A DNA stretch of 63,363 nucleotides, the filler included, from Candidatus Woesearchaeota archaeon (lineage in GTDB: Archaea > Nanobdellota > Nanobdellia > Woesearchaeales > B72-G16), in assembly GCA_003650545.1 (NCBI GenBank). It is 3 parts of 3 records of this genome, joined end to end, with 100 filler letters (N's around TTAATTAATTAA, not from the genome) between each part and the next. Parts side by side here need not be neighbours in the genome. Positions count along the whole stretch, not along the records: positions 45,308 to 63,363 come from QMQO01000026.1; 2 more parts are not named here. One strand, 5' to 3'. How positions within the stretch are numbered: the stretch's first letter is position 1; every line of letters begins with the position of its first letter. A program made the translations under genes and the position numbers. The notes under the pieces are model-generated. The model saw nothing but the letters and a program-made list of their open reading frames with translations, had not been told where the DNA came from and searched no databases. This document shows, one piece after another, positions 1-63,363 of the stretch.

Positions 1-86
1 CTTTAATGGTTGAAAGGATTGTGTTGTGATTGTCCAAGGTGGTAACTTAATATTTTACATCATATTTTTATTTTATCGGTGGTTTA

Positions 87-1781
87 GTGGTTAGGATTGC
101 CTATGTTTCTGTAGCACCATTCTGTAAGTCTGGGTATGGTAGGTGTACTGCTGAGCTTGTTTATAGACTTTTGAAGTGGTTTGAAGTTGATATTTTTGCT
201 TATCACGGTCTTCAATCTGGAGAGATAGATATTGTACTTTCTGGTTCTGAAGGTGATAGGGTAGTTAAGGTTATTGGTGGTGACGGTACTATAAACCACC
301 CGAAGCTACCCAAGAAAGCTCCAGAATATGACATAATCTTCTTTCACTACGATACATGGCTATTCTACACAGATAGGAGTAAGGATGTTGGTTTTACTGA
401 TTTTGTCAGGGGTTTACAAATTCATTGGCTAGTTGGTGATCAAATACCTGTACCACACCCATACAGGAAACTACTAAATTGTAGGTATGTGTACTGTGGT
501 GTTCCAATGACGAATTGGTTTAGAAACGTATTATTGAAATGCCCAGACATTCCAAAGGAAAAGGTTGGTCCTGTAATATATCACGGTGTAGACCCTAGGT
601 ATTGGTTTCCAGTATACTCACCAAAGCTTGAAGAGTTGGGTTTGCCAAAAGGTGAGTTTACGGTATTTACAATCGCTCCAAACGTTAGTATTAGAGAGAA
701 TATCCCAAATTGTATCGAGGGGTTTGCAATTTTCCTAAAGAAGTATAGGGTAGATGCATACTACATAATTAGAACGAATGTTGAGCCTGTACCTGGTGGT
801 TACTACCTAAAGGAGATTGTCAAGTCTATAGAAGAGATTTATGATGTAGATCTTTCAGACCGTATTGTGTTTATTACAGAGTTTGTTGATGATAGTGTTT
901 TAAGGGTTATCTACTCTCAAGTTGATGTTCTTTTAAATCCATTTACAGGAAGTTTTGAACTACCAATCCTAGAAGCAGCACTTTGTGATACACCAACCAT
1001 AGGTATTGACTTTGGTGGTGTAGCTGAGGTTCTTGGGTATGGTGAGAGGGGTTTGCTTGTTAAGGGATACCCACTTTGGGCCAACCTAACAAGTACAAAA
1101 ACCTACCTACCAGATCCAGAATCTATTGCTGAAGCACTCTATACATACTACGTAGATAAAAACCTAAGGAAAAAACATACAGCAAAATTAAGGAGTTGGA
1201 TTTTAAAGAATGCAACTTGGGATGTTGTTGCACAAAAGTTTAAGGAGTTGTTTGAGTGTGTCTATGAGGAAAAGATAAGCTACGGTAGAGCATACTACGT
1301 ATCGAGACACATAGACACTACAGAGTGGACCCACTTCAACTCTGTAAGAGGTAGGGTACTTGAGGTTGGTTGTGGTACAGGAGAGTTACTTTCATACTTA
1401 AGGGATAGGAATTGCTATGTTGTTGGAATTGACATTTCAAAGTATGCAGTTAAAAAGTGTAGGGAGTTTGATCACGATGTTGTTCTTGCTAGTGCTACAC
1501 ACATACCATTTAAAAACAACGCCTTTAACTATGTTGTAAGTCAACATACGCTAGAGCATGTTGGCAATTACTTTAAGGTTCTTGATGAGTGTTTGAGAGT
1601 AGCTAAAAAGCAAATACATGTACTACCAGGTCATAGGAGTACAGACCCTACACACAAGATAAATCACTTTACTGAAAAGGAAATCAATGAGATTGTGCTT
1701 AAGTACATGAACATGGGAGTAAAAGTTAAGGTTTACCCAGAGGGTTATCCTAGAGATTGGGTTTTAATAATTGAGAGATGA
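87..1781 (+). CDS. GT4 glycosyltransferase fused to C-terminal class I SAM methyltransferase
   Basis: SGYG, IYHGVD, SFELPILEAALC (GT-B); VLEVGCGTG, GIDIS, HTLEHV (MTase). Confidence 0.85.
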   Translation: MVRIAYVSVAPFCKSGYGRCTAELVYRLLKWFEVDIFAYHGLQSGEIDIVLSGSEGDRVVKVIGGDGTINHPKLPKKAPEYDIIFFHYDTWLFYTDRSKDVGFTDFVRGLQIHWLVGDQIPVPHPYRKLLNCRYVYCGVPMTNWFRNVLLKCPDIPKEKVGPVIYHGVDPRYWFPVYSPKLEELGLPKGEFTVFTIAPNVSIRENIPNCIEGFAIFLKKYRVDAYYIIRTNVEPVPGGYYLKEIVKSIEEIYDVDLSDRIVFITEFVDDSVLRVIYSQVDVLLNPFTGSFELPILEAALCDTPTIGIDFGGVAEVLGYGERGLLVKGYPLWANLTSTKTYLPDPESIAEALYTYYVDKNLRKKHTAKLRSWILKNATWDVVAQKFKELFECVYEEKISYGRAYYVSRHIDTTEWTHFNSVRGRVLEVGCGTGELLSYLRDRNCYVVGIDISKYAVKKCREFDHDVVLASATHIPFKNNAFNYVVSQHTLEHVGNYFKVLDECLRVAKKQIHVLPGHRSTDPTHKINHFTEKEINEIVLKYMNMGVKVKVYPEGYPRDWVLIIER

Positions 1782-2512
1782 TTGTCATGGATTTGAAAAA
1801 AGTTGAACATTCAATAAACCTAATTCGAGATTTCATAGAAAGTTACAATAGAGTAGCAGTTTGTTTTTCCGGAGGTAAGGATAGTTTAGTTCTAACATAC
1901 TTAACATTAAAAGCATTAAGTGAGGTAAAATCGAGTCCAAAGATTTGGTTTATAGTATGCGACCCAATACCAATTGAGGAAAACAGAGGTTTTTGCCAAT
2001 ACATTGTTGATAAATGGAATTTAAATGATTATGGTGAAATTATTTGGTATGAAGACTTAGTTAAAAAATACTCTAAAATTGATTTTGAAATTGCAAAAGA
2101 TAAGATAAGATGTTGTATGGAATTAAAGGTAAAACCATTGCGAAAATTCATTAGAGATGAAAATATTGAAGTTTTAATAACCGCAATAAGAGGTGATGAA
2201 CATCATGAAAGAGCTAAAGAAAGTGAAATATCGCCTAGGGAGGACCACATTAGGTTACACCCACTATTAAATTGGTCTCTTATCGATGTTTGGAGTTTTA
2301 TAAAGGAAAACAACCTACCCGTAAACCCACTGTACTTTAAAGGTTATTTAAGTCTCGGTTGTAAACCATGTACAAAACCTGTAACAAGCGGTTTCAAAAG
2401 TGTTGATGAGATAATAGAGTTTTTAAGGAGGGGCGGTGTTCATGAGCGTGCTGGTAGAGATATAGATAAGGAGCGTGTTATGGAAATACTAAGGTCGTTG
2501 GGGTACTTCTAA
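1778..2512 (+). CDS. PAPS reductase / sulfate adenylyltransferase subunit 2 family protein
   Basis: FSGGKDS PP-loop, RCCMELKVKPL, AIRGDE, HPLLNWS, GYLSLGCKPCT. Confidence 0.85.
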   Translation: MIVMDLKKVEHSINLIRDFIESYNRVAVCFSGGKDSLVLTYLTLKALSEVKSSPKIWFIVCDPIPIEENRGFCQYIVDKWNLNDYGEIIWYEDLVKKYSKIDFEIAKDKIRCCMELKVKPLRKFIRDENIEVLITAIRGDEHHERAKESEISPREDHIRLHPLLNWSLIDVWSFIKENNLPVNPLYFKGYLSLGCKPCTKPVTSGFKSVDEIIEFLRRGGVHERAGRDIDKERVMEILRSLGYF

Positions 2513-3270
2513 TGAAGGAACAACTCAAACTTTTAAGTAAGGACCTTGAACATTGTGATATAGTCATAATATTAGATGCGTGTAGGTGTGACTACTTTAG
2601 AAAGTACTCTAAAATAGATTGTGAGTGTGTCATATCACCAGCATCATATACCTTAGGTTGGTTGAAGGTTGTCTCACCTCTATTTCAAAGGTATGAGTTT
2701 GTAGCAATTTCGTCCCACCCATACATTAACTCTAAAGGTGATGTCCTTGGTCATGGGTATGATGCTAGACCGTACTTTAAATACATTGTCGATCTATGGA
2801 ATTTCTACTACGATAAGAGTATAGGTACTGTACATCCAGTACATGTTTACAATACGTTTAAGAAAATGTTTAATATGTTAAAAAAGTTCAAGATGTTGAT
2901 ATGGTTTTTACAGCCACACCTACCTCCAGCAACAAGAAGTTTATACCAATACTTCAAATGTGATTACAATGATATAGATATTGTAAAGTTGATTGAAAGG
3001 GGGGTGTTGAAGGATAGTGATTATGTTGAAATGTACATTGAAAACCTACAGCTTGTACTAGATTACACCTACAAAATCCTTGACTACTGTAGGGATAGAA
3101 AGGAGGTTGTAGGTAAGAGGGAAATTAATGTTTTAATAACTTCAGATCACGGTGAGTTTCTTGGTGAGGAAATTGAGCTTAATGGTAAGAAGGTGAAGGT
3201 ATTTTCACACCCTGGAAATATTTCACATCCAATACTTAGGACGGTACCCTACGCATTAGTTTCATTGTGA
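2512..3270 (+). CDS. alkaline phosphatase/sulfatase superfamily protein
   Basis: IILDACRCD, SPASYT, QPH, ITSDHGEFLGE, H...VP motifs. Confidence 0.75.
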   Translation: MKEQLKLLSKDLEHCDIVIILDACRCDYFRKYSKIDCECVISPASYTLGWLKVVSPLFQRYEFVAISSHPYINSKGDVLGHGYDARPYFKYIVDLWNFYYDKSIGTVHPVHVYNTFKKMFNMLKKFKMLIWFLQPHLPPATRSLYQYFKCDYNDIDIVKLIERGVLKDSDYVEMYIENLQLVLDYTYKILDYCRDRKEVVGKREINVLITSDHGEFLGEEIELNGKKVKVFSHPGNISHPILRTVPYALVSL

Positions 3271-3321
3271 TTGTTAGAAATTGTTTTATTTCTAAACACA
3301 ACCTCTATACTGTAGATAAGC

Positions 3322-3999
3322 ATGGTATTGAGCAATCCTGTTAAGGTTCATGTCAAGAGGGCGTATGAAGAAACAACATGTACTGTTACACAGTTAACAA
3401 AGTCTGCTAGACCGTGTGTTGAAACTTCTGTTTTCAAAATAACAATCTACAATGCAGATATCGACTATCTATACTGTGATATCTATGTTACAGATGTAAA
3501 GACGAATAAGAGGGTTTATGAAAAAACTGGCATTCCAATACCTGGACTTTCGACAGAGGATATTACAGTTAAGATCCACTTTACAGAGGATTTACTTGGA
3601 AAGAGAGAGTTGAAATTAGAAGTTTGGGGTGAAGTATATGTTTGGCCCACCTCAATGAGGTGGAAATTACATGAAGATACATATTATGTTGAGGTTAAGC
3701 CTAGCGACCTAAGTGTTACTGTCGAAAATGTAAGTGCGTGTATTAAATGTTCACAAGAGGTTGAGGTTAATGTTGGTCAAAAGATAGTTATTGACTTTAC
3801 AATCAAGCTTAGTGAGTCTGTACCATGTGATAGTTATGTCAATGCTAGATTGATTATAAACAATAGTGTTGTAAAGACAAAGAAGGTTGAAGTACCAGTA
3901 AACTCGAACATGGCAAAAGGTAGTTTTGAACATACGTTCACAAGTGTTGGTGATTATACAGTTTATGTTGATGTTGATGACTATACAATACCTAAATGA
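3322..3999 (+). CDS. two Ig-like domain protein with N-terminal SNPVxVHV strand
   Basis: beta-rich; starts MVLSNPVKVHV; ends GDYTVYVDVD-like F strand. Confidence 0.6.
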   Translation: MVLSNPVKVHVKRAYEETTCTVTQLTKSARPCVETSVFKITIYNADIDYLYCDIYVTDVKTNKRVYEKTGIPIPGLSTEDITVKIHFTEDLLGKRELKLEVWGEVYVWPTSMRWKLHEDTYYVEVKPSDLSVTVENVSACIKCSQEVEVNVGQKIVIDFTIKLSESVPCDSYVNARLIINNSVVKTKKVEVPVNSNMAKGSFEHTFTSVGDYTVYVDVDDYTIPK

Positions 4000-4349
4000 T
4001 GGTTATGACAGTCTTAATTTCAAATCCAGTATACGTACATGTTAGAGATGTAATCTCATACGCAGACCTTACTGTCGATGGTAGGAAGTACGTTGAAGTT
4101 TACATTAACACACCAGTTACGTTAGAGTTGAGGATTAGACTGTTAAAGTCATTACCATTCCCAATAAAGGCTGTGATACCGCTAGAAGTTAGGGGTCCCA
4201 AATCGTTTGTTATTGAAAATGCATTTACACTAAACTTCAATGTTGGTGAGGTTGAAAAGATGGGTAGGTTTACAATTTCATTCGATACTCCAGGAAAGTA
4301 CGTTTGTAGAGCATTGGTTGGTGAGGTCAATATTAGTGTAGTTGGTTAA
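3996..4349 (+). CDS. single Ig-like domain protein with N-terminal SNPVYVHV strand
   Basis: ISNPVYVHVRD; FDTPGKYVCRA Tyr-corner motif. Confidence 0.6.
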   Translation: MMVMTVLISNPVYVHVRDVISYADLTVDGRKYVEVYINTPVTLELRIRLLKSLPFPIKAVIPLEVRGPKSFVIENAFTLNFNVGEVEKMGRFTISFDTPGKYVCRALVGEVNISVVG

Positions 4350-4352
4350 GCA

Positions 4353-5105
4353 TTACTCAATCAATTCAGCGTATACGGTATAGAAGTTTTCTGGTATGTC
4401 AAATCTCAACTTGCCTTCAGCATACCCATGATAAATTGCTCCTTTTTCTATTGTTTTAAAGTGCTGTAGTGTTATTACAATGTTATCCTTGAGGGTGTGT
4501 GTTCCCTTCTCACCTATGGCGATTATCCTGAATTTCTTACTTACTGGCCTACAGGATTCTATTGGTTGTATCAAAGCTTCAACGTTTATCCTATACGGGA
4601 CTTCCTCGCCAATGTAGTACTCAAGTATGTCTGGTCTACCAACCATATACCTCTTCTTTAGAAAGTCAAGTTCTATACTTGTCATAGCGATTGTCTTGGG
4701 TGGGACAGTACATACTTCTAAGTAGCATTTATCTCTAATGAAGATTATCTCTTCTTTTGTATTCTCAATTTTTCTCACTTCTACACTCGCTATTACGTAG
4801 TGGCTATACCAATATGTTGGTATTTTCGTTTCTAATGTAAGAGTTTTTTGCTCCCTAGTTACCTCGACAATCCATTCATCATATAGGTAACCACCTTCAT
4901 CATGTAGTAAAACATGTACTACCTGGTGGTAAACTTCTTCAGGTACTAAATTCCAGTCTAGATAAACAATGACCTTGGCATTAACGTGGTATTCCTTTGG
5001 AACAACAGTCTTTCCTCTTCTGTCATTTACATAAAGTTCTACTTTTGATATTGGTGGGAAGTACCAAACAACCATCTTATCAATTATTTCACCTAGAACA
5101 AACAT
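4353..5105 (-). CDS. Ig-like beta-sandwich protein
   Basis: beta-rich; ends FDIPENFYTVYAELIE. Confidence 0.5.
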   Translation of the reverse strand: MFVLGEIIDKMVVWYFPPISKVELYVNDRRGKTVVPKEYHVNAKVIVYLDWNLVPEEVYHQVVHVLLHDEGGYLYDEWIVEVTREQKTLTLETKIPTYWYSHYVIASVEVRKIENTKEEIIFIRDKCYLEVCTVPPKTIAMTSIELDFLKKRYMVGRPDILEYYIGEEVPYRINVEALIQPIESCRPVSKKFRIIAIGEKGTHTLKDNIVITLQHFKTIEKGAIYHGYAEGKLRFDIPENFYTVYAELIE

Positions 5106-5142
5106 TAAATATTTTTCCTAAGAATTACTCTCTAGTGATAAA

Positions 5143-5304
5143 ATGGTTGTTAGGAGCAATCCAGTTTACGTTCACGTTAGGGAAAAAGTACCTGCTGTAG
5201 CACCTACTGTTAAACCGATAAAAATACCTAGTTCACTTGTGTTGTTCGGTCTATTCTTCATGTTCATACTATTCTTAGCTGCTATTGTTAAGAGGAGGAA
5301 GTAG
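5143..5304 (+). CDS. 53-aa membrane-anchored peptide with N-terminal SNPVYVHV strand (not in ORF track)
   Basis: MVVRSNPVYVHVREKVPAVAPTVKPIKIPSSLVLFGLFFMFILFLAAIVKRRK: shared motif, Pro linker, TM helix, basic tail. Confidence 0.75.
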   Translation: MVVRSNPVYVHVREKVPAVAPTVKPIKIPSSLVLFGLFFMFILFLAAIVKRRK

Positions 5305-5364
5305 TAATGTAGATGTCTTAAGTAAAGAATAAAATAAATTGTTTTTATTTTAACCGTAGAGAAC

Positions 5365-6045
5365 ATGTTTGACATACTAAGTTTTTCAATTGGTTTGGTA
5401 GCAGGCTTTATTGTCAGTGTAATACTATTAGCGACGTACTTGGTGCTATTCCCTGGAGTTAGAAGGTTGGCATCAGTATTGAAAAGGATTTTTGAAATGA
5501 TTTCAAACTACATTTCAAAGATCATCAATGTTTTAGATGCTTTAAAGAGAGTTGTACCTCAACAATATGTAAAGTTCATTGACTTTGCAATTAATGTTCT
5601 TAAGATATTAAAGGCAATTATTGAAAAAGCAAAGCAAATATGTGAGCTTATCGAGACTGGAGTATTGAAGGTTAAAGAAGCTATCAAAAGATTTGAAGCA
5701 TTGATAAGAGAAGGAGAAACAGCATATAAGACAATACAGGAAGGACCACCACCACTACCTGCTACTGTCTATGGAGATTTATTAGTGAATGACCAGCCGT
5801 ACAAAGCATCTAAGGATGAATTTAAGATTGAGGTTTTCGAGAATAAGGAAAACGTACAGGGTGTTGACATCTATACTGAGGCAGGTGTTTACGCAATAAC
5901 ATTCACATTGAAAGAACCTTTGGCCATAGGTGTAAAGCTATACTTTAGAGATTACATGTTCTACAATGGATATTTAAGACCTGGGGATTTGAAGAGAGTT
6001 GACATACACTATAGAACAGTTGAATCAAAATCATGTTGGATGTAA
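5365..6045 (+). CDS. membrane protein: N-terminal TM, helical stalk, C-terminal beta domain
   Basis: hydrophobic N-terminus; PPPLPATVYGDLLVN start of a beta domain. Confidence 0.55.
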   Translation: MFDILSFSIGLVAGFIVSVILLATYLVLFPGVRRLASVLKRIFEMISNYISKIINVLDALKRVVPQQYVKFIDFAINVLKILKAIIEKAKQICELIETGVLKVKEAIKRFEALIREGETAYKTIQEGPPPLPATVYGDLLVNDQPYKASKDEFKIEVFENKENVQGVDIYTEAGVYAITFTLKEPLAIGVKLYFRDYMFYNGYLRPGDLKRVDIHYRTVESKSCWM

Positions 6046-6097
6046 CGAGTAAAAACTAAAATTCTCTTTTTTACTTTTTACTTTTGGTGTTTAAAGT

Positions 6098-7144
6098 ATG
6101 GAACTTATAACTAAGAAGGAAAAGAAGGTGTTAGATGCATTAATTGTAAAGCATAGGAAAGATGGTGTTTTAGGCTATTCCAACATTAAACATGATGGTA
6201 AGATTAGAATTTATGTTAGTTCTGAAGATGTTACACCGCATGTACTTGCTTTCTGTACAGCAAAAGGTATTGACAATATAGAAATTGTTGTTATTGGTGA
6301 GGTTAAGGCTTTAGGTAGTTTTTTCCCAATAACATCAACAACACCAGAAAAGACAAAGAAAATTAGACCTTTAGTTATTGGCACAAGTGTCGGTCATAAA
6401 AACATAACGGCAGGCACTATCGGTCTTTTTGTAAAGGATGAATATGGTAACGAGTGTATTTTAAGTAATGCACATGTACTACATCCAAACCCACTATCAA
6501 GCTATTTACCAGTTGATAAAACCATTTGCCAACCTGGACCCTATGATTTCAATTTTGATATGTCAAAGGTTGATGAGTATAGGGTTGGTCAATTGTTAAA
6601 GCACATTCCATTGATTGGAATGTACAGTGGTTCTCAATGTAACCTAGCAATCTTTATTGAAAAGATGTTAAACGTAATAGCAAAGGCTTTTAGAAGGAGG
6701 ACTAGGTTTATTGCTGTGGCACAAGTTCCAAACTATGCCGATGCAGCAATAGCAAAGATTGACGAGGGTATAAAGTACATCCCAGATAAGACGTTTAGTT
6801 GTAAGATAAGTGCAAATACTCATAAGTGGATTGGATTGTTATTTGCAGGAAGTTCAAACGGAAAATATGCAGTAATGTGTAAGGCAAAATATATTATTGA
6901 GGGGTTGAGAATAACACCAATAGCCTTTGAGGTTCTTCACGATTTAAAAATTGGTATGATTGTTGAAAAAGATGGTAGAAGTTCGTGTTATACAAAAGGA
7001 AGGTTAATCGATGTTTCAGCTAGTATAACAGTATCCTACGGCATCGATAATGTCTGGTTTGATGATGTCTGTATTGTTGAAGCAATAGATAATGTAATGT
7101 GCCTACCTGGAGATAGTGGTAGCTCAATGTTTGTAAGAATTTAA
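6098..7144 (+). CDS. trypsin-like (S1, Nal1-like) serine protease
   Basis: AGTIG, LSNAHVL (His), ADAAIA (Asp), PGDSGS (Ser). Confidence 0.85.
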   Translation: MELITKKEKKVLDALIVKHRKDGVLGYSNIKHDGKIRIYVSSEDVTPHVLAFCTAKGIDNIEIVVIGEVKALGSFFPITSTTPEKTKKIRPLVIGTSVGHKNITAGTIGLFVKDEYGNECILSNAHVLHPNPLSSYLPVDKTICQPGPYDFNFDMSKVDEYRVGQLLKHIPLIGMYSGSQCNLAIFIEKMLNVIAKAFRRRTRFIAVAQVPNYADAAIAKIDEGIKYIPDKTFSCKISANTHKWIGLLFAGSSNGKYAVMCKAKYIIEGLRITPIAFEVLHDLKIGMIVEKDGRSSCYTKGRLIDVSASITVSYGIDNVWFDDVCIVEAIDNVMCLPGDSGSSMFVRI

Positions 7145-7566
7145 ATTATTTCGTGAGAAAATTGATTTTCAAATTTATTAGTAATCATGTTGTACGCTAC
7201 AGCTAATTTAATAGCAACAACCATTTCAGCAGATAGAAATTCATCGAGAATTTGAATAACAGTACTATCCTTTTCTAAATCCCTCCCACATTTTTTACTT
7301 TCCTGTATGAGGTAGTGTAAGAAATATGCCATCATATTAAATGTAAGACCAATCATTGAAATACCATTTATTTTAAATCCACATTTCTTTGCTAAGAGAC
7401 TGCCTAGTAATCCCATTGTCAATGCAATTTTTTCAACGTCAGATATTTTTTGAGAAGATACTTGTAAACACCCTTCTCTTATCAATTCCTCAGCAATTTT
7501 TACCAACTCCCCTTTCAAATCATCAATTATTTTTTGAACAACATCCTTACTATTCATTTTAATCAC
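7141..7566 (-). CDS. hypothetical protein
   Basis: 141-aa ORF filling gap. Confidence 0.5.
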   Translation of the reverse strand: MIKMNSKDVVQKIIDDLKGELVKIAEELIREGCLQVSSQKISDVEKIALTMGLLGSLLAKKCGFKINGISMIGLTFNMMAYFLHYLIQESKKCGRDLEKDSTVIQILDEFLSAEMVVAIKLAVAYNMITNKFENQFSHEII

Positions 7567-7614
7567 AACGTTGGTTGTTTGATGCTAGTTAATATTCCTA
7601 ATCGTTAAATTATC

Positions 7615-8742
7615 TCAGTACTTTCTTAACAGGATGTATGAATTCCATCCACACTTGATATATTCCTGTGCTGGTGGTGTAGGTATTTCCTCGGGGAGTT
7701 TTATAATTGTTAGATAGTCCTTCAATATCTCTGCTAGTTCACCCTCCTCTTCAGTTAGTTTTCTATATGTGATCTCGATTGGTTTTACCCAGTCTGGAGC
7801 AAGGTAGTTGATATACTCATTAACTATCTTTACTGCCATGTCAACTCTCTTATCTGCTATGGTTGTTTTTACTATATCTTCAATACCTTGTAATATGTTT
7901 GGTTTTTCAAATCTAATAAATCCGTAAATGATGTTTAATGGTCCTGGCTTTACAAGTCTATCTTCAATATCCAACATTTTGTATATAACCCTCTTAAGTG
8001 TGTAAACTAGTATTCTAAGCATCATCCTTCTAAAGTCTTTAAATTCCTCTTTTCCTGCTGATCTAAATCTTGCGGGACCAAACATCATTATTGGTCCTAC
8101 CCACTCTTTAAAGTACATTTCAAAGCCACGTTTGATATCTACATTTTCTTTAAAAACCTCAACTTCAAGTACATTCGGTTCTCTATTCATTGAGAATCTT
8201 AGTGAATTGTATAGGGTAGGTGCTTCAAGAAGTAGTATCTTAAACATTTCGAACATGTCTAAGTACAACGATGATTTTAACTCATCTCTAAAACACTCAT
8301 CAAATGCTTTCGATAATTTATCTTTCAACTCTATTTCATCTATTTCTCCACGAAGATACTCTCTTACAAACTCAATAAGCTCTGTGTAAGTACTTTCGGT
8401 AATGTTGAGAAAGATTATCCTCCCAAGTTTTAACTCAACAACGTCCTTTACATGATATAACTCATGAAATATTTCACCTTTTACGTAGTATATCAATCTC
8501 CTAGGGTCTTCTTTTAAATAATCCATCAACTCATCATATATTTCTACTTTAGTTGGGAATAAGATTATTGCTTTAGGTTTACATTCTGGATGAGAAATTA
8601 TGATTTTTGTTGAAGGTATGAACACATCTCTAGTTACTTTAACCTCAATTTCAACATCTTTTGGAACGCCTATTTCACGTCTATACCTTTCAACCCAATA
8701 CCTAATTTCCTCTTCAAGTCCTTCGTAACTAATGATAGGCAT
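7615..8742 (-). CDS. hypothetical protein with HExxH (possible zincin metallopeptidase)
   Basis: EIFHELYHVKD. Confidence 0.45.
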   Translation of the reverse strand: MPIISYEGLEEEIRYWVERYRREIGVPKDVEIEVKVTRDVFIPSTKIIISHPECKPKAIILFPTKVEIYDELMDYLKEDPRRLIYYVKGEIFHELYHVKDVVELKLGRIIFLNITESTYTELIEFVREYLRGEIDEIELKDKLSKAFDECFRDELKSSLYLDMFEMFKILLLEAPTLYNSLRFSMNREPNVLEVEVFKENVDIKRGFEMYFKEWVGPIMMFGPARFRSAGKEEFKDFRRMMLRILVYTLKRVIYKMLDIEDRLVKPGPLNIIYGFIRFEKPNILQGIEDIVKTTIADKRVDMAVKIVNEYINYLAPDWVKPIEITYRKLTEEEGELAEILKDYLTIIKLPEEIPTPPAQEYIKCGWNSYILLRKY

Positions 8743-8853
8743 GTGAGAAATGTTGTGTGTAAAATAAATAAAGATTTTTTACTCGTTATCTTATTATGTC
8801 GTCTACAATCTGTAGGAACTCTGGTTTCTGGGTGTCAAAATGTAGGTAAGATA

Positions 8854-10680
8854 CTATTTTGTAAAAAACCTGTATATTTCGTTGGTGTTGAATTGAATGT
8901 GGTTTTTAGGTATTTTCAACATTTTTCTTATCCTTTCATTTTTTGCTCTCTTGTCTAGCACAATGAATATTGCTTTATCTCTTTCACTTCTTATTGCTCT
9001 TCCAAATGCTTGTCTTGTCTTTACTATTGCAGGTACTATGAATGTAAAGTAAAATGCTCTTTCATCTCCATATCTAACCCTTAGGTAATCAAAGATTTTT
9101 TGTGTATAGTCGTTAGGTTCTGGGTATGGTAGTCCTGCAATTACTACACAACCAATCTTTGATTTTTTATTAACAACAATTTCAATTCCCTCCGAGATTT
9201 TACCTCCAGCAACTGCATGTATTACAACGTTATTGTTTTCTATAGCCTGTTTTATAACATCGTCAATCCTCAACCTCTCGGTTTCAACAATGTCAAATGT
9301 TTCCTTAGGTATTTTCTCGTAGTGTTTAAGAATGTTCTTCATAAATTCATAGCTTGGGTATACAACCAATACAACATACTTTTCAGGTATTGAACGTCTA
9401 ATTTCAACTATTTTCTGTGCGTATCTCCTATACATTGACTCACTCCTTAGTTCGTACTTCGACGTTAGTTCATCATCTATTACATACAGTCTGTTTTTTC
9501 TTGGGAATATGTTTGGGACCTCAATATACTCTAAATCTCTTTTTATACCGTAGACGTACTTTAGGAATGACTTTGGCGGTAGTGTTCCTGACATCATGAT
9601 TACACTATATGCCTTGTTTATCCTCTTCATTATGTATGTATAGTCGATGCATTTTATTGCTATACCGTTTTCAGAAACGAATAGGTCCATGTACTCAGTT
9701 TCGAGGTTTAAGACATTGTCTATAAAGTTCATTATGTGTTTAATGTATGTTCTAGCATTTACACCAAATATCTTCCTCTTTATTTTGTAAATTGTAGAGT
9801 GTAGGTTGTTTAGTGCCATTAAAAACATGTCACTGAAAATATCTGGGAATTCAGTCATGAATTGTTGTAGTCCTACATACTTCAATGACTTACCTTCATG
9901 TTTTAATATGAAGTTTAGTAGGTTGTTAAGTGTTGTCTGTACTATTTGCTTTTCAACTTCAAGACCTTGCCTTACATACCTATCAATTTCATGTAATGTC
10001 ATTCTGATTAATTCCTTTGTTAGAGAAAGCTCTATGTTTGCTGCAATTGCCTCTATGTTGTGAGCCTCATCTAGTATCAATATTGAACTACCAATGTCTA
10101 TATCGTAAACGTCTCTAACGAGGTTGTATATTCTTGGATTGAAAATGTATGGGTATGTTAAGACAACAACCTTGCAATCGCTTAGACTTAAGAGGCTGTT
10201 GTAGTATGGACAAACACCTTTTTTAACACACCTCATTATGTAATCGCTAATACACTTAAATTCCTTGAACTTTATCTTCCTTATATTGCATTGGCCAGAA
10301 TTTCTCAATTCGTTACAGGTTGTATAAAAATCAAGATTTTCCTCAATTTCGTTTTGTTGTAAGTTTCTAGTATTTATGTGATAACACATTTCCATTTTAT
10401 TTATAACAAAAGTGTATTGTGGTAGTGAATTAACCTTGTATAGTCTATACAATTCTCGAATTGGTGGATTTACTTCTGATTTAGTTCTTACCAGGTAAAG
10501 AATTTTCAGGTAATCCTTATCTAAAGAATGTAGTAGTGCTGAATATAGTGCGACAATTGTTTTTCCAAATCCTGTAGGTGCTGATAATGCTACAACTTTG
10601 TTATCTTCAATTGCTTTTAGAATTTTAGCTATAGTTTGTTTTTGATATTTTCTAAACTCATAAGGGAATTGAAATTTCAC
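8854..10680 (-). CDS. XPD/Rad3/DinG-family Fe-S DNA helicase
   Basis: APTGFGKT, four Cys ending GVCPYY, ILDEAHN, MSGTL, SEGI, QAFGRAIR. Confidence 0.9.
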   Translation of the reverse strand: MKFQFPYEFRKYQKQTIAKILKAIEDNKVVALSAPTGFGKTIVALYSALLHSLDKDYLKILYLVRTKSEVNPPIRELYRLYKVNSLPQYTFVINKMEMCYHINTRNLQQNEIEENLDFYTTCNELRNSGQCNIRKIKFKEFKCISDYIMRCVKKGVCPYYNSLLSLSDCKVVVLTYPYIFNPRIYNLVRDVYDIDIGSSILILDEAHNIEAIAANIELSLTKELIRMTLHEIDRYVRQGLEVEKQIVQTTLNNLLNFILKHEGKSLKYVGLQQFMTEFPDIFSDMFLMALNNLHSTIYKIKRKIFGVNARTYIKHIMNFIDNVLNLETEYMDLFVSENGIAIKCIDYTYIMKRINKAYSVIMMSGTLPPKSFLKYVYGIKRDLEYIEVPNIFPRKNRLYVIDDELTSKYELRSESMYRRYAQKIVEIRRSIPEKYVVLVVYPSYEFMKNILKHYEKIPKETFDIVETERLRIDDVIKQAIENNNVVIHAVAGGKISEGIEIVVNKKSKIGCVVIAGLPYPEPNDYTQKIFDYLRVRYGDERAFYFTFIVPAIVKTRQAFGRAIRSERDKAIFIVLDKRAKNERIRKMLKIPKNHIQFNTNEIYRFFTK

Positions 10681-11048
10681 ATTATCTTCAACTTCCTATA
10701 GATTTCCTGTAATATTTCTTTTTTCGTACTTTCAGACATCATCATGAAGATTGTCTTAACTAGTTCACAAATGTCTTTATCAGACATTTCAGGAAAGTAA
10801 TTCATTAGTGTAAATGCAATTGCATATGCTACCTTCTTATCATCTGGCTGATCTACAATAATGTACTTTGCCTTCGATATTAGTTTTGGTATGTTATTTA
10901 GAACGTCCTCAATAAACTCATCACTTACCCTGTAGATATAGCCTGCATCTGAAACATACTTTTTAACAATACCCTTCTTAAACAGAAAGTAAAATGGATT
11001 AGTCGTACCTAAACTCATAATCTGGTCCTTTACTTTCCCTAACCTCAA
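10677..11048 (-). CDS. hypothetical protein
   Basis: ORF overlapping helicase start, operon-like. Confidence 0.5.
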   Translation of the reverse strand: MRLGKVKDQIMSLGTTNPFYFLFKKGIVKKYVSDAGYIYRVSDEFIEDVLNNIPKLISKAKYIIVDQPDDKKVAYAIAFTLMNYFPEMSDKDICELVKTIFMMMSESTKKEILQEIYRKLKIM

Positions 11049-11334
11049 AGTACTTCTCTATGTAGTTTACATATGGTAGGAGCAGCACTGTAATTATGTT
11101 GTTTGGAATGACAACTTCAAACTCAATTGCAATCCCCTTGTAAATCCTTATAGCCCTTAATTTGCAATATCTTTCCGCTTCAGCATATGTTACCTTCACT
11201 AACTTATCGATGATGTGGTGATAGAGACATTGCCAATACTCTTTCTTATCGTAAAGACATTCATGTATTAAGATTGGGTATGGTATGTCATAGAAGCTAT
11301 CGTATAGGTAGATTATCCTGTAGATGTCTATCAT
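10999..11334 (-). CDS. hypothetical protein
   Basis: ORF in minus-strand run. Confidence 0.45.
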   Translation of the reverse strand: MIDIYRIIYLYDSFYDIPYPILIHECLYDKKEYWQCLYHHIIDKLVKVTYAEAERYCKLRAIRIYKGIAIEFEVVIPNNIITVLLLPYVNYIEKYFEVRESKGPDYEFRYD

Positions 11335-11338
11335 AATT

Positions 11339-11764
11339 TCACAATTGTCTTTTTGCTATAAATGTGAATTTATTTGTATCGCTCATTTTAGATACCTCCT
11401 TCATTGTAAGTCTTACAACATATGTAAAGACCTTGATTATCGTTTTAATTAATATCATCTTCAACTCCTCATCGTTTGTACTATCCTTTATTCTAAACAT
11501 CTCCTCTATCATATCCTTTAACGAGTTTGCATCTGTGATCTTGTCGAAAACATCACGATACTTTCTCCTGTGTTGGGAGAGTATGTCAGAGACCTTCCTC
11601 TTAATGTACTTCCTCCTATACTGCGACCTTTCGATAAAGTCTATTGCTTCATCGAAGTGCTCCTTTATGTAGTGTAACGCTAATTTCGTTACTACATCTC
11701 TCTTAGACTTTGATGTTACGGTATATGAACAGAAACCGCATTTATACGCTAGTCCTGACATCAA
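11339..11764 (-). CDS. C2H2 zinc-finger protein
   Basis: YKCGFC...LALHYIKEH. Confidence 0.65.
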   Translation of the reverse strand: MMSGLAYKCGFCSYTVTSKSKRDVVTKLALHYIKEHFDEAIDFIERSQYRRKYIKRKVSDILSQHRRKYRDVFDKITDANSLKDMIEEMFRIKDSTNDEELKMILIKTIIKVFTYVVRLTMKEVSKMSDTNKFTFIAKRQL

Positions 11765-11811
11765 AGAAAATATTTATTTTCTAGTTTTAAACCTTAGATG
11801 TAGTGGTAATC

Positions 11812-11940
11812 ATGAGTAAACTCATTAAGTACCTACTAATTTCAGTTACACTATCGATGATTGGAGGTTTGTGTGGAGCATTTGCTGCAATCTACTTTAG
11901 CAAATTTGTTTCAGAACTTAGAAAAACGTTGAAAGAATGA
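11812..11940 (+). CDS. small single-TM protein (not in ORF track)
   Basis: MSKLIKYLLISVTLSMIGGLCGAFAAIYFSK...; ATGA overlap with next ORF. Confidence 0.5.
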   Translation: MSKLIKYLLISVTLSMIGGLCGAFAAIYFSKFVSELRKTLKE

Positions 11941-12185
11941 TAAAAATCTTTGATGTAGTTTTAACTTTAGAACCAAGGAAATTAAATGTGGGTAAGAAGA
12001 GGGTTAAAGTTTCTGAAAGGGTTAGGTATTGGCGAGTTTTAATTCCATTTGATTACGGTATTATAACTCAGGAGATTATAGTTAGATTTAATGTTGATAG
12101 AAATGAATTTTGTATTGACTACTCAATCTTAAATACATACGATGATAAAAAGGATTTTGTAATTAGGTTTGAGCTTCTTGTTTAG
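11937..12185 (+). CDS. hypothetical protein
   Basis: 82-aa ORF. Confidence 0.45.
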   Translation: MIKIFDVVLTLEPRKLNVGKKRVKVSERVRYWRVLIPFDYGIITQEIIVRFNVDRNEFCIDYSILNTYDDKKDFVIRFELLV

Positions 12186-12188
12186 TGT

Positions 12189-13238
12189 TTACCAAATTAC
12201 AAATATTGTGTAGTCCCTATCTTTTTCAAGTGTTGTATTTAGTTCAACGATTTTTTCAGTCTCAACTTCATTTTCCTTAAATTCAATGTCTATTGGTTGC
12301 CAATACACAAAGAATTGTTCTTCAAGTTTTGTTGAGTAGTCTGTGTGTATACCTTCAAATACCTTTGCATGTACCTGGTAGGTAACTGGTCTGTTGAGTT
12401 TAATTGATTGTTTTGCCTTTACCTTAATCTTAGGTTTTTCTAAGTGTGTTATCGTACCTTCAACAACCTGTTTTGTATCGATAACTAGATAGCTTTCTAA
12501 AGCAATTAACTTTGGTTTTACAACTGTAACATATACTGGGTTTGACTTTATGTTACCGTATTGAGCATATATTTCATACCTACCCTCTAGTAATAGCTTG
12601 CAATCTCTTAAGAATGCTTCTCCACAATCGCTACCACTTGGTATTTCAACTGTTACCTCCCAACCTCTAAATGTATATCCTGTTGGACTTACAACATAAA
12701 TGTCTACAGTATACCTTCTACCTTCAATTGTTGGACCAGTTAATTTTGCAATTACCTTTAGATCGAAAGTCTCAATGTACTCTGGTCTATCGATAACAAC
12801 AACTGTTTTTTCCTGTGCTGCATCTACTTTCAATTCAAGACTTTGTAGTATAGGTACTTCTGTTGGTAGTATCTCAAGTGTTAGTGTTTTTTCAGCCGTG
12901 CCGTAGTAATCAACATAGCAAACAACTCTTACCTCGTGTACTCCAGGACCAACAATGTCGTGTGGTTTTGAAATTGTTATATAAATTGGAGAGCCAGTAT
13001 ACCTACCAATTACTCTACACCAATTTGAAAAGTATCCAACATACTTTCTATTTACAACTAACTTATCATTAATGTATATTGAGATGTAGGCGTTTGCTCT
13101 AGATATACCTGCTTGTTCTGGGTATGGGTAGACCCAAATTTCAACTTCGACTCTAACATCTTCATTTTTATAGATCTTTATGTGTTCCCCCCTTCTTTCA
13201 GCACACTCAAGTACTGCAATTAACTTGTCAATCCTCAA
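12189..13238 (-). CDS. multi Ig-like domain protein
   Basis: internal EGRYEIYAQYGNIKSNPVYVTV (F+G strands); ends DRDYTIFVIW. Confidence 0.6.
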   Translation of the reverse strand: MRIDKLIAVLECAERRGEHIKIYKNEDVRVEVEIWVYPYPEQAGISRANAYISIYINDKLVVNRKYVGYFSNWCRVIGRYTGSPIYITISKPHDIVGPGVHEVRVVCYVDYYGTAEKTLTLEILPTEVPILQSLELKVDAAQEKTVVVIDRPEYIETFDLKVIAKLTGPTIEGRRYTVDIYVVSPTGYTFRGWEVTVEIPSGSDCGEAFLRDCKLLLEGRYEIYAQYGNIKSNPVYVTVVKPKLIALESYLVIDTKQVVEGTITHLEKPKIKVKAKQSIKLNRPVTYQVHAKVFEGIHTDYSTKLEEQFFVYWQPIDIEFKENEVETEKIVELNTTLEKDRDYTIFVIW

Positions 13239-13309
13239 GTTTACACCAAAGATATTACTAACTAAAAATCTTTATATTTTCTTTCTACAATTTTCATGTT
13301 GGTGTTGTT

Positions 13310-13639
13310 ATGGCTGAAGTATATGAGAGGCTTTTGAAAGAAGCACTTACCTGGGTAGGTATAGGGCTTGGGATTGGTATTCCAGTGTTTATTGCAGCAA
13401 TACTGATATTCCTAAAGTTTAAGGATAGGAGGAGGTTCTACAGTATACCACTCTTCCTATTTGGTGGTGGTTTAATGGCTATTGGATTTAGTGCTTTGAA
13501 AGATTACTTCGAGATAAAGGCTAGGATGGGTGGGTCCCAAACGCACTCTTCAAACCCACAGAAACTACCTAGTGAGATTGAAAAGAAGATTTCTGAATTG
13601 ATTAAGAGGCTTGAGGAGTTGAGAGCAAGGTTAAGATGA
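13310..13639 (+). CDS. two-TM membrane protein with C-terminal coiled coil
   Basis: two hydrophobic segments. Confidence 0.6.
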   Translation: MAEVYERLLKEALTWVGIGLGIGIPVFIAAILIFLKFKDRRRFYSIPLFLFGGGLMAIGFSALKDYFEIKARMGGSQTHSSNPQKLPSEIEKKISELIKRLEELRARLR

Positions 13640-14205
13640 TGGGGCTAGGTAGGTGTTTCGACAATTTTAGAATGGGGTATGCACTAGTTCACTATGCATT
13701 ACTAACAGCCTCAGCCCTATATCCAGAACCTGACTTTGAAGTAGCACTATATGGTTTTGGTCTGTACACAGACATTTTACTTCAATTAATTGATGAGGGT
13801 AAGTTACCGAGAGGCTTTACAAGGTATATTCATGATTTTGCTATGGCTTTAAAGGAAATGGACCTTATAAGATTGGCAACGATAATGAATAGACTTGTTC
13901 ATGATGTAGCAACAAGACCAGAAATACCAACGACATTGAGACATGCAGTACAAATTTCAAGGATGGTACATGAAATTGAGGCTTTGATAGATGTTGATGA
14001 GGTTGATGAGGCATTAAATAGATTGAACGACCTTATAAACTACATAAGTGAACACAAAAGTGAAATTCTAAAGTGTGTTCCAGAAGATGTGATCGATAGG
14101 ATATTAGGTAGGTTGAAAGAGGTTTTAGAGTTACTAGGTAAGACACCACTACCTAAAGACGAGATATTTGCTAGGTTTGTTGAAATACATCAGGAATTCC
14201 TTTAA
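13636..14205 (+). CDS. hypothetical helical protein
   Basis: 189-aa ORF coupled to upstream gene. Confidence 0.55.
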   Translation: MMGLGRCFDNFRMGYALVHYALLTASALYPEPDFEVALYGFGLYTDILLQLIDEGKLPRGFTRYIHDFAMALKEMDLIRLATIMNRLVHDVATRPEIPTTLRHAVQISRMVHEIEALIDVDEVDEALNRLNDLINYISEHKSEILKCVPEDVIDRILGRLKEVLELLGKTPLPKDEIFARFVEIHQEFL

Positions 14206-14529
14206 ATTAAACAATTATTTTTTATTGTCCCTCCCAATCCATTACCTGTGGGATATTGAAGCACAACATAATTTTTACATACAAGTTCAAGCACATGCTC
14301 TATTGTACAGAATTTCCAGATTTTGGTTTTCAATTCTTTCTATTGGTAACATTAAAGGCTAGTGATAGGCTTGATTGTGCTCAAGCTGAAGAGCTTGAAA
14401 AACATGTTGAAGAGTGTTGGGAAGTACATAAAATACTATGCAAAACCGCTAGGAAAAAGGAAAGACAGTTCTACAAGCTCCTATGTAAGAATGAGGTAGA
14501 TGAGGATTACTTGGTGGACCCGCAAATGA

Positions 14530-15321
14530 TCAATAGTTTTTAAGTAGGATGTATGTTAAACCTTCTTTTTTATGACTTGTATTTAACGTGAACTTTACAT
14601 CAATTCTCTTAAAACCACGTTTTTCTAGTTCGAGCAATGGTTTATCTTGTAAACTTGCTTTAACCAAGATTTTTGCTCTTGGATTTTCTAAATACCTGGC
14701 TAGTTTATGTAGGTTCACATTTTCTACCCTATAGTAGTGCTTACCTGTATGTGGTGGATCAATGTAAATTAAGACATCATCATTGTTAATGTACTTTTCG
14801 AGAATTTCCTTGTAATCACAATTATAGATTTCAACATTTTGAAGTAACTGATGGTATTTAAAGAGGTATTTATATATTGATTTGTACCTATCAGGAAAAT
14901 CAACCCATCTTAGCATTGGCCCAGATCTCCAGCAATGACATGCATGGTAGTAAACTATCGTCCAAATACCTTTCTTAACAATATCTTTTACAATTCCTTT
15001 ATCTAGTGCATACCTTATTTTTTGAAGCATCTTCTTTACTTTAATCCTCTCATCCTTTTCAATAAACCTTGAAATGCTATTGAGGATTTTTTGAATGGTC
15101 CAAATTTGTTCTGGGTAGTATTTTACAACATAGAATGCTGCATAAATTAAATCATCAAGGTCATTCCAAATTATTTTATTTGCCAACCTATTTTCTGCAA
15201 CATACAATGTTGCTGTACCTGCACCACCGAAAAGCTCAATAAAGATGTTTGATTTAACCAGGTAGTTTTTCAAAACCTTGATGAACTGACCATCACCACC
15301 AATGTATGGGAATAAACCCAT
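14530..15321 (-). CDS. Dam-like (D12 class) DNA adenine methyltransferase
   Basis: FPYIGG, ELFGGAG, WNDLD, YIDPPH. Confidence 0.8.
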   Translation of the reverse strand: MGLFPYIGGDGQFIKVLKNYLVKSNIFIELFGGAGTATLYVAENRLANKIIWNDLDDLIYAAFYVVKYYPEQIWTIQKILNSISRFIEKDERIKVKKMLQKIRYALDKGIVKDIVKKGIWTIVYYHACHCWRSGPMLRWVDFPDRYKSIYKYLFKYHQLLQNVEIYNCDYKEILEKYINNDDVLIYIDPPHTGKHYYRVENVNLHKLARYLENPRAKILVKASLQDKPLLELEKRGFKRIDVKFTLNTSHKKEGLTYILLKNY

Positions 15322-15397
15322 TTTTTCACTATACCACTTTATCTTGAATTTATAAACTTAATAGTTAAGTAAAGATTTTCAATGGTAAATTTATGAA

Positions 15398-16162
15398 TTA
15401 ACCAGTAGATACTTCTTCCTTCATATAACCACAATAGTGGCACCTCCAAATCTTTTTCAACGGCGTAGAATATGGCTCTAGTTCCATAGTGTGAAAGCAT
15501 CGGGGACATTCATTTTCTTTTAATTTGATAACCCCATGTTTAACAAGAATTTTTCTTATCATGTATAGTGAAAGTCCTGTTATCTCTGAAATCCTCCTAA
15601 GTGGTAGTCCCATCATGTATAGTTTAACCACAGTTTCTTTTACATTATCTGCAATGTCTGTATAGAGTTTGAACCCTCGTTTCCTCATACTATCCTTTAT
15701 CTTCTCTCTAACATCTTCTCTTCGCATTACAGTCCTCGTTCTCTCCCTAATCAATTGTAACTCCATTGATGATACAAAGGAAAGTACTGATAACAGGAAA
15801 TGATACATGATTGGGTTTTGTGTCGCAAGATCGAATAAGTATGCTTCTCTAATTGAGTACACCATTATGTTCTTTTCGAAAAGTAGCCTTAGTGTATTAA
15901 AGACTTCATTTACAGACAATCTAATCAATCTATCTAAAGCATAGACGACTACTATACCACCCACATCTTTAAGCTGATTGTATAATTTTGAAAATGATGG
16001 TCTTTCTAGAAGTGGTGTATCGCCCGAAACATCTTTATCAACAAAAATTTCCTTTAACTCCCATCCCTTGTTATTGCAAAAATCTTTTATAATATTGATT
16101 TGCTCCTCAATACTGAGAGTTTGCTCTCCTGTTGATACTCTAACATAACCGACAATTTGCAT
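15398..16162 (-). CDS. serine recombinase (resolvase) with HTH and C-terminal Zn ribbon
   Basis: GYVRVST, DVSG, LDRL, IRERT; CPRC..CHYC. Confidence 0.85.
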   Translation of the reverse strand: MQIVGYVRVSTGEQTLSIEEQINIIKDFCNNKGWELKEIFVDKDVSGDTPLLERPSFSKLYNQLKDVGGIVVVYALDRLIRLSVNEVFNTLRLLFEKNIMVYSIREAYLFDLATQNPIMYHFLLSVLSFVSSMELQLIRERTRTVMRREDVREKIKDSMRKRGFKLYTDIADNVKETVVKLYMMGLPLRRISEITGLSLYMIRKILVKHGVIKLKENECPRCFHTMELEPYSTPLKKIWRCHYCGYMKEEVSTG

Positions 16163-16383
16163 GTTATTGTTTGAGTATCAACAAAACTTAAACATTTTGA
16201 TGACCCCCCGCATCAAACACGGTTGTACATACATGTTGGGTGAAAGTGTTAGTCCCAAGACAAAATGTGTATGCTTGAGTTAAAATAAATAGTTAAAATT
16301 TTACTTTCACTCACCCCCACGCAAAATAACTATCTTAAATTAAAAAATTAAGATAAATATTGTATATACGCTATAACTACTGT

Positions 16384-17214
16384 ATGGTTTTGCTAAGACA
16401 TAACTACTACAGCGACCTAAAGTTTAAGCTATTTATCCAGGAACTGGGTAGTCACATTCTATATGATACCAATGGATTATGTTTAAAGGCAATTAAGATG
16501 TTTGCTAGAGAGGTTTTTATTGACAATGGTGTTTTTCACCTAATCAAAACTAGAAAGTGCCTGGATGTTAAAGAGCTTGTAAAGTATGGTCATAAAAACC
16601 TAAAGAGAGCAATAAGCTACCTACCATCGAAAGATTATGAAAACATCTACATTGTAATTCCTGACTATCCATATTCTGCTGAAGTAAATAAGAAGGCGTA
16701 TGATGTTTTTATGAAAGAATACGGTCTTTACTATAGGGGGATTGGTTGTAAGTTTGTATATGTCTTACATGGATATTGGAGTGCTGTAATAGATGGTGTT
16801 AATGCAGATTTAATAGCAATACCATTCAATACAATAACGACAATACCTGTTAGGGAATTGGAATTTAAGAAGTGTTGGAAGTTAGATGCACTAACGTTGA
16901 AGTATGTTGTTACTAAGACGGTTGAGTATGCAAAGGATTTTGGTTATAATCAATTTCACCTACTGGGTACTACAGCAAAGACATTGCAAAAACTTTTTGG
17001 GCCAGTAAAATCAAAGATTGAGCTTATTGATGGAACTACGATTTCGGATGATTTCTTTAAGTACATTGTTAGTTTTGATACATCATCATATCATTACAAT
17101 CAGGATAGTAAAAGTAGTGGTTACTATTTAATTCAAAGACACGATTTTAATACAGTTAAGGAATTTTTTATGAAGTGGATCAAAAACCAACCATTTACAA
17201 TAATTGAATGGTAA
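16384..17214 (+). CDS. tRNA-guanine transglycosylase-like (DpdA-like) protein
   Basis: FIDNGVF, PDYP, YVLHG, HLLGT, SFDTSSY follow TGT motif order; start chosen by match to paralog MVILQH. Confidence 0.65.
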   Translation: MVLLRHNYYSDLKFKLFIQELGSHILYDTNGLCLKAIKMFAREVFIDNGVFHLIKTRKCLDVKELVKYGHKNLKRAISYLPSKDYENIYIVIPDYPYSAEVNKKAYDVFMKEYGLYYRGIGCKFVYVLHGYWSAVIDGVNADLIAIPFNTITTIPVRELEFKKCWKLDALTLKYVVTKTVEYAKDFGYNQFHLLGTTAKTLQKLFGPVKSKIELIDGTTISDDFFKYIVSFDTSSYHYNQDSKSSGYYLIQRHDFNTVKEFFMKWIKNQPFTIIEW

Positions 17215-18071
17215 TTCTTATGGCTAGGACCATTTACGATTTAATTAATAAGGACCATATTGTTGTAGTTAATTTTTCAGGTGGTAAGGATAGCACCTGT
17301 ACTTTATTGAAAGTTCTTGAAATGAAAATTCCTATTCATAAAATTGTTTATATGAAAGTTGTAGGTAATACATATCCAAAGATAGAAGATTATCTAAAAG
17401 GTATTTTGAAAATCATTGATAAGTACTATCCAGGAACACTAAAGCTCTTCGAGATTATTGAATGTAAAACAAAATGTAGAATGCATAATTGTTTTGAAGA
17501 TTTTTGGGAGTATGCACTAAGATATGCAGGCTTTCCTGTTCCACACGTTGGTCTTTGGTGTTTAACACATTTTAAGCTAGAGGGATATCATAGATGGATT
17601 AAGGAAAAGCTAAAGGTTGAATATCACAAGGTAATAAGTGTTGTTGGGATAAAGAAGGGTGATAGTCATTGGAGAAAAAGATGGTTATCTGAACATGGTG
17701 AGTTAGTACCTCCAAACACAACAGATGTTAGAATAACAAAGACTTGGAAGTGGTTTCCAATTATGAGTATGACTAATGAAGAGCTTTGGTCCTACCTTAA
17801 AGAAAATTACCCAGAAGTATATGATTACTTATGGAGTGAAAATTATGGAAAGAGAATTTCTTTAAGTCAATGCTTACTTTGTCCATACAGAAGTAAGGGT
17901 GAGGTTCAGGCACTAGCCAGGTTAGGATTTAGAGGTTGGATGCTTGAAAAGATAGATATGCTGCTTCAAAATGAGAAGGGGTATAGACTTTCAAAACAAA
18001 TCCTACTTAGAATAAAAAGATGGATTTTAGAGACAAGTCATGAAATAACAAAGTGGATTGAATTTACCTAA
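17208..18071 (+). CDS. PAPS reductase-family PP-loop ATPase
   Basis: NFSGGKDS, WCLTHFK, VGIKKGDS, CLLCPY. Confidence 0.8.
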   Translation: MVILMARTIYDLINKDHIVVVNFSGGKDSTCTLLKVLEMKIPIHKIVYMKVVGNTYPKIEDYLKGILKIIDKYYPGTLKLFEIIECKTKCRMHNCFEDFWEYALRYAGFPVPHVGLWCLTHFKLEGYHRWIKEKLKVEYHKVISVVGIKKGDSHWRKRWLSEHGELVPPNTTDVRITKTWKWFPIMSMTNEELWSYLKENYPEVYDYLWSENYGKRISLSQCLLCPYRSKGEVQALARLGFRGWMLEKIDMLLQNEKGYRLSKQILLRIKRWILETSHEITKWIEFT

Positions 18072-18336
18072 AAATTTCTTCTGGATTAAATACTACAAAA
18101 TCTTTATTACCACAGTTGAAACAAAGAAAGTGAATGTGCATGTAGTTTTTCGATGTTAATGCTGATTGCCAAACCATTTGCATATCACATTTCTTACATT
18201 TTGCAATAACTGTAAACTCTTTGTTGTTACACTTAGGACAGGTAAGGCGAATAAACGTAAGGTTTTCTTTCTGTTTAACCAATTCTACATACATTGCTTC
18301 TCCACACCTATCACACTTTACCTCAAGAGGTTTCAT
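18064..18336 (-). CDS. double Zn-ribbon protein
   Basis: four CxxC pairs. Confidence 0.6.
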   Translation of the reverse strand: MKPLEVKCDRCGEAMYVELVKQKENLTFIRLTCPKCNNKEFTVIAKCKKCDMQMVWQSALTSKNYMHIHFLCFNCGNKDFVVFNPEEIFR

Positions 18337-18468
18337 CTTAATCCCAGGGCTATACTACAAAATATGGTGTAACAACCTAATAGCTCTTAACTTTGATTGA
18401 CTGTAAAAGGATTTTTATGAGTAATCTCATTTTAAACTATAGGTTTTTATAGGATGATGTAGAAGATA

Positions 18469-18774
18469 GTGATAATGTCTCTACAAAAGTTTAAAAGATT
18501 GTTTGGATTTAATGAAAAGAAGAAGCGAATTAAAGAGTTAGAGAGAGAGATTAAGGGGTTGTTTTCTAAACTTCAGGATGAAAGTATATCAGATGATGAA
18601 CTTCTATACTTACTCAAGATGTGTGATGAATATCTAAAATTGGTTGATGAAATGTTTGGTGGTAGGGTGGATTATGTATGGAAGTACATTCTAGTTTCAT
18701 TGATTAAGTTATCAGCTTACCTCGAAAAATCAAAAAGAGAGTTTAGAAGAAAAGTATTGGGTATATCTACATAA
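18469..18774 (+). CDS. hypothetical protein
   Basis: 101-aa ORF. Confidence 0.5.
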   Translation: MIMSLQKFKRLFGFNEKKKRIKELEREIKGLFSKLQDESISDDELLYLLKMCDEYLKLVDEMFGGRVDYVWKYILVSLIKLSAYLEKSKREFRRKVLGIST

Positions 18775-19555
18775 GCTTGAATGGTAGACCCTTAATCCAC
18801 TCATTAAACCATTTTTCAAAAATTTCAGGATGTGTCCCTATCATGTACTTTCCATTTTGTTCTTTCTTTATCTCTAAATTGGGTGCTAAGTGCCATGCTG
18901 TTGTATCAATTGAATGAATGTTCTTGTAAAGACCATACTCATAACATGATATTTCTCCAAATATTGCCTGTAAGGTCCTTTTTGTAGTACCTAAGAGATG
19001 TATTTTACAGCCAGGTACTGTACTTACAATATGCTCTACCGTCTTGTTTAAGATGTGTTTTATTGTTGGTCTACCCAATCTACATACACTTTTTCCAGAA
19101 AGTCCTGGTTCATCAATTGTCGATAATTTATTGAATGGAATTGCTACAATTTGAACATCCTCTGGTATTTTAGAGCTGTAATAACCGTGAGCTACATAAC
19201 AAACTACATGGTTCTTAAAAATAAATGGGTATTCCTTTTTAAATTGTTGATAGAACTGATAATTTACATTAACATCAAATGGATAGTCTGGTGCTATGAT
19301 GTAGATGTTACTGTCTTTCCTAACCTTTTGAAGTCTTTGAAGTATCTTCTTAACAGCTAATTTGTATACTCTCTTTGGATCTCCAATACCGTACTTTCTA
19401 AGTATTGCATATACATCGTTGTCTATTAAGAATGATGTTGATTTTTTATAAAATTCTTCAGGATTTTCAAACCTTGAAACTAACAGGTGAGGTGGTAGTG
19501 TTGTAAATAGAATAACTTTAAGATCTTTGTATCGAATGTGTTGTAGAATTACCAT
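18767..19555 (-). CDS. second TGT/DpdA-like protein
   Basis: LIDNDVY, APDYP, YVAHG, AIPFN, HLLGTT, SIDTTAW; paralog of 16384-17214. Confidence 0.65.
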   Translation of the reverse strand: MVILQHIRYKDLKVILFTTLPPHLLVSRFENPEEFYKKSTSFLIDNDVYAILRKYGIGDPKRVYKLAVKKILQRLQKVRKDSNIYIIAPDYPFDVNVNYQFYQQFKKEYPFIFKNHVVCYVAHGYYSSKIPEDVQIVAIPFNKLSTIDEPGLSGKSVCRLGRPTIKHILNKTVEHIVSTVPGCKIHLLGTTKRTLQAIFGEISCYEYGLYKNIHSIDTTAWHLAPNLEIKKEQNGKYMIGTHPEIFEKWFNEWIKGLPFKLM

Positions 19556-19741
19556 AGGGTCCCCAACTAAACTTTCTTTTCAAGAACTTCCTGTTTGTAC
19601 TTTACAATTAACCAAACCATTACTTTATCAAAACACTTTTCATAAAGGTAGATTTCCTTTTTATTATCTTTAATACCGTAAAAATAACAGCGAATATCCG
19701 TCATAATCTCTAAATTTCATTTTTCATGAGATAGAATTTTA

Positions 19742-20008
19742 ATGTATTGTTTAATTTCTTTTAATTGTATGTCACTAGTTGAAAAGTTAATGAAAAAGTT
19801 TGATGAGTTAATCGAGGAAATGAAAAAAGAAATTGAAAAGGAGATTGATGAAATGTTTGATAAAGCGATAAATGAGCTTAAGCAATTAACGAAATCAACA
19901 ATTGAAAAAACAACACAGGAAATAATTTCGAAAGGAAAGATGTGGTTTACAGAATTTGTTGTTACAGACAGGGAAAAGAGGTTGAGGTATCACGAGGTTG
20001 AATGGTAA
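19742..20008 (+). CDS. hypothetical coiled-coil protein
   Basis: E/K-rich heptads. Confidence 0.45.
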   Translation: MYCLISFNCMSLVEKLMKKFDELIEEMKKEIEKEIDEMFDKAINELKQLTKSTIEKTTQEIISKGKMWFTEFVVTDREKRLRYHEVEW

Positions 20009-20088
20009 TTAAAAGCCTTCAACTAATGATGAACGCTCTAAATATGATTGGTGATTGTGGGACCTGCGTCTGATGTAGGTGAAACTTA

Positions 20089-20289
20089 GTGCCAATTTTC
20101 TTTTATTGTAAAAATTGTGGTCAAAAATTATTCCCAATCGATAAGTTAAAGGATGTTAGCATAATTGTTTCAGCTAGAGAGATAGCTGAATTTTACAATT
20201 TCAAATGCCCTAACTGTGGTAGTGAGTTATCTCCAAAACCCGTCAAGATAGTGTATAAACCGATAAAGTCTGTAAAAAGGAAAAGATAG
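20089..20289 (+). CDS. Zn-ribbon protein
   Basis: CKNC..CPNC. Confidence 0.6.
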   Translation: MPIFFYCKNCGQKLFPIDKLKDVSIIVSAREIAEFYNFKCPNCGSELSPKPVKIVYKPIKSVKRKR

Positions 20290-20338
20290 TTTTCCCTCAA
20301 AATCACTTTTTTATTTCACTTAAGCGTATTAATATGTC

Positions 20339-20752
20339 ATGAATAGAGAACGTATTTTAACTGAATATCGCTTTTACGAATATGTTAAATTGCAGGATAA
20401 GATTTTGCTGCTCGGTAAGATAATTGAGTTCTTACAGAAAAAGAAAATTCCATACAAGGTAATATTCAAGCACTACTTTGAAATAAATAAGCAATTTTTC
20501 AATGTTAAAATACCTTTTAGAATTAATGGAGCAAAGTTCCTCATAGAGTTTAATGCAGATTTTGTAACATTAATTTATGAGTACTGTAAATCCAGGGTTT
20601 GTGAGGTGATTAAGAGGGAACTTGATGAGATTGTCAAGTCTATAGAAGAGATAATTAGTATGTACGGTGAAAAAGCAATTCAATATGTTGAAGAGATTAA
20701 GATTGAGAAGAAAGAGGTTAAACTTATGAAGAGACCAGAAGTTGGAATTTAA
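20339..20752 (+). CDS. hypothetical protein
   Basis: 137-aa ORF. Confidence 0.5.
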   Translation: MNRERILTEYRFYEYVKLQDKILLLGKIIEFLQKKKIPYKVIFKHYFEINKQFFNVKIPFRINGAKFLIEFNADFVTLIYEYCKSRVCEVIKRELDEIVKSIEEIISMYGEKAIQYVEEIKIEKKEVKLMKRPEVGI

Positions 20753-20928
20753 TCCTCCCTCAATTTTTGTATTGTCTTTAACTCCATTTCATTTCCTTTA
20801 ACTTCATAAATCCTATGACATTTTCTACAATAAAAGTAGATCTTTCCTGATAGTGCATCCATTAGAACTTCCATATATGCAGCACAAAATGGGCAGTTTC
20901 TTGAGTATTTAAACTTCTGACTTCTCAT
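20749..20928 (-). CDS. 59-aa Zn-ribbon protein (not in ORF track)
   Basis: MRSQKFKYSRNCPFC...FYCRKC; ATGA overlap with upstream PAPS-reductase gene. Confidence 0.55.
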   Translation of the reverse strand: MRSQKFKYSRNCPFCAAYMEVLMDALSGKIYFYCRKCHRIYEVKGNEMELKTIQKLRED

Positions 20929-21794
20929 ATTGGAATTTCAAGGTTTGGAGCTTTAAGTATTTTCATCCACCTTTCCTTCACCTTTCTAGACTGTTCTTTC
21001 TTAGGTTCGATCTTAGATAGTTTCTCAAGTAAAAACCTTCTTATATCGTCGTGTCTTGCATGTTTTTGTATTGTTGATTTGTCTTTGAATGGACAGAAGA
21101 TGCAATTTAATGTATCTCCATATTCATCATACACCCTCTTTAATTCATTGTATAGTTCTGGTACTACAATTTTTAAGTAAGACCATATTTCACTTGTCGT
21201 ATATTCTAAAATTGGTATTGCAAAGTAGCCGTATGGTACCCACTCGTGGGACTGTATTGCTCCAGGCATTAACTTACCAACATACTCTTGATATCGAGAT
21301 TTTCTAAACTTACTATCAGACAGCTTTATGCCGGCAATCGTCACTATCTTTCTTTTTGGCCACTTCATCTCCTCAATAAACTCTCCCAGGTAGTTGAACT
21401 TCATTTTGTACATACACCATCTTGCTTTGTGGCAATACGGTATTTCTGCATGTCTTTGCATGTAAGTCCAAAAATCTTCTATTTCCCTATGCTCATGACA
21501 GTAACATCCAGGTTTTTTAATGTGAACAAACTTTTCCTTAACATCAAAGAAGTTGTTGTAATAGTCGATTATCTTGTGAACAAGCTCTACATTTAACTGG
21601 TGTGTATTTCCTGGAACTTCAATGTAGACAATAGCATCAATATTCTTTGGTCCTAAATACCTAAGACAAAGATCTAGTAAGAAGGTACTATCCTTTCCTC
21701 CAGAAATGTTTACAATAACCTTGAAATCCCTTTGTTTTTTCTTTAAGACTTCCCTAAAGGTTTCTATTGTTGATTGCTTGATAAGGATTGTCAT
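20925..21794 (-). CDS. PAPS reductase-family PP-loop ATPase (paralog of 17208-18071)
   Basis: NISGGKDS, GNT, EDFW, RWCMYKMK, GIKLSDS, CIFCPF. Confidence 0.8.
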   Translation of the reverse strand: MTILIKQSTIETFREVLKKKQRDFKVIVNISGGKDSTFLLDLCLRYLGPKNIDAIVYIEVPGNTHQLNVELVHKIIDYYNNFFDVKEKFVHIKKPGCYCHEHREIEDFWTYMQRHAEIPYCHKARWCMYKMKFNYLGEFIEEMKWPKRKIVTIAGIKLSDSKFRKSRYQEYVGKLMPGAIQSHEWVPYGYFAIPILEYTTSEIWSYLKIVVPELYNELKRVYDEYGDTLNCIFCPFKDKSTIQKHARHDDIRRFLLEKLSKIEPKKEQSRKVKERWMKILKAPNLEIPI

Positions 21795-21867
21795 TTTATA
21801 ACCTCATCCTTAAGGTATTGACTTGGGACGTTTATGTTGTGAGACATGGTTTCCCCCAGAAAGTAAT

Positions 21868-22200
21868 TTATACATCTTCAAAAAATTCCTCGTAAAGTCT
21901 ATTTGTTAGCTCGCTAATTTTATTCGATAGTTCATGTATTTTCTGGAGTACCTTATCTAGCTCTTCATCTACAGGTATTGCTTTATGTTTGTTCGATGTT
22001 AATCCCTCACCTGAAATAACAATAACCTTATCTCCAGCTATAAATGCCACGATTGGGTGTGGTGATTTAACTTCATACCTCTTAAGTACTTTCTGAAGGA
22101 ATTTTGTGTATAGTGGTTCAGGATCCAGAATTAACATGTGTTTCTTAGTCTTATGCATTTCACCAGTAAGAACATTACCATAAACAAACTCAGTAGTCAT
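21868..22200 (-). CDS. hypothetical protein
   Basis: 110-aa ORF. Confidence 0.5.
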   Translation of the reverse strand: MTTEFVYGNVLTGEMHKTKKHMLILDPEPLYTKFLQKVLKRYEVKSPHPIVAFIAGDKVIVISGEGLTSNKHKAIPVDEELDKVLQKIHELSNKISELTNRLYEEFFEDV

Positions 22201-22208
22201 CTCTTACT

Positions 22209-22604
22209 TCACCATTCATCTACTACTACATATATTTCATGATTGTAAACTTCAACCTTGAGTTTTTGATAGATCTTTTCGAGCCTTCCATGATATAACC
22301 ATCTATAGATGCCATCTGTAATTACTATTCTCCAGGGCTTGTAGATGAAGGCGAGGATGTTGTACTTAACATTGTAAGTATGAAAGACTTGGTGAAACCT
22401 CTTGAAGTATCTACACTTTATGTAGTCGAGAAGTAATATTGGTTTATACCTTAACATTGCTTCTGGAAAGATGCTTAGATGTTCCGACTTACAATATTCA
22501 TCTTTAGAGTATATGAAAACACTTTTGGCCTCGAAACCATCAAGAAGTTTCTTAAGTCTAGCAACATCTTTTAGTGTCTTGACATGGATTGTTATAATAC
22601 TCAA
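22209..22604 (-). CDS. hypothetical protein
   Basis: 131-aa ORF. Confidence 0.45.
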   Translation of the reverse strand: MSIITIHVKTLKDVARLKKLLDGFEAKSVFIYSKDEYCKSEHLSIFPEAMLRYKPILLLDYIKCRYFKRFHQVFHTYNVKYNILAFIYKPWRIVITDGIYRWLYHGRLEKIYQKLKVEVYNHEIYVVVDEW

Positions 22605-22670
22605 TTTTTCACCTTGTGGTGTATGTGTTGTTGTGTGTAATTGATGTCTTAGGTTTTATATTGGTAGTGT

Positions 22671-23498
22671 TTATTTATTAAAACAAAGACCTTGAAGTTC
22701 AATTACATGTGAATTTCTTACTGCTGGAAATTCTTCTTTCTTTCTCGTGTATTTTGGTAGGGACCACCCCAATACCTTAAATCTCCTACCAGATGTTGCT
22801 ACACATGTTTTTGTTGTAAATCTTACCTTACCGTTGAATTTCCTCCAAATCCTTGTTCCGTAGTCCCAATCCTCTTGTGTCACCAACTCTTCATTATATC
22901 CACCTATTGAGTAGTGAACAAACCTGTAAGTACAAATTGCTCTTCCTGATGTTAGCCAGGGTGTGAAAATACCTTTACTTAAATGTGATAGTAGAAAGAC
23001 AATCTTATCTATTGTAAGACAGTCGTAGAGGACGTTTAGACAGTGTGTACAAACTACATCTGAATTTTCTAGTTCGTTTACAAGTACTTCAACTGTATTG
23101 TGTTTGAAAATGCAATCTGCGTCAGTCCTAATTATTATTTTTCCTGTAGATGCATCTACTGCTTTATTACATGCATATGCAATCCCTGGTCTGTCAATAC
23201 TCAATACTTTAAACCCAAACTCACGAACTATATCTTCCGTCTTTGGTGAGTTGTAGCATGCTACTACAACCTCGATATTGTCATACGTTTGATTTTCAAT
23301 TGATTTTAAGAGGTTTGAAATATACATTTCCTCTCTAAAAGCTGGAATTACTATGCTAACCTTTGGGCCAGTTACTTTGTAAGGTGGCTTCTCTCTTATC
23401 GTTCTCATACACTCCTCTACTAAAACATCATTGTATACAATCAATGTTGATAATACACTCGTCGGTAGTGAACCTGCTAGGAAATGTACTAACCTCAT
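22671..23498 (-). CDS. GT2 glycosyltransferase
   Basis: SIVIPAFREE, NQTY, TDAD, GGYNE, QEDWD. Confidence 0.85.
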   Translation of the reverse strand: MRLVHFLAGSLPTSVLSTLIVYNDVLVEECMRTIREKPPYKVTGPKVSIVIPAFREEMYISNLLKSIENQTYDNIEVVVACYNSPKTEDIVREFGFKVLSIDRPGIAYACNKAVDASTGKIIIRTDADCIFKHNTVEVLVNELENSDVVCTHCLNVLYDCLTIDKIVFLLSHLSKGIFTPWLTSGRAICTYRFVHYSIGGYNEELVTQEDWDYGTRIWRKFNGKVRFTTKTCVATSGRRFKVLGWSLPKYTRKKEEFPAVRNSHVIELQGLCFNK

Positions 23499-23944
23499 CT
23501 TCTCCTAATTTTAACAAAGAACATTCCTCGAAATAACTCTTCCTCTACAACCCCATCATCGATCAATTTCCTATAGTATATTTCATAGTTTTCACCAACA
23601 ACATCCTTTAAGAAGTCTATAATCATTGTCTTTGGTATTATATCATCACCAAACTTTTCATACAACCTCTTCTTAACCTCTTCATAAACCTCCTTGAAAT
23701 TTGCTAAACTTTTAGATACATGCTTGTGAGCTTCAATTGCTGCTTCAACTCTTTTCTTTGGTTTTACATAGAATTTTCCTGTATTGATGTCGTACTCCCA
23801 ATCAAGTACGTCCCTTGTTTTTTCATATAATGCTAAGATGAAGTCAAGGTCTAGGCTAGACCTTTCAGTCCTTATTACCTCATCTAGTGCAATCCTACCT
23901 CTTACACTTTCAACCAACTTTTTAACAATATTCTCAATCAACAT
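23495..23944 (-). CDS. hypothetical protein (possible C-terminal wHTH)
   Basis: KLIDDGVVEE wing-like end. Confidence 0.45.
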   Translation of the reverse strand: MLIENIVKKLVESVRGRIALDEVIRTERSSLDLDFILALYEKTRDVLDWEYDINTGKFYVKPKKRVEAAIEAHKHVSKSLANFKEVYEEVKKRLYEKFGDDIIPKTMIIDFLKDVVGENYEIYYRKLIDDGVVEEELFRGMFFVKIRRR

Positions 23945-24318
23945 ATGATAGGTATTTTATCTAGGAGTTTTAAACAGGAATCTACATCTAGTTTAACATC
24001 ATCACTAATGTTTTTTGTCATGAGTTTTTCAAAAAGTCTTTTGAGTATGCTTCTCTCACCCCAAATCCTGATTCTACCACCTATCATCCAAATCACAAGG
24101 TTTGGCCAAGCCTTTACGTTTAACACTAATTCACCTCTATTGTCTTTAAGTTCAAGTTCTATCATTGGTTTTCCAACTTCTTCCCTTATCACATCTATTA
24201 GATGTGGGTAAACTGATGTTATTGCAATGTACTTACCACGCTCTTCAAAGTATAGAACATCCTTGATAATTTTAAGGATGTTTAATGCTGTAAAATACTC
24301 ACTATCTCCATAACCCAT
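23938..24318 (-). CDS. hypothetical protein (may be 5' truncated)
   Basis: ORF at contig edge. Confidence 0.4.
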   Translation of the reverse strand: MGYGDSEYFTALNILKIIKDVLYFEERGKYIAITSVYPHLIDVIREEVGKPMIELELKDNRGELVLNVKAWPNLVIWMIGGRIRIWGERSILKRLFEKLMTKNISDDVKLDVDSCLKLLDKIPIIC

Positions 24319-24321
24319 ACA

Positions 24322-24421
24322 NNNNNNNNNNNNNNNNNNNNNNNNNNNNNNNNNNNNNNNNNNNNTTAATTAATTAANNNNNNNNNNNNNNNNNNNNNNN
24401 NNNNNNNNNNNNNNNNNNNNN
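24322..24421. other. artificial contig spacer
   Basis: N-run flanking TTAATTAATTAA (stops in six frames). Confidence 0.97.
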
Positions 24422-24423
24422 AA

Positions 24424-24696
24424 GAAATAGAAAATAAAAATATAAATATAAAAATTATCAGTTGGATTAAAAGAGGGAAACAAAGAAGAAATATTATAAA
24501 ATATATCAAAGAAGAGGATACGCCATCTGAAATAGCAAACAAATCTGGCTATTCTTTAAATAACACTAGCAGAGTTTTAAATGAGTTTAAAAAAATTGGA
24601 ATAGTGCGATGCTTAAATCCTAAAGAAAAAACAGGGAGACTGTATAAACTTACAAAAAAAGGAAAATTAATTAGAGATAAACTAAGTAAAACATAA
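24424..24696 (+). CDS. winged-HTH transcription regulator, 5' truncated (not in ORF track)
   Basis: TPSEIANKSGYSLNNTSRVLNEFKKIGIVRC...GRLYKLTKKG. Confidence 0.75.
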   Translation, partial: EIENKNINIKIISWIKRGKQRRNIIKYIKEEDTPSEIANKSGYSLNNTSRVLNEFKKIGIVRCLNPKEKTGRLYKLTKKGKLIRDKLSKT

Positions 24697-25359
24697 ATTC
24701 TTTTCTTTAAAACTGAAATAAAAATTGCTTCCTATGATAACATGATCTAAAACTGTTATTCCTAGAATCTCTCCTGCGCTTATCATCTGTTTTGTGATGT
24801 TTATATCATCGTCGCTAGGTGAGGGGTCGCCTGATGGATGATTATGCAAGAGTATGACAGCAGCTGCAGAGAGTGCGATAGCTGGCTGAAAAATCTCTCT
24901 TGGATGAACAATGCTCATGTCAAGAGTACCAATGGAAATGGTCTCTTCTTTAATAAGACAATTTCTTGAATTTATATATAAACATTTAAAATGTTCTTTT
25001 TTTAGATTTCTTATGCGATTTTTAAATAGACGAAAAACATCGTCTGCTGAATCTAATCTCTGCTGTGGATTTTCTTTGAATGATGCTAATCTTTTTGCTA
25101 ATTCAAAACATGCAACTATCTGACAGGCTTTTACACTGCCAATGCCTTTTATCCTTTTTAATTCATGTACTTGCTTATTTGATAAACATAAAAGTGTGTT
25201 TTCTTTTAAAATTTTATTTGCAAGAGTGATTATGTTATTTCTTTTTGTTCCATTATTTAATAGAATTGCTAACAGCTCTGAATTACTTAGAGCCATAGCA
25301 CCATGCCTTAATAGACGCTCTCTTGGACGGTTCTCTGAAGCAATGTCTTTTATTAGCAT
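24682..25359 (-). CDS. radC: RadC/JAB domain protein
   Basis: RPRERL, ELLAILL, VHPREIF, HNHPSGDPSPS..D, LDHVII. Confidence 0.93.
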   Translation of the reverse strand: MLIKDIASENRPRERLLRHGAMALSNSELLAILLNNGTKRNNIITLANKILKENTLLCLSNKQVHELKRIKGIGSVKACQIVACFELAKRLASFKENPQQRLDSADDVFRLFKNRIRNLKKEHFKCLYINSRNCLIKEETISIGTLDMSIVHPREIFQPAIALSAAAVILLHNHPSGDPSPSDDDINITKQMISAGEILGITVLDHVIIGSNFYFSFKEKNLCFT

Positions 25360-25547
25360 GTTTGTTATATAACTAATAATTCTTTTTAAAATTTATGTGT
25401 AGATGTCTAGTGTCCAATGAAAACATTTTTTAGAAATATATATTTATTACATTTGTTATAATTTTTTTAAATTATTATTTATAATTTTTTTAAATTAATA
25501 TAATTATCTTAATATCTATATTTTATTTAATATCTATATTTTAATTT

Positions 25548-26123
25548 TTATCTTGCTTCAATAACCTCGTCTATCTCTTCTAGATGAATTAGTTCTTCTA
25601 AGTTTTCAAGGCCATCATCCCACAATCGAATGAGCTCTTTTCTTTTATCACTCGGAAGCTGCTCTATTGCTTCTCGGGCACGCCAGCCATTATACCATTC
25701 TGGATTTCTTACGATGTCTTTTATCGGTTTATATGTATAAGATGTGTAAAAACATGTTTTTATAAACCTCTTTAATCTTGATGAATGTAAAAATGATTCT
25801 AGTTTGTTCTCTTTGAAATTTGTAAAACTGATATCCTTATACGCGCCACCCATCCACATCTTGTGGACAAACATCAGTGGCATAGGATTCACAATTGGAT
25901 TGAGGATTCCAGATACTATATCTAGTAGATATTCGTCAAGTAATGATCTATTTTCTTGATCGCAATACCAATCTTTGCATGCTTTTGGTTTATTGGAATG
26001 GATGTCACAGATAGCTAATCCATCTTCAGCATTTAAATGTTTACACACGGTGTGTTGCTCTGTTATGTTCTTCACATCATAGTATATACAACAAATTCCA
26101 CATTGTTTACAATAATTTCCCAT
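25548..26123 (-). CDS. YkgJ-like CxxCxxCC cysteine-cluster protein
   Basis: CKQCGICC...C..L...C.IH..KPKAC. Confidence 0.65.
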   Translation of the reverse strand: MGNYCKQCGICCIYYDVKNITEQHTVCKHLNAEDGLAICDIHSNKPKACKDWYCDQENRSLLDEYLLDIVSGILNPIVNPMPLMFVHKMWMGGAYKDISFTNFKENKLESFLHSSRLKRFIKTCFYTSYTYKPIKDIVRNPEWYNGWRAREAIEQLPSDKRKELIRLWDDGLENLEELIHLEEIDEVIEAR

Positions 26124-26262
26124 AGCTCTATTAGAGAGTGGTGCTATTAATAAATCTTTCTATTCTTTCTATAATTCTGAGGATGGGCTCAAGACCCTTA
26201 AACCCGAAAATTTTAAATAAAGAAGTAAAATCAGTAATATCATCAAACACGAGGTGATTTAT

Positions 26263-26436
26263 ATGGCATCTGATCTAATTGTGGTTAAAAGTAAAATAAA
26301 AGAGATGGTTGGGGAATATAATGTTTCTTCTGATTTTGTTGCTGCACTCGATGCAAAGACAAAACAATTGTTAAATGACGCTCTTGAGCGAATGAAAGCT
26401 AACGGTAGGAGAACTGTCATGGGAAAGGATGTTTAA
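26263..26436 (+). CDS. small histone-fold protein (DUF1931-like)
   Basis: VVKSKIKE...VSSDF..AL...A..R.KANGRRTVMGKDV; GAGGTGA SD. Confidence 0.75.
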   Translation: MASDLIVVKSKIKEMVGEYNVSSDFVAALDAKTKQLLNDALERMKANGRRTVMGKDV

Positions 26437-26607
26437 ATTTTTATTTGTGGCTTGTTATTAGCTGACGGACTGATAAAAATTTAGCTGAACACATCTGTAA
26501 CTTTTGATCTTATATCAGATGTTGTTTTGTTTGTTTGGATTTTTATTGTTTTGTTTACTCCTTTCCAATTGAGAATTAGTTTTTTGTCTTTTTATTTGAC
26601 TTCTTTT

Positions 26608-28119
26608 TTACTTTTTTCTTAATGTTCTTTTTTTCTTTTTGGATACCTTCTTAATCTTAGTAACTTCTTTCTTTTTCTTGAGTTCTTTAGTTTCTTTTTT
26701 TGTCGTTTGTGTTTGTTTTTCTTGCTGAGGTACTTTTTCTCGTTCTTTTCTAACTGGCTTTAATGGTTCTAGTGGCTTTAGTGGTTTAAATTTAAATGGT
26801 TTAAACTGAGACCTAATTTCAGGTTCTGGTTCTTCTTTCATTGGTTTTGATATAGAGGATAGTTTTGGCTCTTCTTCTGTTGACCATAATGGTTTTAATT
26901 TTGGTAATGGTTTCTCTTTTGCTCTCATTGTTTCCAGCTCAAGGTCTAATTTTTTATGGATTTTTGGTTTAAAATGGAACAAACGTGCGAAGAATCCTAG
27001 TTTTTCAGAAGGCTTTTCAATCTGCGGTAATGGAAATATTGGCTTTTTAACCTTTACCTTCTTTAATTTTGGCAATATAGGTAATTCTTTTTCTTTTGAT
27101 ATAGGCATGATCTTTTCTTTAATTTTTCTTTGTTTTATTAATGGCTCTGGCGCTTCCAACAAGTGTTCTGGTTCTGCTGCGAGGGTCTTTTTACGTCTAA
27201 ATATAAGCTTTTTTTCTTTTTTTGGTTTTATTTTCTTCTTTAGCTCTTTTTTAAGGTATGGTTTTGGAACAAACTCTTCTAACGGGCGTAGAGTTGGATG
27301 TTCGCCCATTGTAGGCTCTGGTGTTTTTAGCAAATCGTAATCAAAGAACTTAGATGGTTTTTCTTTTTTGATTATAGGAATTTCTTCCATTTTTTTTAGA
27401 ATTGGTGTTGGTCCTGGTGAAGTAGGAATAGGTCTAACAGGACGTTCTCTTGCACTTAATATGTCGGTTGGAATCGGTATTTTTTCTTTCTCAGGTCTGA
27501 CTGCTGTGATCTTGGCTAATGCTGATTTTTGTTTTAGTTCATAGATCTTCTTAGCTATTGCTTCTAAACGAGCATGATCAGCGTCTTCTCTTGCTTGATA
27601 GTCCTGATAGAGTTCTTCTAGCCTCTCTATCTGATGTTCTATCTTGAAGATTTCGTCTAGATTGACGCGCTGGCTTCTTGTTACTTTTTCTTCTAATTCT
27701 CTAACGCGACGATCATGAGCTGTCTGTTGTTCAAAAAACCGGTCAAACTTTGTTGTGAGTTTTAGCATCTGCTCTTCTAGGCGGTCCATTCTTCTTTGCT
27801 CACGTAGAGAAGCCTCAATCAAATCTAGTTTTTCTTCAAATTCATCTATCTTGTTATAGATATCCTGTTGCTTTATCTGAGTAAGAAGTTGTCCATCTTC
27901 TATTCTTTTTTCTTCATCAATGATAAACTTTATCTGTTGTTCTAACTTTAGAAGTTCTTTTTGAATATCAACCTTTTTTGTTTTTTTGCTACGAGCAGCA
28001 GTCTTTATTTTTTTTAACTGCTTGCGAATTTCGCTTTTCACCTGTTTTGCTTCTTGGAGTGATTGTTGTGCTTTGGCAATGTGCGTCAGAAAGCGTTGAG
28101 CAGCTCTTATTTCTTGCAT
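26608..28119 (-). CDS. coiled-coil / Lys-Pro-rich hypothetical protein
   Basis: 503-aa ORF with low-complexity C-terminal half. Confidence 0.6.
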   Translation of the reverse strand: MQEIRAAQRFLTHIAKAQQSLQEAKQVKSEIRKQLKKIKTAARSKKTKKVDIQKELLKLEQQIKFIIDEEKRIEDGQLLTQIKQQDIYNKIDEFEEKLDLIEASLREQRRMDRLEEQMLKLTTKFDRFFEQQTAHDRRVRELEEKVTRSQRVNLDEIFKIEHQIERLEELYQDYQAREDADHARLEAIAKKIYELKQKSALAKITAVRPEKEKIPIPTDILSARERPVRPIPTSPGPTPILKKMEEIPIIKKEKPSKFFDYDLLKTPEPTMGEHPTLRPLEEFVPKPYLKKELKKKIKPKKEKKLIFRRKKTLAAEPEHLLEAPEPLIKQRKIKEKIMPISKEKELPILPKLKKVKVKKPIFPLPQIEKPSEKLGFFARLFHFKPKIHKKLDLELETMRAKEKPLPKLKPLWSTEEEPKLSSISKPMKEEPEPEIRSQFKPFKFKPLKPLEPLKPVRKEREKVPQQEKQTQTTKKETKELKKKKEVTKIKKVSKKKKRTLRKK

Positions 28120-28121
28120 TT

Positions 28122-28736
28122 TTATTTAAAAGCCTCAAACAAGCTTCTTTTCTTTTTTGGAGGAAGAGGCATTCCTGGTGGTGGCATTTGTTTTGGCGGT
28201 TGTGCTTGTGACGGAGGCATTGGAGGTGGAGAGGGCGGAGGAACTGGTTTTGTGGGTTGCGATATCTGTGATGTTTCTGGTCTTTCGGGAAATGTTGGTT
28301 GCGCCATTGGAATGTAGGTTGGTGTTTTTTTGCTTGCTTTTATTTCATCAATAGCTTTTTTTAATTCTTCTTGTTGTTTTTTTGCATCTGCCACAAAACC
28401 ATTTACTAAATCAACAACAGTTAAAATTGCGTTAGCTATTTTGTGATTTTGATCTATAACTGTGTCAAGCTTGTTTGCAATAGGCTCTAATTGTTTGGCA
28501 ATGTCCTCTCCAAGATCTTCTTCTTTCATCTCTTCTACAGCAGCTTTGAAGAGTTTATTCATTTCTTGTATGGAATCTGCTAATTCTTCCATCGACACAG
28601 ACATTGCAGAAGTAGGAACCTGGCTGCGTAAACGTGCGATCTCTTCGCGCATTTTAGCAAGCTCTGAATGAGACATTAACTCGTAATCCTTCTCTTTTTT
28701 CATAGTACCACCTTTTAGCAATCTTGTTAAATGCAA
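28122..28736 (-). CDS. coiled-coil protein with Pro-rich tail
   Basis: heptads then PPPSPPPMPP. Confidence 0.6.
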   Translation of the reverse strand: MHLTRLLKGGTMKKEKDYELMSHSELAKMREEIARLRSQVPTSAMSVSMEELADSIQEMNKLFKAAVEEMKEEDLGEDIAKQLEPIANKLDTVIDQNHKIANAILTVVDLVNGFVADAKKQQEELKKAIDEIKASKKTPTYIPMAQPTFPERPETSQISQPTKPVPPPSPPPMPPSQAQPPKQMPPPGMPLPPKKKRSLFEAFK

Positions 28737-28912
28737 TGATTGATTTATTTATAAAGTTTTTGGATTATTTATTAAGAAATAGGAGCATTTTTAGGGGGTG
28801 AAAAAAAATCAGTTCGTAGCTACATGTTTCATACAAAATGTTTCATTACAAAATTTAAATTAAAAAAATCAATAGAATAATTCTTCATATCAAATAAAAA
28901 CAATTCAACTCA

Positions 28913-30553
28913 TTACATCTCTGGTGGCATCATCGCCCCAGAACGACCTTGAGGCATTCCCGGTTGTTGTGGTTGTTCACCTGATGCAATCACATCATCT
29001 ATTCTTAGTATCATGATCGCAACATCAGATGCAGAACTTACTGCTTGTGTTTTTATTGTCAAAGGTTCTAAAATTCCAGTTCTCCAGGAATTCATAACCT
29101 TACCTGTAAATACATTGATGCCTGCCCACTTTTCTTTCTTATTATGTGCTGACTTTAGTTCTGCTAAAACATCGATCGGATCAAGGCCAGCATTTTCTGC
29201 CAAAGTTCTTGGAATGATTTCTAGTGCATCTGCAAATGAAGCAACTGCTAATTGCTCTCTACCAGATAAGGAATTTGCAAATCTTCTAAGTTGCGATGCT
29301 AATTCCATTTCTGCTGCGCCTGCACCTGCAACGATTTTTCCTGATCTAATTGCAGAACTAACAACCCCGATTGCATCGTGCAGTGAGCGTTCAATTTCAG
29401 CAGCAACATGCTCTGTTCCACCTCTTACTAAGATGGTGACAGATTTTGCTTTTTTGCATTCGCGGACATAAGTCATCATCTCATCGCCAACCTTAACTTC
29501 CTCTACAATGCCTGCTTTTCCTAAGTCTTTATCATTAAGATCGTCCAAATTAGTTATTATTTTTGCTGCTGTTGCTCTTGCTAGTTTTTCCATGTCTGAC
29601 TTTTTTACCCTGCGCACTGCATATATCCCCTTCTTTGCAAGATAATGCTGAGCAACATCATCGATTCCTTTCTGACAGAATACAACATTTGCTCCACTTG
29701 CAGCAACCTTCTCCACCATTGCTTTTAGCATCTTCTCTTCTTGTTCTAGAAAAGCCTGCATTTGCTGAGGTGCTGTAATCTGAATCTTAGCGTCTATTTC
29801 TGTGTTTTTGATTTCAAGTGCAGAATCTATCAATGCAATCTTTGCTGAATCAACAAATTTAGGCATTCCTGAGTGAACGCGTTCTTTATCAAGGATGATA
29901 CCTTCAACAAGTTCGGTGTCTTCAACAGAACCGCCCACCTTTTTCTCGATCTTAATGTTATCTGTATCTAATGAGAATTCATCGTCCATTACATCAATAA
30001 CAGCTTTAACTGCTTTAACAACCAAGGCAGATAGCTCTTCTTTATTTGCTTCTGCAGATCTTCCGTTCATTGCTGTCTGTGCTATTTTTTTTAAAACTGT
30101 CTCATCGCCAATCTTAATCTCCTCAGCCATCTTTTCAAGGATTTCGTTGGCTTTCTCAGCTGCAATTCTAAAACCGCGAGCAAGAACAGATGGATGAACC
30201 TCCTGATCTAGTAGAGTTTCAGCTTGTTTTAATAGCTCGCCTGCTAAAACAACAGCTGTTGTTGTACCATCACCAACCTCATTTTCTTGTGTTTTGGCGA
30301 CTTCGACAAGCATCTTTGCTGCTGGGTGTTCTATGTTCATCTCTTCTAGGATGGTGACTCCATCATTTGTGACAGTTACATCGCCAACTGTATCAACTAG
30401 CATTTTGTCCATCCCTTTTGGACCTAATGTTGTTCTAACTGTTTCTGCTACTAGCTTAGCTGCAAGAATGTTGTTGCGCTGCGCTGTTCTACCCTGAGAG
30501 CGCTGCGTACCTTCTGACATTATAAATATTGGTTGTACTGGTTGATTAGTCAT
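28913..30553 (-). CDS. ths: thermosome (group II chaperonin) subunit
   Basis: [26 protein letters not shown]. Confidence 0.96.
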
Positions 30554-30804
30554 GATTCTCCCCCTCCTATTTAGTAGTTAATATTTTTCTCTTTGGTTTT
30601 AATTTTAGGGTTGTATATAAAGATTGTGGTATTTTTTTTAATTTTGTGCTATATAGTAAAAATAAAATTATGGATGTGGTAGCATTGTGTTTTAATTATG
30701 CAGTGGTAAAAAAAGAGAAATATTTAAATACTAGTGATTTTAAGTTGTATTTTAAGAATATTAAAATTATATAATAGATATATCATTTATGTTGGTGTGG
30801 GCAA

Positions 30805-30957
30805 ATGGTTGAATTTATACTAACCAAAAAAATTAGCAAGCAAGGAGCGCAAAACTTGATCATCATCCCTTCTTTTCTTAGAGATAAACTAAAACCAAAG
30901 ACTTTGGTAGAAGTAAAAATAAAAATATTAGATAGTGGAGATAAAAATGACAATTAA
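30805..30957 (+). CDS. 50-aa AbrB/MazE-like DNA-binding protein (not in ORF track)
   Basis: MVEFILTKKISKQGAQNLIIIPSFLRDKLKPKTLVEVKIKIL; overlaps ATPase start. Confidence 0.6.
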   Translation: MVEFILTKKISKQGAQNLIIIPSFLRDKLKPKTLVEVKIKILDSGDKNDN

Positions 30958-32233
30958 AGAAACCTTAAAAAAATTGGATAATGGTGAATATAAAAACTCG
31001 AGAGAGGTTGTCTTAGGTGGTGTTTCTTATTCTGTTCGAGAGATTCTGATAAAAGCGCCGCTATTAGCAGGGATTAATGTGTACCTTGTTGGTGGAACAG
31101 GCGAGGGTAAAACACAGTTAGCTCATGATTTGATTGGGTATCTTGGGGATAATTCTTGTTATATGATGGGAAGACCTGATTTTGAGCCAAGTGAGCTTCT
31201 TCGTCAGGTTAGGCTAGATAAGCTCAACAAAGTGAAATCTGACAAAGAACTAGTTGAATTAACACAGAATGTTAAAAAAATATTGTTTTATTCAGACGAA
31301 ATAAACAGAGCTCCCCCAATCGTTCAAAACTATTTTTTTGATTTTATGGATGGTAAATTTGTGTACAACGGTAAAATTTATTCATTGGGTAGCAGAGGTT
31401 ATACACTTGGTTATGCTACAGGTAACTTGGGGAATGACGAATATGTGGGGGTTTCTGATTCTGACAGAGCTTTACTCGATAGGATGCATATGATTATTAA
31501 ATTAGATTATCCAGATTTTTCTACAACCGAACTTGATGATTATGAAATCTTTGGTGGAAAAAAAGATCCGCGAGCTAGTTTGCCAAATATAGTAACAGAT
31601 ATTTCTCAGGAGATTGTTTCTATGCATGATGAATTTAATAAAATAGAGGTTAATTTACTTCTTCCTGTATTAGGTGTTTATTTTCATAAAGGTTTAGATT
31701 ATCTGGAAAATACTGCAAAGCACAGCAAACGTGCTCTGAATCATCACTGGGCTGAAGCAGAAGGAGTAAGAACAGACAATGATGAAAATAAGATATATCC
31801 TTTATCCAAAAGAGCAATTTTTAGTTCAATTTGTTTAACAACTGCTTTAGACCTTATTGCGAGGGAAAAAGGAGAGAAGCCTGACACTACAAGATTATTT
31901 CTTGATAGTTTAAGGTTGATTGTGCCTTATTCTGGTGTTATAAATCTTTCTTACATTAACATGGAACATGATGGAGATGTTTACAGCGCTTTTGACTCAA
32001 TCTTTTCTAGAATTAGGGAAGATATTTCAGAGAGAATTGAATTGCTAGAAGAAGCTTGCATTCTTGCTGAGTCTGGTAGAAAAGATGACAGATTATTTAA
32101 TAAGATTTCTCCTTATGAGGGAAGGTGGGACTCTGTAAAAAATAGTCTTTCAATGTATGCTGATAAAATGGCAAATAATCCTTCTAAGAAAGGGTTAAAA
32201 ATAAAGGATTTTTTAGATAAAGCGCATGATTAA
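30947..32233 (+). CDS. MoxR-like AAA+ ATPase
   Basis: GGTGEGKT, DEINRAPP..QN, ATGN, DRALLDR. Confidence 0.85.
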   Translation: MTIKETLKKLDNGEYKNSREVVLGGVSYSVREILIKAPLLAGINVYLVGGTGEGKTQLAHDLIGYLGDNSCYMMGRPDFEPSELLRQVRLDKLNKVKSDKELVELTQNVKKILFYSDEINRAPPIVQNYFFDFMDGKFVYNGKIYSLGSRGYTLGYATGNLGNDEYVGVSDSDRALLDRMHMIIKLDYPDFSTTELDDYEIFGGKKDPRASLPNIVTDISQEIVSMHDEFNKIEVNLLLPVLGVYFHKGLDYLENTAKHSKRALNHHWAEAEGVRTDNDENKIYPLSKRAIFSSICLTTALDLIAREKGEKPDTTRLFLDSLRLIVPYSGVINLSYINMEHDGDVYSAFDSIFSRIREDISERIELLEEACILAESGRKDDRLFNKISPYEGRWDSVKNSLSMYADKMANNPSKKGLKIKDFLDKAHD

Positions 32234-33170
32234 AATGAGCAGAGATGAATTATCTGAATATGAAAAAGCAATACTTAGAAGATATCTAAAAAGGAAAAAT
32301 GAAGACGAAAGTAATAGCAAAAATGAAGATGATGAGAGCAAGAGCAAGAGTACACAAACTTTTGCTGGGAATAAACTGAATAAAGTTTCAGTTAATATTG
32401 ATGATTTAATAAACTATGGAAAAACTTTTTACAGCAAAGAAAAGAAAGATGGCAAATATATCGGAGTTGCTGTGGCTTTGCAACAAGCATTAGATTTTGC
32501 TGGGCCTAATGGTTATGTTGCTACCATGCCAGAGCTTATTGCTGCTAAACTTAAAGCTGATAGTCATGATTTCTGGAAAAAATGGTATGCAGTCCATACT
32601 GAAGAAAACATCGGAATAGATAAAAAAGGAAGGTTTTACAGCAGAGGAGAGCCTGTGTTAGTTATTGTTAATGGCGGTGGCATTTTAACTCCAGAGAGAA
32701 TCAGAAAAGCGTATGACGAAGGCTTGATTAATGGAAGTGCTAAGTATCGTGATGAAGAATTTAATGATCTTCTTGATGGAAAATTGCCTGATGGAACTTC
32801 AATTGAATTATACAGGTTTAGAGAAATTAAAAAAGGCATATCAAATCTGCCTCACAGGTTTGGCGTAGTAATGCCTTATTCTATGGCGCAGAACACTAAA
32901 TCAGATTATCATCAAAAGAAAGAGTTTATGGAAAATCCTTTGGTAATAGCAAGAGCAGGAGGAATTGAATATTTAGATGCTTACTTTGAAAAAGCGAAAC
33001 GTTTAGAGAACAAAGTTGGGAGTTTGCATTCTTTTTCAGGCAGAGATGCTTCAACTCCTCAGGGCCGTGTGCTCTTCCTCGGTATTAGTTGTGACGGCCT
33101 GGGTGGTAGCATTCTCGATAGCGATGCACGTTTCGTCGGGGTGGAGGTGAGGAGCAGCGCGCGAAAATAG
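32226..33170 (+). CDS. DGR-type variable protein paralog 1 (CLec-like C-terminus)
   Basis: MPELI; C-terminal GRVLFL-x5-GL-x4-L-x4-RFVGV. Confidence 0.7.
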   Translation: MIKMSRDELSEYEKAILRRYLKRKNEDESNSKNEDDESKSKSTQTFAGNKLNKVSVNIDDLINYGKTFYSKEKKDGKYIGVAVALQQALDFAGPNGYVATMPELIAAKLKADSHDFWKKWYAVHTEENIGIDKKGRFYSRGEPVLVIVNGGGILTPERIRKAYDEGLINGSAKYRDEEFNDLLDGKLPDGTSIELYRFREIKKGISNLPHRFGVVMPYSMAQNTKSDYHQKKEFMENPLVIARAGGIEYLDAYFEKAKRLENKVGSLHSFSGRDASTPQGRVLFLGISCDGLGGSILDSDARFVGVEVRSSARK

Positions 33171-33323
33171 ATATTGAAAAACCTAAGAAAGCATAGCTTT
33201 CTGGGTACCAAAAACCAGAGGTTTTTGAGTATGAATAGCATATTTGCTTTTAAATCAAACAGAACAAGAATGGCTGGTGAGGTTCACCGAGATTTTACTA
33301 TTACAAAGAATAGAGGTCTGTAA

Positions 33324-34268
33324 ATGAGCAGAGATGAATTATCTGAATATGAAAAAGCAATACTTAGAAGATATCTAAAAAGGAAAAATGAAGACGAAAG
33401 TAAGAGCAAAAATGAAGATGATGAGAGCAAGAATACACAAACTTCTGCTGGAAATAAACTGAATAAAGTTTCAGTTAATATTGATGATTTAATAAACTAT
33501 GGAAAAACTTTTTACAGCGAGGAAATGAAAAGAATAATGCATATCGGAGTTGCTGTGGCTTTGCAACAAGCATTAGACTTTGCTGGGCCTAATGGTTATG
33601 TTGCTACAATGCCTGAACTTATTGCTGCTAGACTTAAAGTAGATGAGAATCATGATTTTTGGCAGAATTGGTACACGGTTCATACTGAAGAAAATATTGG
33701 AATAGACAGCAAAGGAAGATTTTACAGCAGAGGAGAGCCTATGTTAGTTGTTGTTAATGGCGGTGGCATTTTAACTCCAGAGAGAATTATGAAGGCGTAT
33801 GACGAAGGGTTGATTAAGGGAAGTGTTAAGTATCATTATGAAGAATTTAATGATCTTCTTGATGGAAAATTGCCTGATGGAACTTCAATTGAATTATACA
33901 GGTTTAGAGAAATTAAAAAAGGCATATCAAATCTGCCTCACAGGTTTGGCGTTGTCATGCCTTATTCTATGGCGCAGAATACTAAATCAGGTTATCATAA
34001 AAAGAAAGAGTTTATGGAAAATCCTTTGGTAATAGCAAGAGCAGGAGGGATTGAGAACCTAGAATCATATTATGAAATGGCTAAAGCATCAGATGGTGAA
34101 TTAGGTAATTATCATCCGTTTGAAAGAAGAGATGCTTCGACTCCTCAGGGCCGTGTGCTCTTCCTCGATTATGATTTTTACGGCCTGGATGGCTGCATTC
34201 TTTATAACTATGGCCGTTTCGTCGGGGTATGTCGGGGTAGCGAGGTGAGGAGCAAGGGGTCTGTGTAA
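33324..34268 (+). CDS. DGR-type variable protein paralog 2
   Basis: highly similar to paralogs 1/3; variable C-terminal region. Confidence 0.7.
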   Translation: MSRDELSEYEKAILRRYLKRKNEDESKSKNEDDESKNTQTSAGNKLNKVSVNIDDLINYGKTFYSEEMKRIMHIGVAVALQQALDFAGPNGYVATMPELIAARLKVDENHDFWQNWYTVHTEENIGIDSKGRFYSRGEPMLVVVNGGGILTPERIMKAYDEGLIKGSVKYHYEEFNDLLDGKLPDGTSIELYRFREIKKGISNLPHRFGVVMPYSMAQNTKSGYHKKKEFMENPLVIARAGGIENLESYYEMAKASDGELGNYHPFERRDASTPQGRVLFLDYDFYGLDGCILYNYGRFVGVCRGSEVRSKGSV

Positions 34269-34269
34269 A

Positions 34270-36000
34270 ATGACGCTTTTAGAACTTCGTAAAAAACTTG
34301 AATCAAGAAAAAACCAAATAGGACTAATTGGTATAAGATTAGATCTTTCTGAAAGTCCTGGTAATAGTGTCTCGGCAGCTCTAACATCTGATTGGAAAAT
34401 AATTTCTATTAAATATGGTAAAAATTTAGACCTAGTTCCTGACTCAGAAACACTTCGATATGTTCGTAAGAGAGATATCGATGACCCAAAACTTAAGCTC
34501 AGTTTGGATTTACTTGAGCATGAATCGAGCCACAGAGAAAATCCTTCTGGAACGCGGTTTGGTTGTCCTTATACTGTTGAAATGCACGATATAATCAAAG
34601 AAGCTATTCATAAAGTCTTGAGTGTGAAAGGGAAAGCTGGCCTTGAAGATTATGTGACTAATGCTTTTGAGGATATCTTAGACAATGTGAATTGTAGGAA
34701 ACATACAGATTTTGCTGGACAGGCATTGTTCTGGAATAATCAAGGGTTGGTTAATTCTAAAAATGAAAAATATTCACCATTTTATGAAGCATTTGTACAG
34801 ATTAATTTGGTTTTGGGTGGATCTGTTAAAGAGTACACACTCTTAAGAAGATTCTATACAAATGATAGGAAAGTTAAAAAAGCAACGAAAGGATTTTTAG
34901 ATGACATGCGGTCAATATTGGGTGTTGAAAAGCTTGTTAGAATTCACGAAAAACCTGCATTCAAAACTATTTTTACAAGGGATCTTCAACAGAGAGAAAA
35001 ATTGTGGACAGATTTAGCACATAGTTTTGCTATGCACACTGCTGATTTATTAGAACAAATGCCACCAGAAATGATGTTTGGTTCTAGCGAGAATCCTTTT
35101 GATAAAGAAATGCGTCAGCCTAGAGTTAAACAAGAAATCGCCTTCAACAGATATAAAAGAGGTAAAGGACCTGCAGGTCATAGAGATTTACAAGAACAAT
35201 TGTACGATCTATACAAGAGGATCTCAAAAGAGATACGAGTAGAAACATCATTTTATTCAGAAAGTCAAAAAATCCCCCCTGTTCATTATGGCAAACGGTT
35301 TATTAAAAAGGACGAACAAAAATTTAGATATAAAGGTATCGGATTCAAGCAAGACGGATCAATTGGTTTAAGAACAACAAGATATTCTGAGCTGTACCCT
35401 GTTTCATATAAGGTTCATCTCAGTAAATTCCCAAAGTTTAAACTTATTCTTATAGACAGATCTTCAAGTATGAAGTATAATTGTGATAACGAATCTGATG
35501 TAGGCGATAAATCGTTTATTCCGTGGGGCGATAAAAGCAAATATCACTTTGCATTAAAAGGTTATTTTGGTATCGATAACTTTCTTGAAAGACAAGGTAT
35601 AAGCAACTATGTACAGAATTGTGTACTTGGGTTTTCGGGCGAAAATGCGATAAGAGGTAAATCAAAAAAAGTTGCAAAAGCATTGCTTACAATGCCTTCA
35701 GGAGGAACATCGTTTGATATAGATCGTCTAGAAAGTGAACTTTCAGATGAAAATTTTGTTCTTTCGATTTCTGATGGCGAATTTGAGCTTACTGAGGATA
35801 TAAAAAAAAGGCTTGAACAAAAAATTAAACAAGTAAAAGTTGATTATGCACACATCCAAATTGGAGAAGACACAGATTTTTCTAGCTACCTAAAAAAAAT
35901 AGACGTACCTGTGTTTAAAGTGAGGGGTGATGATGACTTAGCAAAAACAATGATATCTTTTGTCTCAAGCTATTACAGAAGAATAGAGGTCTGTAAATGA
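34270..36000 (+). CDS. HExxH metallopeptidase-like + vWA domain protein
   Basis: LLEHESSH..NAFED; MIDAS LIDRSSSM, SGGT, ISDGE. Confidence 0.8.
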   Translation: MTLLELRKKLESRKNQIGLIGIRLDLSESPGNSVSAALTSDWKIISIKYGKNLDLVPDSETLRYVRKRDIDDPKLKLSLDLLEHESSHRENPSGTRFGCPYTVEMHDIIKEAIHKVLSVKGKAGLEDYVTNAFEDILDNVNCRKHTDFAGQALFWNNQGLVNSKNEKYSPFYEAFVQINLVLGGSVKEYTLLRRFYTNDRKVKKATKGFLDDMRSILGVEKLVRIHEKPAFKTIFTRDLQQREKLWTDLAHSFAMHTADLLEQMPPEMMFGSSENPFDKEMRQPRVKQEIAFNRYKRGKGPAGHRDLQEQLYDLYKRISKEIRVETSFYSESQKIPPVHYGKRFIKKDEQKFRYKGIGFKQDGSIGLRTTRYSELYPVSYKVHLSKFPKFKLILIDRSSSMKYNCDNESDVGDKSFIPWGDKSKYHFALKGYFGIDNFLERQGISNYVQNCVLGFSGENAIRGKSKKVAKALLTMPSGGTSFDIDRLESELSDENFVLSISDGEFELTEDIKKRLEQKIKQVKVDYAHIQIGEDTDFSSYLKKIDVPVFKVRGDDDLAKTMISFVSSYYRRIEVCK

Positions 36001-36908
36001 GCAGAGATGAATTATCTGAATATGAAAAAGCAATACTTAGAAGATATCTAAAAAAGAAAAATGAAGACGAAAGTAAGAGCAAAAATGAAGATGATGAGAG
36101 TAAGAGTACACAAACTTCTGCTGGGGATAAACTAAATAAAGTTTCAGTTAATATTGATGATTTAATAAACTATGGAAAAACTTTTTACAGCGAGGAAAAG
36201 AAAGGAAAAATGCATATCGGAGTTGCTGTGGCTTTGCAACAAGCATTAGATTTTGCTGGGCCTAATGGTTATGTTGCTACCATGCCAGAGCTTATTGCTG
36301 CTAAACTTAAAGTAGATGAGAGTCATGATTTTTGGCAGAATTGGTACACGGTTCATACTGAAGAAAATATTGGAATAGACAGCAAAGGAAGATTTTACAG
36401 TAGAGGAGAACCTGTGTTAGTTGTTGTTAATGGCGGTGGAATTTTAACTCCTGAGAGAATTATGAGGGCTTATGACGAAGGGTCGATTAGCAGCGCAAAA
36501 TACCACCAGAGAGAGTTTGATGATCTTTTAGATGGAAAATTGCCTGATGGAACTTCAATTGAATTATACAGGTTTAGAGAAATTAAAAAAGGCATATCAA
36601 ATCTGCCTCACAGGTTTGGCATTGTTATGCCTTATTCTATGGCGCAGAACACTAAATCAGGTTTTCATCAAAAGAAAGAGTTTATGGAGAATCCATTGGT
36701 AATAGCAAGAGCAGGAGGAATTGAGAACATAGAATCATATTATGAAATGGCTAAAGCACCAGATGGTAACTTAAGTAATTACCATCCGTTTAAAAGAAGA
36801 GATGCTTCAACTCCTCACGGCTGTGTGCTTTTCCTCGATAGTAGTTATAACGGCCTGGTTGACCTAAATCTTTATGGGGAGGCCCGTTTCGTCGGGGTAG
36901 CAAGGTGA
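35997..36908 (+). CDS. DGR-type variable protein paralog 3
   Basis: highly similar to paralogs 1/2; ends ARFVGVAR. Confidence 0.7.
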   Translation: MSRDELSEYEKAILRRYLKKKNEDESKSKNEDDESKSTQTSAGDKLNKVSVNIDDLINYGKTFYSEEKKGKMHIGVAVALQQALDFAGPNGYVATMPELIAAKLKVDESHDFWQNWYTVHTEENIGIDSKGRFYSRGEPVLVVVNGGGILTPERIMRAYDEGSISSAKYHQREFDDLLDGKLPDGTSIELYRFREIKKGISNLPHRFGIVMPYSMAQNTKSGFHQKKEFMENPLVIARAGGIENIESYYEMAKAPDGNLSNYHPFKRRDASTPHGCVLFLDSSYNGLVDLNLYGEARFVGVAR

Positions 36909-37061
36909 GCAACGCGATAATAGCTTCTGAAGCAAAATTTTCCAATAGGTTTTTATATAACTTCTATTTATGAATTTATTAAATAAATTTTTCAGCTATT
37001 TATCCTCTAAATGAGGCTGTGTATAAAGTTAAGCTGTACCTAAAAAATATCTGAAAGGTTC

Positions 37062-38009
37062 TTGGTTAACATGACCATCACAAGCGAAAAAAAATTCATC
37101 ACTGGTATAATTGGAGAAAATCCTTCAACATATAGTAAATCGAGAATAATGTGGAACTTTTGTTTTGCAGTTCTTGGGATAGATGCAGAATATATACCCT
37201 GGGATATAAATAAAGAAGAACTTGAAGAGTTTATAAAAGAACTAACAAAAAACAAAAAAGTGCGAGGCTTCAACATTACAAACCCTTACAAGGTCGAAGC
37301 TGCTAAATTTTTTAAAGATAGCTTAGACGATGCTGCAAAAGCTATCGGGGGTATTAACACTGTAGTCATGAGAAATGGAGTGAAAGCATATTCAACAGAT
37401 GGCTATGGAGCAATAACATGTATCACTGAGAAAAGTATAAATGTAGAAGGCAAACATCTACTAGTTATAGGTGCTGGAGGTGCAGGAGTAGCTGTCGCTG
37501 TCGAAGCAGTCAAACAGGGTGCTAAGGTTTCTGTTGCAAACAGAACACACAAAAAAGCTGTTGATTTGCAAACAAGGATCAAGCAGTTTCTAGGACAAAA
37601 TATAAACGCGATTCCTCTTTATGAGGATAGTAATCTATCTACTGAATTCAATGACGCATTCAGAAATGCAGACATAATCGTTAACACTGTTGACTACGAG
37701 AAGAAGAAAGGAGAACCTCTATTTCCCGAATCTATGTATAAAAACTTAACAGGAAATGTTGTTTTTATGGATGCTGTGTATGGCCATAAAAGCTTCATTC
37801 TGGAGTTTGCAGACAAATATGGTCATATTGCAATTCCAGGAGAAAACATGCTTGTACACCAAGCAGTTCTTGGATTCCATTATATGTTTGATACTGAAGT
37901 GGAGACTGTAGAGAAGTTAATGAAGTATGCTATAAAAAGATTTGAGTTCAACGCAGCAAATAAAGAGATTGAAGATGAAGCTGCTCGTTATAAATCAGGA
38001 TCTGCTTAA
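37062..38009 (+). CDS. aroE: shikimate dehydrogenase
   Basis: SKS..MWN, GFNITNPYK, AIGGINT, STDGYG, IGAGGAG, MLVHQA. Confidence 0.85.
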   Translation: MVNMTITSEKKFITGIIGENPSTYSKSRIMWNFCFAVLGIDAEYIPWDINKEELEEFIKELTKNKKVRGFNITNPYKVEAAKFFKDSLDDAAKAIGGINTVVMRNGVKAYSTDGYGAITCITEKSINVEGKHLLVIGAGGAGVAVAVEAVKQGAKVSVANRTHKKAVDLQTRIKQFLGQNINAIPLYEDSNLSTEFNDAFRNADIIVNTVDYEKKKGEPLFPESMYKNLTGNVVFMDAVYGHKSFILEFADKYGHIAIPGENMLVHQAVLGFHYMFDTEVETVEKLMKYAIKRFEFNAANKEIEDEAARYKSGSA

Positions 38010-38340
38010 ATTTTTGGCAAGCTTCGCAGCATTTTTCTACTTAAATCGTTAAAAGTGCTATTCCTAACCTTTTCTAAAAGTAGATTTGCGCACACTAGTT
38101 CTTTGCAAGGTCCAGTTTTTTGACTTTTTGTTTGAGAATCAATAAGAAAACCTGATTCATCTTCAAGTGTGTGGTCTAAATCGGCAACGATGCTATGATA
38201 TTTTGGGACTGTCTTGGCGATTTATTTTGCATTTCTAACAAAAGATGGATTCTGTTATATAATTACTGTTATTAATAATTTATATTTATTGTTTTATTAT
38301 ACCAAAAACTATATTAAACAAATAAATTTGAAAAATAATA

Positions 38341-38889
38341 ATGATAATAACGATTGCGGGGAAGCCTGGTAGTGGTAAAAGTACTGTCGGTAGGATGATT
38401 GCTAAGAAGCTAGGTTATAAGTTTTATTCTACAGGAGATCTTCGCGGGAAGATTGCAATGGATCTTGGCATGACCATAGACGAGTTGAATGAGATTGGTG
38501 TAAAAGAGGATTGGACAGACAAACTTATTGATGCCAAGACCGAAAAGATCGGCAAAGAAAAAGATAACTTTGTGATTGACTCATGGATGGCGTGGCATTT
38601 TATCCCAAAATCAGTAAAGATCTACCTTGATGTTGATCCAAGAATTGGTGCAGAACGTATTTTTAGAGAACAAAGACCTGATGAAGAGAAAAAAGAAACA
38701 GTAGAAGAAGTAATGGAAACTATTCAGAAGAGGCTAAAGGATAGTGCAGCGCGTTATAAGAAATATTATGGTGTCGATATTCTAGACCTGACAAATTTTG
38801 ACCTTGTGATCGATACATCTGCGATTACGGCTGAAGAGGTTACTGAGAAAATTCTAAGATTCATAAAAAAATTTCAAATTAAACCATGA
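38341..38889 (+). CDS. cmk: archaeal cytidylate kinase
   Basis: ITIAGKPGSGKST, RYKKYYGVD, FDLVIDTS. Confidence 0.9.
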   Translation: MIITIAGKPGSGKSTVGRMIAKKLGYKFYSTGDLRGKIAMDLGMTIDELNEIGVKEDWTDKLIDAKTEKIGKEKDNFVIDSWMAWHFIPKSVKIYLDVDPRIGAERIFREQRPDEEKKETVEEVMETIQKRLKDSAARYKKYYGVDILDLTNFDLVIDTSAITAEEVTEKILRFIKKFQIKP

Positions 38890-39092
38890 TAAATTATGTT
38901 GGTAATTTGATGTCTGTTGATACTGTTGATATATACTTAGTTATGACTTAGTTATGTTGATATTCTTAGTATAATTAATTGATAGATGTTCTGGTTAGGT
39001 AATTTTTGAGGTAATTGTTTTGATGATAATTGTTTTGAAAATAATAATATTTATAAATCCACTATAATAATTCTAATCCACGGAGGTTTTTA

Positions 39093-39740
39093 ATGGTTAT
39101 CAAAGATAAAGACTTTATAGAGATCGAGTACACAGGGAGCTATAAGGCAGACGGTACTGTGTTTGACACAACAGATAAAAAAATAGCACAAGAAGAAGAC
39201 ATCTATAATGAGAATGCAACTTATGGCCCTAAAATAGTTTGCATTGGTGAAAAAAACATAATCAAGGGAATAGACGATTTTCTAAAAGGTAAAGAACCTG
39301 GAATCTATGAACTAGATGTTAAGCCTGAAGATGCATTTGGTAAAAAAGATCCAAAACTTTTGAAGATTGTGCCGACAAAGGCTTTTACAAGCAATGAGAT
39401 AAAACCATTCCCTGGACTGCAGGTTAACATAGACGGAATGATTGGTGTTATCAAAACGGTTTCTGGCGGAAGGACAATTGTAGACTTTAATCATCCTTTA
39501 GCAGGACACGAGCTTCACTATAAGATTAAGGTAAACAAGATTATTGAAGATGACGATCTGAAACTAAAAACTTGCTTACAGGTGATGCTCGGTGAGAAAG
39601 AGCCTAGATACGAGAATAAGGACGGGATTGTAGAAGTCAGGTTCAAGCAAGAGATGCCTGCAGAAGCAAGCAAACTAATTGCAGATAAAATAAAATCTTT
39701 AGTTCCTTCTGTTAAAGATGTCAAGTTTGTAAAAGGATAA
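39093..39740 (+). CDS. slyD: FKBP-type peptidyl-prolyl isomerase (SlyD-like)
   Basis: IEYTG..DGTVFDTT, PEDAFG, VDFNHPLAG. Confidence 0.9.
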   Translation: MVIKDKDFIEIEYTGSYKADGTVFDTTDKKIAQEEDIYNENATYGPKIVCIGEKNIIKGIDDFLKGKEPGIYELDVKPEDAFGKKDPKLLKIVPTKAFTSNEIKPFPGLQVNIDGMIGVIKTVSGGRTIVDFNHPLAGHELHYKIKVNKIIEDDDLKLKTCLQVMLGEKEPRYENKDGIVEVRFKQEMPAEASKLIADKIKSLVPSVKDVKFVKG

Positions 39741-39994
39741 AACTATAAAACTAGAAATTGTTGAAATAGTTATTCTATCATTAAAAATATAATTAAAAAT
39801 ATATTTAATTATATTAAAACATATATTACATAGATAAAACAGAGATTAAAACACTTAAATTTTTAATCACTTGTGAGTTGAAATAAATACAAAAGAGTAA
39901 GAACGCTAGTTCACTATTTTAGAATAGATAAATATATAAATGAGTGTTATATTTTAAATTTAAGCCTTTTTAAAAAAAGCGAGGGATAGTTAAA

Positions 39995-41137
39995 ATGGAG
40001 TATGATGATTATTCTGATGAACAAAGTAATCAAGAAACTTATTCTCATTCTGAACCAGAAGAAATAAAATCGCAGGTTGTCAATCAATCAACAACAGATG
40101 TTGATGCTGAGCTAGAAAGCATGCTTGCAAAACAACGTGCTAGTATAAAAGTGGTTGGCACCGGAGGTGGTGGCAATAACACAATCAATAGAATAACCGA
40201 AATTGGGATTGAAGGAGCAGAAACTATCGCTATCAATACTGATGCACAGGACTTGTTGTATACAACATCTGATAAGAAAATCATGATTGGTAGAGAGACA
40301 ACGCGAGGCATGGGTGCTGGCTCGATGCCAAAGCTAGGCGAAGAGGCTGCTAAGGAGTCTGAGCTTGAGATTAAAAAAGCAATAACTGGAGCAGACATGG
40401 TTTTTATTACATGTGGTCTTGGTGGAGGGACTGGAACAGGATCAGCGCCTATAATTGCAGAGATATCTAAAAAAACAGGCGCATTAACAGTAGCGATCGT
40501 AACAATGCCATTTGCAATGGAAGGTAACAGAAGATATGAAAATGCTGTTTTCGGTTTAGAACGCTTAGAGAAAATTGTTGACACATTGATCGTTATACCT
40601 AACGATAAACTATTAGAGCTAGCACCTGATCTACCATTGCACACCGCGTTCAAGGTTGCAGATGAAATTTTGACAAATGCTGTTAAAGGGATTGCTGAAT
40701 TAATCACAAAAGCAGGGCTAGTTAATCTAGATTTTGCAGATATCAAAGCAGTGATGAATGATGGTGGTGTTGCTTTAATTGGGATGGGTGAAAGCGACAG
40801 TGAAAATAGAGCAGACGAAGCTGTTGAAAAAGCCATTAATAACCCTCTGCTGGATGTTGATATTTCTGGCGCATCTGGTGCGTTGATTAATATTGTTGGT
40901 GGAGAAGATATGACTCTTGAGGAAGCCAAGAGAGTTGTTGAGATTGTTGCTGAACGCCTAGATGAAGATGCGCGTGTTATCTGGGGTGCATTGATTTCTG
41001 AAGATATGGCAAAAACGATAAGGGTTATGCTGATTGTGACAGGGGTTAGGAGTGCACAAATTCTAGGGAAAAAAGATAGAAGTAAAGAAAAAATTAAAGA
41101 AATTGAGGACGAACTAGGGATTGAGTTTGTTGAGTAA
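39995..41137 (+). CDS. ftsZ: cell division protein FtsZ
   Basis: [28 protein letters not shown]. Confidence 0.97.
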
Positions 41138-41173
41138 GTTTTAAATAATAAGAATAACTACTTTTCTTTTATA

Positions 41174-41548
41174 ATGATATACACTCCGTCAGAACACCCC
41201 TCGCAAGCATTTATTTTGATAACATTAATTGTTATTGCTGGAATACTTGGGACATTGCTGTGGAGCGTATATTTCTTGATTGTTGCGCTTTTGTTTTGGG
41301 TGCAATATACTGCGATTCTATCGTATCTGCAGTTTAGAAAAAAAAGAAGGTTTCCATACAAAGGATTCACGCAGATATTGCTGCATCCACAGGTCAGGTT
41401 TTTTGTGTTTGAGTTTCTAGCTGTTCTTGGTATTGGGACTTACTTTGTTTTTAGAATGCCTTATGTTGGTATAGTCGCTCTTGCAGCTTGGTGGCTTTTC
41501 TCCTTGAATTTCTATCGCTATTATGAAGAGTTTAAAATATACGAATAA
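41174..41548 (+). CDS. multi-pass membrane protein
   Basis: about four hydrophobic segments. Confidence 0.6.
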   Translation: MIYTPSEHPSQAFILITLIVIAGILGTLLWSVYFLIVALLFWVQYTAILSYLQFRKKRRFPYKGFTQILLHPQVRFFVFEFLAVLGIGTYFVFRMPYVGIVALAAWWLFSLNFYRYYEEFKIYE

Positions 41549-41785
41549 TAAAAGGAAAAAAAAAGAAAAAAAAGAAAAGCTTTATAAATAAATAATTAAA
41601 TCTCTACTGTACCTGATTCTCTATTCTAATAGGGAACAGTTGAAAACATAAAACCTTAAAACAATAAAACATTCAAAAAGAATAAATAAGATTGTTAATA
41701 ACAAAGATAAAAAGAACCAAAAGACAAAAATAAGAATCATCTGGGCTAAAGCCTGAAGATAGCCTTAAAGTAATAAAACATCAAA

Positions 41786-41992
41786 ATGGAACAAGTGAAA
41801 AAAACTTTGTGGAAAAGGTTTGGAGCATTTACTAGGGAATGCTGGCGCGTTTTAAGAGTTACAAAAAGACCAGACTGGCTAGAGTTTAAGACAATTGTTC
41901 AGGTGGCTGGTTTGGGAATGCTGATAATAGGCGCAATTGGCTTCATACTACAGATGATTAAGATAGTGTTCTTTGTAAAAGGGGGAATATAA
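41786..41992 (+). CDS. secE: protein translocase SecE/Sec61-gamma
   Basis: RVLRVTKRPD..EF...GLG..IIGAIGF; ftsZ-secE-spt5-rpl11 order. Confidence 0.92.
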   Translation: MEQVKKTLWKRFGAFTRECWRVLRVTKRPDWLEFKTIVQVAGLGMLIIGAIGFILQMIKIVFFVKGGI

Positions 41993-42465
41993 TGACAGAA
42001 CCACAAATCTATGCTGTCAGGACAACTGCTAATAGAGAAGATCAAGTTATGGACTTCATGAGCTCTAATATCGTAAAGAAAAAGCTCAAAGTTTACGCGA
42101 TAGTAAGACCGCATGGAATGCGCGGTTATATATTTGTTGAGGCTGAAACTAGATCAGATGCAGAGCAAGCAGCATTCAACATCCCTTATGCTCGCGGATT
42201 GCTGCCTAATGTTGTTGATTTTGAAGAGATCAGTCATATGCTTGAAGAAGTCAAGATTGCAATGACTATCAAGAAAAATGATATTGTTGAAATCATATCA
42301 GGACCATTTAAACGGGAGAAAGCAAAGATAACCAGGATTGATAAAACAAAAGAGGAGGTTGTTGTTGAACTTTTGGAAGCAGCAGTGCCTATCCCTATCA
42401 CATTAAAGATGGATGCTGTTAGAGTTATAAGGAGAGAAGGAGAAAAACCCACAGATGAAGATTAA
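41992..42465 (+). CDS. spt5: transcription elongation factor Spt5/NusG
   Basis: RGYIFVE, KOW DIVEIISGPFK, VPIPITL. Confidence 0.95.
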   Translation: MTEPQIYAVRTTANREDQVMDFMSSNIVKKKLKVYAIVRPHGMRGYIFVEAETRSDAEQAAFNIPYARGLLPNVVDFEEISHMLEEVKIAMTIKKNDIVEIISGPFKREKAKITRIDKTKEEVVVELLEAAVPIPITLKMDAVRVIRREGEKPTDED

Positions 42466-42519
42466 AAATCAGCATTATAGGTTCAAAAGAATTACGATTC
42501 AAATTATGAGGTAGATAAC

Positions 42520-43261
42520 ATGACCAAAGAAACGGTCGAAGCTCTCATTAATGGTGGCCAGGCTTCTGCAGCCCCACCATTGGGCCCCGCTTTTTAGTTT
42601 CTAGGCGAGAGGGCCTCTGGGAGTCAACATCGGCCAAGTTGTAGCTGAAATAAATAAAAAGACAGCTGATTTCAAAGGAATGCAGGTGCCAGTTAAGGTT
42701 ACTGTTGACACTGAAACAAAAAAGTTTGAAATTTCTGTTGGAACACCACCTGCAACTGCATTGATCAAGAAAGAAGCTGGAATAGAAAAAGCAGCGTCAA
42801 ATCCTAAAGAAGAAGTTGTCGCTGATCTTGCTATTGAGCAGGTTATTAAGATTGCAAAGATGAAAGAGGATGTTCTACTTGGTAGAGATAATGTTGCCAA
42901 GGTAAAAGAGATAATTGGCACATGCCAGAGCATGGGTGTGATGGTCGAGGGCAAGCCTGCTTCTGAAATATTGAAAGATATTGAAGCAGGAAAATTTAAG
43001 AGAGAGATTGAAGCTGGCAAAACTGAGTTAACAGAAGAAGAAAAAAAGGAGCTAGAAGAAGAAAAGAAAAAACTCGCAGAGGAATTAAAAGCTAAACGCG
43101 AACAGTATGTTGCCATGGCAAAAGACATAATGAAACAAATGGAAGGTAAGGAAGAAAGAGAATTAAAGAAAAAAATGATGGAAGCAAAAATTCCTTTGAC
43201 AATTATTAATGAATTGGTTGGTGCTGGTGAAAAGAAGTCTGAAGCTGGAGAAAAAAAATAA
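42520..43261 (+). CDS. rpl11: 50S ribosomal protein L11 (uL11), join(42520..42593,42610..43261)
   Basis: MTKETVEALINGGQASAAPPLGPA joins LGPLGVNIGQVV only after removing 16 nt; 241 aa after splicing. Confidence 0.9.
42594..42609 (+). other. 16-nt bulge-helix-bulge pre-mRNA intron
   Basis: GGCCC-CGCT-[TTT]-TAG-TTT-CTA-GGCG-[AGA]-GGGCC; cuts TT^T and AG^A restore GCT TTA GGG CCT. Confidence 0.85.
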
Positions 43262-43456
43262 TTATCTGCGTGAGTAATAAAAATTTTAAAAATATTAATA
43301 AAACAAATTAATCCAAATTATAAGCGATTTATAATTTATACAATTATACAAATATTTTAGAAAAAAAATTTGGTTCTTTAGAAACTTTTGTTCTTTGAAA
43401 ATAAAAAAAAGGATTGAAAATAAAAAAAAGGAGAAAAGGCTACAAAAATAGATAAA

Positions 43457-44281
43457 TTATTTTGACAGGTTTTTATATCTAACATACTTCACATTCATAT
43501 GGTCTAATAACTGGACAATCTTTTTTTTGTGGGGTCCTAGCCCCTTCCAATCAAGTATAACCAGATCGACTTTTTCCATAGTCTTGTTAATGGCTTGATT
43601 AAGCAGATCGTTGTTTAAATATCCTAACATGTGCTTTGCGCAAATATGACTCACTGCATATTCGGTTTTTAACATCACTTTAGTCACAACTTGGTTATAA
43701 TGGCCACCACCTAAAACTATTGCAGTTTTATATTTAGGGATGTTTCCAGAAAACATACTTGTTATGGTTCTGGCTATGATCTCACCAGCTTTTTTGTTTG
43801 TCCACTGCTTTTCAGTGCTGCCTATTTCAATAAACATAACAGGTTTTTCAAGATATGGACCATGATGGGTTTGCTCTAAAGTAACTTCAAACTCTGTGTT
43901 TTTCCCAAGCTCGTTTAGTTTCAGCAATGCTAATTTAAGATATGTAGCAGGGGCTATGCAAAGCTGATACGGCCTTCCGCCATGGCTATTGTCGTCACTC
44001 CAGTTACCTGGCGAATGTACTGATAAAGAGGGTACTTCTTGCTTTGATCTATGCTTTGTTGCAAAAACAAATAAGTCTGCTTCTATTTCTTTATCAATAT
44101 CTTCATTATAGATAGACTCCTTTTCTAGAGTGTAGATTTTTAATGTGCTGCTGTAAAGTTGTTTTTCAAACACTCTTTCTCCATGAAATGTTTCATCTGT
44201 TTCTTTAAATTCAAGAAGTAAATGCTCCTTTATATTCATTCCTGCTTTATCTGGCTTACAGCAGATTATTGCGATTTTCAT
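43457..44281 (-). CDS. dtdA: D-aminoacyl-tRNA deacylase (DTD2/DtdA)
   Basis: KHRS, SLSVHSPGN, EQTHHGP, FIEIGS, GGGHY. Confidence 0.9.
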   Translation of the reverse strand: MKIAIICCKPDKAGMNIKEHLLLEFKETDETFHGERVFEKQLYSSTLKIYTLEKESIYNEDIDKEIEADLFVFATKHRSKQEVPSLSVHSPGNWSDDNSHGGRPYQLCIAPATYLKLALLKLNELGKNTEFEVTLEQTHHGPYLEKPVMFIEIGSTEKQWTNKKAGEIIARTITSMFSGNIPKYKTAIVLGGGHYNQVVTKVMLKTEYAVSHICAKHMLGYLNNDLLNQAINKTMEKVDLVILDWKGLGPHKKKIVQLLDHMNVKYVRYKNLSK

Positions 44282-44363
44282 TTTAATTCAAATTTAATTT
44301 AGATATATAAATATAATCAAATAAAAAAAAGAAAAAATATTCACCTTTCATTGCTGTTTATAT

Positions 44364-44558
44364 TTACCTTTTAACTAGGTAATAGATTGTGTATAGACCT
44401 GCTACACCAAATATGATGTTCAATATCTTTAACACTACTGGTACGCTAGAAAAAATTGCACCAAGAATGTTATAATTAGCGACACCAGCTATACCTAGAT
44501 TCACGCCTGCAATGATAAGCAGAATCAAGGCAATAAGATCCAAAATCTTTGTGTCCAT
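44364..44558 (-). CDS. DUF378-like small membrane protein
   Basis: LLIIAGVNLG..G...NILGAIF...FGVAGLY. Confidence 0.7.
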   Translation of the reverse strand: MDTKILDLIALILLIIAGVNLGIAGVANYNILGAIFSSVPVVLKILNIIFGVAGLYTIYYLVKR

Positions 44559-44699
44559 TATAAATCACCTCTTAATTTTTTCATAGATAATTAGATGTCA
44601 TTTATATATCTTTCTGATGTTTTAAGGGGATTGAGGGATGGCTAGATTTTTATAGTTGATATAGCTAGTTTTTTATAGTTGATACAAAATGCTATTTTC

Positions 44700-45182
44700 A
44701 TGAAATACACAGAAGCTGATCTTTGTCAGCTTGGCCAAGGATGCTTTGGCTGCTGTGGTCGCAACTATAAAAGTAAGAAAGAGATAGAGAAAGCCTTAGT
44801 TGAAAATATTAGTGATTTTCATAAAATTGTGAAAAATGGTACAATCGAAGAACTTAAGAGGTTTAGAGACAGACATGATAAAAACGATCTTCATGCATGC
44901 GGTATTTGCTATAACTTGATTATAATCAATGGCAAGCTTGGTTGTCCTCTACATCCTAAGGTCTGCGGACAAGAGTTAAGGGAAGATCATTGTGATATTC
45001 TGCATCTATGCAGAGCTGCAAAGATGTTTTCAATGTTTGATGACGATAAAAAAGCTGAATTTATTGAGTTTCTTCTTAAGAAAAAGTTAGATTGGTATGA
45101 GTTTTCAATGGGGATGGATAATGATAACTTATTGAAAGAGTTCTTAAGAGAAAATAAAAATAAAATAAATAATAATAAATGA
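44700..45182 (+). CDS. Cys-rich hypothetical protein
   Basis: GCFGCCG, C.NL, GCPLHP. Confidence 0.6.
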   Translation: MKYTEADLCQLGQGCFGCCGRNYKSKKEIEKALVENISDFHKIVKNGTIEELKRFRDRHDKNDLHACGICYNLIIINGKLGCPLHPKVCGQELREDHCDILHLCRAAKMFSMFDDDKKAEFIEFLLKKKLDWYEFSMGMDNDNLLKEFLRENKNKINNNK

Positions 45183-45207
45183 AAGAATTTCTTAAGAGAG
45201 AATAAAA

Positions 45208-45307
45208 NNNNNNNNNNNNNNNNNNNNNNNNNNNNNNNNNNNNNNNNNNNNTTAATTAATTAANNNNNNNNNNNNNNNNNNNNNNNNNNNNNNNNNNNNN
45301 NNNNNNN
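45208..45307. other. artificial contig spacer
   Basis: N-run flanking TTAATTAATTAA. Confidence 0.97.
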
Positions 45308-45359
45308 GAGTTTTCCTTCCTATAATTTTACCTCTCTTCATGGTAATACCTCCTTTGGG

Positions 45360-45680
45360 TTATTGCAGCAACTGCACCGCGGGCTCAAGACCCCCGATAA
45401 TCGTATCGAGCTTCACCCGCACATCATCGATCTCACCAGCCTCTAACGAAGCTTTGAGTTCTTTCAGACGCAATACAGCTTCCTTTATGGTTTCTGTATA
45501 GTCGTCCACCTCAGCTTCGAGCTCTCCAATGCGATCATCAAGCCTGTCTATCGTATCGTATGCATCATCTGCTCTGTCTGTTGCATCAGAGAGTTCATTC
45601 TCAAGCTCGGAGATGTATTTTTCGTATTCATCTACTGATTCGTGGATGGCAAATATCTCTTTATTGGACATCTTAGACAT
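45360..45680 (-). CDS. acidic coiled-coil protein
   Basis: heptad pattern; AAAGGAGG SD upstream. Confidence 0.55.
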   Translation of the reverse strand: MSKMSNKEIFAIHESVDEYEKYISELENELSDATDRADDAYDTIDRLDDRIGELEAEVDDYTETIKEAVLRLKELKASLEAGEIDDVRVKLDTIIGGLEPAVQLLQ

Positions 45681-46253
45681 ATATAAAACCTCCTTTATTT
45701 ATTTTACCCTGGCCGAACCCGGGTTCAGCACACCCCCTGACATGCCGTCAGACGCACAGAAATGCCCCTAGAATCCATTTTCTCATGCGGGGGTATACCT
45801 ATATATGGGTTCGATCAGTATGGGTTACGGTGTACTAAAAGGTACACCAGACTTATTTTAATTACGACAACGAAAATTGAAGGAAACAGTTTATGAAGAC
45901 TAAAAGTGTAACGTCACATCACTCACCAAATTTCGCATCAGACGCACAGAAATGGGTCTAGAATCCATTTTGTGTAATTTTTACCCATATAAAAAGGATA
46001 TGTCGAAAGTTCGACAGCAGATACATGCATACGATGCATGCATATATTGAACACTTTCGGAGTGATCACCCCCCTGGCCCCCGGAGGGGGGTCTTAGCAC
46101 CCCAAAATGTTCCCTTCTCTCCCCTTCTTCTCCCTTCCTTCTTCCCTTCTCTTATATATCTCATCCTATTAACTATCCCTTATTATCCCCTCTTATCCTT
46201 CATATTAATCGTGCATCATTGCCTTCGATATATATATATAGAGTGTTTTCTTC

Positions 46254-46304
46254 GTAATATATAATTACAGTCTTCGTTTCACTTCGACTGTAATTATATA
46301 TTAC
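46254..46304. repeat. perfect 19-bp inverted repeat
   Basis: GTAATATATAATTACAGTC-13nt-GACTGTAATTATATATTAC. Confidence 0.9.
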
Positions 46305-46417
46305 TTATACTATTAATATCTAACACAGAGCTTCGATCGAAGGCATTTTTACGCGAAGAAAGAGGGTGAAGACGGGGATATTTCGCGCAAAAGTGTCTAA
46401 TTTCGCGAGGGAAAAGT

Positions 46418-46479
46418 TCAGGGTATATATATTAATACATCAATAATAGATTATTAATATATTAATATATATACCCTGA
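46418..46479. repeat. 62-bp near-perfect AT-rich palindrome
   Basis: 20-bp perfect arms TCAGGGTATATATATTAATA / TATTAATATATATACCCTGA with further inner pairing. Confidence 0.9.
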
Positions 46480-47098
46480 GGCGCACTTTACAAGGTTCAC
46501 AGACGGGGACAACCACTGCTGCACTGCGCTGACCCTTGAGGGGTCAGCGCTGCTACGCAAGCCGGCGGTTAGTGTGTATAGCCGGGAGTGTATGCATGCA
46601 CTTCCGGGGGGAAGCATATTTACCCTCATCTGAGAGAAGAGTTTCCCCAAAGCTTCCTCCATAGATCCTTCGTGTAACTATTACAGTAAGGTGCATTTTG
46701 GCACGGTACTTGCGCACATCCCTTCGACAAGCTCGGGGGATGAGCTACTGCCCCCTGACCCCCGGAGGGGGGTTCAGGTTACACATCTGACATGCCGTCA
46801 GACGCACGTAAAGGGGTCTAGAATCCATTTACTCATGCGGGGGTATACTATAGTATACCCCGACTCCGAAAATGCAATACAGCGAAACCTCGTGCGTCTG
46901 AGAGCATTTTAGCGTCTATACGATGGAGCAGCCATCATGCATTTCGAAAAAATTTCGATATTATGCACCCCCCGCCCCCCGGAGGGGGGCAAAAAAAAAG
47001 AAAAGAAGTAAAGTATAGTTCCCATGTATATCGAAAAAATTTCGTTGTTCTCCGGCAGGGCTCACACATGGCAAGCCCTACCGGAGTAACGTTTATTT

Positions 47099-47515
47099 TC
47101 AGAATGTCTCTTCAGCTTTGGTGTCAGTGGCTGGAGTTACCTCCGATTCCACTGCCACCTCGGCCTCTGCTTCGGGCTCGGCTTCGGAGCGTGGTCGTGG
47201 CCCGAACGTTACGTTCTGCGCGACCACTTCGGTTATATATCTCCGTTGGCCGTTGCTCTCATACGAGCGACTGGCCAAGCGTCCCTCTACAGTTATGCTC
47301 CGGCCTTTGCCGAGATACTCGGCGATGTTCTCTGCCTGTTTTCCCCACGCGACCACGCGCAGGAAATCGGCAGACTTTACCAAGTCGCCGCTGGCAGTCC
47401 GATACTGCCTGTTAACGGCGATCGTAAAGTTCGCCACCGGGCGTCCGGACTGCGTGTAACGCAGTTCGGGATCCCGCACTAAATTCCCGCTTAAAATTAC
47501 ACGATTGATATTCAT
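47099..47515 (-). CDS. ssb: single-stranded DNA-binding protein
   Basis: NRVILSGNLVRDPELRYT, AWGKQAE, VEGRL, acidic tail. Confidence 0.95.
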   Translation of the reverse strand: MNINRVILSGNLVRDPELRYTQSGRPVANFTIAVNRQYRTASGDLVKSADFLRVVAWGKQAENIAEYLGKGRSITVEGRLASRSYESNGQRRYITEVVAQNVTFGPRPRSEAEPEAEAEVAVESEVTPATDTKAEETF

Positions 47516-48731
47516 TATTCTACCTCCTTTTCTACGACGTTTTCAGCCAATGTGGCTTCTACGTCGTCTTTTGTTGTGTTAATAACAGCTTTCCTTTCGC
47601 CCTCCAGCTTGTCTGCTAAAGAGCGAACTAACTTTGCCGCCGTGCCTCTGTTCTGCTCGACGGCTTTCCCGATCTCAGACCTGATGTCTGATGCTAATTT
47701 CATCAGGTCAGCAATTATTATATTCATACTAATTCCTCCTTTTCGATGATGATCTCGTCGACCACCTTGTTGAAGGCAGCCTCGGTCTCATCCTTCTCTT
47801 TGGCCGCGCTCTCATTTATCATCCCTGCTGCAGCCAGAAACAGGGTGATAATATCAGAAGCCATCCTTTCCAGTTTGGCTTCCTCGTTTTTATCTAAATT
47901 TTCTGGAAATATTATATTCATCTTTTACCTCCTTCCAGGGATGCGAACCAGTCCCATTTTCTCCAGCATCCACAGTAGCTTCACACTGGGATGCTCGGAG
48001 ACTGATGGACATCCCTTCTTGAGCCGAATCAGCGACCTGACCCGGCTTATAACATAATTTTTCTCGTCGTCCGTCGGACTGAGGATGACGTCCTCTTCCC
48101 TGCGACGAGAGTCTCTAACCACGATGGATATCGGCATGATGAGGGCATTGCCATCCTCATCGCACCGATATCCATTTATCACTCTATCTCCCCTTTCTTC
48201 GAGCTCGGTCCTATTGAGATCTAAATTCATCGATCTCCTCCAGGAGCTTCCTGAGTGCCTCGTCGCCGCCTTCGCGCCATGCTCTGCGGAGGATGCACTC
48301 ATGAGCGAGCTCTGCTAATTCATCGAACTCACTCTTTTCTTCTGCGGCGACGGGGAGAAGATCGCCACAGATGCACTCCCCATACTGACGACCATCGGAC
48401 AGTGTCCTGATGGTGTCATCGGGGGCATTAATCTCTTTGCCGCCACAAAAGACGCATGGAGTAGCGGCATATACCTTTTTTCTACGCATAAAAAATCACC
48501 TCCTTATGCGTACTTATCCTCGATTTCTTTCTCCACGACACCAGCGGCATCGTAGATGTCGAGGATATCATCCATTGACAATTTTATGCCCTTTTTCTTC
48601 AGTACGTGAATTATGTCACGTAACTGTGACGGCTTTATTAGATGTTCTTTTACGATTATTTTCTTCTTCATTGTTTCCTCCTTTCGGGGCTCTGTGCAAG
48701 CCCCAATTGATATATCTCTAATGGGAGCCAT
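47515..48731 (-). CDS. run of small hypothetical phage genes (47515-47727, 47724-47921, 47925-48230, 48211-48489, 48504-48671)
   Basis: overlapping stop/start, SD sequences; 48211-48489 has Cys pairs. Confidence 0.55.
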
Positions 48732-48816
48732 GCAAGCACCACTCGGCGCTTCCCAGCACAGCTCCCATGTACTTCCACACCGATCTTGGGTTCCAGAGAG
48801 TTAGATCAGAGTCTTT

Positions 48817-49161
48817 TTACCTTACGTAGACGATGATCTTCCCTCTCAGTTCACCCAGGGTGAAGGCATATACCTTTACCCGTTTGCTTCCCTCTCCTAC
48901 ACCACCGAAGAGGGAGCGGATAAAGGCATATTTCTCTCCCTCGTTAAGTTCTCTGAGGGAAGAGTCCTCGCCCAGAAGAGCCTTTTCAAGCTCATCAGCG
49001 AAGGACGCCTTCGTCTCCCATGTATCTAGCACGAGAGACTCCGCTGGGTGAATGAAATCCAGGATCCTCTTACCTGTCGAATAAGACAGGTATCCTGACG
49101 GGATAACTTTAGTCCCATCAGGAATGATCCTGAACTCCATACCCAAGACCGAGAATGTCAT
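48817..49161 (-). CDS. hypothetical protein, paralog of 51660-51998
   Basis: shared FRIIPDGT..VPSGYLSYSTG.RILDFI.P. Confidence 0.75.
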   Translation of the reverse strand: MTFSVLGMEFRIIPDGTKVIPSGYLSYSTGKRILDFIHPAESLVLDTWETKASFADELEKALLGEDSSLRELNEGEKYAFIRSLFGGVGEGSKRVKVYAFTLGELRGKIIVYVR

Positions 49162-49217
49162 TTAGTTATCACCTCCTTTTCTATTTTCTAATGGTCATAT
49201 TGTCTGCGAATTTATTC

Positions 49218-49568
49218 TTACTTCATATCACTGAAGAAGAATACTCGCAGTTTCCCATTTTTGTCTGGTTTGATCATCCCCGTGATTTGGGCTCCTTTGA
49301 ATCCATACTCATTGTCCGAGGATACAATCTCTTCCAATGTGATGTATACCATAGAGCAATTTGGATCCACTTTCTCTGGATTACCCTGTACAACTCTGAT
49401 GTTGCACTTCAGTTCCGTAGGATAATCTAGCATGGTCAGGTCGCCATTTTTGGACTTAGATACTATTACATTGGATCCCTCCTTAGGCTCTCTTTCCCCA
49501 TGGACTATTTCATGCGCGGCCTTTGCGATACTATTCATCTTCGAATTTGCACTAAAGAACTTAGCCAT
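49218..49568 (-). CDS. hypothetical protein
   Basis: AAAGGAGG SD. Confidence 0.6.
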   Translation of the reverse strand: MAKFFSANSKMNSIAKAAHEIVHGEREPKEGSNVIVSKSKNGDLTMLDYPTELKCNIRVVQGNPEKVDPNCSMVYITLEEIVSSDNEYGFKGAQITGMIKPDKNGKLRVFFFSDMK

Positions 49569-49632
49569 TTTACTACCTCCTTTCTCGGGGCCAAGCCCAG
49601 TAGGCGTGACCCCGAAATGAAAAAAGAAAGAA

Positions 49633-50121
49633 CTACTTTATCTTCCTCGGATCCAGGACTATGATCTCCAGCTTGCTCTTGCAAGCCTCGATCATCCTCC
49701 TTGTTCCTCCCGGCAGTCCGGCATATACTGCCAGGAGGACGGACCCTTCCTCCTCGAGCAGCCAATCCTTCATGGCTGCATTTCTCTTTTCCATGCAGCC
49801 ACGAAAGTATGGCTTCGAGGAGACCATTCGTACTTCGTGTGCAGCTTCCAGAAGCCGCTTGTATAGTGCTTGCGACTTTGGAGGCCATACTCTGTCCTGG
49901 CCCGCACAGGGCACGAATGCCACATATGGCACTTGTGTCTCTACACAGGCCAGACAGAATAACTGGTCAACGCCCAGCGCCATCCCTGTGCAGCCAACGG
50001 ATGGCTTCAATTCATGAAGTCTCTCCGTCAGCCACCGCAGGATGGCTTTATTCGCCGGGTGATCCAGGTTATACCCACCCGGCAGAGCACGTGGGCGATG
50101 CCCAGTTACTCCGATCCTCAT
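49633..50121 (-). CDS. DUF1273/YspA SLOG-family protein
   Basis: GVTGHRP, GMALGVDQ, RNAAM, GGT. Confidence 0.85.
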   Translation of the reverse strand: MRIGVTGHRPRALPGGYNLDHPANKAILRWLTERLHELKPSVGCTGMALGVDQLFCLACVETQVPYVAFVPCAGQDRVWPPKSQALYKRLLEAAHEVRMVSSKPYFRGCMEKRNAAMKDWLLEEEGSVLLAVYAGLPGGTRRMIEACKSKLEIIVLDPRKIK

Positions 50122-50321
50122 ACTTTTTCACCTCCTTCCATTGTGTCCAGGCCCTTTCGGTCATCCATGGCTTCCAGGGCTTCCTTCAGATACACCTCGA
50201 AAGGCTTCCTTTCCTTTCGGGGGCCTCTCCTGCTCCCATGTGACCCATGTTGCTGTCGTCCCCATGGGAACAGAAGAGGCTGACAACACTTAATTTTCAT
50301 TTTTCCCTTATCACCTCCTTT

Positions 50322-50868
50322 TTACCGAAGGACAATATTATCATCCGGCAACGATACGTGCAACGTTGCAGAGAGGTTGTCCTTCCAGAACCGGAAGTCC
50401 TCCTTGACTCCCTTCCCCTCTACTATAACAAGGGGACCCTTATTGCTGTAATAAAGTAGAGTAAGGGTCATCCCTTCCAGTTCGATGACCGTCCGGTCAT
50501 CGAACTCTTTGATTTCTACTTTTGTCTTTCTCATTTTTACCTCCTTTCTGGACGGCTTATCCCATCCACTTGCCGTCCATGATCAACCACCACCTTTTCT
50601 GGATCTTCCACGGTGGGATGACCCAGAGAATGGCGTGGCCCTCTCGAGCCAGCCGGGCATATCGGCTGTCTTTATATTTATTTTGTTCAATAAACGTAAA
50701 GACGCCGACTCCGGGCTTTCTCACCTGGATCCCCCGACACTTGCCGCCGGAGAATCCAATTACGGGGAAGCCAAGGATCTTGTCCCCTCGTTTTGCTTCG
50801 GGTAACTCTTTGGCTACCCGAAGAGCGAAGTCTTTCAACTTCGCCATATTAACTTTGTTCTTATCCAT
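50322..50868 (-). CDS. two small hypothetical genes (50322-50534, 50557-50868)
   Basis: each with AAAGGAGG SD. Confidence 0.55.
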
Positions 50869-50895
50869 TCTATTTTACCTCCTTTCTCGCCTGGC

Positions 50896-51237
50896 CTATA
50901 TTTTGGCCAGGCTTTTGCACCCAACGATCCGACCCGCATCATCGCGGATCGTCTCGTCGACGACATATATGTCGTCTCGGATGCTGTCAGAGGCCTTTAC
51001 AGCCTCGGCAACAACCCGGGAGACGATATATGCCGTCCCGGGTGCTGGATCGGGCAGGCCGGTTACCTCGCCCATCACAGAGCGATTTACCGGCACATCC
51101 ATCCCATCTATTGGGATGGACCCAATCCGTTCGCGGGTCACCCCGCATCTGGCTATGCCAGACGAGGGGATAACCCGCTCTTCATCCCCCACGATCCTGA
51201 TTTCGTGGGGGGTCAAATTTATGACTCTTTTATTCAT
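50896..51237 (-). CDS. conserved viral hypothetical protein (NLTPH family)
   Basis: INLTPH, PSSG.AR, GLPDP, YIVS, VGC..L. Confidence 0.7.
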   Translation of the reverse strand: MNKRVINLTPHEIRIVGDEERVIPSSGIARCGVTRERIGSIPIDGMDVPVNRSVMGEVTGLPDPAPGTAYIVSRVVAEAVKASDSIRDDIYVVDETIRDDAGRIVGCKSLAKI

Positions 51238-51254
51238 TGTCTATTCCCCTTTTC

Positions 51255-51446
51255 TTATTCTGCTCCACAGAACAGATATCTGTCCTCTACCCAATTAAAG
51301 AGGAGGATGTCTATTGTTTCCCCTCTGGCAACAACGTGTGCTGCCATAACATATCCTCTCTCTTCAAAGAGGACTTCGATATTTACCGAAGCAAAAATGC
51401 TTCGGACATACTTATCAACTTCTCCTAAATTTTTCAGCTTCTCCAT
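51255..51446 (-). CDS. small hypothetical protein
   Basis: AAAGGAGG SD. Confidence 0.55.
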   Translation of the reverse strand: MEKLKNLGEVDKYVRSIFASVNIEVLFEERGYVMAAHVVARGETIDILLFNWVEDRYLFCGAE

Positions 51447-51503
51447 CTCCTACCTCCTTTCTTTTGCCTCGGCCCGAGATGGGATGCTTCCACCGAGGGA
51501 GGA

Positions 51504-51589
51504 TGTTATGCAGCCCGGAAGACGGTGGCTGCTGAGCCGACTCCTTTAACCAACAGCTCTCATGTGTCGGCTCTGTCCATGGAAGCTGT
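51504..51589 (-). ncRNA. pseudoknotted RNA motif, copy B (unclassified)
   Basis: hairpin loop GAGCCGAC pairs with downstream GUCGGCUC; hairpin GCAGCC/GGCUGC. Confidence 0.65.
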
Positions 51590-51596
51590 ATACAGT

Positions 51597-51653
51597 AGGA
51601 GCTCTTGGCGTTACCCAGGGCGGACCACGCGGAGGTGGCTCCCGTACCGCCCC
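51597..51653 (-). ncRNA. minimal HDV-like ribozyme, copy B
   Basis: P1 GGGGCGG/CCGCCCU, P2 GGGAGC/GCUCCU, P3 ACC/GGU, L3 UCCGCGU, GG, J4/2 GCCAA. Confidence 0.85.
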
Positions 51654-51659
51654 AATGTA

Positions 51660-51998
51660 TTAGTAAAGGATCACCTTTCCCGTGATCCCTTTCCTGGCAA
51701 AGGCATATACCTTTACCCGTTCCGATCCTTTACCGACACCTCCGAAGAGGTTCCGGATAAATCGGAACTTTTCACCCTCATCCAGTGCAACAAGGGACGA
51801 TGCCTGGCCACTGAGAGCCTTTTCGAGCTCTTCAGCGAACCATTGGCGCTCGTCCCATGCTGCCAGGACGAGGGACTGCCCCGGATATATAAAGTCCAGG
51901 ATCCTCCTACCTGTCGAATAGGACAGGTAACCTGACGGAACAACACGGGTCCCATCAGGTATGATCCTGAACTCATGGCCCAGGACAGCTCCTATCAC
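51660..51998 (-). CDS. hypothetical protein, paralog of 48817-49161
   Basis: sequence similarity; SD. Confidence 0.75.
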   Translation of the reverse strand: MIGAVLGHEFRIIPDGTRVVPSGYLSYSTGRRILDFIYPGQSLVLAAWDERQWFAEELEKALSGQASSLVALDEGEKFRFIRNLFGGVGKGSERVKVYAFARKGITGKVILY

Positions 51999-52042
51999 TT
52001 TTTGTCACCTCCTTTCTGGGATACAATCCCTGATAAAGGAAA

Positions 52043-52228
52043 CTATTTTCTAGCTTCCTCCATCATAAGCCGATGAGTTTTCCTCATCAGCTTGTTGAGC
52101 TGACTGATCCTAGCCAGCTCCCTCTGGGAATAGAATCCCCGAACTTTCGCCCGGGCATCTATTCCCTTTATCTCCCGCAGGAGATCTTTCTTAAGTTCTC
52201 CTGCAAGGAGCAGACTTTTCAAATTCAT
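52043..52228 (-). CDS. small basic hypothetical protein
   Basis: AAGGAGGTGA SD. Confidence 0.55.
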   Translation of the reverse strand: MNLKSLLLAGELKKDLLREIKGIDARAKVRGFYSQRELARISQLNKLMRKTHRLMMEEARK

Positions 52229-52376
52229 CTATTTCACCTCCTTCCTTCGAGGCCTTTTATGGCCTCTTTCAAAAACTCCGAAAAAGGCTTTTTGGCCTTC
52301 TTCGAAGTTCTCCTGCTCCCATGTGGAGCCCGTTTCCTGGGTCCACGTGGGAACAGGACTTTTCCCATGGGGGCTA

Positions 52377-52799
52377 TCAATGTCCCCTAAGAAGGGCCTC
52401 GAAAGGCCTGTTCTTCGGGGTTGCTTCTCGCAACCTCCTGATACAGGCTTTCATCTCGGCCTTCTTTCTAGCCTTCTCAGCTTTCGCCTTGAAGGCTGCC
52501 TCCCTCTTGAGGAGGTCTTTATAGTACTCCTCAAGAGAGAGAGACAGGACGATCCCTGTCTCTCTTGCCAGCCTCTCGGCCTTCCTAACGAGCCGATTGG
52601 CTTCCTTTCGGGCCTCCCTGGTCCAGGGGACCCGATTGACGGCCCTTTCGGCCTCTGCGATGGCCTTCTTGGCCATCTTTTTCTGCCGCTTTTTGGCGGC
52701 AGCCTCTTTGGCGGCTTTACGCCGCCTTAGATCCTCCTCCAGGAGGATCGCAAACGGAGTTTCAATCCCTTTTACAACTAATCCTTTTTGGTCCATCAT
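52377..52799 (-). CDS. Ala/Lys/Arg-rich helical protein
   Basis: start moved to SD-supported ATG (MMDQK). Confidence 0.6.
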   Translation of the reverse strand: MMDQKGLVVKGIETPFAILLEEDLRRRKAAKEAAAKKRQKKMAKKAIAEAERAVNRVPWTREARKEANRLVRKAERLARETGIVLSLSLEEYYKDLLKREAAFKAKAEKARKKAEMKACIRRLREATPKNRPFEALLRGH

Positions 52800-52842
52800 T
52801 TTGGACCTCCTTTCTGGGGCTGAAAAGAAATAATCACGACAT

Positions 52843-52927
52843 GCTGCATGCAGCTCCTCCATACAGCTGCCGGAGCCGATTTCCATCTACAGCAGCTCCC
52901 ATGCATCGGCTCAAAAATGAGAGCTGT
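52843..52927 (-). ncRNA. pseudoknotted RNA motif, copy A (unclassified)
   Basis: loop GAGCCGAU pairs with AUCGGCUC; hairpin GCAGCU/AGCUGC; covaries with copy B. Confidence 0.65.
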
Positions 52928-52933
52928 TCCATT

Positions 52934-52989
52934 GGGAGCTCTTGGCGTTACCCAGCCCGAACCACGTGGAGGTGGCTCCCTCTCGGGCC
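52934..52989 (-). ncRNA. minimal HDV-like ribozyme, copy A
   Basis: P1 GGCCCGA/UCGGGCU, P2 GGGAGC/GCUCCC, P3 ACC/GGU, L3 UCCACGU, GG, J4/2 GCCAA. Confidence 0.85.
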
Positions 52990-53579
52990 ATCGCTGAGCA
53001 CTACTGTTTGCTCAGTAGGCGTTGGTCACCCGGACGCACTCCCCGGGTAAAAAAAGAAAATGTTTTATTTTGACCCCCTTTACCTGATGAACCACGTAAC
53101 TGGTCAGAGGTGTCTAACCAGTCCGGGCTCATCAGGCAGCCTCATCTGAGGAGAAGGGAAATTAATCTCTTCCCCTCAGATGAGCCTTCAGGTTCCTCCT
53201 CCTCCTCACGGAGAAGGGAACCCGAAGGTCCGGAGAGGTCTCCTTCCTCCGGAGATATACCAATCCCCTTTGGACGAAGACCTCTCCTTGGCATTGGAGA
53301 AGGTCGAGTCGGTCTTGTGAGACCAATCCGACCTTCCCGATGCAAGAAACGTCTCTCATCTCTTTCACCTCCTTTCGGATTATTGTTTTATGCAAAATGC
53401 AAGGGATTAATCCACTTATCCCATTCCTGCAATCACGCTAAGGACCGGAACCAGCCCCGAGGAACATATCCCATATATATTCCTCGATTCTCATCTAGGC
53501 ATCCCCCTTCATGCTCCTCCGGATAACTTCGACGGAGAAGAACATGAAGGTTTCAGCCTTCGACCGACTGACTCTCATC

Positions 53580-53762
53580 CTATGAGAGCCAGTCGATCTC
53601 CTCTTCCTCCCTCTTAAGGAAGGAGAGTATCTCTTCCTTGAGATACTCTTTTCCTTCCCAATCGAGGGAATGGAGGACTTCATGTAGCAATTTTCTTGCT
53701 ACAATTATCCTCCATCCCTCGGAGGAGGAGGAAGAGGGATTAACACGAGGATAATCCCTCAT
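53580..53762 (-). CDS. small hypothetical protein
   Basis: AAAGGAGGTGA SD. Confidence 0.45.
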   Translation of the reverse strand: MRDYPRVNPSSSSSEGWRIIVARKLLHEVLHSLDWEGKEYLKEEILSFLKREEEEIDWLS

Positions 53763-53898
53763 GGGCGATCACCTCCTTTCTTCCTCCCAATAGGACCGCC
53801 CCTGCTATTGGGAGGTTATTTTTTCGAGGTCCCATGTATCACGCTCTCCCATAAGACTGGGGGGCGTGAAACAAAGAACCCCGAATAAAAAAATACAT

Positions 53899-54118
53899 AC
53901 CATTCCCCGTGAAAATTGGAACCCATTTTTGTTCCACACAAACCATTCCCCGTGAAAATTGCAACAAAAAATTGCTGCACGTAAGATATTCCCCGCGAAA
54001 AATAGTAGAAAAATCTGTCATACATAAGCCTCTCCCTTGCAAACCATCCCGCGTAGAATTTACGTTTGTGTTAGTAAAGAAATCCATCCCGCGTAAACCA
54101 TTCCCCGTGAAAATTGCA
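53899..54118. repeat. iteron/operator-like direct repeats
   Basis: CCATTCCCCGTGAAAATTG x3 (about 53900, 53943, 54098) plus CCATCCCGCGTA x2. Confidence 0.8.
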
Positions 54119-54178
54119 CCAGAAAATTGCAGCAAATAATTGCAGTAAAAAATAATGGTGTTTAGTATGTTTTTGTAC

Positions 54179-54207
54179 TTGACTGCGGGGAGGTGGTGTG
54201 GTATAAT
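54179..54207 (+). promoter_or_regulatory. sigma70/sigmaA promoter with extended -10
   Basis: TTGACT-17nt-TATAAT with TG at -15/-14, heading the plus-strand arm. Confidence 0.8.
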
Positions 54208-54395
54208 GATAGTAGGATGACAAATAAAATAAATCTTCTTTTTTAGCCGCCGTTTTTTTGGGAGCTGAGCAAGGGGGTATTGCTTACTTTACAGTTCTAC
54301 TAATTAGGGTCCGGGTCACATCGAAGCTGCCGTGGTTCCCGCCCGTGTCTGCGGGGCTTCGATGGACCCGGCTAAAAAGTATGGGAGGTGTCAAG

Positions 54396-54764
54396 ATGGA
54401 AGATAAATCAACCAGACGCAAGAGACGCAAAAAATACTTTTTGAGGGCACTTGCTGCAGCAGCCGGCATAGTTATACTCGGAATATTAATGTTCGGCCTC
54501 GAATATACCGCTTTGATGTGGAACAAATTTTTTGGTCCCCGTAAAGAAAGTGTGAGGAGAACAGTATTTAAAGCAACCAGATCCTATAACGAAGCTAAAC
54601 TCCAGGATCTCACAAGGTATCGGCTCCAGTATCTGAGAGCAACTACAGAGGAAGAAAAAAATGCCCTGGCCTCGACTATAAGACATCAGTTTGCTGAGTA
54701 TGATGAAAATAAATTGCCGCCGGAGCTTAGGGACTTTTTGAGGAATATCAAATATGGAGGCTAG
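54396..54764 (+). CDS. single-TM phage protein
   Basis: GGAGGTG SD before MEDK; basic N-terminus then TM. Confidence 0.65.
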   Translation: MEDKSTRRKRRKKYFLRALAAAAGIVILGILMFGLEYTALMWNKFFGPRKESVRRTVFKATRSYNEAKLQDLTRYRLQYLRATTEEEKNALASTIRHQFAEYDENKLPPELRDFLRNIKYGG

Positions 54765-54804
54765 AGGAAGTAAGAGGGATAAAATAAGAAGGAGGTGAGA
54801 GTAA

Positions 54805-55317
54805 ATGAAGGAACTTAAGCTGAAAAAACTTCTAGCAGCTGTTCTGATTACTGGAACAGCATTTGGGTTATTGGGTTGCAGAATACCTGATAGAGACGCA
54901 GAAAAAATAATGAATAAAAGAACTAAGGAGGCCATGAAAGAAGCTTATGCCCAAATAGGTATGCCGGCTATTAAGAACTTCCAGGAACGAAAATTAGCCA
55001 AGATGATCTTCGAGCTGAGAGATCGCGAAGACCTTATTTGTTACGCATACCTTAAAAGCGATTATACGGGGAAGCTTGTTTACCTTGGGAAATGTATAGG
55101 CTATGGTCTTCCCTACTCAGTGCAGTATACTAATCCAATGCAAGTAGTGCGATTAATTGGCGGAAAATATGGTACAATTCCACAAGCAGATCCTAATGGA
55201 CTATATATGCCCACCGGATTGTCTGCTACATGGTTGATGATGCTAGATAAAGATGGTAATCCGAGGCCGGTATATATAGAACCGGAGATAGTTGTGTCGC
55301 CGTTTCCATTGCACTGA
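54805..55317 (+). CDS. phage lipoprotein
   Basis: lipobox LLGC; GYGLPYSVQYTNP, QADPNGLY. Confidence 0.7.
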   Translation: MKELKLKKLLAAVLITGTAFGLLGCRIPDRDAEKIMNKRTKEAMKEAYAQIGMPAIKNFQERKLAKMIFELRDREDLICYAYLKSDYTGKLVYLGKCIGYGLPYSVQYTNPMQVVRLIGGKYGTIPQADPNGLYMPTGLSATWLMMLDKDGNPRPVYIEPEIVVSPFPLH

Positions 55318-55375
55318 GGCTGTAAAACGTGTATTTTAGTCCAAAAAAAATAATCATTATAAGGAGGTTTTTATT

Positions 55376-55588
55376 ATGCCTAATAGCTATACTAATCCTA
55401 AGGGTGTTACCTATTATTTCCACAAAGTGGGACATTTGAAATTCTTTTCCAAGGATGAATACTACAAGGGCAGGCCGCCCGATGAGATACCGAAAGATTG
55501 CATAATAGTGGTTAATAAAAAAACCGGCCTTCCCTTCGTGAAGAAGCTCAAAGAGGTCAAGCAGAATGACGATAAGGGTGTTACGTGA
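55376..55588 (+). CDS. small hypothetical protein
   Basis: AAGGAGG SD; NKKTGLPFVKK. Confidence 0.6.
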   Translation: MPNSYTNPKGVTYYFHKVGHLKFFSKDEYYKGRPPDEIPKDCIIVVNKKTGLPFVKKLKEVKQNDDKGVT

Positions 55589-55650
55589 GCCGCGTAGTGC
55601 AAACACGTGGTGCAATAAAGTCTAAATAATTCAAAAAAAGCTATCGGAGG

Positions 55651-56454
55651 ATGGATGGTATGACGGTTAGGCCTTATTACGAAAAAGGAAACTTTAAACT
55701 GTATCACGGTGACTGTGTAGACGTAATGAAATCTTTTCCCGCCGAAAGTTTCGATATGATTTTCGCTGATCCGCCATACCATCTGTCCAACGGCGGCTTT
55801 ACCTGCCACGGAGGGAAGAGAGTGTCTGTTAATAAAGGAGAGTGGGATAGAAGCATGGGTGCAGCCGATGACTTTAACTTCCATTTGAGGTGGATCAAAG
55901 CATGCAGAAGAGTTCTGAAGAAAAACGGAACTATCTGGATCAGCGGTACCTATCACTCTATCTATGCATGCGGATTTGCTCTCCAGCTTGCAGGATACAG
56001 GATCCTTAATGACATAACATGGTATAAACCCAATGCGTCTCCCAATCTGGGATGCAGATGTTTCACTGCAAGTCATGAGTCACTGATCTGGGCATCGAAA
56101 GATCCAGATGCCAGACACACGTTCAATTATGATGCGATGAAAAATGGTAACTGGCACGAGAGGGATATGTTGAAAAAACAGGGGAAACAGATGCGTTCTG
56201 TCTGGTCCATTGCTACACCTAAACAGAGTGAAAAAAAGTCTGGTAAACATCCGGCGCAGAAGCCTGAAGAGTTGCTGAGGAGGATTATTCTGGCCGCCAC
56301 TGATGAGGGTGACTTGATCCTTGATCCGTTTACGGGAAGCTCAACAACCGGCATGGTCGCCTGTATGCACTGTAGAGGGTTCGTTGGTGTAGATACCGAA
56401 AAAGACTACCTCGACCTGTCTGTCAGACGGTTTGAGTCTGTTTTTTGTGTATAG
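55651..56454 (+). CDS. beta-class N6/N4 DNA methyltransferase (DpnB-like)
   Basis: FADPPY..SNGG...VSVNKGEWD before HPAQKP and DPFTGSSTT. Confidence 0.9.
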   Translation: MDGMTVRPYYEKGNFKLYHGDCVDVMKSFPAESFDMIFADPPYHLSNGGFTCHGGKRVSVNKGEWDRSMGAADDFNFHLRWIKACRRVLKKNGTIWISGTYHSIYACGFALQLAGYRILNDITWYKPNASPNLGCRCFTASHESLIWASKDPDARHTFNYDAMKNGNWHERDMLKKQGKQMRSVWSIATPKQSEKKSGKHPAQKPEELLRRIILAATDEGDLILDPFTGSSTTGMVACMHCRGFVGVDTEKDYLDLSVRRFESVFCV

Positions 56455-56506
56455 TTCTCCGAACCTGTTTACAAGACGATGCTTCGTAATACTGGAGGTG
56501 ATTTAG

Positions 56507-56845
56507 TTGGATATTGGGAGTTTTCCCGATGTTTTCGATATTACTGCTGCAGTTGTAAATACCATAGCTCATCAGAAAGGATGGTGGGATGTTCCTAGAG
56601 AGGATGGAACAGCTGTAGCATTGATGCACAGTGAATTGTCAGAGGCATTGGACTATATGAGGAATGGAAATCCTCCCTCCGACCATATACCTGAATACAG
56701 TGGCGTGGAAGAAGAATTAGCTGATGTCATAATAAGGATAATGGATTATGCCGCGGAGAAGGGTTATGATGTCGGTAGGGCCTTGTTGGCTAAGATTGAA
56801 TATAATGCGCAAAGGGAGTATCGCCATGGGGGTAAGATATTTTAG
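56507..56845 (+). CDS. MazG-like NTP pyrophosphohydrolase
   Basis: LMHSELSEALD, EEELADVIIRIMD, K..YN..R. Confidence 0.8.
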   Translation: MDIGSFPDVFDITAAVVNTIAHQKGWWDVPREDGTAVALMHSELSEALDYMRNGNPPSDHIPEYSGVEEELADVIIRIMDYAAEKGYDVGRALLAKIEYNAQREYRHGGKIF

Positions 56846-56962
56846 ACTTGCAAGGGGGTGCTGACAATGAAGTATGGATTGGACAGTTTTCTTCTTGGTG
56901 CGACTTTGCTAACGATTTTTGCATGGGTGACATATCTGTTGATAATATGGATGTGATGTATC

Positions 56963-57187
56963 ATGCCGACTTATGTATATTACTGTGAAAACTGTAAAAA
57001 AGAATTTGAGGTTTTTCAGGGGATTAACGATCCTCCGCTTAAAAAGTGCCCCAAGTGTGGCACAAAGCCCGAGCGGCTGATAGGAACAGGCGGCGGCATC
57101 ATATTCAAAGGGAAGGGGTTTTATGCAACCGATTATAGAAGCGAAGAATACAAAGCAAAAAAAAGTAAAGAGCGGACAGAAGGATAA
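56963..57187 (+). CDS. FmdB-family Zn-ribbon protein
   Basis: MPTYVYYCENC..CPKC..IFKGKGFYATDY. Confidence 0.9.
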   Translation: MPTYVYYCENCKKEFEVFQGINDPPLKKCPKCGTKPERLIGTGGGIIFKGKGFYATDYRSEEYKAKKSKERTEG

Positions 57188-57212
57188 ATATCGCAGAGGT
57201 ATAGAATACCTC

Positions 57213-58151
57213 ATGAACTGTGTAACCACCCAGTGGATTATCCTTACTGAGAATAATTCCTCTGTCCGCAGTTTTGTGGATGCGAACTGGCAGAAATGGG
57301 TTATAGATCCGGAGGCGCTGATTGCTGTTACTCTGCTTGTAGGAAGGTTCTCTCCGCCGCTGTTTGACAGGGCCCTTAGATGGATAGTGAAAAATGGTTC
57401 GTCTGTCTCTGTTCCCCGTCTTTTGAAGGTAATGAAAATATTTCCCCCGCTTATCGATGCAAGGATCGCGGGAGGTATATCTGATTATGTGTGTGAATTT
57501 GGAAGTCTCGGAGATGATGCCATGGATGACTGGATTTACATGGGTTCTGTTGCAAGAGAATGTATAGAGAGGTCTTCAAGGAAAGATGCAAGTGTTGCAT
57601 TTTTTCTTGGAGTTGATGAATATATTGACGCTGAAGGAGCATTCCCGGATGCTTCCGCAGGCGGCAGAAATGCTGATCCGATATTTGAGAGATGGGGAGT
57701 TATTAGACATAGGTTCTCTGCCGGCTTTCATACTATTGGCAATAGTTCCGTTCCTGCCGGCATAAGGATCAGAATCGGGGAGAAACTGGATTCGAGAGTT
57801 CTTGGTGATATAATTGCGTATATCGGTATAGCAAAAAGCCGCCATTTTGGTACATCCAGAAGCCTGGCAGAAAATCTCTATTATCCTCGCGATAGAATAT
57901 CAGACGCTGTTGAGGATGGCATAGACAGAGGGTTACTGCGCAAGGGCAGGAACGATTATTTTTCTCTGTCTGATTCAGGGTTTGACCTTCTGGCCGAGGA
58001 GGGGTGTGAGGATGCACTGTGGAATACTGACTGGGTAATCACATATTCGGGTCTTTCGTTCGGATTGTCGTTTGTTTCTGGATACTTTGATGAAGAGATG
58101 GATATGCTCTATACTGAGCTGTGTAATCTGCTTGAAGGAGGTGACAAATGA
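57213..58151 (+). CDS. hypothetical protein with C-terminal wHTH-like segment
   Basis: IDPEAL..R.SP.LFD.AL.W...NG. Confidence 0.5.
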   Translation: MNCVTTQWIILTENNSSVRSFVDANWQKWVIDPEALIAVTLLVGRFSPPLFDRALRWIVKNGSSVSVPRLLKVMKIFPPLIDARIAGGISDYVCEFGSLGDDAMDDWIYMGSVARECIERSSRKDASVAFFLGVDEYIDAEGAFPDASAGGRNADPIFERWGVIRHRFSAGFHTIGNSSVPAGIRIRIGEKLDSRVLGDIIAYIGIAKSRHFGTSRSLAENLYYPRDRISDAVEDGIDRGLLRKGRNDYFSLSDSGFDLLAEEGCEDALWNTDWVITYSGLSFGLSFVSGYFDEEMDMLYTELCNLLEGGDK

Positions 58152-58429
58152 TGAAAGAGACAGGAGACGTTGATATAGTGAAATGCGCTAAATGCGGTTC
58201 GCTGGATATTGTTGCAAAGATAAGAGAGACGAGATATGTCATGCTTTCGTATATGAAGCTTGATTCAGGAGAAATAGTAAGAGGCTTTGAAAGTGTTTCT
58301 ATTGGAGACAGCGGGGGTTTGTCGGCGGATGTAGAAATAATTGAATATATAGGGTGCAATAAATGCAATTCCAGAGATATTGTTCCGGCTACCGCCGATG
58401 ATGTAGATGCGGACTCGATAGATGCATAG
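58148..58429 (+). CDS. Zn-ribbon protein
   Basis: CAKC..CNKC. Confidence 0.55.
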   Translation: MMKETGDVDIVKCAKCGSLDIVAKIRETRYVMLSYMKLDSGEIVRGFESVSIGDSGGLSADVEIIEYIGCNKCNSRDIVPATADDVDADSIDA

Positions 58430-58458
58430 TAAATCGGGAAGACTATAAGGAGATCAAA

Positions 58459-58968
58459 ATGACCAGAGATGATATTTTTAAGATACGGGATATAATAGAG
58501 GCCAGACTTCCTGATTGTTATCCTCCTATTACTATAGTTCTGGAAGAAGATCTCCCATCCATGGTGAATATCATAGTTCTGGAACAAATGGGGGGTGACT
58601 ATGATGTAAAGACATATGATACAATTTACAAGGAATTGGATGGGGTTGCAGATGATGTATTGAAAAGAACGGTAGGGATTGCTGAATGGGATGTTGGTTC
58701 AAGTGATGGAAGGTATATAGTCCATTTCAATTATGATGCATTAAAAGATGAGTCACCTCCCGTTGTGGCATTCTATATCCTCCATGAAATATATCATGGA
58801 TATCAAGGTGAGTATATGCCCGAATTGGTGGCTCGAGTATCTGATCACACATGGCTTGAGTATTTGGAAGATGAGGCTGACAGATTTGCTTCGAAATGGA
58901 TTGATAAAATGCTTGATGAGGGACTGTTGCCGATAGATGGTTCACTTGAAGACTTTGGAAGTAATTAA
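58459..58968 (+). CDS. ImmA/IrrE-like metallopeptidase
   Basis: ILHEIYH...EDEADRFA. Confidence 0.7.
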   Translation: MTRDDIFKIRDIIEARLPDCYPPITIVLEEDLPSMVNIIVLEQMGGDYDVKTYDTIYKELDGVADDVLKRTVGIAEWDVGSSDGRYIVHFNYDALKDESPPVVAFYILHEIYHGYQGEYMPELVARVSDHTWLEYLEDEADRFASKWIDKMLDEGLLPIDGSLEDFGSN

Positions 58969-59208
58969 GGGGGTATAATTATGATTAGAGATTATAATGT
59001 TCCTGTGTCTTTGAGTTGTGATGGATCGTGTGAGAACTGTAATAACTTTGATGATGACGATAATATTGGATGCTGTGTTAATCTTCTTAAGGTTATTGAA
59101 GGAAACACCGATCCTGTTCCCGATGATGTTCGGAATATTTATGATGATCAGATTACCTACACTTGAGAAAAAGTGTAGGTAATTTGATCATTTAGTTTTG
59201 CAAAGGGT

Positions 59209-59436
59209 GTGATCATAGTGCCAATTAAATGTTTAAGATGTGATGATGTTTTGCCCTCCAATACCATGGGAATGCCTCTTCAGTGTATTTGCGGCGCTAT
59301 AACTGTTGTTGGAGATGATCTTCAACTGAGGGTATTTCGAACATTTGGTGATGGCCCAGGAGAAGGGTATGAATTTGTTACAGAGGATGAAGCGGAGAAA
59401 GCAAGAAGAAAAGGTAAACTGAGAGGAAAGGAGTGA
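59209..59436 (+). CDS. small Cys-containing protein
   Basis: IKCLRCDD..CICGAI.V.G. Confidence 0.5.
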   Translation: MIIVPIKCLRCDDVLPSNTMGMPLQCICGAITVVGDDLQLRVFRTFGDGPGEGYEFVTEDEAEKARRKGKLRGKE

Positions 59437-59445
59437 ATTAGAGTA

Positions 59446-61476
59446 ATGTCTTTCCCCGATTTTATGACTGACCGCGCGAAATTTGTTTTGAACCAGAGAT
59501 ATCTTCTGACTGTGGATGGTATAAAGGAAGAATGGAGCGATTTATGCGGCCGTGTTGCGCGGTGTGTAGGAAATACTGTAGATGAGGTTGATGTATTCTA
59601 TGACATGATGTACAATCTTAGATTTCTCCCGAACAGTCCGACGCTGTTCAATGCAGGGAAGAAAGACGGGCAGCTGTTTGCCTGTTTTTTCCTTCCTCTT
59701 GAAGATAACATGGAAAGTATAATGGATACTCTTAAATATTCCGTTATGATATATAAAAGCGGAGGGGGAGTAGGCATTAATTTTTCTTCACTAAGGCCGG
59801 CTGGATCGCCGGTGAAAGGAACCAATGGTATAGCTTCCGGCGTTGTTTCTTTCATGAGAGCATATGACAGTATGATTTCAGAAATAAAATCAGGCGGCGT
59901 GAGAAGGGGGGCGGCCATAGGTATACTGGATGTTGATCATCCGGAGGTTTTAAATTTTATAAAAGCAAAAACGAAGGAAGGGGAGATATCTAATTTTAAT
60001 ATATCTGTTGCTGTAACTGATAGCTTTATGTCAGATGTTATAGGGGGCAGGCTTGCAAAATCTGTGGGTTCTGGTGCAACGGGGGAAATATGGGATGCCA
60101 TAGTTACCAATGCATGGCGTAATGGCGAGCCGGGACTTCTTTTTATGGACACTATCAACAGAATGAATCCTATAAAAAAATATGGTCCTTTGAAAGGATG
60201 CAATCCGTGCGGTGAGCTGCCCCTTCATCCGTGGGGATCATGCTGTCTGGGATCTATAAATCTTTCTCTTTTTGTCAGGGATGGCGAGTTTCTATACGAT
60301 AAGTTTGAAAAAACGGTCAGAGACAGCGTACTTTTCCTGGACAGAGTGATAGATGCAACTGTTTATCCGTATCCGCAGATAGAGAGAGTGTCAAAGGAGA
60401 CCAGGAAAATAGGTCTGGGTGTGATGGGGTTTGCAGACATGTTGCTGAAGATGAAGATTACCTATGGCAGCAATGAATCTTTTGATGTGGCAGAAGATAT
60501 TGTTTCTGTAATGAGAAAGATTGCTGAAGATGAATCTGTAAAGCTGGCTGAACTTTATGGGACATGCAAGGCGGTTGATGATGAAGGAATTATGCCTCCC
60601 AGAAGGAACTCCACTCTGCTTACTATGGCGCCCACTGGAAGTCTTAGTTTGATTGCAGGATGTTCCCCCGGAATAGAGCCGAATTTTGCCTTTTCTGAAA
60701 AGAGGAATCTGAAAGAGTCACTTGGTGCTGATCTGGTATGGAGACATCCTCTGGCGGCAGAATATGAAACTCTTCCTCCATATTTTGTCACAGCGCATGA
60801 TGTTGCTCCTCTTGATCATGTCAGGATGCAGAGTGTTTTCCAGAAATATGTTGATAACAGTATTTCCAAGACCGTAAATATGCCAAGTGAGTCTTCCATA
60901 GAAGATGTTGCTGACGTCTATAAAAAAGCATTTGAGTGGGGGTGCAAGGGAATAACCATATACAGGGACGGAAGCAGGAAATTGCAGATAATGGAAGATG
61001 CGGTGAAACCAAAGGATACAACCAGGTTTATGGAGCCGAGAGAGAGACCTGAAATGACGATGGGTGTTACGGAATGTATACATACAGGGTGTGGAAAGAT
61101 GTATGTTACAGTTAACAGAGATGAGGAGGGCATATGTGAAGTTTTTGCCAAGCTGGGGAAAAGCGGAGGCTGTGTATCCGGATTTATGGATGCGCTTAGC
61201 AGAATTATCAGCATGGCATTAAGAGCGGGAGTAGACCCCGTAGTTTTGGTGGATCAGCTGAAAGATACAAGATGTCCTAATCCATACGGATTTGGTGATT
61301 CGCAGATATTCAGTTGTCAGGATGGAATAGCAAAAGCGATGATGAAATTTCTGTCTGTTAATCCATCAGGCAAGGATGAGCCATCTATTCAGGGGTTGTG
61401 TCCTGTATGTTCATCTGAGTTGCTGCTTAACGGACGGTGTATCTACTGCCCTGTCTGTGGTGTTTCTAAATGCTGA
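59446..61476 (+). CDS. nrdJ: class II (B12-dependent) ribonucleotide reductase with TSCPD domain
   Basis: PNSPTLFNAG, RRGA, NPCGE, CCLGSIN, APTGS, KGITIYRDGS, C-terminal Zn ribbon. Confidence 0.92.
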   Translation: MSFPDFMTDRAKFVLNQRYLLTVDGIKEEWSDLCGRVARCVGNTVDEVDVFYDMMYNLRFLPNSPTLFNAGKKDGQLFACFFLPLEDNMESIMDTLKYSVMIYKSGGGVGINFSSLRPAGSPVKGTNGIASGVVSFMRAYDSMISEIKSGGVRRGAAIGILDVDHPEVLNFIKAKTKEGEISNFNISVAVTDSFMSDVIGGRLAKSVGSGATGEIWDAIVTNAWRNGEPGLLFMDTINRMNPIKKYGPLKGCNPCGELPLHPWGSCCLGSINLSLFVRDGEFLYDKFEKTVRDSVLFLDRVIDATVYPYPQIERVSKETRKIGLGVMGFADMLLKMKITYGSNESFDVAEDIVSVMRKIAEDESVKLAELYGTCKAVDDEGIMPPRRNSTLLTMAPTGSLSLIAGCSPGIEPNFAFSEKRNLKESLGADLVWRHPLAAEYETLPPYFVTAHDVAPLDHVRMQSVFQKYVDNSISKTVNMPSESSIEDVADVYKKAFEWGCKGITIYRDGSRKLQIMEDAVKPKDTTRFMEPRERPEMTMGVTECIHTGCGKMYVTVNRDEEGICEVFAKLGKSGGCVSGFMDALSRIISMALRAGVDPVVLVDQLKDTRCPNPYGFGDSQIFSCQDGIAKAMMKFLSVNPSGKDEPSIQGLCPVCSSELLLNGRCIYCPVCGVSKC

Positions 61477-61669
61477 TGGGTTTTTGAAGGATTGTTGGTT
61501 GTTTTTTGTGTTTTTTTGTGGTATAATAAGAAATAGAGGGAAAGCTCGTTTTGGGATTGTGGGATAACGATGGCTTGACATCTGCGCGATGATGCCTTCG
61601 CGGTGAGCGGTTCAGAGTAGTTTTAGCCAATCTTATCCCCGTCCCGTAGAAAATTGATCAAGGGGGGGT

Positions 61670-61924
61670 ATGATGGAGGATCCTACATCTAATCCTGTTG
61701 CTGTTGCGATGCACAGGATTTATGTTCTTTTGTATCATATAGTCAGTGATCTGTCTTCTGATGAAAAGTTTGAGAATTTGAAGTATTTCATAGATAATCT
61801 CGGTGAAGATTGTCCTTATGTTTATTCCGCCGCATCTTTGTTTTTTGATTCTCCTATTAACGGAAAACTGAAAGAGTTAGCTGATGCTGTAGCGGAAGGG
61901 AAGGTGTATATGAGAAGTGAGTGA
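61670..61924 (+). CDS. hypothetical protein
   Basis: 84-aa ORF coupled to next gene. Confidence 0.5.
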   Translation: MMEDPTSNPVAVAMHRIYVLLYHIVSDLSSDEKFENLKYFIDNLGEDCPYVYSAASLFFDSPINGKLKELADAVAEGKVYMRSE

Positions 61925-62669
61925 TACAGATAATTTTGATGATTGTCAACTGATACCCATAAAGGAGTTTCCAATAGAGGCTGTTCGGAAACTGGCCAAA
62001 AACTATTTTCCTGTCGGTTTTTTTGATGATTATAAGATAACAAAGAAGCAGGGAGAAGAGCTTGCCAAGTTTCTTACAAAAGCCAAACGCGGGGTTCAAG
62101 TTTACGGAGCTCTTCTGTGTGCCGGGCCTAAATGTAGATATGCATCGAAGTGTAAACTTCAAAAATGGGGCAAAGCGCCTCTTGGTGCAGATTGTCCCAT
62201 AGAGCTTATGTTGATTGATATGTGGATTGCTGATTATTGTGAAGCGCTGGATATAAGCCTCCATGAGCTGGATCTTCCCTCCAATAAGCTGGATAGAACT
62301 CTCATAGTAGACCTTGTGTTGTGTGATATAAAGATAATGCGGCTTGAGGCGGAGCTATCTCTTCATTCGTTTGAGATGACCAAGTATATAAAATCGGGCC
62401 GGGATGTTGTTGAGACTGTTGAGCCGAGTATTGCACTGAGTGCTTTGGAGAAGGCACATTCCAGGAAAGATAAACTTTTGAAGCAGCTGATGGGAACAAG
62501 AGAAGCCAGAGCCAAAGCTCAGGCCGAGGCGTCCAAATCCATGAAGGATGTTGCTCAATATATGTCTGATCTGGTTGCCAAGGCAGAGAAGGCTCAGAAA
62601 TCCATAGAGATAGACAATGCTGAATATACTGAAGTGGATAGTGAAGATATACTGATTGCCGGAGGATGA
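61917..62669 (+). CDS. Cys-motif phage protein (possible terminase small subunit-like)
   Basis: C...C....C......P.G..CPIE then helical region. Confidence 0.4.
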   Translation: MSDTDNFDDCQLIPIKEFPIEAVRKLAKNYFPVGFFDDYKITKKQGEELAKFLTKAKRGVQVYGALLCAGPKCRYASKCKLQKWGKAPLGADCPIELMLIDMWIADYCEALDISLHELDLPSNKLDRTLIVDLVLCDIKIMRLEAELSLHSFEMTKYIKSGRDVVETVEPSIALSALEKAHSRKDKLLKQLMGTREARAKAQAEASKSMKDVAQYMSDLVAKAEKAQKSIEIDNAEYTEVDSEDILIAGG

Positions 62670-63363
62670 TTTGTCAAATGTGGAAAGAAAGGATAGAGAA
62701 TGAGCCCAGAACCATAAAGGAATGGGCTAATTATTTTACCCGCATGGTTCATTATACCAACAGAAATACAACATGGGCAAATATACCTCCGGAACTTGAG
62801 CGCCAATATCATTATGGTGCTGATACATTAGCGGCAAGGATAATGGCAAGGGGACGGAGTCCTCTGTCAACAGGTTTTGTTGTTGTGGATCTTGAGACGA
62901 CGTTCACGTCGGCCAACGAACCATCTGAAATACGGAGTATAGGATACGTTGAAGTTCCCCCCGGCTTTCCTGAGATTCGTTCAGTTAAAGATTATCTTTT
63001 GGCGCCGAATAAATGGGAGGTAAAGGAAATACCCATTAAGGTTAAGGATGTTCCTCAGTTAAGGTTGGCGCTGAAAGGAAAGGATATATCTGTTTGGAGG
63101 AAATATTTTGCTAATCTCGATGATGTGGAAGATCTTGATGAATCAAGGATGGAGAGGCTAGTAAAGGGGATGCATCCTCTTATGGACCAACCTCTTAGAT
63201 TCAGAAGGGAACTCAAGGAAGCAAAGGATGTAATAAAGAAACTTTACGATGATACCGTTGCAAAGGGCAAACCGATAGCGACTTTTAATACAGCGTTCGA
63301 TATAGGTCAACTTAAACGAATCGATGATCGATTTGCATCTATACCGGAGGGCAAATTATATGA
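62666..63363 (+). CDS. DEDDh 3'-5' exonuclease-domain protein, 3' truncated (not in ORF track)
   Basis: open frame to window end with VVVDLETT and TFNTAFDI. Confidence 0.7.
   Translation, partial: MICQMWKERIENEPRTIKEWANYFTRMVHYTNRNTTWANIPPELERQYHYGADTLAARIMARGRSPLSTGFVVVDLETTFTSANEPSEIRSIGYVEVPPGFPEIRSVKDYLLAPNKWEVKEIPIKVKDVPQLRLALKGKDISVWRKYFANLDDVEDLDESRMERLVKGMHPLMDQPLRFRRELKEAKDVIKKLYDDTVAKGKPIATFNTAFDIGQLKRIDDRFASIPEGKLY

Follow-up and report, generated by a model that had tools for sequence, protein, structure and literature searches.

The closest described relatives of the two elements reported here are the theta ribozymes collected by Kienbeck et al. 2024 (Nat Commun 15:1559, PMC10879173). 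As set out in the parts of this report used here, four theta ribozymes cleaved in vitro, the reaction being Mg2+-dependent and killed by a C-to-U substitution, and the role proposed for the class is 3'-end formation of structured RNA (tRNAs). The theta descriptor runs through P1, J1/2, P2, P3, U, CC, L3, P3', P1', GG, P4-L4, J4/2 starting with C, and P2'. In addition, the report contains a table of 7,704 non-tRNA theta ribozymes, in which an entry consists of a segmented sequence and a count and carries no context. In annotated phage genomes 526 non-tRNA-associated occurrences were recorded, 493 in non-coding regions and >96% in sense orientation, and the function of this non-tRNA half of the class was left open in those parts of the report. 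The drz-Mtgn minimal HDV-like ribozymes from metagenomes, compared here by their description in PMC10879173 only, have the HDV fold with P4 shrunk to a few nucleotides.

According to a review (PMC6765202), hammerhead and twister ribozymes located near phage genes in bacteria have been proposed to act as processing elements, by which polycistronic transcripts of bacterial or prophage operons would be split into parts of differing stability or translation. These ribozymes have a fold other than that of the elements considered here, and the processing function of both is unproven. The RNAs of the R2 and L1Tc retrotransposons also carry HDV-like ribozymes at the 5' end. As far as the accounts used here extend, the ribozyme both fixes the 5' terminus of the RNA downstream of it and caps this terminus and, as at the present locus, the downstream sequence is conserved and the upstream sequence is variable. 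However, R2 and L1Tc are eukaryotic mobile elements with a reverse transcriptase, whereas here only ~65 nt downstream are held in common and the downstream genes differ.

Genomic setting of the two ribozymes

The DNA analysed, referred to as the window, is 63,363 nucleotides long including filler and consists of three pieces joined by N/TTAATTAATTAA linkers. Both ribozymes, termed Rz1 and Rz2, are located on an 18-kb phage-like piece, the GC content of which is 42-50% as compared to 33% for the other pieces. Pieces A and B carry the archaeal markers thermosome, Spt5 (NGN-KOW), L11, DTD2 and XPD. The proteins encoded on the 18-kb piece are most like Bacillota phage proteins, archaeal-virus matches being limited to two among the 11 records for one protein, and the piece carries a near-consensus sigma-70 promoter. 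An origin from an archaeal virus was considered and judged unlikely, based on the linker-joined piece, the GC gap, the sigma-70 promoter and the Bacillota-phage-like proteins. The label 'phage' draws on replication-type genes only and is unproven; structural or virion genes were not found on the 18-kb piece. Also no sign of stop-codon recoding was seen on this piece, where translation with code 11 gives an intact RNR (676 aa) and an intact methylase (267 aa).

The ribozymes belong to a leftward gene arm of ~50% GC (45900..53940, minus strand) that is saturated with hairpins. The arm starts with a 60-aa gene (53762-53580, minus) and ends with SSB (47515-47099, minus), followed by a non-coding tail. 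A leftward promoter was not found in a sigma-70 scan, which returned 14 sites with 13.0 expected. Rz1 (52989 to 52934) and Rz2 (51653 to 51597), both on the minus strand, occupy intergenic gaps, the ORFs on either side being of the same sense and having strong GGAGG ribosome sites. The 1,336 nt between the two predicted cuts (51654..52989, minus) comprise Rz1, its leader and four ORFs on the minus strand, encoding 140 aa (52799-52377), 48 aa (52380-52234), 61 aa (52228-52043) and 112 aa (51998-51660).

Structure of Rz1 and Rz2

Each of the two sequences was parsed as a complete double pseudoknot with all pairs formed (P1 7/7, P2 6/6, P3 3/3 and P1.1 2/2). Rz1 is segmented as GGCCCGA-GA-GGGAGC-C-ACC-TCCACGT-GGT-TCGGGCT-GG-GTAACG-CCAAGA-GCTCCC and Rz2 as GGGGCGG-TAC-GGGAGC-C-ACC-TCCGCGT-GGT-CCGCCCT-GG-GTAACG-CCAAGA-GCTCCT. 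In Rz1, P1 is formed by 52989-52983 with 52960-52954, P2 by 52980-52975 with 52939-52934 and P3 by 52973-52971 with 52963-52961; L3 covers 52970-52964 and the GG of P1.1 52953-52952. The helices of Rz2 are P1 (51653-51647 with 51623-51617), P2 (51643-51638 with 51602-51597) and P3 (51636-51634 with 51626-51624). In both ribozymes, the 7-bp P1 starts at the predicted cleavage-site G and its first pair is G.U. L3 (UCCACGU in Rz1, UCCGCGU in Rz2) carries the U-CC inside the 3-bp P3, and the GG after P1 pairs with the CC of L3 as P1.1. The putative catalytic C (C52945 in Rz1, C51608 in Rz2) occupies the first position of J4/2 and is followed by C-A-A. Cleavage is predicted 5' of G52989 in Rz1 and 5' of G51653 in Rz2, the latter 6 nt after a TAA stop at 51662-51660.

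The parse agrees with the preliminary description of this DNA in the coordinates, the strand and every structural element listed there for both ribozymes, in the distance of the second cut from the stop codon, and in the sense orientation of both elements between the genes of a one-directional array. That description had also claimed compensatory changes in P1, and indeed three of the seven pairs (pairs 3, 4 and 7) are swapped on both sides between Rz1 and Rz2 with pairing kept. The two cores otherwise differ at few positions only, and all catalytic-core positions are kept.

A genome-collection scan returned a sole locus, a third example of the architecture in a prophage-like region of a Roseburia MAG. 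Compared to Rz1 and Rz2, all six of its P2 pairs are altered on both sides, and it has a C at the J4/2 position although the search pattern left N there. P1.1 is present in all three sequences, and its positions are invariant and thus give no covariation evidence for this helix. The pairs were counted by script on these three sequences, two of which are paralogues, and these are the whole basis of the covariation. No ribozyme was found 3' of the tRNA-Gln in the Roseburia locus, nor after the paralogous 114-aa gene (48817-49161). DNA similarity searches of the phages collection gave no match for 51400-53200, only chance matches of 18-23 nt for Rz1 (E = 4) and, with the whole arm as query, only a stretch of 57 nt in SSB; DNA similarity gave no match in the plasmids collection.

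Rfam model and chance controls

At gathering score, Rfam gave 0 matches. In E-value mode across 51000-53600, the top two bit scores of all matches were those of RF00094 (HDV_ribozyme) at Rz1 (33.3 bits, E 0.021) and Rz2 (27.3 bits, E 0.3); over the 18-kb piece only Rz1 was below E = 1 (E 0.15). With a gathering score of 50 bits for this model, Rz1 and Rz2 are not members of RF00094 by the Rfam criterion. The comparison to HDV models that the preliminary description had suggested was borne out in the ranking, in which both sites came first, but not in the scores, both of which stayed under the threshold. P1, P3, L3, P1.1 and J4/2 of Rz1 and Rz2 align to the full model length (1-89), the difference being the 26-position P4 segment of the model, compared to only 7 nt in Rz1. 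Other ribozyme classes of Rfam were not found on the 18-kb piece at E<=1.

The 31-nt core pattern matched twice, as compared to 0 matches in 100 shuffles. A generic HDV-like descriptor, which was composed after the candidates were already known, gave two matches across the whole window on both strands, namely Rz1 and Rz2, and 0 in 40 block shuffles. The catalytic-base control with this descriptor, the J4/2 rule of which is loose, matched the same two loci again.

Comparison with the published theta ribozymes

Rz1 is letter-for-letter number 7151 (row 5399) and Rz2 number 8138 (row 6386) of the non-tRNA theta ribozyme table of Kienbeck et al. 2024 (PMC10879173), each with a catalogue count of 1. 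Judged by this identity to the authors' entries, both sequences conform to the published final RNArobo descriptor of theta ribozymes. ARAGORN found 0 tRNA or tmRNA genes in the whole window, and tRNA families were absent from the 21 Rfam matches at E<=10 within 51000-53600, in accordance with the lack of tRNA linkage stated earlier for these elements. Neither cut has a tRNA 3' end within +/-5 nt, by which the tRNA-associated subgroup is delimited. The novelty implied by the preliminary description is, in contrast, lost, as the exact sequences are listed in the catalogue and isolated theta ribozymes were already reported there; the kind of ribozyme, both members and the missing tRNA link are already known. 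The list of ribozymes thus gains nothing, and the value of the locus lies in its genomic context, since the catalogue gives bare sequence and count.

With the tRNA-associated theta ribozymes, Rz1 and Rz2 have in common the descriptor and the core, i.e., P3 ACC/GGU, L3 U-CC-ACGU, GG, GUAACG and the C opening J4/2. In the tRNA-associated table of PMC10879173, the core ACCTCCACGTGGT is found 8,134 times and ACCTCCGCGTGGT 71 times, and the commonest member has ACCTCCACGTGGT and GGGTAACG, as here. Identical as well is the logic proposed for them, namely that the 3' end of the upstream RNA is determined by the ribozyme. A difference is found in J4/2, which is CCAAG(A) here and not CUAA. Like most of the isolated occurrences in PMC10879173, Rz1 and Rz2 are intergenic and in sense orientation; however, the nearest ORF to most of these is >200 nt away, while Rz2 is only 6 nt from a stop codon. 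Paired copies around a gene cassette, a common 3' extension or a hairpin-saturated arm are not described in the parts of that report used here. The locus may serve as a concrete test case, in which two copies bracket a four-gene RNA, a hairpin precedes each cut, a common leader follows it and the operon RNA is highly structured.

RNA structure around the predicted cuts

Alignment showed that the homology between Rz1 and Rz2 extends from the 5' strand of P2 to ~65 nt beyond the ribozyme, the sequences upstream being different. Such a pattern is in keeping with a module that acts for the downstream RNA. The 3' extension of Rz1 (52873..52933, minus) contains a hairpin formed by GAGCCGAU and AUCGGCUC (52912-52873) with CAUGGGAGCUG in the loop, and that of Rz2 (51534..51596, minus) a hairpin formed by GAGCCGAC and GUCGGCUC (51573-51534). 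In the 19-pair consensus, a single compensatory pair falls within the stem of the hairpin (U-A vs C-G) and two more fall elsewhere.

Hairpins also precede the cuts. A 7-bp hairpin (52994..53015, minus; z -1.6) ends 4 nt before the Rz1 cut and, after cleavage, would form the 3' terminus of the upstream product. The end of the 112-aa gene forms a 10-bp hairpin (51665..51691, minus; z -4.8), which ends 11 nt before the Rz2 cut and was equalled in folding by 0 of 200 shuffles. Also in the Roseburia example the cut is preceded by a hairpin, ending 3 nt before it (z -6.4).

Directly upstream of Rz1, a structured stretch (52990..53420, minus) forms seven consecutive hairpins, five of them long (~17-25 predicted pairs each) and two short. 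The MFE of these 431 nt is -218.7 kcal/mol, whereas shuffles give -141.3 kcal/mol (z -12.2). The stretch is overlapped by an ORF of 65 aa (53359-53162, minus), the Shine-Dalgarno sequence of which is strong. Such extreme hairpin structure over ~430 nt ahead of Rz1 is not a normal gene end.

Proposed function and alternative explanations

Rz1 and Rz2 are probably, albeit by no means certainly, paralogous active cis-cleaving theta-type HDV-like ribozymes that process the leftward multi-gene transcript of the phage-like element. We infer catalysis by Rz1 and Rz2, transcription through both and an effect on stability or translation; an 'early mRNA' and its processing into 5'-OH units may reasonably be inferred as well. 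As parts of this transcript, the ribozymes would each fold co-transcriptionally into the nested double pseudoknot and cut just 5' of their own first G. In the chemistry of the HDV family, cleavage yields a 5'-OH on the downstream RNA, the upstream RNA ending in a 2',3'-cyclic phosphate. The operon would be processed without host RNases and without halting transcription. The upstream product would end a few nucleotides after a stable hairpin and the downstream product would open with the compact ribozyme fold and the common ~65-nt leader. Both cuts together would release the 1,336-nt four-gene RNA (52989-51654), the fate of which would be uncoupled from that of the flanking genes. As in Bacillota a 5'-OH can mark RNA for decay (glmS product, RNase J1), the direction of any effect on stability could be either. 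If the flanking messages were to differ in amount or half-life upon a catalytic C-to-U substitution, this would be the first function for isolated theta ribozymes.

Alternatively, the ribozymes may mainly make 3' ends, so that Rz1 would free the upstream hairpin-rich RNA (~430 nt or more) as a stable non-coding RNA or decoy and the downstream mRNA would be a by-product. This would be in line with the role published for the theta class (PMC10879173), with the seven hairpins in the 431 nt upstream of Rz1, the last of which ends 4 nt before the cut, and with the similar position of the hairpin in the Roseburia example. However, Rz2 follows an ordinary protein gene at a distance of 6 nt, the stretch upstream of Rz1 includes an ORF whose ribosome site is strong, hairpins saturate the entire arm and are not limited to this stretch, and no Rfam family matches 52990..53420 above chance. 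As in addition the conservation between Rz1 and Rz2 is found downstream and not upstream, we regard a main role in 3'-end formation as unlikely.

Cleavage might also turn genes down in a glmS-like fashion. The 5'-OH would then expose the downstream RNA to 5'-end-dependent decay, and the ribozymes would act as a fixed polarity device, lowering the expression of genes after a ribozyme relative to those before it. This cleavage shares its chemistry with that of glmS, where cleavage strongly lowers expression according to PMC6765202, and the likeness of the proteins to those of Bacillota phages is compatible with such a mechanism. On the other hand, after HDV-type cleavage the 5' G would be paired in P1 within a compact fold, and the conserved leader after both ribozymes suggests that the downstream RNA is meant for use. 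Since also a ligand-sensing domain is absent, we consider a turn-down device quite improbable.

Very little speaks for Rz1 and Rz2 being inactive relics or chance look-alikes, e.g., tRNA-linked ribozymes whose tRNAs were lost. While the RF00094 scores under threshold, the lack of a tRNA by ARAGORN and the single occurrence of each sequence in the published catalogue could be read in this way, 0 of 40 shuffles match the descriptor, three double compensatory changes hold P1 between paralogues with near-equal cores, and the catalytic-core positions are all retained. The false-positive rate estimated for the theta motif by its authors is about 2.3% or less (PMC10879173).

Finally, the excised 1,336-nt RNA might be circularised into an exonuclease-proof message, copying the unit-length processing of delta virus, as two same-sense ribozymes bracketing one unit have the topology of rolling-circle processing and as RtcB-type ligases join 5'-OH and 2',3'-cyclic phosphate ends, the very kinds of ends that follow from HDV family chemistry; however, no complementarity by which the two ends could meet was seen, a cleavable Rz1 would be restored at the rejoined junction, the 18-kb piece has no ligase genes and we know of no phage precedent for a circular excised message, so that this appears hardly credible.

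Hairpin saturation of the arm

The processing of a multi-gene transcript by Rz1 and Rz2 would take place in an unusual RNA. Hairpin saturation spans the whole leftward arm (z about -12), far above the RNA structure of the neighbour arm, and is kept across this 8-kb coding arm by compensatory synonymous changes between paralogues. It is a more unusual feature than the ribozymes themselves. A brief literature search on hairpin-saturated phage early arms found nothing relevant. On the sense strand, G.U pairs outnumber A.C (34 vs 14). The idea that the hairpins belong to a conjugative leading region was rejected, as the excess of G.U over A.C fits RNA better than a transferred template strand.

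The arm RNA might be a hairpin-saturated, self-processing phage message in which the ribozymes are host-independent cut sites, isolated theta ribozymes being the processing system of a structured-mRNA strategy and the excised RNA perhaps being circular. Single-stranded sites would be scarce in such an RNA, leaving few points of attack for Rho, for RNA-guided nucleases and for endoribonucleases of host or defence origin. We think this broader scenario doubtful.

In the MFE fold of Rz1 with its leader, the 3' strand of P2 is paired with a downstream CAUGGGAGCU; this is a possible competing fold, the pairing of which is not kept in Rz2. A switch model, in which the CATGGGAGC motif would pair with the 3' strand of P2, was dropped, as this pairing is not kept in Rz2 either. 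The CATGGGAGC motif itself is found in four exact copies and one variant, each of them on the minus strand. Two of the copies fall within small paralogous ORFs and code for HGS there, and two within paralogous leaders, indicating that the recurrence of the motif is largely due to paralogy.

Rz1 and Rz2 Have the Architecture of Minimal HDV-Like Ribozymes

Read on the minus strand, the HDV-like ribozyme candidate Rz1 (52989-52934) and its paralogous copy Rz2 (51653-51597) could be assigned in full, with no leftover bases, to the elements of a minimal HDV-like ribozyme: GGCCCGA-GA-GGGAGC-C-ACC-TCCACGT-GGT-TCGGGCT-GG-GTAACG-CCAAGA-GCTCCC for Rz1 and GGGGCGG-TAC-GGGAGC-C-ACC-TCCGCGT-GGT-CCGCCCT-GG-GTAACG-CCAAGA-GCTCCT for Rz2. 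A helix-check script found every pair in both copies (P1 7/7, P2 6/6, P3 3/3, P1.1 2/2), the first P1 pair being G.U and P1.1 consisting of GG paired with the CC of L3; the C at position 1 of J4/2 lies at 52945 in Rz1 and at 51608 in Rz2. The two share a 51-nt core with 88% identity. Between them, P1 differs at three of its seven pairs, each changed on both sides with pairing kept (C-G to G-C twice, A-U to G-C once). All items of the preliminary description, i.e., coordinates, strand and listed elements, including the G.U first pair and a 7-bp P1 with compensatory changes, were borne out by this minus-strand reading.

A 31-nt core pattern matched twice in comparison to no match in 100 shuffles. 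Similarly, a generic HDV-like descriptor (7-bp P1 starting with G, short J1/2, 5-7-bp P2, 3-bp P3, L3 with CC, then GG, then C 4-6 nt ahead of P2'), which was composed after the candidates had been seen, matched only Rz1 and Rz2 on both strands of the 63-kb window and nothing in 40 block shuffles. At the Rfam gathering score, no match was obtained for Rz1 or Rz2. In E-value mode, the HDV ribozyme model RF00094 gave the two highest bit scores of any match within 51000-53600, at the two copies (33.3 and 27.3), and thus ranked first, but below the threshold of 50; over the 18-kb piece, only Rz1 reached E < 1. Some of the score is probably lost at the 26-position P4 segment of RF00094, of which just 7 nt were matched in Rz1.

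Rz1 and Rz2 Are Catalogued Theta Ribozymes

The definition of theta ribozymes rests on an RNArobo descriptor of the minimal HDV-like type (Kienbeck et al., 2024; PMC10879173). In the accompanying table of non-tRNA-associated theta ribozymes (file 6; 7,704 entries, 7,705 rows including the header), Rz1 and Rz2 each occur once and letter-for-letter, as row 5399 (number 7151) and row 6386 (number 8138), respectively. The identification as HDV-like ribozymes was right. The catalogue parses both differently, with a 7-position P2, a C.A mismatch beside P3 and CCAAG as J4/2, equal to the parse of listed entry number 568. The tRNA-associated theta table contains the P3-L3 core of Rz1 8,134 times and that of Rz2 71 times (PMC10879173).

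According to the same study, four tRNA-linked theta ribozymes cleave in vitro in a Mg2+-dependent manner and are inactivated by a C-to-U exchange. It further counts 526 occurrences without an adjacent tRNA in annotated phage genomes, 493 of them non-coding and more than 96% in sense orientation to the nearest gene, as well as 12 hits in bacterial genomes with none beside a tRNA; isolated theta ribozymes are said to "likely serve unknown biological functions" (PMC10879173). ARAGORN found no tRNA or tmRNA in the window, and therefore the statement that the pair is not linked to tRNAs is true, though no exception, as many theta ribozymes occur without a tRNA. Because both sequences are in the table of Kienbeck et al. 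(2024) and 526 non-tRNA occurrences have been reported, the kind, both members and the frequent lack of a tRNA are already known, and the novelty implied earlier does not hold. The value of the locus lies in a clearly delimited test case and in the strongly structured, unexplained operon that surrounds the ribozymes.

A scan of the genome collection, in which the catalytic position of the core was left as N, identified one locus, in a Roseburia MAG (JAMPCH010000014.1, L001 5993-6049, minus strand), with the same minimal HDV-like architecture and a C at the position left free. Both strands of P2 are substituted at all six pairs (UUUCCG/CGGAAA), J4/2 is CCAATA, and P1 differs in sequence from those of Rz1 and Rz2, with G-C instead of G.U as its first pair; this P1 segment is not in the published non-tRNA theta-ribozyme table (PMC10879173). 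The Roseburia ribozyme is flanked by two same-sense ORFs, and the region also holds a phage antirepressor gene. A tRNA-Gln is located about 700 nt away, not adjoining, and no second ribozyme was found after it.

A Putative Role in Transcript Processing

The two predicted cuts are 1,336 nt apart and enclose four ORFs of 140, 48, 61 and 112 aa. Rz1 is situated 134 nt upstream of an ATG at 52799, and Rz2 6 nt past the stop codon of the 112-aa ORF and 150 nt ahead of an ATG at 51446; the stop codon at 51662-51660 is followed by six bases and then G51653, as had been claimed. The predicted cuts of Rz1, Rz2 and the Roseburia ribozyme are each preceded by a stable hairpin, the end of which lies 4, 11 and 3 nt away, respectively (z-scores of -1.6, -4.8 and -6.4), with no U-run after any of the three. 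Rz1 and Rz2 are homologous from the 5' strand of P2 onwards rather than from P1, and their homology extends about 65 nt beyond the ribozyme into a shared 3' extension, in which an 8-bp hairpin (GAGCCGAY/RUCGGCUC) shows one compensatory change. The sequences preceding P1 are unrelated to each other.

Judging from the established chemistry of the family, each ribozyme would cut 5' of its own G1 during ongoing transcription, leaving a 2',3'-cyclic phosphate on the upstream and a 5'-OH on the downstream RNA. The upstream product would stop just past a hairpin in a terminator-like manner without the polymerase being halted, and the downstream product would open with the compact pseudoknot and the shared leader. 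Based on this chemistry and the layout of the cut sites, we read the pair as putative host-independent processing sites that would split the operon transcript into units, and such a function can fairly be inferred; stability and translation of the freed four-gene RNA could then differ from those of its neighbours. The same role in transcript processing has been proposed, but remains unproven, for hammerhead and twister ribozymes near phage genes (PMC6765202).

The stretch directly upstream of Rz1 folds well beyond shuffles (z -12.2), and Rz1 might serve 3'-end maturation of a structured upstream RNA, which we consider unlikely. The whole leftward arm, the run of small minus-sense genes at about 45900-53940, is saturated with near-perfect local hairpins, coding sequence included, at about 50% GC. 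At gene length and with dinucleotide-preserving shuffles, z-scores were -12.2 for the YpsA-like gene and -13.0 for the 140-aa gene as compared to -0.8 for one gene of the divergent right arm. In 120-nt windows with mononucleotide shuffles, the left arm had a median z of -3.97 in sense, where 49% of the 55 windows fell below -4, and of -3.32 in antisense; the right arm reached -0.36, and the archaeal pieces -0.17 and -0.32. Close inverted repeats numbered 31 in the left arm versus 4 and 10 in equally long parts of the right arm and of an archaeal stretch, respectively, and our own count of hairpins gave 30, whereas 20 shuffles averaged 2.2 and never exceeded 7.

On the sense strand, the stem pairs included 34 G.U versus 14 A.C, an excess that leans towards selection on the sense RNA. 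Two paralogous genes have hairpins in common; 11 of 90 consensus pairs were changed on both sides and kept, a count biased in favour of the structure since the consensus was derived from those same two sequences. One of these changes, A-U to U-A, came about via two synonymous changes. We know of no described phage arm with such hairpin saturation, and a literature search for such arms found nothing relevant. The structured arm makes self-processing more plausible, as host endonucleases would find few single-stranded sites to attack in such an RNA; the unlikely reading of a self-processing message otherwise largely closed to host enzymes also rests on this arm.

In Bacillota, a 5'-OH can invite RNA decay, as for the glmS product. 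That the 5'-OH expected here marks a glmS-like polarity device is rather improbable, and processing into units remains our preferred reading. With P1 kept intact by three double changes between the copies, inactive relics are very improbable. Circularisation of the excised RNA, the ends of which would be a 5'-OH and a cyclic phosphate, is hardly to be expected.

Gene Content and Probable Host of the Ribozyme-Bearing Piece

The window is not one molecule: at 24322-24422 and 45208-45308, runs of N around TTAATTAATTAA serve as linkers between three separate pieces. The 104-nt "direct repeat" D3 is this linker. Contiguity of the archaeal-looking pieces with the ribozyme piece cannot be assumed. 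Pieces A and B have 33% GC and carry the archaeal markers thermosome, FtsZ, Spt5, L11, DTD2 and XPD. Piece C (45309-63363; 42-50% GC) consists of two divergent arms and holds Rz1 and Rz2. Its best protein matches in a phage collection were to Moorella, Clostridioides, Caldibacillus, Staphylococcus, Paenibacillus and Bacillus phages, and archaeal-virus records made up two of the 11 matches for one protein. A near-consensus sigma-70 promoter (TTGACT-17-TATAAT with an upstream TG; 54179-54207, plus strand) precedes the rightward arm, which argues for a bacterial over an archaeal host. We take the host to be a bacterium, by these affinities probably one of the Bacillota, and the link with the archaeal pieces seems to reflect no more than packaging in one record. 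As no virion gene was found in its 18 kb, the phage identity of piece C is likely rather than certain.

The rightward arm encodes a DNA methylase, a MazG-like pyrophosphatase and a class II-type ribonucleotide reductase. The leftward arm comprises about twenty small same-sense ORFs, most with GGAGG ribosome sites and no family match, and ends with a YpsA/SLOG-like protein, further small ORFs and SSB. Between the arms (53897-54152), four to five copies of a ~43-nt unit holding CAATTTTCACGGGGAATGGT look like iterons or operators. Two pairs of small genes, neither with a family match, are paralogous: 51660-51998 and 48817-49161 (both minus; 112 and 114 aa, 67% identity over 112 aa), and 52234-52380 and 50118-50300 (both minus; 44% identity over 41 aa). 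In the first pair, only the 112-aa gene has a ribozyme after it; none was found after the 114-aa gene (49161-48817). The motif CATGGGAGC (once CATGAGAGC) occurs in five copies on the minus strand (52903, 52323, 51564, 50240 and 48769), always with a start codon 95-119 nt downstream; its recurrence is largely due to paralogy, and two cases code for HGS. The non-coding tail of piece C (45700-47100) holds a 34-nt repeat three times (45748, 45938 and 46798) and a pair of 62-nt repeats with a spacing of 1,050 nt. It also contains three GC palindromes of the type CCCCCGGAGGGGGG.

Archaeal piece B contains three paralogous genes of ~310 aa (32226-33170, 33324-34268 and 35997-36908, plus strand) without a family match. 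They share 70-97% DNA identity over 300-nt stretches and are adjoined by an AAA_5 ATPase.
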